Shown piece after piece: positions 1 to 64,000 of a stretch of DNA of 64,000 nt. The DNA comes from Bilabrum cf. latius (taxonomy: Eukaryota): contig OZ237742.1 in assembly GCA_965178125.1 (NCBI GenBank), positions 62,001-126,000 of the forward strand, written 5' to 3'. Under the pieces are notes generated by a model, which had not been told where the DNA came from, made no database searches, and was given only the letters and a program-made list of their open reading frames with translations. The translations under genes were made by a program, and so were the position numbers. Every line of letters begins with the position of its first letter. The stretch's first letter is position 1.

Positions 1-1636
1 TTCGCCCTACGCCTGGACATACTCCGTCCCATCTCAGGTGGGCGAGCAAGTTGATGGTCCTCTGAACCGTTTGAGTCAGGGACGCTGGGTAGTGGGGCAC
101 TAGGAGCAGCCTCTCCTGGCATGATAGACCACCTAGCTCGACGCACAGTCCTTCGGACCTCGACATTGGCCGAGCCGAGCGAAGTGCCCGAGTCTGAATC
201 GCTGTCGTGAACAGACTGAAACTCGGCGCTGCCATGGCTAGCATCAGAATGGCTCGCTACATCTACCAATGACTCCTGCCCCCTCGCAGAGAATACCCGT
301 TTGCCCTCCACACTAGCCACGCTGCCTCGATCCTCCCTGTCGAATGCACTTGCAGCCTGCCCTGCCTCCTAGCCGGCGCAGCTGTCGATACTCCGATCAT
401 CGTCGGTACACTGCACGTCATTATCGTAGCCAAGCATACCCCGTGGGGGCGAATTTCCGGTGCGCCCGTGCTTGTGATCGGAGACATCCTTCTAACGCCT
501 GCTAAACGGCGCGCTAGGGCATGCAGCATCACCACTTCGATGCCCCTGCTTCGATTGACCGCGGCTCAATGCATTCTTGTGCCGAGGGGAGTCTAGTACA
601 GAGTCATTTCGCCGCTTGGTGTCAATATCTCGTCGCCGCCTTGATTTGGACGAGACACCCACCTTGGTCCGCACACGCCTGCCCGCATCGGCCTGCAAGT
701 GCACGCCGCTGTCCGGCACCCCACTCGTCTCTCTGCTGGCTCCCTCTCTCTTGTGGGTCGATGACCGCCTCGAGCGACTCCGATGCCGGCTAGACACCTG
801 GCGGCTTTCGCTGGGAGTCGGCCTGTCGCTCGACTGCTGCAGGTCGGAGTGCGGCTGGCGCTGGCCTGTCTTGCGGCCTGCTCCGATCGCAGAGGTACCC
901 CCTTCGTGCCACCGCCTCTGCTCCACAACCACCATTTCATCACCATCACTACGAGCATGTGGTGGCAGTGCGGTCTCTTGTGCGGGCTTGTCCCTACCCG
1001 AAGCGGCAGGGGAGACAGGTCTGACAGGACCAGGAAGATGCCGGCCTTGCCGCTTCTTTCGCTAGGACCGCCGACCTGAACTTGAATTGACGACCACATT
1101 ATGCGAATCTTTGTGAACTCCTCGGCGACTGCTACGATGCCCATGCCTTCGATTTCGCCTTGACGTGGCTTCCCGTGGTACCGAGGATGCCACCTTGTCA
1201 TCTGCGGGGTCTTCCCTGTCCTGCCTGCCAAGTATTCCATCGGCCGCCACACCACGTGGACTTCCTGCAATACTCTTGTGCACATAAGCATCCAGCTTGC
1301 GCATTCCAAAAGAGCTCCTTTCATCGTTGATTCCGTCGAATCGACCAGTATCTGCGATACGTACAGATAAGGATAGGATGCGCAGTACTATCCAGGAGCC
1401 GACGCAAGGAGAATTGTCATGAACGAACTGCACACACCTTCGGGGATATCGTCTTGGGATGGAGCGATACTGCTCGCACGGGGTGATACGAACAACGCCT
1501 GCTTCCGCCTCTTTCTGCTACCTCGGCTCTGTCTTTGCAGCTACGGAGAGAGACCATCGTCCGAGAGATTCGCAAGACCTATTGATCCTGATTCATTGCT
1601 ATCAACAGGAGACAGGGCACTAATTGGCGACACCAT
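1..1636 (-). CDS. Hypothetical Arg/Ser-rich low-complexity protein, 3' end runs off the window
   Basis: ATG at 1636 (MVSPISALSP), GT-AG intron 1437..1352, then one frame open to position 1 if TAG=Gln. This joins track ORFs 1062..1433 and 492..935. No domain recognised. Confidence 0.55.
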
Positions 1637-1825
1637 GATTGCCCCAATTGTGTGACCTCAACGTTCGCGAAGGATGAAATAGCACGTTACAAAGGAACCG
1701 CAACGGCGATTGCTCAAGTTTGCACCGTAGCAGCAAATATTAGCCGCAATTGCAGCAATTACTTGCTTTACGAACCTGCTTTTTAATCTTTCAAGGTATC
1801 CAGCGGTTCTGATTGGAATACAACC

Positions 1826-4800
1826 ATGCAGTTGTCAGGTGCAGCAGCTCCATTTTTTGGATCCATGTTCTTTCGAGAGGATTTTGACTTTGCCCCGTAA
1901 GTCTACCGCAGCCGGGGTGATAATCGGAGTACCATTTATTCTGGTGCTGAAGGGATCCGCTGATCATCGCGCTGCTCCAATTCTTTGCAAGTCGCAGGTT
2001 CGCTGAATTGGTGCTCCTGCTTGGGTTCTATTTCAACTTTGCTCACACTTGGGGACGACTAGTTGAGCAAGATAACTGTAAAGCGCCTACCTTTATGGAT
2101 TACGTCAAGCGATGGCGGCTCGAAAACAATGCAACTCAGCTGATCGTGCTTTGTAGTGCTGTGCATGTATTGCTGGGCGCCCACACCGATGGCACCATTT
2201 TGGCCTGGATGCGAGTGGCTGCCTGGGTTTTCTTTGCTTCAACTATCTACGTTCTTGGACGCAAGGTTGATGGACCAGAAGACGTTCCTGAGGCCGTTCT
2301 ATCAGAGTGCAGGATGGAACGCATACAATGGCATCGTCGTTGGCTCCGCAAACGAATGAGTGGCGCGCGGCTTTGGCTGCTGCTCATGGGATCTCTGTAG
2401 GTGTATGCTTTGGCAAGTGGAATATTCTACTGGATGTCTGCGGTAGCGGCAGAGCAGCAGATCATCGAGTCTCAAGGGGTGGGAGGCCCATTCGCAGCTG
2501 TCCAGGTGGTCTGCTGGCGGCACATCTTCCACGCCCCTCGAGTCGTGGCTATGTGCTGCTGTATTGTTATGGGGATGCTCGCATTCCAGGAGATATGGTG
2601 CTGCCGATCCAAAGAGTTCGTGGGCGATTTCTCGCAGACCGAGCTGGAGTCATTCCCGTGGCCCGAGGGGCAGCCGGGCCACTTCGACTTCCAGAGGAAA
2701 CCGGACCGGGTCGAGTTCGGACGCAGCCTGCGGATCGTGGCCGTAACAGTGGGTACCCGAGGGGACGTCCAACCATACGTGGCGCTTGGCAGATATCTCG
2801 CAGACCAGGGCCACCGCCTGGTGATCGCCTCGCAGTGGAACCATCGGGCATTCGTGGAGGCAGCCGGCATCGATTTCGTCGATGTGGGCGTCCCACAGCT
2901 GCAGTAGCCAGAGACGTGGCTCACTATTCGGTCCATCGGAGAGATGATGGGCACTACAGTCAACTACATGCTACAGCGGCCGATGCCCGAGCCAGAGGGC
3001 CCGCCCGGGCGGTGCACGCCCCGAGCTCCGGACGGGTCGCCGCAGCGGGACCCCCCTCGCAGCACCGGGCGAGGTAGGGCCCCATCGAGAGAGGGGCCGC
3101 GCCGCACTGAAAGCTCTAAATCCGGTGCAAGCGGCTACGAAGTGATGATGAAGGCGGTGTTCGAGGTCGGCAAGGGGACCCACGTCGAGCTGCAGGCGGG
3201 CGCGCTCAGGACGGATGGGAAGCGTACCCCTGACGCTGTTGGGCAGCGTCACTGGCAGCAAGTGGCAGATGTGATCGTGTCAACGAACCACACGATATCG
3301 CAGGTGCAGATGACTGCTGCCAAGCTGGGCATTCCTATGTTCAACTTCAAGTTGCAGCCGGACGTCTGCACGGCCGGGTACGGCCCACCAGGGATGCGGT
3401 CGCATTCGAACGGCTTCATGAACCAGCTGCACCACCACTAGACTTGGGGTGACATCGTGCAGGCTGCCGTCCGCAGTGGGATCACAGAGCAAGAAAAGGG
3501 CTTCCGCCGGGTGCTGGGGCTCCGCGATGAGTCTTTCAAGGGGTTCTTCCGGGGCTTCTACTACCAGCCGACGGTGGGCTGTTTCTCTCGCATACTGATT
3601 CCATCCCCGGATGAGGACCCAGATTTTTCGTTTTCCGCTGGGTTTTTCATGACGGATGACGACGAGTATGAGCCTCCGATTGGACTAGCTCTCTTTCTAA
3701 AAGACCTCGATATTCTAAACGACGCGGAGGACTCTGGCCCGGCCCCAGACAGACACAAGCTGTCCAGGGATAGCACTGACTTCCTGCTGGACTGCGCGGC
3801 AGAGTGCGCCGGAAAGTCAAGGAGGCTGTCAGCATCAAACCGAGAGCAGTTGGAAGCTATGTGCAACCAGTTCCCGGACCACAAAGACATGCCAGCTTCG
3901 GATAGCCGGCGAGTGGCTCGAGCCACAGCGACAAGGCCGGGCTTTTTGCACAAGAAGATTGTGGCAGTAAACTTCGGCTCCATGGTCTTGGCTTCGAGGT
4001 CGGGACTCGTGTCACGGGTTGTTAACGAGGTGCTCCGAAGAGGTATGAAATGCCTTCTGATCACAGGGTGGGCTGATGTGCCAGACGGCATCCCCCGCAA
4101 CAACCCGGACTTGCTGTGCATGAAGGGCGTACCGCACGGCTACGCTTTCCGCTGGGTCGATTGCGTGGTTCATCACGGTGGAGCTGGTACCACTGCCCGG
4201 GTGTTGTCCTGCTCGAAACCGGCTATTATTGTCCCGATTTTGAGGTGGGCAGATCAGCTGCAGTGGGCGGAGTGGATTGATCGCCGGCAGTTTGGCGTCA
4301 TGATCGACGAGCGGGATCCTCCCGTTGACTCTATCCGCGCTGCTTTGGACAAAGTTTTTGCCTCGGGGAAGCCGCTGCGGGCTGAGTTTGGAGGCACGAC
4401 CAAGGTTCGCCAGTCGTTGAATGAGATACAGAAAAGGACAGATATTTTTGGAGCGAGGCTCAGGGTTGAGCCTTCTCTGGAGAGGGCAGAGGCAGCGCTC
4501 ATGTCGTGTCTGTGCGAGCAGATGCTGCCGCCTGCTGAGGTGGACCTGGTGCGCCGAGATATCCTGGCGGTTGAGGATGGATCCGAGCCTGATTTTGCTG
4601 ACGTGCCAGATCCCGAGGCGCTCACGGTCGTGCAGGGCATGTGCTTCATCAATTGCGTGTGTTGCCATGCGAGGCGGGTGGAGCTTGGACTCCGGAAAGG
4701 CAGTATCGTTTATGCTGACGATGCTTAGAAGTCTGATCAGCTTGTGCTGCAAGGAACAGAGCGGCCAGGCACTACTGCTGCTTCGTAGCTGCTGGACCAA

Positions 4801-6807
4801 AGCATGGTAGAGTCTCGTCAGTCTGACGACGGAGGCATGGGCAACAGCGGAGGCACGACGCGCATTGACCTGTCACCTCGGGACCCACTCGCTTCAGCAA
4901 TAGAACCTCAGCAACAAAATCATAGCGCAACCTCTGACATAGCAAGCGCTTCGATTGCTAGCGAGTCTTCTTCAGTGTAGCAAGTACTGGAGCAGCTCCA
5001 AGATGCCCCTGAGAGCGCTAGTCCTGATTTCGAGTCGGGTCGTGAGGATGGACTGCCTGCGGATGCAGAGGAAAAGCAGGGGCAAGCACCTGAAGACCTG
5101 CAAGCTGTAAATGACCACACGCGCGCCTCAGGGGTTTTCGAACGAGCCTTACATGCGGACAGATCCTTGTCCGGTGACACCTCTCAGCTGGACGACACTG
5201 CCAATGATGGCATTGTCGCCACTGTGTATCGCCCAAGCTTGATTTTGCAACAGCAAGACCAGATTGCTGGGGCGGCGGCATCGAGTCCGATGTATGATTC
5301 TGAGGATGACGATGAAGACGTCGACGGCAGTGATATAACTGGCGAAGACGACTCTGTCTCATCAGTCGAGAGCGATGGCGAAGGAGGCCATCATGAAAGC
5401 TCTGCTTCGAGATCCTCGGGAAGTCCTTCATCAGAGCCGTCCGGTAGACACAGCGTCATTTCACAGCGCAGATACGATAGCGCTGGGCACATGCTGGTCA
5501 GTACGTACCTCGAGTCTAGCCCACAGGGATCCAGGTCGGAGTCGCGCGCCAGAGATCGCAACCAGATGGCCCAACCTTTGATGGCAGAACCGGAGGGTGA
5601 GAAACAGGAAAGGCAGGAGGAGCAGGGTGATGAGGAGGAACAGGAGCAGGAAGAGGCGGAGGAACACGAGAGCGTTGTGGGAACAGGGGCGACGTCAGCA
5701 TAGCTCAGGCGCAGTACCAGGCTGCGCAGTCGAAGTCGCAGCGTGAACGTGAGCATGAGCCTGCAGGCAGGTGATTCCGACGCAGAGTCCAAGGGGGTGC
5801 CGAAGCGCATACTGCCTGCGCGACGAACTCGCAGCCAACGGAACAAAGAGTCGCAGCAGAGCGCGGCGGAGTCCCCTGCTCAGGGCACTCGCAGCAGTAG
5901 CAGACTTCGTGTTGCGCATTCTGGCACCAGCCCGTCTGCGGGAGAGTCTCCGCGCAAGTCAGCCCGGACTGAGTCCAGGCGAGTGGCAGCTTCGCCCACA
6001 AACCGGGGTCGGTCGGAGTCTACGAGCCGGAGTGAGGCGGAGAGCCCGTCTGCGTCCAGCCAGGGCAAGGCGAAGAGCCCGTCTGCGTCCAGCCAGGGCA
6101 AGGCGAAGAGCCCGTCTGCGTCCAGCCGGGGCAAGGCGAAGAGCCTGTCTGCGTCCAGCCAGGGCAAGGCGAAGAGCCCGTCTGCGTCCAGCCAGGGCAA
6201 GGCGAAGAGCCCGTCTGCGTCCAGCCGGGGCAAGGCGAAGAGCCCGTCTGCGTCCAGCCAGGGCAAGGCGAAGAGCCCGTCTGCGTCCAGCCAGGGCAAG
6301 GCGAAGAGCCCGTCTGCGTCCAGCCAGGGCAAGGCGAAGAGCCCGTCTGCGTCCAGCCAGGGCAAGGCGAAGAGCCCGTCTGCGTCCAGCCGGGGCAAGG
6401 CGAAGAGCCCGTCTGCGTCCAGCCAGGGCAAGGCGAAGAGCCCGTCTGCGTCCAGCCGGAGCAAAGCGAAGAGCTCGTCTGCACCAACTGATCCTGCTGC
6501 CTAGACCGGAGTGGCCTTGCGGCTGCGAAGGAGGTCGAGGTCAAGAGAGCCGGAAGGGGTTGCCGGTGGGGCCGCATCGGGCCACCAAGAGGCCACAGGC
6601 GGGGCAAGTAGGCGGTCAAGCAGACAGAAAAAGCTCCCTCCTGTACCTGAACATACAGGAGCTGAACTACCCGAGGTCGGTGGAGGCTCCGGAAGCCAGA
6701 CCCGGCGAGCGAGTCGATCAGCAGAATCGGAGAGAAAGGCTCCTTCTGTGCGCGTCACCAGGCGAAGCTCTCGTCTTGCGTCGAAGTCACAAGAGAGGGA
6801 AATCTGA
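1826..6807 (+). CDS. Sterol 3-beta-glucosyltransferase-like GT-B enzyme with N-terminal membrane region and long disordered C-tail (~1626 aa)
   Basis: Exon 1826..1896, intron 1897..1997 (GTAAGT..CGCAG), then one frame to TGA at 6807 with 8 in-frame TAG. Motifs VTVGTRGDVQPYVALG and VPHGYAFRWVDCVVHHGGAGTT..P..DQLQWA. Confidence 0.85.
6037..6483 (+). repeat. Coding tandem repeat, 33-nt unit x ~13.5 (AKSPSASS[Q/R]GK)
   Basis: Unit gcgaagagcccgtctgcgtccagc(c[a/g]g)ggcaag repeated head to tail inside the glucosyltransferase C-tail. Confidence 0.95.
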
Positions 6808-6992
6808 TCTCTTCTGGAAAGAATGTATTATTGGCATGTTCACGCGCGCTGCACCGCTATTATCGCGGTATCTTCAGTTCTGCTCAATCGGCGAATCCAC
6901 TCGTCACAACAAATTTGGCTTTGCCGGCCAAGCAACGACACGAATTCGAATTGCTCCTTGGTTCTGTGTGATATTCAGGCACGCACTTAGGC

Positions 6993-9900
6993 ATGGCGTC
7001 CCCACCACCCACGCCAGTCAAGAAACGATAGAGTAGACTCTCGAACTCTGCAACTGTTTAGCGTACAATAAGTTTGTTTGATTAGCAGTGGCGAGGACTT
7101 GGCCCGGTAAGTGCATCGCCAACGGCTGGTTAGGTTCCGAGCCCCGATGTCGTTCGGAGGAGGCGCCGCTCAAGTCTGCCTGGAACTAGCTCCGAATAGG
7201 CACCATAGTCGCGCTTTGCGGCAAATTTCGAGATTCTTTGCACTCTTGGAAGTGGCAGGTGAGATTTCGTTTTGCACAACTGCAAGTGTGGTGTTTCAGG
7301 CAATTTCAGAGGACTAAAGTTTGGAAGCCTAGCAGTGGAGGTTTCGATTATGGTTTCGTTTGATGTGTTTGCGCGACTGTGTCTATGTTTTCAATCCGAG
7401 GATTGATTCTGTACGGATGTTTAGGGCTCCCTCCACTCAGCGCTGTTTCGTTCGCAGTTTCGGAACGGTGTACAAGTGCCGGAAACACATGGATAAATCT
7501 ATCTACGCAATCAAAAAGTCGAAGAGGCCAGTCAGAAGCTCATCCGAAAGAAAGTAGACGATGCAAGAGGTTAGCTGGAAAACTTGAGTTCGCTGAACCG
7601 TTCGCTCCTACTGTTTCCACTCTCCAATAGGATATTGTAACGCTCACAAGCATTGCAGGTATATGCATTAGCAGCAATGCGCTCTACTTCGCACGTAATT
7701 AGGTATTATGAGAGCTGGTGGGAGCACGGTGGCGAAAGCGACGGCTACCATCTGTTTCTGCAGACTGAGGCTTGTGATGGAAATCTACGAGATTTGTGCA
7801 AGGAATTAGCCAATCCGAGCTAGTCACCAGCAGAACTTAGGGAGAACTTGTCATCGAATCCGTTGACGCAACCAGGGCGCGCGCCAGGCCCCGGAGCAAG
7901 TGCTGCGGCTTGGGAGGCTGCCGGGCCAGTCAGTCTAAGATTGCCGCAAGCTGAATCATCCGAAACCCCAAGGGCCGTTAGTATGGATCCAGTTTCCAGT
8001 GGACGAGCAGGTGATGCATTTGCAGGCCAGGCCCACGCTGGCTGGGCACAGCCGCGTTGCCGCAGCCGCGTCCGGAGCGGGTCGACTGGGAGTGGCTGGC
8101 ACGCCAGTGGCAGGGGCAGGAGGAGAGGGAGCGACCCCAGCCCCATGGTGTTCCCTGGACCTCCAGAAAAGGGAAAACAGGACACACTCGGGGTGTCATT
8201 GCCGATGGAGGGGGAAGCGGGCGGTGCATGGGATGCAGGTGGAGGAGGGCTGACCCCCGGGCCCTCCCCCGTTGGGTTCGCCCCGTGGAAGCAGGGCGGC
8301 ACTTCTGCGAGTGGGCACGCAGGAGTAGCCTGGCAGCTGTCTTCGAACAGCTCACATCCCGCGCATCCATCGAGACTCGAGTCGCCCGTTCCTCTCTAGC
8401 ACCCAGGGGGTTCAACTGCCCAGGCGGGCACTGGCAGCAGCAAAGAACAGCCCGGTTGCGGGAGCTATTTCTAGGTGTCGGACGCCGGTGGGTCAGCAGA
8501 GGCCTGTGCACCCGACCCGGTCCGCATGGGCCGCACGGATTCTTTTCTCTCCCAGGGCAGCGATGGGGCGGGCTGGCAAGGGGTGCATGCACCACCTCGC
8601 TTGCCGCGATCCAGGGGGTTGGAAGAGCCGCGGGCAGCGCGTGGGGCATGGGACGGGAGTGCTGGCCACCCTCCGAGTGGTTTGCGCATCCGTGCGCCGC
8701 CGTAGCAACCTGTGGCTCCCTCCCGGGCGGTCGCAGCTGCCGACCAGGCCGTTGCCCCGGGCAGCGCAGTAGAACTCGCCGAGACGCCGAGGGAGTGCGT
8801 GCGGCGCACAGGGTTGGGGGCAGGTCCGGCTGTCCACGGAGTCTAGACTCTGGGAAGTGGCCGCAATGATCAGGTAGAGACGCCCATGGGACTTGGCAGG
8901 GGCACCAGCAGCAGCCGGCAGCCCCCTCTGCGCCCTGGCGAGTTTCAGTCGGCGGGCAGCATGACCCGGGCGTCGTTCGGCGATGCCAGCCTGCCTGGGA
9001 GTCGGGCGTCTGCGGACCAAGTGCTGCCACTGCGCCACTCGGTGCAAGTGCCTATGCTGGACACGACGCACGCCGATGCAGAGATGCCAGTCCCGGCGCC
9101 GCAGTTTGGCGGTGGAAGGGCGCAGTTGGAACAGCACAGCCTGCCTGGGAGCCGATCGAGCAGCCGCGGACACGGCGGCATTCCCCTCCCCACGATGGAC
9201 GCCATGGTGGGGGGCAACACCCCTCCAGCGGAGACGTGGGCCCCACCTCCGGAGGCGTTCCTGGTGGAAGTAGTGCGACAGTGCTTGCTAGGCTTGAAAG
9301 ACCTGCACTACTACTCGACCCCGCTCGTGCATCTTGATATCAAGCCCGGCAACTTGCTGTTCCAGAGGGTGCGGCGGGCCGCTCAGGTTGGGGTGGGTCG
9401 TGCAGCAGCTGAAAAGGTGCGGGCCAGGGTGGAGAAGGCTACTGGATCGGCTGTCCGCCCTGGCACGGGCCCACTCGATCAAGCCACTGGGTCGGCATCA
9501 GGCGGCGCAACCTCAGCTAGCTGTCGACCGGGCCCCGCCCCGATGCAAAGGACGGATTCGGGAGACTCTGACGCAGATGAGCCGTCCATGCCTCTGCGCA
9601 GCCCCGTCAGCCATGCCCCTATCTGGGACATCAAGGTCAGTGGCACCAGTGGAACTGCTAGCAGCACGATGGGCTCCTCCTCCAGCAGCGCAGCGCAGAA
9701 CCAGCAATCTAGCCTGCCTCCGAGTGGCTCGCAGCGCGCCAGGAGCAGGGCACACACACTGAGCAGTCGGGGCCACGCGGACGCACCACTGAAATCTGTG
9801 TGTGACCCGCCCTCCAGTGACGTAGAAAAGCGCGCCATAAGCTCGATCAACTATGGCGGTCTCTTTGTTGTCAAGATCTGCGACCTTGGGTTGGCGACCC

Positions 9901-12900
9901 GGGCCGACAGCAAGTACGGCGTGGAGGACGGCGACCCGAGGTACCTGGCGCCTGAGCTACTGGCGGAAGATTTCAGCGACCTACCCAAGGCAGACATATT
10001 TAGCCTGGGTGCCAGCATTTACGAGCTAGCCTTAGGGCAGCCTCTGCCTCGCTCAGGCCCGGGGTGGCACAGGCTGAGAAGCGGGGACCCTCCCGCGCTG
10101 CAAGGGTATTCGCAGCCGTTCAATGGGCTCCTCAAGAGCATGTTGCAGCCCGATCCCACTGCTCGGAACAACGCCCGCATGATGCTCGCCCACGAAGCAC
10201 TCACCAGCAGGCTCGAGTTCCTGCTCATGAGGGAGCAGAGGCGCAGCGATGCGTTGCAGCGGCACTTGATCCGAGCTGTGCGGCGGGCGCAGCGCCACCA
10301 CAAGTACATTGGAAATTTCAGGCACCGTGCGACTGTCGACTTCAACGCAGGGACACGATAGCCGGTGTTCGGTCGGAACCTTGATGTCTCAGGCGGGCAG
10401 CAGCCCCCACTGGAGGCTCAGTCGGACATTCCGATGGCTCGAACATCGTCAGACATTGGGCTCGTCTCGTTCGACAGGCCCGGAGAGGGGGCAGGCTCAA
10501 CGGGTGGCGATCACAGCGCAGGCCTCGGGGTGCATTACGACGCCGGCGACCTTCCTCGGGCCTCGTCGTGGGTGGGAGAGCGGCAGGGAGCTAACATGGA
10601 GCCCGACGTGGGGCATGGCGATAATGAGGACTTCTTCGTCGTCCATGGCAAGGCTACTGCGCACGCCTCAATGCCCCCACCAAGTTCGCAGTCATCTACA
10701 GAGGCGGACTTTCGCCCGCTGTTTGGCCGATTAGCGAGCCAGAGTCCGACCCCCCGGCACTACAGACAAAGCTAGCAGCATCAGGCGTGTCGCTAGATAG
10801 GCGACACCAGGGATCGTGCGAGTAGCGGGCCAGCTGCTTCGCTGCAGATTCCAGCTTCTCTCGAGACCGCCAGTCGTTAGCCCAAGGGGCAGGCTGGTTC
10901 AACCAGCCCCAGTGCTCACAACGATCAGTCCGGTCGCGCTGAACGCACCGAACAGCCACCGAGTGCACAGAACGCGCAGCTAGGGCACCTTCAGCGCCCG
11001 GCTTCCTGCGCGGTTCTTGAGGAAGTCTTGCATGCCACGCAGCCGCTGGACGAGGACGAGCAGGAGCCGCCGCAGTTGATGCGAGCTCACGGTGTTGACC
11101 TGCGTGCCCCGACGCCTGGCTCCGATAGCGGAGATTTTGGACAGTTCGATTTCAGCGGCGAGCAGGCCAACCGTGAGCACCAGCACCAACCGATATCCGC
11201 CCCATCCATGGGTGCCCGAGGGCGGGCGTATGCCAGCGCAAGCCCGGGCCAGCGTGGGCGGCAGTTCCCCGAGCCGATACCAGAGCATGCCCCCCTGAAT
11301 GGCAGACGCATGTCGAGCGCATCGTAGAACTCCGGCTGGGGGTCAGGGTCCGGGTCGGCCGGTACCGCCCTGGAGACATCGTTTGTCAGCGTGTCCACGG
11401 TTGCGAGGACAGCAGCGGCGGGCCAAGGAGTCGCGGAGGGCGAGGCGGGCCCAGGTCGTGAACTGCATGCAGGAGCTTTTGCTGCCGCAGGGGACTTGGG
11501 GTCAGCTGCCAGCATGTCCTCGAGCGAGCATGCTAGCAACAGCAGCGACCATTCGCGCAGGACGGGCGGCTCAGTTGCCCCGGGGCTTGTGGCTGCGGCC
11601 CAGGAGTCCTTCCTGTCGCCCGATCCGCCTGTCGGCAGGACAGCAGAGTCATTCCCTCGCACGGATGTGACGGGCGATCCTAGGTCCGCACCGGGCACTG
11701 CCCTTCGGACCCAGAGACCGGACCGCATGCTGTCTCCGCGGCAGTACAGCAACGGAGAGCATGGGCCAGCGTCGACCTCGAGGGGGGATTCGGCCGGAGA
11801 GCACGGTGGCGCGCAGAGAGCACTCAACTTCGGCGCTCCGCAGGCCGCTGGTGGCGTCAACCGCCCGGAGATTCCGTTGATTTAGACGGCCCCTCTTCGT
11901 CCCAGCCCAGAGAGGCCCCTCTCCAGCAGGAGCGGGCAGGTGCGCACGCCGTTCAGCAGAGGCAGCCGCTCGCACGAGAGGAGAGGGTCGATGGGAGGAC
12001 CCCCCGGCGGGTCCTCCAAGTCTTTGCTGCTAGACCCAGATACGGCGCCTGGAGCTCCACCGCGCGCCATCAAGCGATCGTATTCTCAAGCTCGCCTTGG
12101 GGACGGCCCGCAGGCCGTGCACATCGGTGGCGGGGCGTCTGTGGCCCGTGTGCCTGGCGGGGTGCTTGGCGGGCGCCCTCTGCACGTGGCGAGACACCTG
12201 GTGGAACCGCAGGATCCTCGGGTGCAGAGCCCACGCGACCGCGATGACGATCGATCAGACGGGGGATGGTCTAAGCCACCGCTGTCCCCGCGCACTTCTG
12301 TGTCGGGCAGCGGGCCAGGTCACAGCACGGCATTCGTGGCAAGGGGTGGAAGCGACGGCGGGTCCCGTGGGGAGCCCGCATCGGAGAATAGGCGGGCGGG
12401 ACGCGAACAAGACGGCGAGTCCTTGGCAGACCGGGCGAGCCAACTCGCAGGCACGCCCAGGTCCAGGTCCACCACTCATCGGTCCCGCAGGCGTGACTGG
12501 GACGCGGGCCAGCAGAATGCTAGCAGCGAGGCAGGGCCGGACCCTGCAGCCCTTGGCTCGAGCACCCCGCCTTCTAAGGTGCGGCGCACAACGAGCGTGT
12601 CGACTCCCGGGAGTGCCCGCGTGTCCCGCCAGATCCATTCGGACCTCCTGGACGGGCACGTGCGGGGCTCGGTCGAGATGGAGTGGCCGCACGTGGGCAC
12701 CATGGCGGGGCAGCGGGCGGGGCCCAGTGCCCGTCCCAGCCAGGAGGCTATGAGCGGCCAGGCAGGCGGCTCTGGATGGAGGCCAAGCCACGCGGCGGGG
12801 CGGCCCATGGCGCGCAGGGGCGGGCCAGTGCGAGCTACCCGGGAGGTCTCTCAGGATACTGCGACTGGGGTGCGGCAGGAAGGGAGCCCTGGCGGTAGCA

Positions 12901-13739
12901 CGGCAGTGGGCACATATGCCAAGTGCAAGGTGCAAGGCGAAGGGCCCTCGCTCTCGTCGGAAGGGACGGGGCGGCGGGCGCAGGGCACTCCGAGCAGCGT
13001 GCGGGTGGCGGGCGAGGCTCTGGGCAAGCTGTGCATCGGATCCGTCGATCGATCCGCGCGAGAACACTAGTAGGGTGCAAGCGAGACATGGGAGAAAGGG
13101 GTTCGGAGCTCAGCCACAGGCAGCACGCCCTCGCCTCCGGATGCAGGTGTGGATGACGATGCAGGTGTGGGGGGCATAGAAGGAGGTGCAGGGGCGGAGG
13201 ATCGGTCTCAGCGTGGGCTGGTGCCTGAACTGGACCTTGGAGGGGCTCCCATGGCTGGGTCCCCTGTGCGGGATCCTCCCTTTGCGTGGGCCGGTGCAGG
13301 TGCCAGTGGGGAGGACTCGTCAGTGCCAGCTCCTGGGCGAGTGCAAGGCGCTGGCGCAAGCACACAGGGGCGGCAAGAGGGGTGGTCAGACCCAAGGCCT
13401 CTCTCTGCTACAGATTAGAGCAGTAGCAGTAGCAGTAGCAGTAGCAGTGGTATCACGGCCAGTGGGGCTCGCGCACCGCTCAAGGCAAGCGCTGGAGCCG
13501 CGCAGTCCAACAGCAGTCCGCTGGTCAAAGCCCCCGGGCTGCGGGTATCTCCGCAGCTGGACAGGTTCAGGGGCACACAAAGGAAGTATGCAATACCAGC
13601 AGCATCAGGTGAAGACCTTTGGAGCTCGCCCCACATCGTAGGCGAGAGCGAGATAGGGGCCAGCCTTGTGAAGCGCTCGCTGGGAGTGGCCATGGAGGAG
13701 GCTGGGAGTCGGGATGGCAGCACGAATATGCTAGAGTGA
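6993..13739 (+). CDS. WEE1: Wee1/Myt1-family protein kinase with large low-complexity insertions (~2150 aa)
   Basis: Exons 6993..7258, 7458..7569, 7659..13739 (TGA). Motifs SRFAANFEILCTLGSGSFGTVYKC, IYAIKKSKRP, EVYALA, HVIRYYESW, HLDIKPGNLL, KICDLGLAT, EDGDPRYLAPELL, KADIFSLG. About 20 in-frame TAG. Confidence 0.85.
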
Positions 13740-13878
13740 TTTCCAGAGTTGCTATGCGATGCACTGCAGAAATTCGCAGTCTTGACAAACGGCAGCGTTG
13801 CACCAGTACCGGCTCCGAATTTCAGTGTTGCAAATTTCGAAATAATGATGGCACGACTGCGAAATTGATTGGCGCGTT

Positions 13879-14732
13879 ATGAGTAAAGTGTTTCAACCTT
13901 CTGTATCGATTCACGAATCTGCGCGCGTGGCATCAGATGCACGATTCGTGGGGAGCCACCCAGTTCGGGTCCTCACGAATGCCATCGTGCACCCACTGAG
14001 CATAATTGATAGCTCCTACGGGCCCGTTGAAATAGGATCTGGCAGCATAGTATGCGAACGTTGTATCATAAGGCCATTGCCAGGCAAATCTGACCTTGCG
14101 GTAGATATCTCCGCTGTGCTGGGTTCAAACTGTCTGATCGAGGTTGGCGCAAGGCTACACGGATCCAGTGTTGGCGATGGAAGCAAGGTTGGCGTGGCTG
14201 CTACCGTAGGAGCAAATGCTAGGATAGGAGTGGGGTGCAGTGTTGGTGCCTGTGTATCCATTCCCGATCAGCGTGAAGTGCCTGATAGTGTTTGCGTTTA
14301 TCTGGACGACGGAGGCGATCCTGATGGCACTCGGGTGCAGAGATTTAGAGTCGCCCCGTACATGAAACAAGCGCATGTAAGTGAATTGACCGGCTCCCGC
14401 CATTGCCGTCTTCATCCATAGAATCAACTGATGGTTACAATCCTCATCCCTTCGAATCGCAGGAAGCCGAGGCAGCCAGACGGCGGGCCCTTCTGCAGGA
14501 TCCCAAGAGCTCTGCGTGCATGGCGAAAGCCATGAAATTGAAGAAATCGTCCTCAGCTCCGGCGGAGGCTGGTCCGACACCAGCAAGCGGAGAGGCCACG
14601 GCAGATGGTGCCGAGGAAGCTGCCGCCGCAGCCGGGGGTGCCTCTGCCCTCAGCGACGAGGCCCGCCCGTCTCCTGAGCCCGCAGTGGAAGCTAGAAGCG
14701 CAGCTCCGACTGGAGGAGACAAGACCAATTGA
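13879..14732 (+). CDS. DCTN6: Dynactin subunit 6 (p27), left-handed beta-helix
   Basis: Hexapeptide repeats (IVHPLSII..GPVEIGSGSIVCERCII..LGSNCLIEVGA..GCSVGAC). Intron 14377..14462, ends TGA. Confidence 0.75.
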
Positions 14733-14773
14733 TGTCTCCGCAGTCACCGTCTTCATTTCGTCCGTCCTGTTCT

Positions 14774-17083
14774 TCAGGATGCTGCCGGGAGCCCTACCAG
14801 TGCGTCGATGGCAGGGCCCTCGGCTCTGGCTCGCAAGCTGCCCAACACCTAGTTTCGAAGATCGCTAGAGACCAGCGAGTACCGCGGGGCGGCAGCCTTC
14901 GCTGCCGTCGCTGCATCTGCAGTATGTTTGGAGTCTGATACGGCTCGCGTGCTGCTGGGTGCGGAGCGAGCTGGGTCTCTGGATGCACTGGATGCACCTG
15001 CCAGTGCATCTCCTGCTGCCACTGTGGACCCGCTGGCAGAAGCAGAAACCTAGGTAGTCTCCCCGCCCTCCTGTGTAGGAGCACACTGGTCGATGCCCGC
15101 GAAGGCTGGGACTCCCCTCCACACGCCATCAACGGCCAGGTCAACGACCACGTGGCTGTCAGGTGGGATGGAGCCCCCGAACCCTCGCGCCCCGAACGCC
15201 TGGGAGGGAGCCAGGATTGCAGTGGCGCTATGGCCGACGGGTACCAGCTGTAGCGCTGTGAGAAGTCCAGAAGGCAGGGGCAGCGGCAGTGCATCTATGC
15301 CCGGTGCCGCACCCGCGATAGTCACTCCTGGTCCACCATGCCCGGCTCCTCCGACACTACCAGCTCCGCCCACTGCCAGCGCGACACCGCTCATCGGTTG
15401 CGCCTCCGTGCGCACCCTGAGCTCAGGCACCTCCTCGTCCCCAGCGCCAGGCACATGTCCGCCAAGTGCGCGGGCCACGCCCCCGTCGCGGAGCACTCGC
15501 CCTGCCTCACTATCCCACCGGCTGCATACCTGGAGCAGAGCACCAGCCGCTGCAGCGGGCGGCAAACTGACCTCCACGCCCGAGGCAGGCCCGCTCGACG
15601 CTCCGCTCGTAGTCGTGGAGGCGCTGCCAGCATCTGCAGTGGCAGGGGCAGGACTGGGTAGGACATCATGGGTGGCACCCTGCACCCTGGGCGCAATGCC
15701 ACCCCGACTTCCGCTGCTCATCAGGCTCCTGGTGCTGCCGCCCAAGCCGCCCATTGAGGGCAGCCCGCTCTGGATTCGGCTGCCTTCATTCGAGGGCAAG
15801 CGCAGGGCAGCCGCACACGCTGAAGACACAGGTGTTGCCGAGGAAGAGGCACCATCCCACACTGCGATCCTGTATCGAAAGAGGACAGCACTGCCCGGTG
15901 CAGCCACCTGCAAGCCAGCCTCACTGGTACCGGCACTGCTGCTTGCAGCGACCAGGTGCTCCTCCAGCTGCCCCTCCCCGGCCTGGACGTCGCGAGAGTC
16001 GCCTGCCAGTGCGCGCCGCACCACGGTGCAGCCGGTCTCGGCGAGCTCATCGAACGCATCCAGGTCGTCGAGCTGCACGCGCACCGTCATGGATCCAGGC
16101 TCTGAGGTGGGGGGCTCGGTCTAACTGGTGGAAGGCGCCGAGCCTGTCGAGCTGGCACTACTACTGGCAGTTGCAGGCCCAGTCGTTGCCCTGGCCTCGT
16201 CGAAGTGCATCGCCGGGGCGGGAATGGCCCATGCCCGGCCATCGAGGGACAGGCCCTGGGCCCAAGTGGGCTCGGCTTGGGTGCACTGCGCCCCGCTGGA
16301 AGCTGTTGCTTCATCCCGCGCACGAGTGGTGGGATGATCTGGAGCCTGACTTGCCTCTGTGTCGAGTGGGTCATCGGGCTAGGCAGCTGAGTGGGCCTCT
16401 GCTGCGACCAGCCGTGACGGTTCTAAGCCGACGAGGGAAAGCGAAGCTCGCGATTGCCAATCCCTACCCAGAACGAGCGGGCCACCATCGCTCCCCTCCG
16501 CAGCTGCACGTTGCAACAGGCTGCGAGCCGCCTGCTCGAGTGGCTAATCAAGCGATGTTCGCTCGTGCTGCACCGCGCGCAGAAAGGCAACGACGTACGT
16601 TACACTGGTTGTTTGGTCTCCTGACTTGCTAGAATCATCAGTTGGTGGCCCGAACGGGACTCGGCATGTACAAATTGTCTTGAGGCATCGCTCGATCAAT
16701 TTGCGGCGTTCCTCCAAGGTCTTGGCTGTCTATTGGCAGCAATCAACCAAGTCGCCGGATGAATCTATGCAATCCTATATGGTATGCTCACTCTCAACAT
16801 GTTTTGCCAGCAGCTGTGAGGCAATATCTGCTTGCATCGCCACGAGCTCCTTTAGCACAGGTACTTGCGCAGCTTTGATGCTTTCAAGAATCCTCTGCAA
16901 GAGTCGCGCAACATCTGTGAACTATACTTCTGCAACGTGCAGTCCATTTTCTTCCGAGACCTCTACCTTGTACAGGCTGGCTAAGCCGACGGTGGCTTCA
17001 CGTCCAGTCGGATCCAAGCCAACCAATCGACGCTCAGCTTGGGTGCACATCACGGAAATTGGGGCATTTTCGGTACCTTGCAT
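14774..17083 (-). CDS. Protein with a degenerate, insertion-split FKBP-type PPIase domain (~769 aa)
   Basis: One frame from ATG 17083 to TGA 14774 if TAG=Gln. FKBP-like halves PGSAVLFRYRIAVWDG and GLLTALQLVPVGHSATAILAPSQAFGARGFGGSIPPDSHVVVDL. Confidence 0.6.
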
Positions 17084-17409
17084 ATTCTATGTTACATGAT
17101 CGCTGGCTACAATGCAGAAATTTCTCGGGAATAGACCAACGCGGGGACTTTCTCTCGACGGAGGAGCCACGATTCGCCCCAGCCACCAGCTTGGATGGTG
17201 TCGATCCACAACCTCGATAATATCACCACATGTCAAGTGCAAATCGTCTGTCTATTCAGCACTGAGATCGTACTAAGCCTACAGGAACAAACTCATTGCA
17301 CAGTGCACCAACCACGATCAGCGATTGTTTGGCACCGCACAGCAGTGCCCTGCAACACGAAACTGATCGATTTTTGGTATTTTATCAGCTTCACAAGCCA
17401 TCCATCCGG

Positions 17410-20400
17410 ATGGAGGTTAGCCAACCGTATAATATGCATGAAATTGATATAGGAAAGCAGCTGACGGGCATTGATATGCTGGCTACCGGCACTGAAGCCG
17501 TGATATGCGGACGAGAAGTGCTGCGGATCGTGTCTATCCGAGGCGGCATGCTTCAAGAGGTGCACAATCTACGGGGCAGCAGGAAAAGGGAGAACCAGTA
17601 GACTGCAGCAAATGCCGTCTCGGCGCATCCGTTTGATCCAACGATTGTTGCCACAGGTGCTGTGGAAGGGGGGTTGGCTATCTGGAACACGGAGCAGCAG
17701 CGTAGCTCCGCCGTCCGTTTCTTGCCTGGGCACAACTGCAAGATAAATAGTATACAATGGCACCCACGGGAAACGCAGTGGGTCATGACTGCGTCGTTCG
17801 ATGGCGAAGCAAGGATATGGGATTCGAGGGTGGCGACAGCCAAGAGCGACAAGCGGGCGCAGAAGCCCAGGTTGCAGTCCAAAGTGGATGGTACGGTAGA
17901 TATTCTAGGTGGAGCAACATTGAGCGGGCAGGGACGAGTTCTGCCATCTTGGGGTGGCGAGCAAGGTTGCTTGGCTCTTCGCCGCCGCGCCGTGCAGCAC
18001 CAGTCCAGTGCCCGCCTCTCGGCCCGGCCCGTGCAAGGCCAGCAGTAGGCTGGGCTATGCGCGGCTGCTTGGTCTCCCCATGACGATACTCTGGTACTGA
18101 CTGGGTCCATCGATGGGGCAATGCGAGTGTGGGACATCCGTAAGCCCGATGCAGCGGTCCAATTCTGGCAGCCTCATTCCGCTCTGGCTGCGCTGAGCTG
18201 GCATCCGAGGTGGAGAGGGGTGGTGGCTACTTGTGACAGGCGCGCGCATACCGTGCACCTGTGGGATCTCAAGCACATTACTGGATGGCAGGGTGGCATA
18301 GACAGTCCTCATCCGGCCGATGGTTCTGCCAAGCCCCCCTAGCCCGCCAGTGCACCAACAACAGCAGCAGCAGCGGGAGCAGCAGCAGCAGCGGGAGCAG
18401 CAGCAGCAGCGGGAGCAGCAGCAGCAGCGGGAGCAGCAGCAGCAGCGGGAGCAGCAGCAGCAGCGGGAGCAGCAGCAGCAGCGGGAGCAGCAGCAGCAGC
18501 GGGAGCAGGGTCCGCCGGCTCGCCGTGGGCTCCCCGCCAGCGGCAGGCGGTGCGGCAACCTGGTGGTGCCCATCGCAGCGCCGATCTCGCGCGCGGACCA
18601 GCGGCACCGTCGAAGGGCGGTAAAGCCTTGGAGCCGGCACATCGGGCTGCGGTGCACGCGCGGCCGAAGCCGCTGTTCAAGCTCGAGGTGGGCGAGGGTG
18701 GAGCCATGGCCTGGAGGCCCGGGTCGGATTGTGACCTGCTAGTGGCAGATAGCACCATGGGCCAGCATGCGCATCTATGGAGGGTGCCGATGCGCGGGCT
18801 GCCGCTCCTCACGGTTGGGGACGGGCTGCACAGCGTCGCGGGGGCCGCGTGGATCAGGAACCTGAGGTGCACGGTGCCGCAGGAACTGTCCTCCCGGCGG
18901 TCGACCAGCCCCACGGAGCGAGTGCTGGCGGAGGGAAAGCCGCGCGGTGCGTTTGTAAAGCCACCCAGCAGCGGACGTGGCCCCGACGGCAGGCACGCAG
19001 GCACGCCCTCGTTGTCTTCGGACGGGCGGTGGTGGGTACGGTCCGAGTCCGAGGCAGAGCCATCGTGGGAGGGGGCACACCCGAAGGGGTCTGTGCGCGA
19101 GTGCGGTACTGCTGTGGATGCTTGGGGGTAGCCAGCATCCACAACGAACCTGCTGCTTGCTTCAGGTGACGGCAAGCTGCAGCTGATAGACATCGCGAAG
19201 GCTAGGCGACTGCGGAGCTCAATTCCGCGCATGCTGGTGGCTCACAGCGCGACCGATCTTGCGGTTGCAGGGCCAGGAAGAAGATTGAGATCTAGCGTAG
19301 CATTGGGTGGGAGCACGGGACGACGGTCTGCTGGACCGCCAGCACAGCACGGTGTGGGTGCTGCTGCGCGAGGGCGAGGGCGGTCCGGCAGTGTTTACGC
19401 GGGGAGGAGGCCAGCAGCAGCGGCAGACGAGGTGTCTATCGCTTTGAGAATACAGCCGCCTATGCAGCCAATTGCGTAGGAACCGAGTTAGAATGGACAG
19501 AGAGACGATTTGAAGCAGTTCAGCGATTCCAATGGGGCCGGCGTTGCGCCGGGGAGGGCGGCTCAGCTGTTGGACAGAGCTGGGTCTGCCAGCCTAAGCA
19601 TGCCCCACGCAGTCACAGCAGACAACAGTGACCTGATGCGGATCTTCAAGGGTGCCCTCCCCGTCAGAGGCGCAGCTGCACCCTTGGCTCCTCCTGTTTC
19701 ACCTTCTGCATCGCCGTAGCCGCGAGGCCGCCTGCCAACGCAAGGGCATGTGTTCTCACAGCTAGCTAGACAGCTGCGTCTGGAGGGAGACTCCGCCCGC
19801 TAGCTGTGCTTTCACAATGCCGCAGTTTGCAAGAAGCTAGGCGTGCGTGGATCTGCAGCTTCCTGGAAAGCACTTGGGCTCAGTCTTCCATCGTTTGGTG
19901 TGTTGGAGCTGGCTGACGGCATGGTTGCGTGGCAAGCAGACCTGGGGGAAGGTACTGGTGGCGAGCTTGCTGCCAACGGAGGTCGTCGTTATTGGAGAGT
20001 GGGGGTAGAAACAGACGTTCGAGCAAAGAGTAATGCACTTGGCAATACGGACGGCATAGCTGCTGGCGCTGGTACCAGCTCGACTGATGGTGGTGGGGGT
20101 GGGGCACGGTCTGTAGCTAGGTCTGTCATGGATGCAGATTTGCTGCACTCTACAGAATCAGACCCCTTGAGGGAAGAAGCCGATCGTTTGCAGCCTTCAT
20201 CGGCACTTGATGGTAGCCAGATGGAGGGCGGCGGTTCATCCGCGACCTCTGCCGATGCGGCAGATGCGCTAGAACGGTTGGCGCAGGCTTTGGGGCATCA
20301 AGCTCTCCATGGGACTGTGTCACCTGGGTTCTTTCGCGCACCACTCTCAGCCTAGAAAGTCGAACGTGGACGCATAGCTGGAGGTACAGGAGCTAGCGGG

Positions 20401-21687
20401 CCGAGACAAGTCAGGCGCCGGTCGAGTGCCGAACCGAAGCACCGCCGCTCAGTGCAGTCCATGTCCCTGCTGCTCGACTTGACAGGCGCGGCCGCCGAGG
20501 CGAATGGGGCACGGGCAGCCGGACGTACCATGGGAGATGCATCGTCACAGTCGTCTGCCGAGTCCATTCTCTCGACAGATTCATCGGGGGACGAAAAAGA
20601 TACACCGAGGGGAAGGGCGGTCATTGCGACTGCAGACGCAAAGCAGCCGCACCCGAATCCTGCCTCCCGTGCAGATGCTAGCAGGCATGCATTGTTGCGG
20701 CACCCGTCGAGCCAAGAGGTGAACCGAGACAGCCGGGGAGGTCCTGAAGCGGGCACTGCTGGCTCCCCCGAAGTCTCGATCGAACGGAGTGGTGCAGTCT
20801 GGGCAACCGCAGTGTCTGCTGCCCGTGCAGTGGCAGCTCGCCGCACCATCCAGCTGTTGGCTCGCGTGCGCCGCCAGCTATTGCGCCGTACGCTCAGGTA
20901 CTACTTGCTTCTGGGCGACGTGCAGATGTGTGTCAGCATCTCCCGCGTCTTTGGGCAGGAAGCTGCTGTGCTGTGCGGAGATCGTCGCATGCGGCAGTGG
21001 GTGCAGAGCTATGTCGCGCTGCTGCACCGCGCCCGCCTCTGGGCTCCCGCGTCTACCATCATGGCACGGGCTGTGGATCAGCGCATCCGACAAACCAACC
21101 AGGCTGGGACCTTAGTGGCGATAGGGTGTGCAGTATGCGGAGCCACAATCGGTAGGGCACAGCAGCCCAGTGCGGTGGCGCCCCCGCAGCTACAGGGCCC
21201 GGTGCAGGCACACGCATTGGAACCTAGTTCTAAAGGTCAAACCAGGCCTAGTTTGGGCGGCTCAAGCGATATGGATGAGTCCTAGGACGTCCGCAGCGAC
21301 GGTTCGAGTGCTCTTTGCCCGCAATGCTCGCAAGCTAGAGGGACGTGTGCCCTATGCGAGCAGGTTGTACGGGGGCCGTTCGTATGGTGCCACGTGTGCG
21401 GGCACGGTGGGCATCTGGAGCACATGACAGCTTGGTTCTCCACCCGATCCGAGTGCCCGGCTGGTTGTGGACATGCTTGCGACTTAGGATCCAGCCAGCC
21501 ACCGCTACCATCCACAGGTAGGACGGCGAACCGACGGCATGACAGACACGGTATCACTAAGCCAGCCCTAACTTGGTCACCAACCTCAGGTACAGACCGG
21601 CGCAAACTAATGGATCCTGTAGAAACTGCATGGTCAGTCATGATGCCATCCTCTGAAGGGCCGCTCCATGCTGGGATAGAAGCCTAA
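17410..21687 (+). CDS. WDR24: GATOR2 subunit WDR24/Sea2 (WD40 plus C-terminal Zn/RING, ~1425 aa)
   Basis: Intronless frame to TAA at 21687 when TAG=Gln. WD repeats (GHNCKINSIQWHP..TASFDGEARIWD), LCFHNAAVCKKLG, and C-terminal CALCEQVVRGPFVWCHVCGHGGHLEHMTAWF..CPAGCGHAC. Confidence 0.9.
18364..18507 (+). repeat. Coding 18-nt tandem repeat x ~8 (AAAAAG in the WDR24 frame)
   Basis: gcagcagcagcagcggga repeated. Confidence 0.9.
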
Positions 21688-21963
21688 CCCGAGACCGGCC
21701 TGATTGGAGATGTCGCGTGTTCGATGTGATCGCATTGGAGAGAGCCACAATGCCATGGCATCACTGGTATTGTGTGTATCATGTAGCAACAGTACGTGTA
21801 TGTATCAAGTCACAACAGACGCGCGCATCCAGCCACAGAAACAAGAGCAGCTCGGGTGTCGAAAGGCCGGCGATCCTGGCGTGGCTTCGCCGCTCGCATT
21901 GGCCCGCTCGACCTGTGCGATGTTCCATGTGTCGATGGCGCCTGTCCGCGTATCCATCTAGAC

Positions 21964-22116
21964 TCAGGAAGACTTCTCAGCTGCAGCAGCTGCCGCGCCC
22001 TTCTTGGCGCCTCCCTTCTTGGCGCCTCCCTTCTTGGCTCCGGCGGCCTTCTTGGGCGCGGCCTCGGCCTTAGCCTTGCCCTTTCCTGCAGATGCCTTTC
22101 CTGACTTGCTTGGCAT
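21964..22116 (-). CDS. 50-aa Lys/Ala/Gly-rich basic protein, histone H1-tail-like, copy 1
   Basis: MPSKSGKASAGKGKAKAEAAPKKAAGAKKGGAKKGGAKKGAAAAAAEKSS-TGA, 14 Lys. CA-rich leader before the ATG. SNPs between copies inside the ORF are synonymous. Confidence 0.75.
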   Translation of the reverse strand: MPSKSGKASAGKGKAKAEAAPKKAAGAKKGGAKKGGAKKGAAAAAAEKSS

Positions 22117-23030
22117 GTCTGTGTGTGTTTGTGTTTGCGTTGGTGTGTGTGAGGATTGGGCCGGCGTGTCACGGAAAGGCCGTGTGACGGGAGGTTGTTC
22201 GTTTTCCGTGGCGAGCATGGAAGGTTCCATGTGGCCCAGCGAACCCGGAGCTCGCAGCGCCGCCGAGGCGCAGGCGGGGGCCAGGAGGCCGGGGAAGGCA
22301 GCATTGCGCGTGTGCGCAAGGGTTCATCGGGTCAGCCACATGCCTCGCCTTGGCCTTGCCTTGGCCTGGCTGGTGGTCTCTCGCCGCGTGGCCTGCAGCC
22401 AGTCCGTGGCTGAGATGAGGGCCGCAGGCAGCGAGGGAGGCGGAGCGGCTGTGCATGTGAGGATGCGAGGATATGCAGGGATGCGTCGAGGATCGGCTGC
22501 GGACATGCGGGGCAGCATGCATGGACCATGGGAATCTACGGTCCACTGCATGGATCCGTGCAGTGCCACAGTGGACGGCTGGAGGCCCGGTTGGCCGGTT
22601 TGTCATTGAATCTCGTCGGTGCGATTGATTTGTGCATGAATGGCGGTGCATGATCGCACGGACGAGCTGAGGGCCTCCCTGGCTAGATCTACGGCGATCA
22701 TACAGGGGTCCGAGCTCAGGGGTCGCGGAGGGCGGGGCTTGGTCGCAAGGACGGGTGTGGATGGATCTGATTGGAGATGTCGCGTGTTCGATGTGATCGC
22801 ATTGGAGAGAGCCACAATGCCATGGCATCACTGGTATTGTGTGTATCATGTAGCAACAGTACGTGTATGTATCAAGTCACAACAGACGCGCGCAACCAGC
22901 CACAGAAACAAGAGCAGCTCGGGTGTCGAAAGGCCGGCGATCCTGGCGTGGCTTCGCCGCTCGCATGGGCCCGCTCGACCTGTGCGATGTTCCATGTGTC
23001 GATGGCGCCTGTCCGCGTATCCATCTAGAC

Positions 23031-23183
23031 TCAGGAAGACTTCTCAGCCGCAGCAGCTGCCGCGCCCTTCTTGGCGCCTCCCTTCTTGGCTCCTCCCTTC
23101 TTGGCTCCGGCGGCCTTCTTGGGCGCGGCCTCGGCCTTAGCCTTGCCCTTTCCTGCAGATGCCTTTCCTGACTTGCTTGGCAT
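23031..23183 (-). CDS. 50-aa H1-like basic protein, copy 2
   Basis: Same protein as copy 1, with two synonymous changes (GCA>GCG, GGC>GGA). Confidence 0.75.
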   Translation of the reverse strand: MPSKSGKASAGKGKAKAEAAPKKAAGAKKGGAKKGGAKKGAAAAAAEKSS

Positions 23184-24097
23184 GTCTGTGTGTGTTTGTG
23201 TTTGCGTTGGTGTGTGTGAGGATTGGGCCGGCGTGTCACGGAAAGGCCGTGTGACGGGAGGTTGTTCGTTTTCCGTGGCGAGCATGGAAGGTTCCATGTG
23301 GCCCAGCGAACCCGGAGCTCGCAGCGCCGCCGAGGCGCAGGCGGGGGCCAGGAGGCCGGGGAAGGCAGCATTGCGCGTGTGCGCAAGGGTTCATCGGGTC
23401 AGCCACATGCCTCGCCTTGACCTTGCCTTGGCCTGGCTGGTGGTCTCTCGCCGCGTGGCCTGCAGCCAGTCCGTGGCTGAGATGAGGGCCGCAGGCAGCG
23501 AGGGAGGCGGAGCGGCTGTGCATGTGAGGATGCGAGGATATGCAGGGATGCGTCGAGGATCGGCTGCGGACATGCGGGGCAGCATGCATGGACCATGGGA
23601 ATCTACGGTCCACTGCATGGATCCGTGCAGTGCCACAGTGGACGGCTGGAGGCCCGGTTGGCCGATTTGTTATTGAATCTCGTCGGTGCGATTGATTTGT
23701 GCATGAATGGCGGTGCATGATCGCACGGATGAGCTGAGGGCCTCCCTGGCTAGATCTACGGCGATCATACAGGGGTCCGAGCTCAGGGGTCGCGGAGGGC
23801 GGGGCTTGGTCGCAAGGACGGGTGTGGATGGATCTGATTGGAGATGTCGCGTGTTCGATGAGATCGCATTGGAGAGAGCCACAATGCCATGGCATCACTG
23901 GTATTGTGTGTATCATGTAGCAACAGTACGTGTATGTATCAAGTCACAACAGACGCGCGCATCCAGCCACAGAAACAAGAGCAGCTCGGGTGTCGAAAGG
24001 CCGGCGATCCTGGCGTGGCTTCGCCGCTCGCATGGGCCCGCTCGACCTGTGCGATGTTCCATGTGTCGATGGCGCCTGTCCGCGTATCCATCTAGAC

Positions 24098-24250
24098 TCA
24101 GGAAGACTTCTCAGCCGCAGCAGCTGCCGCGCCCTTCTTGGCGCCTCCCTTCTTGGCGCCTCCCTTCTTGGCTCCGGCGGCCTTCTTGGGCGCGGCCTCG
24201 GCCTTAGCCTTGCCCTTTCCTGCAGATGCCTTTCCTGACTTGCTTGGCAT
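24098..24250 (-). CDS. 50-aa H1-like basic protein, copy 3
   Basis: Same protein as copy 1. Confidence 0.75.
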   Translation of the reverse strand: MPSKSGKASAGKGKAKAEAAPKKAAGAKKGGAKKGGAKKGAAAAAAEKSS

Positions 24251-25164
24251 GTCTGTGTGTGTTTGTGTTTGCGTTGGTGTGTGTGAGGATTGGGCCGGCG
24301 TGTCACGGAAAGGCCGTGTGACGGGAGGTTGTTCGTTTTCCGTGGCGAGCATGGAAGGTTCCATGTGGCCCAGCGAACCCGGAGCTCGCAGCGCCGCCGA
24401 GGCGCAGGCGGGGGCCAGGAGGCCGGGGAAGGCAGCATTGCGCGTGTGCGCAAGGGTTCATCGGGTCAGCCACATGCCTCGCCTTGGCCTTGCCTTGGCC
24501 TGGCTGGTGGTCTCTCGCCGCGTGGCCTGCAGCCAGTCCGTGGCTGGGATGAGGGCTGCAGGCAGCGAGGGAGGCGGAGCGGCTGTGCATGTGAGGATGC
24601 GAGGATATGCAGGGATGCGTCGAGGATCGGCTGCGGACATGCGGGGCAGCATGCATGGACCATGGGAATCTACGGTCCACTGCATGGATCCGTGCAGTGC
24701 CACAGTGGACGGCTGGAGGCCCGGTTGGCCGATTTGTCATTGAATCTCGTCGGTGCGATTGATTTGTGCATGAATGGCGGTGCATGATCGCACGGATGAG
24801 CTGAGGGCCTCCCTGGCTAGATCTACGGCGATCATACAGGGGTCCGAGCTCAGGGGTCGCGGAGGGCGGGGCTTGGTCGCAAGGACGGGTGTGGATGGAT
24901 CTGATTGGAGATGTCGCGTGTTCGATGAGATCGCATTGGAGAGAGCCACAATGCCATGGCATCACTGGTATTGTGTGTATCATGTAGCCACAGTACGTGT
25001 ATGTATCAAGTCACAACAGACGCGCGCATCCAGCCACAGAAACAAGAGCAGCTCGGGTGTCGAAAGGCCGGCGATCCTGGCGTGGCTTCGCCACTCGCAT
25101 GGGCCCGCTCGACCTGTGCGATGTTCCATGTGTCGATGGCGCCTGTCCGCGTATCCATCTAGAC

Positions 25165-25317
25165 TCAGGAAGACTTCTCAGCCGCAGCAGCTGCCGCGCC
25201 CTTCTTGGCGCCTCCCTTCTTGGCGCCTCCCTTCTTGGCTCCGGCGGCCTTCTTGGGCGCGGCCTCGGCCTTAGCCTTGCCCTTTCCTGCAGATGCCTTT
25301 CCTGACTTGCTTGGCAT
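25165..25317 (-). CDS. 50-aa H1-like basic protein, copy 4
   Basis: Same protein as copy 1. Confidence 0.75.
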   Translation of the reverse strand: MPSKSGKASAGKGKAKAEAAPKKAAGAKKGGAKKGGAKKGAAAAAAEKSS

Positions 25318-26231
25318 GTCTGTGTGTGTTTGTGTTTGCGTTGGTGTGTGTGAGGATTGGGCCGGCGTGTCACGGAAAGGCCGTGTGACGGGAGGTTGTT
25401 CGTTTTCCGTGGCGAGCATGGAAGGTTCCATGTGGCCCAGCGAACCCGGAGCTCGCAGCGCCGCCGAGGCGCAGGCGGGGGCCAGGAGGCCGGGGAAGGC
25501 AGCATTGCGCGTGTGCGCAAGGGTTCATCGGGTCAGCCACATGCCTCGCCTTGGCCTTGCCTTGGCCTGGCTGGTGGTCTCTCGCCGCGTGGCCTGCAGC
25601 CAGTCCGTGGCTGGGATGAGGGCTGCAGGCAGCGAGGGAGGCGGAGCGGCTGTGCATGTGAGGATGCGAGGATATGCAGGGATGCGTCGAGGATCGGCTG
25701 CGGACATGCGGGGCAGCATGCATGGACCATGGGAATCTACGGTCCACTGCATGGATCCGTGCAGTGCCACAGTGGACGGCTGGAGGCCCGGTTGGCCGAT
25801 TTGTCATTGAATCTCGTCGGTGCGATTGATTTGTGCATGAATGGCGGTGCATGATCGCACGGATGAGCTGAGGGCCTCCCTGGCTAGATCTACGGCGATC
25901 ATACAGGGGTCCGAGCTCAGGGGTCGCGGAGGGCGGGGCTTGGTCGCAAGGACGGGTGTGGATGGATCTGATTGGAGATGTCGCGTGTTCGATGAGATCG
26001 CATTGGAGAGAGCCACAATGCCATGGCATCACTGGTATTGTGTGTATCATGTAGCAACAGTACGTGTATGTATCAAGTCACAACAGACGCGCGCAACCAG
26101 CCACAGAAACAAGAGCAGCTCGGGTGTCGAAAGGCCGGCGATCCTGGCGTGGCTTCGCCGCTCGCATGGGCCCGCTCGACCTGTGCGATGTTCCATGTGT
26201 CGATGGCGCCTGTCCGCGTATCCATCTAGAC

Positions 26232-26384
26232 TCAGGAAGACTTCTCAGCCGCAGCAGCTGCCGCGCCCTTCTTGGCGCCTCCCTTCTTGGCTCCTCCCTT
26301 CTTGGCTCCGGCGGCCTTCTTGGGCGCGGCCTCGGCCTTAGCCTTGCCCTTTCCTGCAGATGCCTTTCCTGACTTGCTTGGCAT
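26232..26384 (-). CDS. 50-aa H1-like basic protein, copy 5
   Basis: Same protein as copy 1. Confidence 0.75.
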   Translation of the reverse strand: MPSKSGKASAGKGKAKAEAAPKKAAGAKKGGAKKGGAKKGAAAAAAEKSS

Positions 26385-26965
26385 GTCTGTGTGTGTTTGT
26401 GTTTGCGTTGGTGTGTGTGAGGATTGGGCCGGCGTGTCACGGAAAGGCCGTGTGACGGGAGGTTGTTCGTTTTCCGTGGCGAGCATGGAAGGTTCCATGT
26501 GGCCCAGCGAACCCGGAGCTCGCAGCGCCGCCGAGGCGCAGGCGGGGGCCAGGAGGCCGGGGAAGGCAGCATTGCGCGTGTGCGCAAGGGTTCATCGGGT
26601 CAGCCACATGCCTCGCCTTGACCTTGCCTTGGCCTGGCTGGTGGTCTCTCGCCGCGTGGCCTGCAGCCAGTCCGTGGCTGAGATGAGGGCCGCAGGCAGC
26701 GAGGGAGGCGGAGCGGCTGTGCATGTGAGGATGCGAGCATGTGTGTTCTGGGAATCTACGGTCCACTGCATGGATCCGTGCAGTGCCACAGTGGACGGCT
26801 GGAGGTCTGGTTGGCGGCTCCGAATGACCATTGTCACGGTAGTCTAGGCAGCCGATTTGTCATTGAATCTCGTCGGTGCGATTGATTTGTGCATGAATGG
26901 CGGTGCATGATCGCACGGATGAGCTGAGGTGCGCTCTGTCAATCTTGCATCGTGGTAGAGGGGTC

Positions 26966-28231
26966 ATGGCGCCGTCATTGCCGAAGCGGTGAGCATTGTG
27001 AAGTCTAATCTATCATCCTTGTGTTGGTCGCCACCTCACCCCGTATCGTTTCATGCTTCTCCCATCCTTGTACAGCGTGAGATTTAGTGTGGGGGTCGAC
27101 ACGAAACTGTAGGTAAGGGCTTCGTCTGTCTCGGCCAAGGCATAGCAAGCTGCCAACGCTGTAGCGGATATTCGAAGCTTGGCGACGCGAAAAGGATTGT
27201 TTGATGATCCTAGCTAGCAGATAGCAAAGCTTTCAGCAGTGACGTAGGCAACTCTGACCCAACAAGAGATTGAGTCCAACAAAATTATAGTTGAAACAGG
27301 CGCAGACACGACAGCTGGCGCGAAAGCCGCCGCTGCGTTATCGCGAGAACACATAGAACCGCCTGTAGCGAATCGAGTGATTTCTTAGTAGCATACTTAG
27401 TTCTGGGTTGCCACTGGAAACGAGCTATCGAGCAGGATAAGTGCTGTGGCTCGAGCATTGCAAGCTGCACTTAAGACCCGTGCAAGTTCTATGCGAGAAC
27501 AGGCAGCTGCCAGGCGAAAATTAGCACAGCCGCGGTGGCAGCCTGCATTTAGAACGGATGACTCGCCTCTATTTGCGCCATCTGTCCACCCAGACAGCAT
27601 GGGGACCCCGAATCGAAGAAGTGCGACAACCGGTCTGGCGGGGATGAGCCGGGCTCGCCGTCGCGGGCGCCCAGTGGTTGGCGACAAACTCACAGCCATG
27701 GGCTCATCCAGCAATAGGACGTCAGAGCTGCGCAGACGTGCAGGGGCGGGGCCAGGTCCGGTGGGGCCAAGGGGCGCGGACTACGACCCGGAGGCTGCCG
27801 GCGGGGGAACTTCTGCAGGTGGGCTGCCGCAGGGAGGCTCTGGGTCTCATGGGCCCGGGGATGGGGGCGATGGGATGGCCGGGGCGGGGGCGGGACGGGC
27901 CAGTGCCCGTGCAGTGGCAATGCAGCAGCGGCAGGCGGCGCTTAGGGACAGGGCGGCAGCAGCACGCGGTCGGTTGTCGGCGGCTGAGCAGATCGAGGGC
28001 ATGGTTGCGCAGATGGGAGGGATGTTCATGCGGGTGTCACAATTAGTCTCGCAGTAGGAGGAGTCTGTGGCTCGCATCGACGAGGAGATCAGTGAGGCGG
28101 GCATGCAGGCCAAGGAGGCGCAGGGTGACCTCGTGCGATTCATGCAGGCAGCCGCAGGGGACCGCTCGACCATCTTGGGGGCCTTGGCGGCGGTGGCACT
28201 CGTGGCATTGTTCTTTGCTTTTGTGCGATGA
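26966..28231 (+). CDS. STX5: Syntaxin-5/Sed5 (Qa-SNARE)
   Basis: Exon 26966..26988, intron 26989..27075. Motifs LATRKGLFDD and SNARE QIEGMVAQMGGMFMRVSQLVSQ*EESVARIDEEI, where * (TAG at 28055) is the zero-layer Q. C-terminal TM helix, ends TGA. Confidence 0.9.
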
Positions 28232-28342
28232 TCGTGCAATGGTTGCATCACATCACACATCACATCTGGTGGGTGCAATGTCCACTCATCACATCATGGT
28301 GCTTCCCATGTGCAGGCTGGTTCTCATTCGATTCTGCTTCAA

Positions 28343-31028
28343 ATGTGGAAGTGTACCCGCTGTGCTTGCCCGTACAATTTTCCTGAGTCAAAGGAGTGCA
28401 AGCTGTGTGGCAACGCGCGTGCTTCTGCAAGGCAGTCGACTGAGGGAGTATCGCCGCGGGACAGGGTTGCTGCAGCTGGTATCGCACAGAGGTTTGTCGC
28501 GAAGACAGTAGGGTATTTCCCGACAAGTAGATCAAGCAGTAGAAGTCGTCCCGTCGAAATGAGCATTCAAACCAGCTCACGTAGTGCAGGCCGCCCAGCA
28601 AACATAGCAAAATTCGAATGTAGCGATAGCATTACAGACTTGTGCGCACCACAGGCACGCTCCAAATAGCGCAATGCAACTAAAGTATAGCATAGCAATT
28701 CTGTTTCACTTCCATCAAGCACTAGAACTGGACGCGGGCCATCATGCGAAGTCTGCCGCAGAGCGACAGATTTGAATGCGATCAAAGAGGCCGATGGTGA
28801 CGTCTGCTGCTGCGAATGTGGCAGAGCTTGGTGTTCAACCTGCTATGAATGGACTAGCCGAAGGTAGCGTGCTGAAGCTGTTGTTGAAAGCACTGTGGGA
28901 AGCTGGACTTGCTGTACTTGCACGTCCGAGCGCGGACTTCGGCAATCTAGAATGAACAGAGAAAATGGGTTGAATTCTAGAAAAAGTGAACCGAGTCAAG
29001 CCTCAAATTTGCGAGATACCACCAGAGCGAGGTAGCGAATTCTTAGTGATAGTGACAGTGATAGTGACGGTGACAGTGTTGGCGACGCAGAGTCCAGCAC
29101 GGTGTCAAAGGGTGACATGGACCAGCGGCCCACAAGTAAGTGTGAATGCACTAGCGATGCAGTGCAGTTGCGATCTCGCGCGAAAGACAGACAAGAGAAT
29201 CCCCGACGTCAAGGACCCCCGCCACTGCCAGGCCTTGCCCATGACAGCGCGCCGGGGGACGCCTCTGGCAACACCAATGGACCAAGTCGCAGCGTTACTT
29301 CAATTGGTTTGGAGAGATAGTTCGGTGGTGAAGGCACACCGTCACGCGCTCAGCTGCCATCTGGCGAGGGGCAGGTGAAGTCGAGCAGTCGGAGGGCCAT
29401 CCTGTCCCAGTCGTCATGCTCGCCCTCGTCCTCGCCCTGCTCCTCGGAGGATGAGGACGAGCATGAGCAAGACAATGAACAGGAACCAAATGAGGACAGA
29501 TCTAGTGGCGCGAGCGCCAGGCCCACCGAAGCCGAAGCAGACTCGAGGCACCAGGACCCCTCCGCGTCTAGTTCGAGTGACTCTGAGATTGAGATACTGA
29601 GCAGCGACAGCGATGCGCCCCACTGGCAGGCTGTTGATAAGGGATTACATCAGGAGGACCCGAGGGGCGCTTTGGCGACCGATAGCGATCTTTTCGATGA
29701 CGAAGACGAGTCGAGCGATGGTGCGACGGGCCGTCATCAAGGACTCGCGGCCTCTCGTGGCACGGGGCCCATATCAGTGGCAGAGTCTCAGCATCACAGC
29801 GGACCATTGTCACGCGAGGCGGGGCACGGCCTCTCGAGCGATGGCTTTCCCGACCCTCGCTTGCCTCATTTTGCCCCCGTGCATGTCCTCCGGGCCAGCG
29901 CGCTGCTGCCAGGCCAGCCGCGCCCTCACATTGACTACGCATCCCAATTCAAAGGAGGCGCCACCAGTAGCAAGTCCTCACGGCGGCACTCCATGCTGGG
30001 CGCTTCCCTGGCGGCAGGGAGCGGAAGTGGCAGTCGCAAGTTCTCGAGCACAACCCTTGATGCAGTGAGTTTTGTCTACCTTTGCCTTCGAGCCACGTGC
30101 TGGCTGCAAGGTATGCGTCTAGATGCCAGCCGTGTACCCCTGCACCTCCCACCGATCCACCAGCATGCATTTCCTGCCTATTTTCTCTCTCCATCTCGTC
30201 CTGTGGACATCGCAGATGTCTCGAGATCGCGCACGGGCGCGGGCCAAGGCATTTGCAACCATTCTGCCGCACGGTGCAAGGAAAAAGACAAAGAAAAGGG
30301 GAAGGGGTGCATCTTCTGGGGCCAGTGGCCGAGCCAGGATCAGGAACAGAAGCAATGGCAAGGGTAAAGTGAGCTCTGGCCGCAAGAAGCAGCCGGCAAG
30401 CAAGCGAGGCAAGCGCACTGGCAGGCAGGACCAGAGCAACCAGCGAGCGGGCTCCAAACGAAGCAGGGGCCAGCCGACTGCAGCCAGTGACGTTGCTGGC
30501 AGGGACAGTTTCCCCTCCGCAGGCTCAATTGGCATTCGTCCAAGTGAGCTCTCGTGGGCCAAGATACAATGCACCAGTGCTTGCTTGTGCTTCAAGTTGC
30601 GAATGCATCGCCCCACGTGAAACCTGCGCATTCGATCCCTCCCTCCCTCCCTCCCTCATCGTCCGTCTGATCTCGACTTGGGTCTCCGTCATTACTCACT
30701 ATCCCGTCCCTGTCTGCTGCTCGCAGTGAGCCTGCAGCACCCGCAGGCAGGCGGCCTCCCTGCTCCCACCCAGTCTGCTTTCGCGTTCGGACACAGCAAC
30801 ATGCAGCGTGCCGTCAATGAGGCTCCTGCCAAAGCAGCAGCTAGCCGGAGAGTCCCCACACTACTGAGCCCAGCCACAGTGCGTTCCATTCGAGGCCGAT
30901 CCGGGGGATACGCGTCGTCTAGTGGTGGTGGTGGTGGGGGAGACTACGGCCTGCCGCCGGACCTGGGGAGTGTCAGGCACGAGGGCATCGGCTCTGTGAC
31001 GTACACTGATGCGGGGAGGGGACTGTAA
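28343..31028 (+). CDS. RanBP2-type Zn-finger plus PHD/ADD-like Cys-rich protein with acidic and basic disordered regions
   Basis: MWKCTRCACPYNFPESKECKLCG and CEVC..CCCECGRAWCSTC..WTCCTC. Inferred introns 30065..30215 and 30544..30726, ends TAA. Confidence 0.6.
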
Positions 31029-31185
31029 GTGTTCGGCGCATACTCAGTGGGTTGTGTGAACCTGTTGCCTCAGGCTGGTGAAGGAAGCGAGGACTGATTC
31101 TGGGATACTCTCGAAGATGAAGATCCTCTTCAGCTGTTGCCGTTGAGCTCTCGCGATCCTTTCCGATACACTTGTGCGGGCCTCT

Positions 31186-34100
31186 ATGCCCCACCGAAAG
31201 CGCGATGATGGATCAGGCGTAGTAAATCCATTTCAAGAAAGCGTGGCCGGAGAGACGGTTAGCAACGATGAGTTGAACGGCAAGCCAGCTGAAGGGTTTG
31301 AGGCTGTAGGGCTGGCCCCAGCTGCGCGGGACCGACAAAGCCAAATCGTTTTGATTTCGGTAAGATGGCGCAGTAGATGTGATTAATCCATAGCATTCTG
31401 TAGAATGTCGAGTTACTGTCATCGCTCAACTTCCAAATAGTAACCCCAAGCTTGCACGCAGAACGATGGATTACCTGGAGCCAAAGCAAACCAGTCTGTG
31501 ATGGGAGGGAATCGGAGGCCTATTGCTGCTTTATCAAGTGCAGATGCTCTTCCAACATTTACTGTCGGGGGTTCGGGCGTACTGGACGGTTCCGGGCTGC
31601 GGGATGCCGCAAGCATGGATTCCACCAACGGCAACGGCCCTTCCGGCGCTGCTCGGCCTGCATCGAATCGCGGGGGGTCAACAGGGTCCTCCCCGGGACG
31701 CATGGCTCGACAAGGGTCTCGCCGTGTGGCTCGGGACGCAATGCGTCTTGCGGAGGACGACTCGGCCGCAGCCGCGCAGGACTACTTTGCCGGTCAGGAC
31801 GCAGACTTGGCTGCCAGTGAGTAGGCGCAGCGCGCGGCTCTGCGAGCCATGCGCGGGGACCAGGACTAGGGTATTGTGGGTGTTAGTAGCAGCAGTGGCA
31901 CGAAGGAAGCACCTGGGGGCAAGCCTGAGAGGCGCTCTTTGTTCGTGAGCACGAGCACGCGGGGGGAGCCTGCCGGTGCACGACGAGGGGTGGAGGAGGC
32001 CCGCCGTGGGATGGTGACCCATGAGATGGGGCAGGGGCTCCAAGCCAACTCGCAGCAAACCCCTGTGGCACCAATGTCGTACGCCCCTCAGCTGATGGCC
32101 ACACCTACTGCCTCCCGCGCGACGAGCACTGGCGGCGCGCCACCAACGCCCCCCCGCTCCGAGTCTCGGCCTGCAGGCGGAGGTGCCGGGAGCAGTGCCA
32201 GCGATGCGCAGGTGCAGGATCCTCTGGTGCATGTGAGTGCCGAGCACGCCAAGCGGGCCCACGGCGATGCGCTCGACGGACTCTACGGAAAGCAGGGGGG
32301 TGAAACTGGTTCTGGGGACGAGGAAGAGGACCCTCGGTAGGCAGCAGAGGCCCAAATGAGGGCGGAGAGGCGGGCCCGGGAGGAAGCTAGGAGGGCGCGG
32401 GTGGCGCATGCCGTGGCCAGGTGGGATGCGAGATCGGTGCAGGAAGGGACTGGCCCGCGGGCGCAGCACGAGGCCAAGCTGAGGGACGAGAGGGCCGTGC
32501 AGCAGGCTGTGCGCATGGGCATGTCGGTGCGGTAGGCGAGGCGCAGGCAACACGAGGCGAGGGTGCGCGCGGAGAGGCAAGTGCGGGTCGCTTTGGGGCC
32601 TCACCGGCAGCAGGTGCGAGCTCTCTCCAAGCCCATGCGCACGACGGAGCCGCTGGGGTTGAAGCAGGGGCGGTCCCAACTGGGCGGAGACGAGGAGGAG
32701 CTGGACAACGGCATGGATCCCGCCGTGGTTGGGGTGCTCGATGCAGCGGGCAGGCGCGTGGCTAGGTCCATGCTGCGCCGGGAGCAGGCCATGCAGGCCT
32801 CGCGGCTGACCCTGCACACCTTCTCGTCTTCTCGACGAGCAGGTCCTGCGTCCGCCTCCGCGCCCACCCTGCCATCGATCGGGGGGAAGGGACGAGGCAG
32901 CAGCGGCGGGCGGGCCATGGTCATGGGCATGGCTCCTGCAGAGCGCCAGGCCGCCGAGGAGGTGGCCGCTGCGACCTACAGCTCCTCTCGCGCTGGCATG
33001 GCCGCGGATGGGCGGGGCCGGCGGGGGTCCGATCTCGATGGTGCACAGCAGGAGCTGCTAGGTGGGACGTTGGACGGCTCAGGCCCGTCCATCGAGCTTG
33101 CCGCGGGGATGAGAGCCAGAGCAGTGCGAGCGGCGGTGCGTGGGGACCGCGGGGCGCTGCGGTCGCTGCCCGGTGGTGCAGCCCTGGAGCGTGAGCTGGA
33201 CGCGGGCGGGCTGCTGCCGGCGGGTGACGAGAGCAGCAGCAGCGACATCGGCGGGTCGCGCGCAGCGAGGGTCGGGGCAGGGAAGCGCCACTGGGTGTCT
33301 GCCTCGATGCCGACTGGCCTCACGTTCGACCAGCAGATGGCCAGAGGGGCGGGCAAGGCCGCCAGCACTGCAAGGGCAGCTGCAGGCCCGCCCCCTCTGC
33401 CCAGGGGGAAGCCCAAGGGCACTCTTCCTGCGGGCCCTCGGCTGGCCACTTCCCGCAGGTTAGGGGACAGGGCCTATGCGGCTCAGTACGAGGCACGCAT
33501 GGGCCGCGGGGAGGACGCAGATGGGGCGCTCTTCGACTACCCAGCGGATGTGGCACGGCGGGTCCCTGTCAGTAGTCGGCTGATGCCGTATGCGAATCTA
33601 CGGAAGAAGCACCTCGTTAAGGGTCTGCGGAGCGACGGGGGGAGCGGAACAGGCGCCGCGCAGTTCGAGGAGGCGGGCAGCCCGGGGGGCCGAGACAGCC
33701 CCACTGCGGGCGTGGGTCCTGCGGTTGCGCGCCGTGGGCCGCTGCCACTCGACGGGAGGGACCGCGCACGGGTGTAGCGATGGGCTGAGGCCACAGCTTT
33801 AAGATCGGTGCGGCAGGGGCCAGAGGAAGACGTGCACGGGCAGGGGCAAGCAGTGGGCAGGGGCGAGAGCAAAGAGGGGCCCGGGGCCATGACGGGGCCG
33901 AGGCGGGGCTCCGCTGCTGGCAAGCCGCGCGCGGCTCCTGTTGTTCTCCGGCGACCCGACCCCCTGACCCCAGAGCGGAGGCAGCGGCAGGCGGCGGCCC
34001 GTCTGCTGGCCAGCCCCATGCGTCCGATGGACCCGAGGGACGCGCGGGGCGAGCTGCGTCTGTCCAAGTCGGCCGTGGTGGTGGGGCCGAGGTCCACGGG

Positions 34101-34308
34101 GAGGGGGGCGCTGGCACCCAGGATAGGGGCGGGGGCGAGCTCGCGCGGGGAGCCACGCAGAGGCAGAGGCAGGCGGGCGGCGGACGCGAGGGGGAAGCCA
34201 CCTCAGCGGGGGCTGGTGCCGACGCTGTCGATCGACAGCCTGTCCCAGGGGTCCGACTTCATGGTGGGGCCTTCGCTTGGAGGCACGTACTCGCGGCTGC
34301 GGAGCTGA
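31186..34308 (+). CDS. Hypothetical Ala/Gly/Arg-rich protein with a coiled-coil segment (~1000 aa)
   Basis: Track ORFs at 31498, 31876, 32563 and 33808 share one frame and are separated only by TAG. Inferred intron 31360..31461, ends TGA. Start uncertain. Confidence 0.6.
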
Positions 34309-34489
34309 GGATTATGTTGTATGTACATATCAAGTTTCTGTGTCTCTACATTGCGAGTGTGGAGATGTCTGTTCCGAGAGGGGTTCATGCAAGGCGCCGC
34401 GCAGACTTCCTTGTTCCGCAAGGATTGGATCGTCGAGTGTTCACCGCCGGTCACGGAAACTCGATCATTTCTTTCAAAACCCAGGTGCC

Positions 34490-35731
34490 ATGGCAGCCGT
34501 CGCAGACGACTACAGTGATGATGAATATGTAGAGCAGACTTTGTCCAGCCCGGAAGTTGTGACCAAGTACCGCGCAGCCAGCGACATTGTCCAGAACGCT
34601 CTCAAGGGGCTTCTCACCAAGATTGAGGCCGGTGCGAAAGTGTTCACCCTGTGCCAGCTGGGAGACACCCTGATTGATACACAGTGCGCTCAGACATACA
34701 AGAGCAAGAAAGTCGACAAGGGCGTGGCTTTCCCGACGTGCATCTCTGTGAACGAGGTGGTCTGCCACTTCTCCCCTTTCAGCGATAGCGATGCCGAAAT
34801 CAAGGCCGGCGATGTGGTTAAGGTTGACATGGGCGCGCACATTGATGGTTTCATTGCAGTTACCGCGCACACGGTGGTGGTGCCGGCATCTGGGGATGCA
34901 GCGGCGGCAGGCGGCGAGGGCTCTGCGCCTGCCGAAGTGGACGCGGAGGGCAAGGCCACTGGCCGCCTGGCTGACGTGCTGATGGCTGCCTCGCAGGCTG
35001 CTCAGATTGCGCAGCGCCTGATCAAGCCGGGCAACACAAACACGCAGGTCACGGAGGCGATCACGAAGGTGGCTGAGGCGTACGGCGTGACCGCGGTGCA
35101 GGGTGTGCTCATGCACCAGCTCAAGCAGTTCGTCATCGACGGGAACAAGGTCATCCTGTAGAGGCCCGACGCGGACAACAAGGTGGACGAGTGCACCTTC
35201 GAGGAGCACGAGGTGTACACGGTGGACGTGTGCATGAGCACAGGGGACGGCAAGCCCACCGAGGGGCACGAGCGGTGCACGGTCTTCAAGCGGGATGCAG
35301 CGGCCAAGTACAGGCTCACCATGAAGGCCTCCCGCTGGCTGCTCAACCAGGCACAGAGCAAGTTCGAGAGCATGCCCTTCGCCCTGCGCCAGCTCGGGGA
35401 CGAGAAGCAGGCCAAGCTCGGCTCCCGGGAGTGCATCGAGCACAAGCTGCTCGACTCGTACCCGGTGCTCACCGAGAAGCCCGGTGACGTGGTGGTGCAC
35501 TTCAAGTTCACGCTGCTGCTCACCAAGGGGGGCACCCTCAGGGTCACTGGGCAGCTGCCGGACCCCGCGTCCATGGTCAGCGATAAGGCCGACAAGCTGC
35601 CCGAGGACCTCAAGGCGCTCCTCGCCGAGCCAGAGTACCAGCCCAAGCCCAGGGCAAGGGGTAAGCGCAGCCGCAGGGGCGGAAAGAAGAAGGCCGAGGG
35701 TGCATCCGCTGGGGGCGCCGGCGGATCGTGA
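34490..35731 (+). CDS. PA2G4: Proliferation-associated protein 2G4 / EBP1 (M24 fold)
   Basis: VVTKYRAASDI, KGVAFPTCISVNEVVCHFSP, DMGAHIDGFIAVTAHT, HQLKQFVIDGNKVIL*RP. The single TAG at 35159 aligns with the Q in human KTIIQNP. Ends TGA. Confidence 0.95.
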
Positions 35732-35823
35732 GCCTGTGATGGGGATAGGTACACGGGGCGCACGAAGCGGATCGACAGGTCGCGTCACGGTGCGTGCTGA
35801 TGACTAAAACCGGAATTCGAGCA

Positions 35824-37456
35824 ATGGCGCAAATTTCACACTGGACACGGTATCCAGCTTGCTACATGTAGCGGCTCCCAGGTAAAATCAGTAGATTGTC
35901 ATTCAGTGGGTGCGGCTGGTTGGTCGGGTATCACCTGGGTAAGGGGCAGCGGCCAAGATTCGCTGCGGGCATCCAGGTTGTTTCAGAATTATCATTTGTC
36001 CGCACTTCATACTATATGGACAGACTAGGCCATGGCAACAAATTATCTTGTGAAAACTGCAGGTGCTTTCAATGAGCTTCTTCGCCAGGGAGCTTTGCAT
36101 ACAAACGTCGTTCTTGGAGGTACGTCCGGGGGCTCCATTTGCGCCTTTGCGCTAGCTATCGGCATTTCACCTCGAGACATGCTAGAGCAAACAAAGGAGA
36201 TGTCAGCAGTCGAGGCGAACAATACTTTCGGTCCGTGGTGGCGCGTAAACTCGTATGTTCGTAAGCGCTTGCTGTACTTGGCAGATAGCGTGTCTCCCCA
36301 GGCATTCGAGCGGGCATCTGGCCGGGCGTTCCTCTGCGTCGCAGAAACGCCTCTGTCATGCGGCGACGGGCATACGAAGCCAGAACGGTTGAGCTAGGGC
36401 CGCAGCGGCTAGTAGTCTTGGATGCCGGTCCGGAAGCGTCTAGTTTCGTCATTCCGCAGCAACGAGCACCTCGTCGATTGCGTCATTGCCTCTTCGCACA
36501 TCCCGCTGTACAGCGCTCCTCCCACCGAATTGCTGTACTGCCTGGATGGGCGCCTAGCTTTGGATGGGGGTGTCGTGGATCAGTGCCCAGACGTCCCAAG
36601 TCCAATGGACAGCCAGGGCAAGCGCGATGGTGAGGCAGTATTCGGCACTGAGGGCGCGCCCATGGCACCACTGGCGCGCGACCGGTCCGTGGCGGTGGGT
36701 GGAGTGCCCATGCCGGACCCCAGCTCGCCCGCTTGGGCGAATTTGCCCCGGGGAACACGGTCCACGGAGGAATCGGCTCGGTCGGGCATGCTGGGGCACC
36801 CCCTCGCGGAGGCAGTGGACCTGGCCCAGGCAAGGCTGGCGAGGGCGGCGGCGGTGGCGGCGCAGGGGGGCTTGCCGGTCCCTCTGGCGCTCGAGCACGG
36901 GGCTGCGGGGACACAACAGGCCGTAGAGGGAGTCAGTGCAAATGCAGACCCAGGGGCCGTGGCGCGGCAGGAAGGGACGGGCCGAGGAGGGGGCGGGGGC
37001 ACAGAGACGGAGACGGTCTGCCTCAACTCGTGGGGCTACACGGTGCCGCCGCACCCGCACCCCACAGAACCCCTGCCCCTTAAAGGGGACACGTCAGGCT
37101 CGGCACTTCCCCCCCGCCCTCACTCCAGGTACCTCTTCGAGGACCGCACCTACAAGGTGTCACCCATCGCAGACTCGTGGTTCTTCGGGACGCATGACGT
37201 CAGGCCGGAGCTGCCGCCCAGCAGGGCCGCACGGCTGGCCATGTGGACGTAGATGCTGGATCGTGCACTGCACCCGAGGGCGGACCCAGCAGCGATCGAG
37301 GCGCAGTTCCAGGCCGGCGCGTGGGATGCAGGGGAGTTCCTGCTCCGGTCTGAATCCAAGGAGCAGCTTGACGGCGACAGGGGCCCAATTGGGACAGAGG
37401 GTAGTGCTGCCAGCGATACTAGCAGTGTGAAGAAAACGTCGCAAAGCAGGAGTTAA
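35824..37456 (+). CDS. Patatin-like phospholipase (PNPLA/ATGL-like)
   Basis: LSFSGCGWLVGYHLG across intron 35939..36062, GTSGG nucleophile motif, ASSHIP, DGG. Ends TAA. Confidence 0.85.
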
Positions 37457-37521
37457 CCGGAACACATATATATCAGATCACAGCCAGAACGCATCGCTCC
37501 ATCCATTCGAAATGAGTCCCC

Positions 37522-38415
37522 TCAATCCGCCTTGTTGGGGCCCGACCCTCCCTCCACTGCCTTGGCTCGAGCCTCGATGGCCGCCAGCCGCCTCCTCCTC
37601 CTCTCGGCCATCACAGCAGCGTCCTATCCGGCCCCCCCCGCTGCACCTCCCGCAGCACCTGCAGACGCAGACCCCGCACCCTCCTTGCTGCTGGCAGAGG
37701 ACCCGCCGCCGCCAAACACGCTGCCAAGCATGCCACCGAGCATGCCACCATCAGCTACTGGTCTGCCGCTCGCGCCAGCGCCTCCCCCTGCCCCTCCTGC
37801 TCGCACCGGCTTGCCCGCGAAGGGGGATGGCCGGCCGCCGGGTGCACCCGATGAAGACCCGCGGCCCGAGCGGGGAACCATCGCTACGCCGCTGCTCGAT
37901 GATGTGGCGTGGAAGCGACTCCCGCCACTACCCCCGCTTGATCCGCCTCCACCTCCACCAACTGGAGCCTGCCCCATAGCATCATCGTCGGGCATCAGGC
38001 ATGAGAACATCTGGCCCAACGTGGCCATGCGATTGACCCATCCCGGCAAACTCCGGTTCAACAGTTTGCTCGCCAAAGCCTCTGCAAAATGATTGCAATT
38101 TTTCTTGTACAAGTTGTAAGTGCCATCTTGGAACGCATCACGCAGCGCGTCAATCACCCGGTCAACGTCGCTCGGGCCAAGTCTCGTGGAGCCAAGCACG
38201 ACTGTCTCCCGGAATGGTGCGTTAGGTACTTCCTTGGGTGCTGTGCTAAAAATGCCCCCGCCCGAGCCGAACGTCCACTCTTTCCCGTACACGACTAAGC
38301 CAGAGTGATAAAAGCCCAGCCCAAGCCCGTACAGGTACTCGTTCGATGGTGTTAGATCATACACATTCAACACAATGGGCTCCTAATGTCTCCTAGGGCC
38401 GAAACTCTCTCCCAT
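37522..38415 (-). CDS. DESI2: PPPDE/DeSI family deubiquitinase/desumoylase
   Basis: VLNVYDL, GFYHSGLVVYGKEWTFG, YNLYKKNCNHFA, PGWVNRMA. ATG at 38415, TGA at 37522, 2 TAG. Confidence 0.9.
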
Positions 38416-38698
38416 ACCAATCCTGAATCTGTACAGTCTGTGTGTAGGATGCGACGTCGCCAGAAATTTTTCCGGTTAGCCGGCGGATGATGGTGGGTGC
38501 GGCTTGCTTGTTGCTTGACAGACACCACCACAACGTAATGGCAGCCAATTAAATGCAAATGTTGCAGAGTCTCAATATCCCATTGGCATAGACTATATCT
38601 TGGCGGTAAACTCATAATTCATCCTGCTAGTGTCAACCAGTCAGCAACTCTGTGGTGGTGCTCAGTGAGGCGCCTCGAGCTGTGCTAGGAGCCCGCAA

Positions 38699-39931
38699 TC
38701 ACGCCAGCGGGGTCACCTTCCTGGATCCCGCCCCGCTCCTCTGCTGCAGGCTCTAGTCCTGCTTCCCGTCGAGCCGGATGCCATGGCCCTCCTCGTCCTT
38801 CCCCCCTCCCGCCCCTGACAAGCCCAGGGAGGCTAACACCTCGCTCCGGAACGCAGTATCCGCAATCGTGTACGAGTAAAAGGTCCCCTCATCCTCCATG
38901 CGCATGCGAAATAAGGTCAGCGCGTAGGCCATGGCCCCCTTGCACGCAAAGTCGAGCACGGCCTGCACGATGCTGAAGGCAGACGCGCCCACTAGGCCAG
39001 CCCCGGCGTCGCTCAGGATAAAGATGAGCGGGAAGAGGGGCCAGAACGCCAGGAATATGCTGGTCGCCGCGTAGAGCGGAGGGAGGGCGTCCTGCGGCAC
39101 CGTGGCGATGCGCTGACGGACTTGCGTGGTGATCCGCTCGAACAGGAACATTAGCAAGCAGCACCCTGTGGCAAAGAGGAGCCACTGCCGCGCGCCCCCG
39201 TCTGAAGATACAGTCATTGTCGCAATGATCAAAGATACTACGGTGGTTCCCACCAGCAGCGCCTTATTTTCCAGGCGAAGCGTTATCCCAAGGTCAAGGA
39301 TGATCTGCGTCGGCTAGCGATAAGTAAGGATGCGGGTTTCGAAAATACAACACGTAAAAAAGGAATTACCTGATCTACGTAGTACAGGGAATGGTTCTTC
39401 CATCCGTGGCTCCCGCGAGAGTGAAGAAGGAACGGATATGTCGCACACTACGCGGTGCAACTCACTAGCGGGCATGATATAATGTAATCAGCGAAGGGTA
39501 ACGACAGAATCACCTTAGTGTCTGTTAAGAACTCGAAGCCTCGCACAAGATTTCTGCATGAGCGGAGAGTAAAGCAGCGGAGGCCAATGTCAGTGTTGCA
39601 CATACAAAGCCAAGTACTCCACTGTAGCTTTCAAAACCGTCCAGCGGACACAAGCTTACGTGCAGCTTTGAAAAATGCAGTAAACGACACCTATGTTTCG
39701 GATATCGACCTCTGAACCGACTGGAGCTCGCTTTCCTGAATACCCCAACGTCAAGTTGTACCGGTACACAACGACAGCAGTCACTGCCAGCGCTGCCGCC
39801 ACAACAAACTCGAAAACGGCCTCTGCAATTCCCATGCGAGATAAGTCCAGAGCCAAGGCCACCCAGCGCTAAGGGGTGGATCTCTCGAGTCGTGCACCCG
39901 TTTTTTGTTGTTGCGAGCTGTTTTCCATCAT
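38699..39931 (-). CDS. Type-1 rhodopsin: bacteriorhodopsin-like cation channelrhodopsin (stramenopile KCR/BCCR family), ~321 aa
   Basis: Exons 39931..39660, 39553..39466, 39304..38699. Spliced TM3 is PFADYIISCPLIILDLGITL, TM6 IFLAFWPLFPLIFILS, TM7 VLDFACK (retinal Lys). YRYNLTLGYSGK follows TM1. The start could be 39835 instead. Confidence 0.9.
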
Positions 39932-39964
39932 GATCACCCCCGTGGTCACCGTGATGCTCGGCCT

Positions 39965-40016
39965 CCAGTCCAATCGTAACTGACTGTCACCAGTCCAATC
40001 GTAACTGACTGTCACC
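39965..40016. promoter_or_regulatory. Perfect 25-nt direct duplication containing CCAAT, in the divergent rhodopsin/7TM-RGS intergenic region
   Basis: ccagtccaatcgtaactgactgtca x2. The regulatory role is inferred from position only. Confidence 0.45.
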
Positions 40017-40159
40017 CGTGTAGTCTAAGTGATACGCATTCTGGCAAGCAGGTTTCAGTTCTCAACGGCTGTGATACTATCGAGGTTCCATATCTCGTCG
40101 AATCAAAAGCCCGAAACGACACATTGTGCAGAACTAACGGAACTCTTGCCTGTCGTAGG

Positions 40160-43100
40160 ATGGCAAGCAGAGCGGAGGCTGGCATAGCCTCCGTCTTTTT
40201 CTTACTGTTCTATGTCATCTTGGCTGGTGGTCTTGTTCTTTTCAGCCTTCGGCGCTAGTTCCTGCCACTGTCACCGAGGTCAACAACAGCAATCGTGGTA
40301 GGCAACTTGTTGATTGCCCTTACTTGCACGCTGGGGCTGGTGCAAGTAATATTTGGAGCAGATGCATTGCCATGCCAGGCAGTGTTGGTCATGTATTACG
40401 TCTGCTTCCCTGTTGCATGTGAGGAAAGTAGATACGAATATCAGGACATTTTTTTGCATCCACGATCAGTCTACGTGGTGAGCAAACCGCGCAAGTATTG
40501 AAGCTTCCCTCGCAGGTGCTATACTCTTAGTAAGAATGGGGCGAATCTCCGCAATTACTGCGATTCAGACTACTTTGGTAAGCATGTCTGGCGGTGGAGG
40601 AGACACGGAGCAGGACAGCAGCGAAGGTGACGATGAGATCTGGAACGATGGCAGCGACGAAACAATCGGCGCGTCATCGTCATCAGCAGTCGACCATCGT
40701 CAGAATGGCCAGGCGCCACCAGCTGCCACCGCCGCGGACAAGCCCAAGTTCGCCAAGAGCACTCGAGGGCTCACCGCCCGGGCCAGGGCCCAGCAACAGC
40801 AGCCGGTGCATCCAGAAGGGGAGGCCATGGGCCTGCCGGAGGAAGGTGAAGAAGACGATAGTACCCAGGATGAATTGTCAGGCTTCGATGCCGCGGCAGA
40901 CGAGCAGCGGCAGCAGGCCGGGCTCGCTCGCCTGGCCTGGCTGCGGCTCGCCACCTCCCCCGCGCTGCTGACCGTGGTCATCCTCGCCATCGCGGCGGTG
41001 TGGGCTGCCCTGGGGGCCGCCAGAGCCGCGGCTGCCGACGGAGACTCGCTCGTCACACCAACTGGAGGCTGCGCCGTGGGGGCCACCGACGTGTGGACGG
41101 TGACGGGGGCGTCCCTGGCCCTGTACGTGCCCCTGGGGCTGGCTGCCCTGTGGGCCACGGGGGAGCTGACGGACGTGTTCTCCATCCGATTCGAGTTCAT
41201 GTGGTCGGGGGCGGGGCTACTGCTGGCCCTGGCCGTGCACGTGGCCATCGCGTACGCCTACTCCGGGTACGGAGACGGCGGGGGCGGGGCCCAGGGATAT
41301 GGCACGGCTGCCCACGCGCTGGTGGGCGGCGGGTATGTCTACCTCGTGCTGAGCCTGTGGGTGCCGGTGGCACTCAGCTTCTCGGCCTCCTTCGCAGCGA
41401 CCAACCGCGCCATCGAGCAGAGGGCGCTTGCGGAGGGGGCCCGCGCGGGGGGTGAGCAGAGGTCGGTCTTCCACTCGGCCCGTATCAAGGCCATGGCAGC
41501 CGGCGAGGGCGATGATGGGATGCTGCCGCTGCCCATGCCCGGCGGGAAGCGCTCCTCCGAGGGTGCGGGGGCCCCTCGGCGCATCTCTGCGTATGAGGCC
41601 GTCAGCGCCGCCCTGGATACATACCAGCGCATCCGGCGCTCCTTCCACCTGAGCCACATCACGCAGACGGTGGGCCCCGACCAGCTCCTTGCGCTGTGCA
41701 GGGAGTTGGCCGAGCAGGCCAGAGCGGGGAAGCTGCTTAGGACGGGCGGTGATGGGGCGGGTCCGACGCCCGAGAAGGGATCCGTGGAGGTGGATGGTCC
41801 CAGCGAGCTGGGGGCCAGCATGGTGATGCATTCGGGCTCCAGGCGCTCGCACACAACGAACGGCAGCACGGGGTCTAGCTTCGAGGTGGGCGCGGGGATG
41901 GCCGGGTCTCGAGTGGAGCAGGCGGGCAGTGGGTCATTCGTGGGCCACACCATCCTTGCCGAGGCAGAGGCATCCTCGATGCTGGCGGGGCTGGCCGGTG
42001 CCATGACGGGCAGGCGAGGAGTGCTGCAGCTGGCGCAGGCGAGGTGCCCCGCCTCTCTCGAAGCGTCCACTCTGGCCGACCTGCTATCGCACCGCCCGCT
42101 GTACACGCGGTTCCGGGACTACCTCAAGTCCGAGTTCAGCACGGAGAACCTGCTGTTCTTCGAGCAAGCCACCGTGTTGGAGATCGGGCTGGTGGAGAGG
42201 CTGGTGCAGCGGGGGCTGGTCTGGGGCCCTGGTGACACAGAGCCCCGCGCGAGGACGGAGGCATACTTTGTGGCTGTCACAGGAGAGGAGGGGAAGGAGA
42301 AGGAGAAGGGGGGCAGCACACAGATTGCGGGCGGTGCAGCGGCAGCGGCGACTGAGGGCAAGGGCGGCAGCGGCAAAGGGAACGGGGCGAGGCCACTGCG
42401 CCGCAGCCTCACCTCAGGGGAGCTCAAGGCCGTCGAGCTGCTCCCTGCTGACCAAGCAGTGGAGGGCGAGGAGGATGGGGTTGGGGATGGGGATGGAGGC
42501 AAGGACAAGGATGAGCTACAACGAGAGTTTGACGAGAGCATGGCCGAGGCCAAGGCCCGCCGGCACTCCGTGAACGACAAGCTGCTGGGCTCGCAGGGCG
42601 GACTAGGGTCTAGGAGCAGTCGACTGGAGGTGGAGGAGCTGGATGAATCGCAGGAAGCAGGCGACACCAAGGGGGGCTCCAAGACGAAGGGGCTGGTGGA
42701 TCGGATGGACACTGACGAGGAGGCGCTGCAGGCCCTGCGCAAGGCGAGCCGAGCCGACGCGCGGGGCAGCCCAGCCGGGTTGGCCGATGGTGGTGCCCGC
42801 CAAGGTGCCATGTCCCTGCGGCACATGAAAGGCATCCCGGCGGACCTGCGCCTCATGCTGGGGGGCATCACGCACGTCGCGCAGAGGGGTGTGCGGGCCA
42901 TGTTCAGTTCTCTGCTGAGGAGCATGAAGCAAGCCGCGGCGAGGGGCTGGCTGGCCCCCGAGGGCCAGGACCTGGAGCAGGCCAAGCGCGAGGTCGCCGA
43001 GTACCTGACAGGGGGCACGAGGGCCGTCACGGAGCGCTTCGTGAAGCCCGGTTCTCCTCTGGAGGTGAACATCTCGTCGTCGCAGAGGAGGGCCGTGCTC

Positions 43101-43334
43101 CGGGCCATGAAGAAGGGCAGCCCGGGGCCAGGCGTGCTGGTGCCTGCCAAGCGCGAGATCAGGAGACTCATGCAGATGGACTCGCTCCCCCGATTCCGCG
43201 CCCAGGCCCAGCAGGGTATCTTCTTCAAAAAGTACCAAAGGAAGTTTCAGGCCATGGTAGGCAAGCTCGAGAATGACGCGGAGGAGCGCAAGCGGAAGAA
43301 ATAGCGGCAGGAAGGCTCGAAGGCTGGGTCCTGA
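40160..43334 (+). CDS. 7TM-RGS protein (multi-pass membrane domain fused to a regulator of G-protein signalling domain)
   Basis: Exon 40160..40418, intron 40419..40515. TM helices with RRQFLPLSPRS, LPC, DVFSIRFEF. RGS halves FRDYLKSEFSTENLLFFE and FVKPGSPLEVNISS..REIRRLMQMDSLPRF. Ends TGA 43334. Confidence 0.88.
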
Positions 43335-43850
43335 ATGTGTGGCCTTTGATCTTAGTGAATATTGCCACCCCGCGTCGTCCATATACCTCCCAACCTCGGC
43401 TCCCAGCGCCCCTGTTCAGGCTATGTGATGCAGTTCGCCTCGGAAGAAGCGACCATTCAAGTAGGTTGCGACATTTTGGGTGTTCTGGCGCGGCAGTCCT
43501 AGTGCGATGGCACCAAGTATGGATTAATCTAGAGTCTCCATTGAAGGTTGTGCCCCAATAGATGCCACGTGTTCAATGGAGCAATCGGCAACAAGCTAAA
43601 TCACTATTGAGCAGCATGGTTCCATCCTAATTCAGCTTATTCGCATTCTCTAGCCATTCAACGGCCACAAGTACCTTGCCAAATCCAATTACTGGTACAA
43701 TAGGCATTTTACCCATTGATATTGCCCAGAAACGGTCATTTTTGGCAACTGTTCTTGTTGGATTTCGGAATCATAAATGTGATGAATGTGTCTAGACAGG
43801 TCTTCCGATACACGTACTGTTCGCCCCACTACCTGGCTTCATACATTCAA

Positions 43851-46800
43851 ATGGCATCAAAGATTCAGAGCAGGTGAGCTTTAAGATATAACATGGAATG
43901 CCCTCGTTGCCTTGAATCGTCAAATCACTGCCTGGATTGGGCCTGCTGGCATCCGAAGCTCGAGATCCGGCCACCGCGACATGTCCTGGGCGGCCAGAAC
44001 TGCCACCCGTTTGCGCTTGACCCTGGGGATACGACGATGCTAGCTTGTGTATTTTTTTGTTGCGCGTCTATTTTACACCGCAGCCCAGTGATGAGCTCTG
44101 TTGAGGCAGGGAGTAGCCACAAGTCGCCAGGCTCGCTCGGAATGTCCGAGTCCTTGGGGTGGGAGGCCCAGGGCGCCTTCGAGCACCCTGTTGAAGACCT
44201 TCCTGATCGCACTTCAAAGAGCAGCTCGCATTCCAAGCAAGCTGGCTCCACTAAATGGAGAGCATTTGCCAAAATGGGAGACCATTTCGAGGCGGGACGC
44301 CGCTTGGACAATGCAAGGTGAGTGGCGCATCCACCATTCGGAGGGGCGAGAACACTTGCTGGCTGCGATACGAATTGCGAGATACACCATCCATCGATCG
44401 CGCCATTGCTTGAATGCACTTTTGAAGTTTATGGTTGTGCCTGGAAATCCGTCGAAAAGTCCAGGACAGGGATCAGTGGCCTCGTACGAACACCGGTCGG
44501 CTTAAGCGGCCACGTGGACCAATGAAGGAGCCTCAGAGCGTCAATGAGGCGCTGACCACACTTTTAAAATCCTCAACCAGCCTAACTTACAAATATCGCA
44601 GCTGGAGGCTGTGGTCGATTGCGAACCGCGCATCCGCATCTGCGAGATCCAGGTCGTCTTCCTCTCGGGCGAAGGCAGGCCCAGAGGCGGCACACGCAGC
44701 GGTGCGAAGGCTGCAGCGCGCCCTTTCGTTCTCTGTCGACTTTGGACCGGCTCCATCATCCGGCTCCGCACGCTCGCTGGGCCTGGCTGGGCACCTGGAC
44801 GGGCGTGCAGTGGCCGCCAGTGGGGGCCTGCAGAGCCACCTGCTGGACGCCGGTGAGCAGCTGCCGGGGCCAGGGCTGCAGGGGAAGAAAAGACCCGGGG
44901 CTGTCACCGAGGGCAGTGGGCGCACGGCCGCAGCGGCCCAGCGGCGGGCCGTGGATGTGGCCCTCCTGCGGGCCGGGCTGGGCTCCATGCTGCCGGTCAA
45001 GGGGGCCCGGTCCGCAGCCCGCATGACCACCCGTGCGATCCGAGCTGCGGGGGCCACTGCACGAGCTGCGGGGGGCGGTCATCGTGCCCGAGCCGCCGGG
45101 AAGGCAATGGGCGCGCTTGGCCTCGGGCTAGGAGTCCCCTCGAGCAGCGGTCCCTCGGTGGGTCTGCTCGCTCCTGTGAGGGAGGTGCCCGAGCACGGGC
45201 ACGGGCACGGGGCGGCCGCTGGTGGGGCCGGGGAGGGAGAGGGGGGCAGGGAAAAGACGATGGAGGAGCTGGAGGTGATTCAGCAAAGGGATGATGCTGG
45301 GGGAGACCATAGGGCATCGCATGGTGGTGCTCGTGCCGGCAGTCGGGTGGCTGTGGGCGTCAAGACTACATCTGCTGCCCGCACCAAGAGCAGACACACG
45401 GGCATGGCCGAAGAAGAGGAAGAAGAAGCCAAGGACGATGCGGTGACAGCTGATGGCGTCTCTGCGGCGGAGGGCAAGACCGTGTCCAGCACCAGCGACG
45501 CAGACGTGGACGCAGACGAGGAGGACGGAGAGGAGGACGAAGACGCTGACTCGGCGGTGGACACAGAGGAGCGGTTCTGCTCCAAGCTGCACGCCCTCTG
45601 GAACTCGTACGAGCTGCCCCCCGCGGCGCTGACAGACCTCCTCTCAGCCCTGCAGTCGCACCCTGACATGGACACGGACGAGCTGCCTGCCACCGCGGCC
45701 CAGCTGGAGCGTCGAGTGGCCCTCCGGCAGGCCCAGAGCAGGCCCAGGTGCGCTGCCTTCGGGCACTCTTTGGAGCGCAACGGTGCCAACAACTTCCTGC
45801 TGTACCTCGTGCGCTCGTTGATGCGAGACGGCCAGGAGTTCGAGCTGTTTTCTCCCAAGGAGGGTCCGATGCGGGGCGACTTCGAGGCCATGGGGGTGCC
45901 CGTGCACGTGGTGGACACCGCGGCGGTAGGGTACATGGACGGCCTCAGGGACATGCTGCGGCGGGCCAAGGCCAGCGGCCGGTTCGGGTGCTGCTTTGCC
46001 AACACCATCATGCGGGCCGAGGTGGTGGCCGTGTGCAAGGAGCTGGGGCTGCCCTCGGCGTGGACCATCCACGAGGCCTGGCCCCGCGACCAGATCGACT
46101 CCTACGCCAAGAAGGTGTTCCTGGTATCCAACATCGACTCGGGTGTGATCCGCGAGGGATTCAAGGCTGCCCCCATGATCATCTTCCCGGCCAAAGTGCA
46201 GCAGGCCCTGTACAGCGGGCTGTTCAACCCGGGCTGCGCCAGGGTGGTCTACAACGGCATACCGATGCGCTCCATCGACACATTCAGGGCATCGCAGGAC
46301 AGAGATGCAGTCAGGAGGGCGCTGGGGTACGGCCGTGACGACTTTTTGGTGCTGCACCTGGGCACTGTGTGCAAGCGCAAGGCACAGGACGTCAGCCTCC
46401 GGGCCTTCCACCAACTGGTCAAGACCCGGAAACAGGCTCTGGAGGCGGGCGCAGACCCCACAGGGCCATGGTCAAGGGAGCCCAAGCTGCTCATGGTCGG
46501 TGCTCGGTACATCCGGCAGCACGAGATCGACTTTTAGGCAGAGCTGAGGGGGTACATCAAGGAGCACGCCGCCGATTTGGAGGGGCGCGTGACGATCATG
46601 GACATTCAGAAGGAGGTGCTCAGGTTCTACCACGCGGCCGATGCCGTGCTGGTGCCCAGCCGGAACGAGGTGCTGCCACTTGTGATCTGCGAGGCCATGG
46701 CATTCCAGCGGCCCGTGGTTTGCAGCCGCATCGACGGGATCCCCGAGGCGGTTACGCACGACGAGGACGGCCTGCTGGTGGAGCCGGACGACGTCAAGGG

Positions 46801-47941
46801 CCTGTCGGAGTCGATCGTGCGGCTGTTCGAGAGCCCGGCTCTGCGGTCCCGACTGGGTCAGAACGGGAGGGCGAGGGTGCTTCGGCAGTTCTCGTACTCT
46901 GTGATGAGCAAGCAGTACAGAGAGCTCGTCGATCAGGTCACATTCGAGATGAACAGGGACAGGGAGCAGGAGCCCGTCTCCACCATGACCGCGCCTAGCC
47001 CCCTGCAGCCAATGCAGCAGCAGCGGGCGATCGATGTGGTTGCCGAGGGGGGCGAGTGCAAGACCGCCGAGGGGGTCAGATCCGCCACCGCAACGGCCTC
47101 CCTCGCAGGCCCGGACCCGGCGGCCCCCGACTCACCCGCATCCACCTTGGGGAAGCAGGCCCCTGTCACGGGCGGGAGCAGGAAGGCTTGCATTCCCAAG
47201 GTGGCCAGCGGGGTGTCTGTCGGACAGGTGTCTCTGGGGGGGCAGGCCCCTGGGGGAGCCTCCGGGATCGGATCGGGGGCCTCCTCAGGCGCAGGGAAGA
47301 GCAGCATCCTGCCTGGCGGCGATGCTGAGAAGAGTACGGTGGCCGTGCGCCGCCCGGCTCCACGGGCCCCCTTGCCCGCCGCTCGCCAGCCAGTTGTTCT
47401 GGTTGACATGGACAGCACCATAGTGGACTTTGACGGCTCCTTCCTCAAGCGATGGCTGCCCAGGCATCCCGGGGATGAAACCCTCGTGCGCTCCCGCAGG
47501 CACTACGAGCTGGAGAGGAACTTTCCCATCGAGCTCAGGGAGGAGGTGACCAGGACCATCGCGGCCCCAGGTCTGTACATCGCCATGGAGCCCATCGAGG
47601 GAGCGCTGGACACGCTGCAGGACATGCTGGAGCACGGCCTGGACGTGAGGCTCGTGACATCACCGCACCCCAGCTGCTACGCCGCCTGTGCAGCGGAGAA
47701 GTTCCAATGGGTGAGCGATCACCTGGGTGACGAGTGGTGCGCCCGGCTGGTCATCGCCAGAGACAAGACGCACGTCCGAGGCAGGTGGCTCATCGACGAC
47801 AAGCCCAAGATCACTGGCAGCAGCGACCCCGCCTGGGAGCACGTGATCTTCGCCCAGCCGTGGAACGACGAGGTAGATGCAGAAGGCCGCAGCCGGATGA
47901 GGCGGTGGAGCGACTGGCGCAAGGTGCTCCGGATCAAGTGA
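43851..47941 (+). CDS. Fusion protein: DUF1752-like motif, GT4 glycosyltransferase and HAD 5'(3')-deoxyribonucleotidase-like (NT5C) domain (~1198 aa)
   Basis: Introns 43874..44083 and 44318..44601. Spliced GRRLDNASWRLWS. GT4 motifs HSLERNGAN, VVYNGIP, PSRNEVLPLVICEAMA (E-x7-E). HAD motifs VLVDMDSTIVDFD and LIDDKP. One TAG at 46535, ends TGA. Confidence 0.85.
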
Positions 47942-48294
47942 TCGATCGGTCAAGTCTTCGATCGCGTGCCATGGGGTCGCCCTCTTGGCCACCCGGGTTG
48001 GTCGCTTCGATTTTGTTTCTGTTGCTTAGAAGCGCCCCACCATAGTGACATAAGTGTTATTCACTTGTCGATTTGATTGCTCAAACTCTGCTCCTAGTCG
48101 TACCACAAGAACGAAGCAGTGTTGAATTTGTCCACCGCTCCGGAATCAAGATGCGAAATCAAGATTCGTTCATTCGTTCGAACGCACGACACGAGCTCGC
48201 AGGATCAACGTGGTCTGCAGTGTTGCCATTTAGTGAACTACCAGCGACGGTCATTTGTCGCTGGCGAGTCGAGCGCGGTTGACACACGAGAACC

Positions 48295-50284
48295 ATGCTG
48301 CTGCTGGCATTTACTGTCTTTGAAGTAGCAGGTGCAGGATTGGCTGTGAGCCACGTGCCTGGCGGCTTAACATATCCGCGTACATGTGTGCCTGGAATTC
48401 ATTCACTTAATCTGTGCCCAAGCCCCGCAGGCAAGTGAATCTTCATCACTGACGGTTTCGGCACCGGGCATCACCCCCTCTCCACCAATCGCAAGGGACA
48501 TTGATCACACCGATGCACTATTCGGTATACCATTGTATCGAGGCTCGCTGAACGGCCCCATTGTCGACATAAGCTTGCTGTCTGGTATGGAAGGCAACGC
48601 TGACGGGTGCGATCCGTATTCGCTTCCGACGGATTCGGCACCGGACACAATCCTGCTGATTGACCGTATCCAATCGGGACAAACCAAGAGTACGCGCTTG
48701 AACCATAATTTTGCTGAATCGGAGTCGTTGGAATCCTCAGTCATGCTGCAAAAGGCGCCGCAATCGCAGCTGGAGCCCAGCACGGCGAGGTCACCCACCA
48801 CTGGCATCGGTCCAACCATCAACATGACCCTGGCTCTAGACATTCCGCAGCCCCGGTGCACGTTTGCCCGACGTGTTTAGCTAGCATAGGACGCCGGTGC
48901 TGCCGGAGCCTTGATCATCTTCGATGCTGGCGTGTGTGGCAGCAGCACCTCGTGCCCCTCAACGAGCGAGTACTGCACGGACACCTGCAGAGACGGGCTG
49001 GGCCCTGCATCGCCGGACCACTCGTGCTACTGCTCCTTGCCCTTCATGGCGCCACTTGGTGGCCAAGGTGACGGCGTGGACATCCCCTCCATGCTCATCG
49101 GGGACACCGACGCGCGGCAGATCAGGGCATGTCTCAGGCGCGCCCCTGGCTCCGGCTGCGAGCAGCAGGCCCCAAGCCAGCAAATAGACCCCTTGCAGCC
49201 ACCCCTGCGCGCCACCATGGCCTGGGACCTGCCCCTGCCCTCGGGAGTCGTGCCCATCCAGCCCTGGACAGAGCCCAACGACGCCCCGGGGGCAGACTTC
49301 CTGCAGGCACTGGCCCCCTATTTCGGGGAGGAATGGCTGGCGCGCTTTGCCGCGCTCGAGCCCCGGTTCTTCGTGTGGGATGGGGCCGCGCTCAACTGCA
49401 CGCTGCCAATCCCGGGGGGCGGGGGCAAGCTGCAGTGCGGGTCCCAGTGCGTGAACTGGGGGAGATACTGCGCGCCCGACCCTGACCAGGACCTGGAGCG
49501 GGGCCTATCGGGGGCTCAGGTGCTGGACGAGGTGGTGCGGTCGGCATGCGTGTTCCAGGCAGCCAACGCCTCCGCCCACCGGTCCGACCCCGCCTCCCCT
49601 GCGCGGGCCGCCGGGCGCGCCTCAGCGCAGTGGATCTCCTACTCGACTGGGTTCACGCAGCAGTGCACCGAGAGGAGAGATCTGTCGGCGGCGTGCAGCC
49701 GGTCCGTGCAGTCGGCCGTGGGGGTCTCTCTTGGGGAGGTGCAGGCGTGCGTGAGCGAGAGCAACAGGACCGACGGGAGCAACGCCGTGCTGGATCTGCA
49801 GCTGAGGGAGAGGGAGAGCCTGCTGCTGGTGGTGCTGCCCTCGGTGGTCATCGGCGACACCGTGCTGAGGGGTCGCCTCGATGTCGCGGGGCTGGCGGCG
49901 GCCGCGTGCAGGGCTGCACCAGAGTAGGAGCGCGCCCACAACGCGCTGTGCCAGTGCACTGCCAAGGGGAGTGGGGACCCCTTGGCATGCGCGCAGGCTG
50001 CTGCGAGGGGCGGGGGCGGCGGGCTGGGCGGGGCAGCTGTTCCCCCGTGGGTGATCGGAGTGATCGCCGGGCTGGTGGCTGTGGTGGGGCTGCTGGTAGT
50101 GGGCGGCTTGGTGCTGCACCGGGGGCAGCAGGGAACCAGGGATCGTCTGGAGCAGCTGCTTCGTGAGGACGAGCAGGAACACGCAGCCGGTGGGAGGATG
50201 AGGCAGCTGGAGGCGCTGGGCACCGGCACCGGGAGCGGGACAACGGACGGCATCGGTGGACGGTAGGGCGAGCCCGAGGTGTGA
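48295..50284 (+). CDS. Vacuolar sorting receptor (VSR/BP-80)-like type I membrane protein with PA domain
   Basis: Signal peptide exon 48295..48345, intron 48346..48430. Motifs ALFGIPLYRGSL, CTFARRV*LA*DAGAAGALII, CVNWGRYCAPDPDQDLERGLSGAQVLDE. C-terminal TM, ends TGA. Confidence 0.85.
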
Positions 50285-50464
50285 GGCATGCCGGAGCACT
50301 CCTGTCCTATTCAACCCGCTTCTTTTGTTGATACATCTATGTATCAGAATCGTTTTAAAATGAAATGCCGGTCACTCGTTGCTCGGTACTCACGTTTCAG
50401 ACTCAATCAATCAATCCATCCATACATCAATTGATTTATCCTTGATGCACATTATTGCTGGCGC

Positions 50465-50974
<510 letters not shown>

Positions 50975-51504
50975 CTAAACAAAGTTATTAACATAATAGG
51001 GAATGGAAGGGTAACGGAGGGCTTCACCAGGGCAAAGCATTCATCTGGGTTCCCATCGACAGCTTCGAGAACCCATGAGCTGGTCTGCAGCCCACCTCAA
51101 AGTTTCATCAGCTATAGCACAGATGGCAAGATGTGTATCACAATCAAAAACAGATACAAATAGGCATGGATAGTAGCCCCAGGACCGCTAAACTGATCAC
51201 GAACGCATACATAACAAGACAAACGAGCACCACAGTGCACAACGCTTTTCTAGGCATAATAAAGACATAATCGCTAGAAAACAGCTGCAATTAGGTACAT
51301 AAGACAATAATTGATGCGATAGTATTGCGATTTTGCGCGCTGTGTAGCTCACTTTAGCTGAAATGCAGCCGAAGGTCAACGCCGTTTACAAAACTCGAAC
51401 GAACTTCTATTGTAGCGTTACTTTAAATATTAATACAGATCAACCGAAACGGCCTCGCTCGTCATCGCCACAATACTAGTCACTCGCTGCTTTGCCCGAC
51501 AGAG

Positions 51505-52737
51505 ATGAGCAGTGCAGCTGCAGCACAGAGACGAACAATTGCGACTGCGTTGGAAGATGAGCTTGTTGAGCGCGAGAGAACGGCCGAAACGGCAAAACTC
51601 AACCGAATGGTGGACGAGGTGAAAGCAGAATATAGCAGTTCGCTGCCAAAGTGAGGCTTGGATGATACATTCAGGTAAACATGTCACTCAGGTGACCCAA
51701 TATGCTACATAGATGCACATGCTGTTGGTTCCGAGCACTTGCAGCCTTCCTACGCTTTGGGGTGCAAACGGCCAGATGGCAGGCCGCCTTGACTAGTTCA
51801 TGCGCACAATTTGTATTGATTTGCCCATTGCAGACAGGATAGGGTTCGGTTGTAGAACAAAGGTGCCAGGGCGCGTGCCAGATTGAGAGTGATTGAAAAG
51901 GAGGCCCAGTAGGATGCTCTAATGCGACACAATTCGCAGCTGCGTCGCATCATTCATTTCGTGGAGAAGCGAAGAAACCTGCCGCTGACACCGTTCGCAT
52001 CAAGTCAGGCTGTGTTGGAATCCATTCGAGCGCGAGCCGATGCCGCAGTGAAGAAAGCAATCGCCGATTAGCGCAACGTTTCGAGACAGGGCGGGCCGGC
52101 AGCTCGCGCGCGCACGAGCTCGAGCAGCTCCAAGGCAGCCGGTGGGGCGAGCAGCTCCACCATCAGCATGGCAGCACAAGCGGCGCAGGCCGCAGCAGCA
52201 GTCGCGGCTGCCGCTGTCCGCAACAACGGCCTCGGTGGCCCTGCAGGTGTCCCGCAGCCCCCGGCCAAGAGGGCAAGGTAGGACGCGAGCACCAGCGCAG
52301 CCTCGGCAGCAGCCGCTGCCGCTGCAGCGGCAGCAAAGGTAGCCGCGAGCGTTGCTGCTGTTAACGCGGCTGCGTCCGGCAGCGGTATGTCAATGTCAAT
52401 GTCGCTGCCCATGTCGGCCGCCGGTGGAGCCCGGCAACACCCCGGCACTAGCTCCAGCTCCAGCTCCGCCCCAGGGGTTGCAAGGCCTGCGGCGGCCGCG
52501 GCCAGCCAAATGCAAGGTAGCTCTGGCTCTAGCGGCAGTCGAGCAGGAGACGGCTCTCCGTTCGGCTCCCACCAGGGCATCTCGGCGGCGGGGGTGGCAG
52601 GGCGAGGGGACGGGGACGGGGACGGCAGCATGTCCGTACCGCAGGCAGCGACCGGCGCGCATGCAGGGGGGGGGGGCGCGTCCAGCAGCAGTGGCGTTGG
52701 CAGGCTAGGTGAAGGGAGCTCTGTGCCGATGTCGTGA
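51505..52737 (+). CDS. Hypothetical protein with a bZIP-like basic/coiled-coil region and Ala/Ser/Gly-rich tail
   Basis: Exon 51505..51650, intron 51651..51833. Reads KQDRVRL*NKGARARARLRVIEKEAQ*DALMRHNSQLRRII (N-x7-R). Ends TGA. Confidence 0.5.
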
Positions 52738-52860
52738 GGAACACTTTGCAGTTGCCTTGGCTTGGCGGCTGGCAAGATGACCCTGTGAACGAATGCGTGC
52801 CATGTGTGCTCATCTGGATAATCCATGTCGAACCAGCGAAACACGTGTGATTTCCAGATG

Positions 52861-53160
52861 TGTATGGTGGTAGCTCTGTCATTCGCACTCGCTCACTCTT
52901 CTTGGATGTAGCAGTGGTAGTGTATGGTGGTAGCTCTAGTCATTCGCACTCGCTCACTCTTCTTGGATGTAGCAGTGGTAGTGTATGGTGGTAGCTCTAG
53001 TCATTCGCACTCGCTCACTCTTCTTGGATGTAGCAGTGGTAGTGTATGGTGGTAGCTCTGTCATTCGCACTCGCTCACTCTTCTTGGATGTAGCAGTGGT
53101 AGTGTATGGTGGTAGCTCTAGTCATTCGCACTCGCTCACTCTTCTTGGATGTAGCAGTGG
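52861..53160. repeat. Non-coding tandem repeat, 60/61-nt unit x5
   Basis: tgtatggtggtagctct(a)gtcattcgcactcgctcactcttcttggatgtagcagtggtag. Units start at 52861, 52921, 52982, 53043 and 53103. Confidence 0.95.
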
Positions 53161-53174
53161 CGCGTGCATGCCAG

Positions 53175-54495
53175 TCATCGCCTAGACCCCCTGCTGCCTC
53201 GGTTGAAGGCGCCTCGCAAGCCTCCCATGCCTCCCATCATGCCCATCATACCCCCGCCCATACCCATGCCCCCCATCTCAAAGTCGCCTGCCCCGGGGTA
53301 TCCCATCCCCATCCCGCCGCCGCCCCCGCCCCTGCCCCTACCTCCAGCGCCCCCGCCCATCCTGCTCTCCATGGCCGCCGCCTCCTCTGACATGCTCACC
53401 ACGGACTGGGCGCCCCGCACACCGCGGGACAGGTGGGACACCAGCTCCAGCAGACCGCCGTCGCCCAGCTCCCCGGCCAGCGCACTCGTCACCTCGTCTG
53501 AGCCCCCCGCCGGCAGCCGGGAGCTGCACGCGGCCACCTGCCGCAGCAGCGCACGGGTGGGCCTCAGCTTGCCGGCCTTGGTGGCCTTGAGCAGGGTGAG
53601 GATTGTCTGCACCCGCTCCCGTAGCCGCTACAGCGCTCCAATCGTCTTGCCCGCGTGCCCAACCACCGTGCTCTTTCCCTTAGCGTCATCGCTCGACTGC
53701 GAGACAGCGTCCACCGTGATGCGCTCCGTTGCCACGGCGTCGATGCGGAATGGGATCTCGGCGAAGGCGTTGGACTGCGCCCCGTCTGTAGTCACCACCA
53801 CAGATTGATAGCAAGACACGGGAAGATCCTTCTGGCCCGCTGCCACGGCGGCAGGGTCCACGCGCACCATGACTGGATCCTCGTTGAACTTCATGAGGAT
53901 CCGGTGCAGGCGCATGTGGTCCTCTACCACCGCATTCCCAGTGGTGTACCATCCCAGCAGCTCATACTTGGGATAAACAGTCTATACCACGCCAACGTTG
54001 TGCTTAATGAATTTTTCGTCGACGTGCAAGTTGCCTTTGCTGTCGCGCACGTAGGCCATTTCGAAACTGTAGAATACCTCCACGCGTCTGCCTACTTGTG
54101 ACCCGTACAACAACCCGTAAACATCTGGATTTCCACCTCGGCCGAGCGGAGAGGCATCAATGCCTCCGGGGATACCAACGAGCGCCTTGTCGGCTTCTCC
54201 ACCACCTTCATAATCATCCTCGTCAATGTCTGGGACCACTTCGCCTTGCTCTCTGGTGCGAGTGAAGTGATCACTGATATTAATGATAACGAGCTGCAAA
54301 ATACGCAAATATCAGACAAGCTTTCGCGGAATGCAAGGCGAAATCGAGGGTAAGAGGGTTCTCGAACCATGCGTGCAGCAGCCTCACCGGATGCAACAGA
54401 AGATCCTCGGCAGCAGCTTCGCTTGTAGCAAGCTACGGTGCAAGCGATGCGCCAGCACCACTTGATGCGCCGCTAGACTTAGATTCTGACGCCAT
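53175..54495 (-). CDS. COPS6: COP9 signalosome subunit 6 (MPN domain)
   Basis: Intron 54387..54294. Spliced LLLHPLVIINISDHFTR, YGLLYGSQVGRRVEVFYSFE, ELLGWYTTG, ERITVDAV. Gly/Met-rich tail, 3 TAG, ends TGA. Confidence 0.88.
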
Positions 54496-54703
54496 CTCTG
54501 CAATGTATTGGGGGTCGTTCTTGCATGTTGATAGTTGCCGGCGCCGCGCAATCCGCAGGGGGCACCAGCGGGGGCAATTTGGGGTCATCCGGGCGGAACC
54601 ATTGAGTTGCAGTGCGAGCTGTGGCGCGCAAGCAACATTATAACGCCTCTGGTTTCGTTTGTTTGCCGTTCTCGTTTTCGTGGGTAGCGTCCACACAGTA
54701 CAA

Positions 54704-57271
54704 ATGAAGCTTCTGCAAGTCGCTTCGATATTTGCGGCAGTGTATACCCCGGTGTACGCTATGATCCAGCCGCCGTTCCACCCTAACCGCTCTTCAATCC
54801 TCAGTACGAGAGCTTGCCGACCAGGGTTTGACAAGTACGATTTTTGCAACACGAAGCTTTCAGTGGCGGATAGAGCAAAGGCTGTTGTTAAGCTCGCTGA
54901 CGACGATCTGAAGCCGAAGCTCCTAACAGCGCGTGGTTGGCCGCAAGGCAACATACAGGGAGTCCCAGACATCGGCGTCCCGCCGCTAGACAAGGGTTAG
55001 ATTATACGTACTGGTGTTGAAAGCACGAACGAATGAGCTCCACTCTTAGCAAGGCCCTATCCATGCTAACCCTTGATGGTTCCCGTCGCAGGCCAGAACT
55101 CACTTCATGGGGTGCAGACACTCTGCATAGAGGACCGCTGCGCCACGTCATTTCCGATGCCAAATGCATTAGGCGCCTCGTTCAACCAGTCCATGTGGCG
55201 TGCCATGGGAGACGTCATCGGCGTGGAGACTCGCGTCGCCTACCTCACTGGCTGCCCTGAGGCGAGCACGTGGAGCGGTCGCCCCCCCGCTGGCCTCGAC
55301 ACGTGGAGCCCCACCATCAACCAGCCCAGGGACCCGAGGTGGGGCCGCTCCCAGGAGGTCGTGAGCGAGGACCCGCTGCTGCTGTCCGACTACGCGGTGG
55401 CCTACACCAAGGGGGTGCAGGAGGGGGAGGACCCTCGGTTCCTCAGGGGGGTGGCCACGCTCAAGCACTGGGTGGCATACTCACTCGAGGACAGCGACGG
55501 GTACACGCGGCACAACTTCTGCGCCCACGTGTCCGACTATGATCTGGGAGCCACCTATTTCCCCATGTTCAAGAAAGCGGTGCAGGACGCCAAGGCGGCC
55601 AGCATCATGTCGTCCTACAACGCGGTGGCCTTCATGGACTCGGAGAACACGACCTGCGTGCCCACCAGCGCCAGCGCAGAGCTGAGGCACGTCCTGCGTG
55701 ACGAGTGGGGCTTCCAGGGCTACCAGACTTCGGACACGGGCGCCATCAGCGACATCGACAAGAACCACAAGTACGTCCCCACCGGGTCTCAGGCCTCGTG
55801 CGCGGCTGTCAAGGACGGGCAGTGCGACATCGACAGCGGCAGCGTGTACTGGGACAACCTGGCGCAGGGCGTGGCCAACGGGGAGTGCGCGCAATCGGAC
55901 GTGGACCTGGCCCTGCAGCACGCCATGGAGGTGAGGGTGCGGCTGGGTCTCTTCGACCCTGTCGAGGACCAGCCCTACTGGAACTACTCCACCAGCGAGT
56001 TCGGGAAGAACAGCTCGCAGGCCCTGGCCCTGGATGCCTCGAGACAGGCCTCGGTGCTGCTCAAGAACCAGGGCGGGCTGCTGCCTCTCAAGAAGGGCCA
56101 GCGGGTGGCGGTCATCGGGCCCAACGCTGACAGCGAGACCGCCCTGGTGGCGTCGTACCTGGGCCAGCTGTGCCCGGGGAACAAGTGGGACGACCTCTCC
56201 TGCCTCCAGACCGTGCAGGAAGCCATCAAGGCCGCAAATGCGGGGGGCAGCACCCAGTACGAGAAGGGATGCGACGTCAACTCGCAGGACAAGAGCGGCT
56301 TTGCTGCAGCTGTGGGGGCCGCCAAGTCGGCCGACGTGGCGGTGCTGGTGATGGGCATCGACCAGAGCATCGAGGGCGAGAGCCACGACCGCAAGGACAT
56401 CGAGCTGCCAGGCGTGCAGCACGATCTCGTGCAGGCAGTGCTGGCGGTGCAGCCCAGCACCGTGGTGGTGTTCCTCAACGGGGGTGTGGTGGACATCAGC
56501 GCGGAGAAGGCCAGCGCCCCCGCCATCCTGGAGAGCTTCTACCCGGGGTACCACGGGGGCAGGGGCGTGGCTGACGTGCTGTTCGGGGACCACAGCCCCG
56601 CGGGCCGGCTGCCTTTCACCATGTACCATGCCAACTACACGAACGAGGTGAACATGACCAGCATGTGCATGGGCTGCGCCCCTGGAAGGACCTACAGGTA
56701 CTTCGACGGGCCTGTCGTGTACCCCTTCGGTGCCGGACTCAGCTACACCACATTCAAGATGAGCTGGAGTCCGCAGCCGCCCGCCCCTCTGCGCATGCCA
56801 GCCGCTTTGCCCAGCGCCCCCGCCACCCAGTATACCGTGACCGTGTCCAACACGGGCTCTGTGTCCAGCTCTGTCGTTGTGCTGGCCATGTGGAAGCCCA
56901 AGGCACTGGCCGCCCCCGAGATGGCGGACTACCCCCTCCGACTGGAGCTGTTCGGGTACGACAAGGTGTTCATCCCTGCTGGCGGGTCCAAGCAGGTGAC
57001 CTTCAGCGTGGACCAGGGGTCCCTCAGGGTGGTGCACCCCCGCACTGGGGACGTGTTGTCGGCCCCCGGGGAGTACGAGATCGTGTTCACCACCAACACC
57101 ATGGCCGTGCCCGAGATGGCAGGCGAGGAAGCCGCCGCCCAGTACGTGGCACAGGCGCGGGCACAGGGCGCCGTGGAGCTGCTTCGGGCCCAGGTGGTCG
57201 TGGATGGAGAGGCAGCTGCCGTGGTGGACAAGTTCCCCATGCCGAGGCCCGGTAGGGAGCTGGTTCAGTGA
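54704..57271 (+). CDS. Secreted GH3 beta-xylosidase/beta-glucosidase (~823 aa)
   Basis: Signal peptide, intron 54996..55091. Motifs ATSFP, WSPTINQPRDPRWGRSQEVVSEDP, KHW, MSSYNAV, EWGFQGYQTSD (nucleophile), EGESHDR, YPFGAGLSYTTF. Ends TGA. Confidence 0.93.
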
Positions 57272-57457
57272 TGCGTATGCGTTGGGCAGCATTCCACTCG
57301 CGGTCTTGAGAGTGCCAGAGCCGGTGCCGCCGGTGGTGCGACAGTGAGACAACGCGCGATGTGATTGCTTCTTGGATGCGATTATTCACGCTATGCTTTG
57401 GCTGCATTCAGTCCACCTGACAGGAACATTCCCAGCCTATAGCGCTGCTCCCGCGTA

Positions 57458-58798
57458 TTATCTTTGATCCCCTGCACCGCCACTCGCCGGTGTCTCCTAG
57501 CCAGCGGACGAGCTGCTGCCAGCCCCTCCCTCGGCCTTGGCTTTCCCAACACCAACGCCCTTGCCTGCGCCCATCGCGCCGTGGCTCGAAGCCCCTGCAT
57601 CCTATGAAGCACATGAAGCAGAAGCAGCCTTCAATCTAGCCAGCTCTGGGGAAACACCCGCAGCAGGTGGTCCGGACGATGCACTGCAGACCCCCTCGCC
57701 TACCTTACCCCCACCAGCAGTCGCCCGGCCCTTCCCACTGGCAAGCAGCCCCATCCTCGCTCGCGCCACCATGCCCACGCAGTCCAGTGCCTTCATGGCC
57801 ATCCCCTGCCCCCTGCGGCGCGCCAGAGCCAGCAGTGCGGCCTCGGCCCGCCCCAGCCCCGCCTCAGCAGACGCCCGCCGTGGGCTGCCCCTCGGCATTC
57901 GCAACACGGTGCCGGCCCTCTGGGCTGCTGGCCCGCCCATGCCCCTCATCTCGGGGAGGGCCTGCCCGCACCACTCCAGCTCCAGCTCGCCCTCAGGTTG
58001 CGACCGGGCCGCCTCGGGGATGCCTCTACCGCTCCGCACCGCCGTGAGGTCATACCGCACGCTGCGCTTGTGCTCGAAGGACCAGCGCTGCTTGAAGCGA
58101 GCGCTGCGGCACCCCGCCAGCGGGGGTGCGTGCAGTGCGGCGAGTAGCCATTGCTCGCCCCTTTGGGCAGCTGAGAGCAGGTCGGTCGCTCCGATGGCGA
58201 CTGGTCCTTTCGGTCTGGCGCCATGGGGTGCCACCCCAGTGGCTACCCCGGAGGGAATGCTCACTTCGGACGAGCGCTGCAAGCGGACGTCGCCAAGCCG
58301 AAATCTACCCGTATCCCTTGAGCGTAGCGGCTCAGACCCAGGCACGATGGCATCGAGATCTACGACTGCGTCGGCCGTGCCAATCTTGTGTTTCGCGAGA
58401 CGCTCCTGCGTGTTCAACACGATAGGTTCAGACGAGGCGGTACCGGAAGCTGGAACCGGCTTTTCGGTACCATGGTTTTCTTTTTTATCGCATATTGAAA
58501 GTCTAGGCTAGCCGTGAACTTGCACATCAAGGGTGAACGACGATGATTTGGTTGTCCACGACGGATTCGATTCCAGGTGTTTCCGAAGGGCCTCTACTGC
58601 CACCCCGTCGCCAACTCCGCGCACAATAATTTCGATTTCACTCGATGGGTCGGCCCCGTGCTCCAGGATCCAAAGAGCTAGAATGTCCTCTGTTGCTGCC
58701 ATGAAGCGCTCCTCAGCTTGTCGTTTCCTCGCAACGGGATCGACTCGGGCCCGCTTTGCAGCGCTGCCCAGCGGGGATCCATCACGCCCGCGCTTCAT
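57458..58798 (-). CDS. Triphosphate tunnel metalloenzyme (CYTH), probable mRNA-capping RNA triphosphatase
   Basis: Motif A SEIEII, DVRLQRSSE, RFKQRWSFEHKRSVRYDLTAV, motif C ELELEW. N-terminal NLS-like KRGR..KRAR. 3 TAG, ends TAA. Confidence 0.7.
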
Positions 58799-58951
58799 TG
58801 TCACGCTGTACTTGCTTGTCTGATTCGATTATGCAGGAGGATGCACTACTAGTACGCTCGCACAGTGCAGATGTGACTAGTGGGCATCAAACACAGACAT
58901 TGTGGCCCCATTCGCGTGTGTATCACAAAATGCCAATCAAATGAATATGAA

Positions 58952-60579
58952 ATGAATGATAATCGCGGTCTTGTCACGTACTAGGAGTGGGCTGGGGGAT
59001 CCGACGAGGAGACATCTTCCAGCGATTCTGTTGCGATTTGGCGAAGGGTTCTGTGGGCGAAGCAACCGTTTCCAGACAACCACACAGACGAATCATTTCT
59101 CGAAAATGTCGAGACGAACGGTTAGATTGGCCGCATGCATGCTCACCTTTGCAATTTGCCGGCTAGACCTTCATGTTTGCTGTCGCCTCATGTTGCTCTC
59201 TCGCAGCTGCCCCGCTAAATGATGACTACTGGTCCTTGGTGAAGTCTACGGCTCCAATCATCCAGCAACTCAGTATGCTTGCCTTACTGTTCGTGAGAGC
59301 GGGCCTGCCGTGAGCTCTCACTTCTAGGATTCCAACAGTCTGCACTCCTAGGCTTTCCACCGTCGTCGCCCTTCTTGCGCAGGTTGTGTTTTTCCACGTG
59401 CATCAAGCGGCAGTTTCCATTGGAGGCATGGTTGCTTTGAACTGTGCTCTCCTTGCAATGGCGGGCGCAGGCTCTGCTATTGCCCAGAGTCCACTCCCTA
59501 CCCTGATCGCCACCAAGCAGCCCAGATCATCGCGCGCTGCCCAAGGAGACACCCGAGCTGCTGGGGACAGTGCGCGAGTCACGTTCAAGCACAACAAGGA
59601 GCGTGGACGAGGCCCTAGCACAGGACCAGCTGGCCGTGGCCACAGGACAGGCAATGCCGGCAGTGCCAGCGGGGATCGCACCGCTGGCAGCAGCTCAAGC
59701 AGCAGCCCCTCCCCCTCCGCGATGACCAGAAAGGACAAGGGTACGCCCCGCAGACAGCCCGCAAATGGCCCAAAATCTCGATCTTCACCCTCTACCCCGC
59801 TGCCCTCCTCCCCGCCGGCGGACAGGCGGTCTAGGCGAAGGTCCGAGGGTGCCTCGGCTGCAGGGCCCCTGCCTCTGCCTCTGGCTGCTGCCAGTGGGGA
59901 GAGCTCCTCCTCCCGCACCATGCTAGACCTACTATCGTAGCTGGCCATGGTGGTGGTGCTGCTGCTGCTCTTCGCCCCTGTGCTGCAGACCCTGACTCGG
60001 TCCTATGCCAGCGACTCGATCTGGGCGCTGACCATCTTCCTCTCCGGGGTGCACCTGCTGTTCCAGGACTACAGGCAGCACCACCATGCAGTGCATCATC
60101 ACGTGGACGGCGGCATCCCGTTGGTAGACCACAACACGGGCACGGGCGCTGGCGCTGGCACTGACCCGGTGGAGCTGGACGAGGACCCAGGCGAGCATCA
60201 GGGCCGGCTGTACTCTGTGGTGTCTCTCAGCGCCGCGATGGTGGCGGGGGTGCTGCTGGCCTCTCGACTGCCGGATACCATGCACGTGTTCGTGTTCCTT
60301 GTGTTTACGGTGGAGCTGCTAGTGCTGTTTCCCGCTGCCAGGGCGCAGCTGCGGGCCGCCTCCGAGTCGGCTCACCTGGCGGTGACAGTGGTGCTTGCTT
60401 GCCTGGCGCTTGGTCTCGTGGGGAGGCAGAGCCCGCTGCTTGCAGGAGTCTTCCTGGCGGCTGTGGGCGGGGTGGGGTTTCTGTGCCCTGGGCTGGTGCT
60501 GGCACTGCGCGGGCACAAGACACATGTGAGGGGGCCGTGGGACCTGGGCAGGGCTGGAATCCAGGCGAGCATAGGATGA
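58952..60579 (+). CDS. PIGC: GPI-GlcNAc transferase subunit PIG-C/GPI2
   Basis: WRRVLWAKQPFPDNHTDESFLE, IIQQLS, FAPVLQTLTRSYASDSIWA, LLASRL, KTHVRGPWD. Two inferred introns (~59121..59207, ~59293..59382), ends TGA. Start uncertain. Confidence 0.9.
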
Positions 60580-60693
60580 GTGCAGGACTCTGCACGAGCT
60601 TTACAGGAATATACTAGATAATAGATCCTACTTAAGAAGACACACTCTTATATTGGGTCTCTTCCGTAGTGCGATGATTGCGAATCTTGTCGC

Positions 60694-61371
60694 TCATGCC
60701 GAGGCACCACCGTCGGCTGCCAATTCATGACCGCCGCTAGCACTACTCGAGGGCCCGCCCATGGCCGTCTCGATGGCCTCCGCTACCTCTTCATGGCCTG
60801 CGCCCCTTGCTAACTATGCCGGTGGCGGCTCCACTGCACACCCACCACTGGCACTGGCACTGTCCTCGGCCTCTCCCCGGGAGGCGCGCAAGTCGGGAGC
60901 TGCCCCAGCTGCCAGCAGGGCGAGCACAGTCTCCAAGTTGCCCCGGTATGCAGCTCTAGAAAGCGGCGTCCATGCCTTTGGCGAGTCGTTGTTCGTGCCT
61001 TTCTCTTTGTCTGGTATCGCTGTGCTCTAGTTGAGGCCCACACGGCTTCCGTCTGGGCCACCGGCTTCGAGCAACACTTTAACTAGCTTCGTCTGGCCAG
61101 ACGAAGCAGCGTAGACCAGGGGAAACCACCCAGTGGAGTCTGTGTTTGTTGCGATTGCTCCATGCTACAGCAAGAGCTGCAGCATCTCCGGCGGCCCAGT
61201 CCCTCCGCAGGCGACGTGCAGAGGCGTGATCCCAAACTCATTGGTGTAATTGGGATCCGCCCCAGCTTTAAGCGCTGCGCGCGCATCATCGACCTCTTGT
61301 TCCATTGTTGCAATGATCAAGTCTTCACCAGCTGCTTTGTTGTACTCCATCTTGGCTGCGCTGCCTGCCAT
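60694..61371 (-). CDS. Ankyrin-repeat protein (~225 aa)
   Basis: GADPNYTNEFGITPLHVAC, LLL*HGA..GWFPLVYAASSGQTKLVKVLLEAG, WTPLSRAAYRGNLETVLALLAAGA. 3 TAG, ends TGA. Confidence 0.85.
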
Positions 61372-61762
61372 CGAAGCGATTCGGCAATTACCAGACAGAT
61401 ACGCCCTGTGCTTCTGGAATGCCTCTACGATCACGCAACCCGAGGCAAGTGCCGCCCCTAGTCCACGAGATCTATGTTCTTGGCGGACAGGGCAGCTCCG
61501 GCAATGTGCTGTGCGAGATTGCAGCCTGCAGTGCAAGTGCCACCACTGGTGACGATTGCAAAATCATGCTTCGCAAAGTGATGGACATATACGCCGTCAT
61601 TATAATTGATTCGCTCACATGAAGAATAAAAAACTTATTTGAATGCACGCAGGCATTAATCAGCCAGAATACGTGCTGGATTAAGCAAAGTAGCCAAGAA
61701 AACCTTTATCCCGCGCAAGTAAATTGCCAGTTCAGTAGGGGTAGTGCCCGTCATAGTCAAAC

Positions 61763-64000
61763 ATGAGCCAGCTAGAGAAGCAGCATCAAAAGCGGCTGCG
61801 AGAAGATGGCATGCCAGATGTCGGGCAAGTGAGTTTCCATCCAGTAGAAGCAGGTGCTGAGAAAAGATTTGGCCTTCTCCACTTGTTTTGGCCAACAAAC
61901 CAAAAAATATCGCTGCCGCAGGAGCATGGTGGTGATTTTCGGACATACATGTATCATAAAAATGCCAAGTTGGACGAGCAATAGCAGCATAGATTCGACA
62001 GCGGTGTCCCCTTGCCGCAGATTTTCAAAGGGTGCCGCATAGAGGTGGACGGCCGAACGCAACCGCCATTCTCTGAGCTGTAGCTGTTAGTGGGCGAGCG
62101 AGGCGGTCGTGTCGTTCTCTACGGGGGTGGGAAAACAGATCTTACCCACTTGATTTGCGGCAGGCTCCCAGAGACGAAGCTTCGAGACTACGCCCGTAGC
62201 CTGCGCAAGCTCCCGGTCGTGTCTGCAAGCTGGGTGGTGCAGTCGTGTAGAGAAGGCAGGTTGTTAGACCCGTGGGGTTTTGTCCTGCCTGCCTTGCGGC
62301 GCGCAGCCCTGGGAGGCCCCCACTCGTCCTCGTCCTCGTCCGGGCCCGTCGGCAGCGGGGCACCCAGTCCCTTCCTGGCCAGCCTCTGGGGGAACAGCAG
62401 CAATGTATCCAAGGGAGGACCCAGCCGTACCACTGCAGCACTGCGGCACGGGCAGACTATCGCTGTTCGTCCTGCCGCGCCCCAGCCCGACGGGCTTCCG
62501 GAGGAGCGCCCGCAGTCGTTCACCGGCGGTGCCCCCCCTTCGCACTCGGGCAAGAGCAGCCGACAGGACCCTGACTTTGTCCGGAACTACTTCCGCAACT
62601 CCAGGCTGCACTTCATAGGAGAGGCCAAGCAACACATGCAGCACCTCATCGTGCGCACGCTCAGGGCGCTGGGGGGGTAGGCAGGGCAGGGGATCGTGGC
62701 CATGCGCACCGTGGGTCAGGGTCAGGGTCAGGGTCAGGGTCAGGGTCAGGGTCAGGGTCAGGGCCAGGGTCAGGGTCAGGGACGCGGGGGCAAGGGCGAG
62801 GGCGGACCTGGCAAAGACGGGGGCGCGAGCGCCAGCGGCCAGGCATCTGCTGCATTGGGAGGCGCTGCGCATGGCAGCTCCACCGCTAGGTCCAGCACGA
62901 AGCATAGCGGATCCTCGGCAGCGGCTGCCGACCGTAGCCGGTCCCGCAGGCGCGGCGAGCGGTGGATCGCGCACGTGGACATGGACTGTTTTTTTGCCTC
63001 TGTGGCTCTGCTGCGCCGCCCCGAGTTCAAGTCTAGGCCGGTGGCCGTGAGTCACGTGGTGGACGGCTCGGAGTATTCCACCACGCAGGCCAGCGGTGAG
63101 ATCTCTAGCTGCAACTACCTCGCGAGAGCAAACGGCGTGCGCGGAGGCATGTGGCTCAAAGAGGCGCGCCGGCTGTGCCCCGCGCTCGTGGTGCTGCCCT
63201 ACGATTTTGATCTCATCGCTAGGGTGGCAGCCCGGGTCGTGGCCCTGTTCTGCCGCACGGCTCGCGTGGTGGAAGCGGTCTCCGTTGACGAGGCCTACCT
63301 GGACCTGGGCTCTGACCCTGCCCCCGATGAGACGATCCGCAAACTGCGAGCTGCCATCGAGAGGCAGACGGGGTGCACTGCAAGCGCGGGGATCGCGCGC
63401 AATCGACTCCTGGCCAAGCTCGCCACCTCCAGAGGCAAGCCCAACGGCTAGTTCCTGCTGCCTGACGACGACTAGAATGTCCGCGCATTCCTACGGCCGT
63501 TGCCCGCCTCGATCGTCCCTGGCATCGGCTGGGCCACCGCCCGAGAGCTGGTCAAGCGAGGGGTCCACACCGTGGGCGACCTTCAGCGCATGGGAGCCAT
63601 GGGGCTGGCTGCCGCTATGGGGGGCGCGTCTGCAGCGGCTGGAGACCGGGCGGCAGCGTCTGCGGGAGGCAGTGGCGGCCGTCGCGCCGAGCAGCTGGTG
63701 CGTGCGGACGAACTGATCCGGCTGTCTCACGGCATCGATGACAGCACCGTGGAGCTGGTGCGGCCTCGGCAGAGCGTGAGCGCGCAGGTATTTTGGGGCG
63801 TCCGCTTCCTGCAGGACGAGGGCGAGCTAGCCGAGAAGGCCATGCGGGACATCGCCAGGGAGGTGGCGGGGAGGCTGCAGCGGTTCGGGCTGGAGGAGGC
63901 ATTCGCAGAGGGCGCGGTGGCGGAGGCAGATCTAGTGGGAATTCAACGCGGAGAGCGGGGTGCGGGAGCTCGTGCATCAGTCGACGAAAGTAGAAGTAAT
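61763..64000 (+). CDS. REV1: Y-family polymerase / deoxycytidyl transferase REV1, 3' end runs off the window
   Basis: BRCT (IFKGCRIEVDGRTQP..WVVQSCREGRLL), DPDFVRNYFRNSRLHFIG, HVDMDCFFASV, EISSCNYLAR, EAVSVDEAYLD, AKLATSRGKPNG*F, GIDDS..RQSVSAQVFWGVRF. Possible in-frame intron 61829..61921. Confidence 0.93.
62714..62782 (+). repeat. (GGTCAG)n microsatellite encoding (GQ)n within REV1
   Basis: About 11 copies of cagggt. Confidence 0.9.

What the first reader, a model, noticed from the sequence alone, without database searches (positions are those of the whole stretch)
38699..39931. Hidden channelrhodopsin of the kalium/bacteriorhodopsin-like (KCR/BCCR) family
Seen: three exons and two TAG codons hide a 7-TM opsin that is not visible as a single ORF. 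The spliced protein has YRYNLTLGYSGK, RGFEFL, DYIISCPLIILDLGITLRLENK, GCC, FWPLFPLIFILS and LDFACK..LTLFRMRMED. From memory these track Hyphochytrium HcKCR1 block for block: YRLDLGMGYSCK, KSFDFF, DYVFTCPLLILDFAFTLDLPHK, GCC, FWPMFPILFIFS and LDLTCK..MTVFRLELEE. Inference: a divergent light-gated cation channel in a heterotrophic flagellate. Standard-code annotation would probably mis-model it, so it is a candidate new optogenetic tool.
Basis: partly seen in the sequence, partly recalled or inferred. Interest (0 to 1): 0.85.

Follow-up and report, generated by a model that had tools for sequence, protein, structure and literature searches.

The report
Spliced Cafeteria-type rhodopsin, not a KCR
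A real, expressed three-exon gene encodes a light-sensing rhodopsin from the same broad family as the potassium channelrhodopsins, but it lacks their potassium filter, and its nearest tested relative showed no channel current.

Summary
A minus-strand gene runs from 39931 to 38699 with introns 39659..39554 and 39465..39305. Contigs from three runs (two studies) join the exons at exactly these borders. The spliced product is a microbial rhodopsin. Exon 3 hits Pfam Bac_rhodopsin at 7.8e-10. Its best solved relatives are HcKCR2, HcCCR and HcKCR1 at about 1e-17, against 1e-6 for archaeal pumps.

TAG is a sense codon here and most likely encodes Gln. It pairs with CAG or CAA in 12 of 21 aligned codon pairs against a syntenic ortholog.

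In the tree the protein sits outside the HcCCR/CovKCR clade. It falls in a sister clade of eight rows (SH-aLRT 99), next to CabR1 of Cafeteria burkhardae. Three of the five KCR signature positions are non-conservative: N99 to L, W102 to P, Y222 to S (PMC9733931, PMC9765531). CabR1 gave no channel current in HEK cells.

My reading is a retinal photoreceptor, most likely a non-K+-selective cation channel, possibly a non-channel sensor. It is a new member of a known family. Side leads are a UAG=Gln code and a conserved head-to-head membrane RGS gene.

The parts
39660..39931 (-). Exon 1, taking ATG 39931 as the start; it ends in a split codon (phase 2). It encodes the N-terminus, TM1 and most of TM2.
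   Evidence: Sequence read. Spliced contigs cover 39660..39866, 39660..39828 and 39660..39743. Aligns to TM1-TM2 of the family.
39833..39835 (-). Alternative start codon (Met33). It gives a 289-aa protein whose TM1 starts after 3 residues.
   Evidence: In frame (translation). The upstream 32 residues add no family score. P0002, P0004 and P0005 have short N-termini. The start is not resolved.
39869..39871 (-). First in-frame TAG. It is codon 21 if ATG 39931 is used; otherwise it lies in the 5' UTR.
   Evidence: No transcript contig reaches it; the furthest stops at 39866.
39554..39659 (-). Intron 1, 106 nt, GT..AG.
   Evidence: Joint 39553|39660 in one contig each of X5, X6 and X7.
39466..39553 (-). 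Exon 2, 88 nt. It encodes the end of TM2, the B-C loop and the first half of TM3, including Pro110, Asp113, Ser117 and Cys118.
39305..39465 (-). Intron 2, 161 nt, GT..AG, phase 0 after ..CPL.
   Evidence: Joint 39304|39466 in X5, X6 and X7. The ortholog L001 has an 87-nt GT..AG intron at the same place.
38699..39304 (-). Exon 3. It encodes the second half of TM3 (Asp124), TM4-TM7 (Asp238, retinal Lys242), the conserved post-TM7 motif and the C-terminal tail, and ends with the TGA stop at 38701-38699.
   Evidence: Pfam Bac_rhodopsin 7.8e-10. PDB HcKCR2 1.2e-17. Residue map.
38753..38755 (-). Second in-frame TAG, read as sense (Gln), in the C-terminal tail.
   Evidence: It aligns with CAA in L001, and the ..SRKVTP.. 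end motif after it is kept in frame in L001 and P0001.
38553..38698 (-). 3' UTR, at least as far as the transcript contigs reach.
   Evidence: The X6 contig runs to 38553, X7 to 38583 and X5 to 38669.

Best explanation
The locus is an expressed three-exon nuclear gene for a retinal-binding microbial rhodopsin. The protein has 321 aa from ATG 39931, or 289 aa from ATG 39835. [quoted passage not shown] Within that family it sits in a distinct clade with CabR1 of Cafeteria burkhardae.

Shown here: splicing, transcription, family and clade placement, reading of TAG as a sense codon, and conservation as an ortholog in a related species.

Inferred mechanism: all-trans retinal on Lys242 is held by the counterions Asp113 and Asp238. 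Light isomerises it and opens a cation path between helices 1, 2, 3 and 7. I expect this path to carry H+ and/or Na+ without preference for K+, because the aromatic K+ filter is absent. The current would depolarise the cell and steer photobehaviour.
For: Splicing and transcription:
- Spliced contigs in 3 of 4 laid runs (two studies) join the exons exactly.

Family and clade:
- Exon 3 hits Pfam Bac_rhodopsin at 7.8e-10.
- PDB phmmer gives HcKCR2 1.2e-17, HcCCR 5.4e-17, HcKCR1 2.1e-16, a chain titled BlCHR2 7.3e-11, archaerhodopsin-3 1.1e-6 and ChRmine 1.5e-4.
- A scan of 1.84 billion representatives gave 32 hits at E<=1e-3. Every named one looked up is a eukaryotic opsin of this family: HcCCR, two Colponema KCRs, a Rhodomonas cluster and Pigoraptor.
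- Family HMM scores are 179.6 bits for the whole protein, 133.3 for exon 3 and 32.3 for exons 1+2.
- The careful tree puts the window in a 100/98 clade of six rows, sister (83/85) to HcCCR+CovKCR1/2. With CabR1 added, an eight-row clade has SH-aLRT 99 and the window is sister (94) to CabR1+P0003+P0044+P0008.

Functional residues:
- Kept: D113, S117, C118, D124, D238, K242 and the TM6 FWPLFP block.
- The position of bacteriorhodopsin Arg82 holds Pro, as reported for GtCCR1 and GtCCR2 (PMC9765531 discussion passage).
- A DSD variant of the TM3 motif is listed among stramenopile CCRs (PMC9733931 section 8 passage).

Purifying selection:
- Against ortholog L001, 198 aligned exon-3 codons split into 57 identical, 96 that differ only synonymously and 45 non-synonymous. 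Most non-synonymous changes are in the tail.

Against K+ selectivity:
- The signature D87, N99, W102, D116, Y222 reads E, L, P, D, S here, and supporting W210 reads D.
- N99L, W102Q and Y222A each nearly abolish selectivity in HcKCR1 (PMC9733931 section 7).
- Homologs of both W102 and Y222 are required (PMC9765531 section 8).
Against: - No function was measured.
- CabR1, the nearest characterised relative (33% identity over 237 aa), gave no passive photocurrent in HEK293 cells. Four other family members gave none either (PMC9765531 section 8). Channel activity cannot be assumed for this clade.
- The sister relation to the KCR/HcCCR clade has only moderate support (83/85; 82).
- No pump or sensory rhodopsin was in the tree as an outgroup. 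The distance from pumps rests on E-values.
- Alignment of the B-C loop is uncertain because the window is 3 residues shorter there. No Trp occurs anywhere in the 14 residues before D113.
- The start codon is unresolved.
- No full-length structure model was made.
- X5, X6 and X7 are only guessed to be RNA, and X6 is flagged 'probably DNA'.
Confidence: 0.5

Rival explanations
1. It is a non-channel photoreceptor like CabR1. Light drives only an intramolecular proton transfer, and the signal passes to partner proteins through the cytoplasmic face. A candidate contact is the clade-specific motif just after TM7. The conserved divergently transcribed membrane RGS protein could be part of the pathway.
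For: - The window is sister to the CabR1 group (SH-aLRT 94).
- CabR1 currents decayed in about 15 ms and were nearly voltage-independent (PMC9765531 section 8).
- The post-TM7 block ME[DT]xG..YxY is kept in the clade alignment: R133, E137, G140, Y143 and Y145 of exon 3 are invariant in 10 of 10 rows of A2. It is absent from HcCCR and CovKCR1/2.
- The head-to-head RGS neighbour is kept in the window and in L002. These are 2 of the 2 loci where the upstream DNA is available.
Against: - Failure in HEK cells may reflect poor folding or trafficking of CabR1.
- Identity to CabR1 is only 33%.
- Most tested family members are channels.
- No microbial rhodopsin is known to me to signal through G-protein regulators (own knowledge).
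- Two loci are too few to show linkage.
Confidence: 0.3
2. It is a kalium channelrhodopsin, a K+-selective light-gated channel, as the finding's title suggests.
For: - Its best solved relatives are HcKCR2 and HcKCR1.
- D116 is kept, and D87 is conservatively Glu.
Against: - N99, W102 and Y222 are replaced by L, P and S, and W210 by D.
- Both W102 and Y222 homologs are required, and mgCCR4 and mgCCR2, which each keep only one, are not K+-selective.
- The protein lies outside the clade that holds HcCCR and CovKCR1/2.
Confidence: 0.05
3. It is an outward proton pump of the bacteriorhodopsin type.
For: - The TM3 motif D-S-D resembles DTD.
- Archaeal pumps are found at E about 1e-6.
- CabR1 shows an outward-directed transient.
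Against: - The Arg82 position holds Pro.
- The match to HcKCR/HcCCR is 11 orders of magnitude better than to pumps.
- The whole clade sits inside a channel family.
Confidence: 0.08
4. It is a decaying or non-functional gene copy.
For: - Unusual substitutions at pore positions.
- A B-C loop 3 residues shorter than in HcCCR.
Against: - It is transcribed and correctly spliced.
- The frame is open and all retinal-pocket key residues are kept.
- The ortholog in L001 is under purifying selection: 96 synonymous-only against 45 non-synonymous codon differences.
Confidence: 0.03

Closest known systems
CabR1 / CbuChR1 (KAA0157615.1, Cafeteria burkhardae BVI; here P0055)
   Same: - Same well-supported clade (SH-aLRT 99), with the window sister to its group (94).
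- 33% identity over 237 aa, E 1e-43.
- Shared IGVVYC and RGF blocks in TM2, the LP in the B-C loop, ADY/ADF, a Cys at the TM3 position, D/D/K, and the post-TM7 motif.
   Different: - CabR1 has Asp three residues before the TM3 counterion where the window has Pro.
- It has His where the window has Gln234.
- Its B-C loop is 3 residues longer.
- No in-frame TAG.
- The NCBI gene model is 272 aa.
HcKCR1, HcKCR2 and HcCCR (Hyphochytrium catenoides; PDB 8gi8, 8h87, 8gi9 and others)
   Same: - Best solved-structure relatives, E 1e-16 to 1e-17 over TM3-TM7.
- Same TM3 carboxylates, Cys110, D229, K233 and the FWPLFP block.
   Different: - 29% identity to HcCCR.
- Sister clade, not the same clade.
- N99L, W102P, Y222S, W210D, H225Q, T109S and Y81N relative to the HcKCR positions.
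- Has a post-TM7 motif that they lack.
CovKCR1 and CovKCR2 (Colponema vietnamica; here P0010 and P0006)
   Same: Same family; 30-33% identity.
   Different: They keep N99, W102, Y222 and W210 and are K+-selective. The window keeps none of these four.
Cryptophyte BCCRs GtCCR1 and GtCCR2
   Same: Pro at the bacteriorhodopsin Arg82 position (PMC9765531 discussion passage), and a DTD-like TM3 motif.
   Different: GtCCR2 is much more distant by sequence (1.6e-6). The cryptophyte-like rows P0023 and P0026 fall outside the 19-row group in the careful tree.

Membership tests
Microbial (type 1) rhodopsin | Bac_rhodopsin fold signature | tested here: met
   Pfam PF01036 at 7.8e-10, 39 bits against a cutoff of 24.6, for exon 3.
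Microbial (type 1) rhodopsin | Schiff-base lysine in TM7 and its aspartate counterions | tested here: met
   K242 aligns with K233 of HcCCR, D238 with D229 and D113 with D105.
Microbial (type 1) rhodopsin | Seven transmembrane helices | tested here: met
   The protein aligns end to end with full-length family members across TM1-TM7. Hydropathy peaks appear for six helices; TM2 is polar and falls below the threshold, which I recall is usual for channelrhodopsins. No 3D model was made.
[quoted passage not shown] | Phylogenetic placement inside the family | tested here: met
   Careful tree: a 19-row group (93/92) with HcCCR, CovKCR1/2 and probable mgCCR4. Within it, a clade of six at 100/98, and eight rows at SH-aLRT 99 once CabR1 is added. 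No pump outgroup was included.
[quoted passage not shown] | TM3 motif with both carboxylates (DTD or the variants DSD, DSE, ETD, DLD) | tested here: met
   D113-S117-D124, i.e. DSD. The variants are listed in a PMC9733931 section 8 passage.
[quoted passage not shown] | A non-Arg residue at the bacteriorhodopsin Arg82 position | tested here: met
   Pro110. Lys, Pro, Glu or Trp are reported at this position in relatives.
[quoted passage not shown] | Light-gated passive cation conductance | not testable with these tools
   This needs patch clamp. CabR1 in the same clade failed the test.
Kalium channelrhodopsins (KCR) | Signature quintet D87, N99, W102, D116, Y222 (Y or F at 222) | tested here: not met
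   The window reads E, L, P, D, S. The signature comes from PMC9733931 section 7.
Kalium channelrhodopsins (KCR) | TM2 positions L69 and I73 | tested here: inconclusive
   The window has I80 and Y84 at these positions. F69L and S73I raise K+ selectivity in HcCCR. The effect of Ile and Tyr is unknown.
Kalium channelrhodopsins (KCR) | Placement in the clade of proven KCRs | tested here: not met
   It falls in the sister clade to HcCCR+CovKCR1/2. HcKCR1/2, WiChR and B1ChR2 themselves were not in my tree.
Kalium channelrhodopsins (KCR) | Measured PK/PNa well above 1 | not testable with these tools
   Electrophysiology is needed.
Bacteriorhodopsin-type proton pumps | Arg82 together with the DTD motif | tested here: not met
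   Pro at the Arg82 position. Pumps score 1e-6 against 1e-17 for HcKCR2.

The most novel reading that the evidence does not exclude
The CabR1-like clade (the window, L001, L002/P0003, P0044, P0008, CabR1, P0002, P0004, P0005) is a functionally separate class of eukaryotic rhodopsin and not a channel. In this reading it is a photosensor that signals through its conserved post-TM7 cytoplasmic motif to a G-protein pathway. The conserved, divergently transcribed multi-pass membrane RGS gene would be its partner, sharing a bidirectional promoter. That would be the first link between a type 1 rhodopsin and RGS/G-protein signalling. It occurs in a lineage that also reads UAG, and only UAG, as glutamine.
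Probability: 0.12. Interest if true: 0.8.

Novelty: new member of a known kind. Interest (0 to 1): 0.45.

Why it matters
The family is the source of the potassium channelrhodopsins used to silence neurons, so each divergent member is a natural experiment on ion selectivity. This one combines Pro at the W102/Arg82 position, Ser at Y222, Leu at N99 and Asp at W210. Testing it would show what the pore does without the aromatic filter. It would also show whether the Cafeteria-type clade conducts at all.

As a ready optogenetic tool it is a weak candidate. It matters more for annotation. Introns plus UAG=Gln make opsins of this lineage invisible or truncated in standard gene calls: the ortholog L001 carries five TAGs inside helices 4-7. 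Channelrhodopsin catalogues probably under-sample such organisms.

The conserved opsin-RGS gene pair and the UAG-only reassignment are separate leads worth following.

Tried and rejected
- Whole genome: none is held for this window.
- Exons 1 and 2 alone against the PDB: 0 hits each at E<=10. Exons 1 and 2 alone against Pfam: 0 families. Both pieces are too short. The family HMM settled their homology.
- Word-index homolog search with exon 3: 1 hit only, P0001.
- Profile search with alignment A1: 3 hits among 7999 scored candidates, all already known.
- tRNA scan for a CUA-anticodon tRNA: 0 genes in the window.
- Reading the TAG residue from a GT1-domain alignment to PDB chains: the TAG falls in a variable stretch and tells nothing about the residue. 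The ortholog comparison replaced this.
- Run listing: no RNA holder is listed on record.
- Transcript contigs do not reach ATG 39931 or the first TAG, so the start stays open.
- Literature searches for a UAG-only nuclear code in stramenopiles or a channelrhodopsin with reassigned stops found nothing relevant. These cover only the held library.
- Searches for later work on CabR1 or the family found only the papers cited here.
A fold of exon 3 alone was judged to add nothing beyond.
- Complex prediction was not used. I do not claim that the opsin binds the RGS protein.
- Supplementary files (ChR alignments and catalogues of PMC9733931, PMC9765531 and the HulaCCR1 preprint) were not seen. They may already list this clade or close relatives.
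Full report
1. THE OBSERVATION

The gene model.
- Exon 1 is 39931..39660.
- A GT..AG intron lies at 39659..39554.
- Exon 2 is 39553..39466.
- A GT..AG intron lies at 39465..39305.
- Exon 3 is 39304..38699, ending in TGA at 38701-38699.

The joined frame has 321 sense codons and no TAA or TGA. It has two in-frame TAGs, at 39871-39869 (codon 21) and at 38755-38753. All the peptide blocks quoted in the finding are present.

Splicing. I laid four public runs on 38300-40400.
- X1 covers the stretch in one unspliced piece with no differences. It may be the source DNA.
- X5, X6 and X7 (studies P2 and P3) each hold one contig that joins 39304 to 39466 and 39553 to 39660. There are no other letters, and on the + strand the skipped parts begin CT and end AC, which is GT..AG on the gene's strand.
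- These runs leave the introns and the intergenic DNA uncovered and give separate contigs for the neighbouring genes. That is the pattern of cDNA.
- The run type is only guessed, and X6 is flagged 'probably DNA'.
- The contigs reach 39866 at the 5' end at most, and 38553 at the 3' end.

Homology of each exon.
- Exon 3 alone hits Pfam Bac_rhodopsin at 7.8e-10.
- In the PDB, exon 3 hits HcKCR2 at 1.2e-17, HcCCR at 5.4e-17 and HcKCR1 at 2.1e-16. Archaerhodopsin-3 scores 1.1e-6, GtCCR2 1.6e-6 and ChRmine 1.5e-4.
- Exons 1 and 2 are too short to score alone: 0 hits, and 0 Pfam families.
- A family HMM built from 13 relatives without the window scores the spliced protein at 179.6 bits, exon 3 at 133.3 and exons 1+2 at 32.3. 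The best of 200 shuffles of exons 1+2 scored 8.1 bits.
- Only one opsin gene lies in the window (tblastn).

2. THE TAG CODONS AND THE GENETIC CODE

Evidence within the window.
- Dropping TAG from the stop set lengthens the longest frames from 940, 733 and 703 codons to 2032, 1618 and 1473. Dropping TAA as well changes them little.
- Three frames carry Pfam domains on both sides of in-frame TAGs: GT28 N and C domains; WD40 and a RING; GT4/GT1 and NT5C. One TAG lies inside the GT1 domain.
- By my count TAGs and, by construction, no TAA or TGA lie between the outermost domains. TAG makes up only 33% of stop triplets in the window.

Evidence from an ortholog.
- A metagenome locus, L001, carries the orthologous opsin exon 3: 85% identity in the best tblastn segment and 75% over 196 codons aligned to the end of the tail.
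- L001 carries the same four downstream genes in the same order.
- Across the five gene pairs, 21 aligned codon pairs have TAG on at least one side. The partner is CAG or CAA in 12 and TAG in 1. The other 8 partners are V (2), T, S, A, G, W and E.
- By my count of the rows, all 7 pairs whose four neighbours are identical have a Gln codon as partner.
- TAG is therefore a sense codon in this lineage, most likely Gln.

Consequences for the opsin.
- In L001 five TAGs lie inside exon 3. Four sit where the window has Gln, including the TM7 residue Gln234.
- The window's second TAG aligns with CAA in L001, and the end motif ..SRKVTP.. after it is kept in frame in L001 and in the 96% identical fragment P0001. 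It is coding.
- The first TAG may not be coding. No transcript contig reaches it. The 32 residues before Met33 add nothing to the family score. P0002, P0004 and P0005 start 2-8 residues before TM1.
- CabR1 and L002 have about 15 residues before TM1, so I leave the start open.
- Either way, in this gene the introns hide the opsin and the TAGs do not.

3. WHAT IT IS

Relatives found.
- An exhaustive HMMER scan of 1.84 billion representatives with exon 3 found 32 proteins at E<=1e-3.
- Beyond P0001 the best are 30-40% identical and unnamed: P0002, P0003, P0004 and P0005.
- Named ones are HcCCR (P0007) and two Colponema vietnamica proteins (P0010 = GILI01001652, P0006 = GILI01010992). PMC9765531 section 8 names these CovKCR1 and CovKCR2.
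- Also named are a cluster with a Rhodomonas abbreviata protein (P0023) and a Pigoraptor protein (P0018).
- P0009 is probably mgCCR4. It has 483 aa, Trp at 102 and Ile at 222. This is my inference.
- A last word-index search with P0034 reached the Cafeteria proteins. P0055 is KAA0157615.1, which is the protein called CabR1 in PMC9765531 and CbuChR1 in PMC9733931.

Trees.
- The careful maximum-likelihood tree has 25 rows and 332 columns. It puts the window in a clade with P0003, P0008, P0002, P0004 and P0005 (ultrafast bootstrap 100, SH-aLRT 98). That clade is sister, at 83/85, to HcCCR+P0015+CovKCR1/2+P0011.
- With CabR1 and P0044 added (quick tree, 26 rows), the clade has eight rows (99). The window is sister (94) to CabR1+P0003+P0044+P0008.
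- Rows left out of the trees are the short fragments P0001, P0012, P0016, P0020, P0021, P0024, P0027, P0028 and the duplicate cluster members. P0029 was also dropped from the second tree because of its long branch.
- No pump or sensory rhodopsin was available as an outgroup.

Identities. Full-length blastp identity is 35% to P0002, 33% to CabR1 and 29% to HcCCR.

4. RESIDUES

Numbering runs from Met1 at 39931.
- Kept: D105 = D113, C110 = C118, D116 = D124, D229 = D238, K233 = K242, F88 = F, and the TM6 block FWPLFP.
- Conservative: D87 = E98, T109 = S117 (so the TM3 motif reads DSD), L69 = I80.
- Changed: N99 = L107, W102 = P110, Y222 = S231, W210 = D, H225 = Q234, I73 = Y84, Y81 = N, S70 = G.

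The B-C loop is three residues shorter than in HcCCR, so the column for N99 shifts between alignments. Two facts do not depend on the alignment: Pro110 lies three residues before the counterion, and there is no Trp in the 14 residues before D113.

What the papers say about these positions:
- PMC9733931 (section 7 read) defines the KCR signature as D87, N99, W102, D116 and Y222, supported by S70, F88, D105 and W210. It reports near-complete loss of K+ selectivity in N99L, W102Q and Y222A.
- PMC9765531 (sections 6 and 8 read) shows that homologs of both W102 and Y222 are needed.
- The same paper reports Pro at the Arg82 position in GtCCR1 and GtCCR2 (discussion passage).
- A PMC9733931 section 8 passage lists DSD among the TM3 variants of stramenopile CCRs.

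The protein is therefore a family member that fails the KCR membership test.

5. HOW IT MOST LIKELY WORKS

Shown:
- The gene is transcribed and spliced.
- It is conserved under purifying selection. Against L001, 198 aligned exon-3 codons are 57 identical, 96 different only synonymously and 45 non-synonymous.
- It retains the retinal lysine, both counterions and the TM3 carboxylates.

Inferred:
- It is a light-gated cation path of the BCCR type. I expect it to carry H+ and/or Na+ without K+ preference and to be used for photobehaviour.

Doubts:
- CabR1, the nearest tested relative, gave only a transient of about 15 ms that was nearly voltage-independent. The authors read this as intramolecular proton transfer.
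- Four other homologs gave no current, and mgCCR1-3 conduct mainly protons.
- My odds are about 0.5 for a non-K+-selective channel, 0.3 for a non-channel sensor, 0.08 for a pump, 0.05 for a KCR and 0.03 for a dead gene.

6. TWO FEATURES OF THE CLADE NOT SEEN IN THE KCR CLADE

Post-TM7 motif.
- A conserved block lies directly after TM7: ..R.xMEDxGxFYxYT.. in the window, P0002, P0004 and P0005. The CabR1 group has a one-residue-shorter form.
- R133, E137, G140, Y143 and Y145 of exon 3 are invariant in 10 of 10 rows of alignment A2.
- HcCCR and CovKCR1/2 lack the block.

Neighbouring RGS gene.
- The gene upstream of the opsin, on the other strand, encodes a multi-pass membrane protein with an RGS domain. 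Its frame is 40482-43334, and its transcript contigs start at 39980 in all three spliced runs.
- In L002, the locus of P0003/P0034 from a different organism (71% G+C; tblastn best segment 35% identical to the window's exon 3; P0003/P0034 39-40%), the same arrangement recurs. An 889-codon minus-strand frame at 2160-4826 holds an RGS domain (Pfam 1.7e-7), and the opsin ATG is at 5502 on the plus strand.
- The two halves of the RGS domain match colinearly: 534-593 to 508-568 and 844-917 to 806-881, E about 1e-6 each.
- Both proteins have hydrophobic segments before residue 310, and these end in a shared ..ALSFSA..TN.. stretch.
- The downstream PPPDE gene is not conserved in L002.
- L001 lacks the upstream DNA. 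The pair is therefore seen in 2 of the 2 loci that can show it, which is a lead and not a finding.

7. NOVELTY

- The family, the CabR1 lineage within it, DSD motifs and Pro at the Arg82 position are all in print.
- This protein is a new, divergent member: at most 35% identity to any full-length relative found, and at most 40% over exon 3 apart from its own orthologs.
- I found no paper on this clade beyond the CabR1 recording.
- I found none on a UAG-only nuclear code in a stramenopile. These searches cover only the held library, and I could not see the supplements and channelrhodopsin catalogues.
- The organism was not identified. 'Stramenopile' and 'heterotrophic flagellate' rest only on the opsin's nearest named relative.

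8. VERDICT

It is a new member of a known kind, of moderate interest.

Noticed in passing
whole window; locus L001 1-6086: TAG is a sense codon, most likely Gln, while TAA and TGA stay stops. Long domain-bearing frames hold 8-14 in-frame TAGs. In 21 TAG-containing codon pairs against the syntenic ortholog L001 the partner is CAG or CAA in 12. UAG-only reassignment is rare in nuclear genomes, and my searches found none reported for a stramenopile. The organism is unidentified.
   Followed up: yes
window 39980-43334 (+); L002 2160-4826 (-) next to the opsin ATG at 5502 (+): A multi-pass membrane protein with a split RGS domain is transcribed divergently from the opsin. This holds both in the window and in the distant relative L002. 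It may be a conserved bidirectional gene pair.
   Followed up: partly
window 38840-38900 (-), just after TM7; alignment A2: There is a clade-specific cytoplasmic motif, ME[DT]xG..YxY[TS]. Five of its columns are invariant in 10 of 10 rows. It is absent from HcCCR and CovKCR1/2.
   Followed up: partly
L002 about 5500-6650; proteins P0003, P0008, P0044, P0045: Gene calls of the Cafeteria-like relatives carry an extra stretch between ..YVAM and FFGMWP that the NCBI model of CabR1 lacks. It looks like an unspliced intron in TM6 that the window gene does not have. The intron after CP[LM] in TM3 seems shared by the window, L001 and L002.
   Followed up: partly
window 31444-39487 and L001: Five genes (the opsin, a PPPDE peptidase and three others) are colinear between the window and L001, at 57-76% protein identity. 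G+C is 62% in the window and 55% in L001.
   Followed up: partly
window 39960-40015: A direct tandem duplication of about 25 nt (gtgacagtcagttacgattggactg) lies between the opsin and the RGS gene. Contigs of X5, X6 and X7 all begin at 39980 inside it, and X5 has adapter letters there.
   Followed up: no
window 21704-22606 and 22771-23673 (+): Two 301-codon frames have identical codon counts and a TAG at the same codon. This is probably a tandem duplication of about 1.07 kb.
   Followed up: no
window 44426-47938 (+): One 1171-codon frame joins GT4/GT1 glycosyltransferase domains to an NT5C 5'-nucleotidase domain, with a TAG inside the GT1 domain.
   Followed up: no
window 1951-6804 (+), C-terminal part: A GT28-type glycosyltransferase frame ends in about a dozen near-identical copies of an 11-residue unit, SPSASSQGKAK.
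   Followed up: no
window 55070-57268 (+): A 733-codon glycoside hydrolase family 3 frame has no TAG and the highest third-position G+C in the window (0.88). Its codon usage differs from its neighbours.
   Followed up: no
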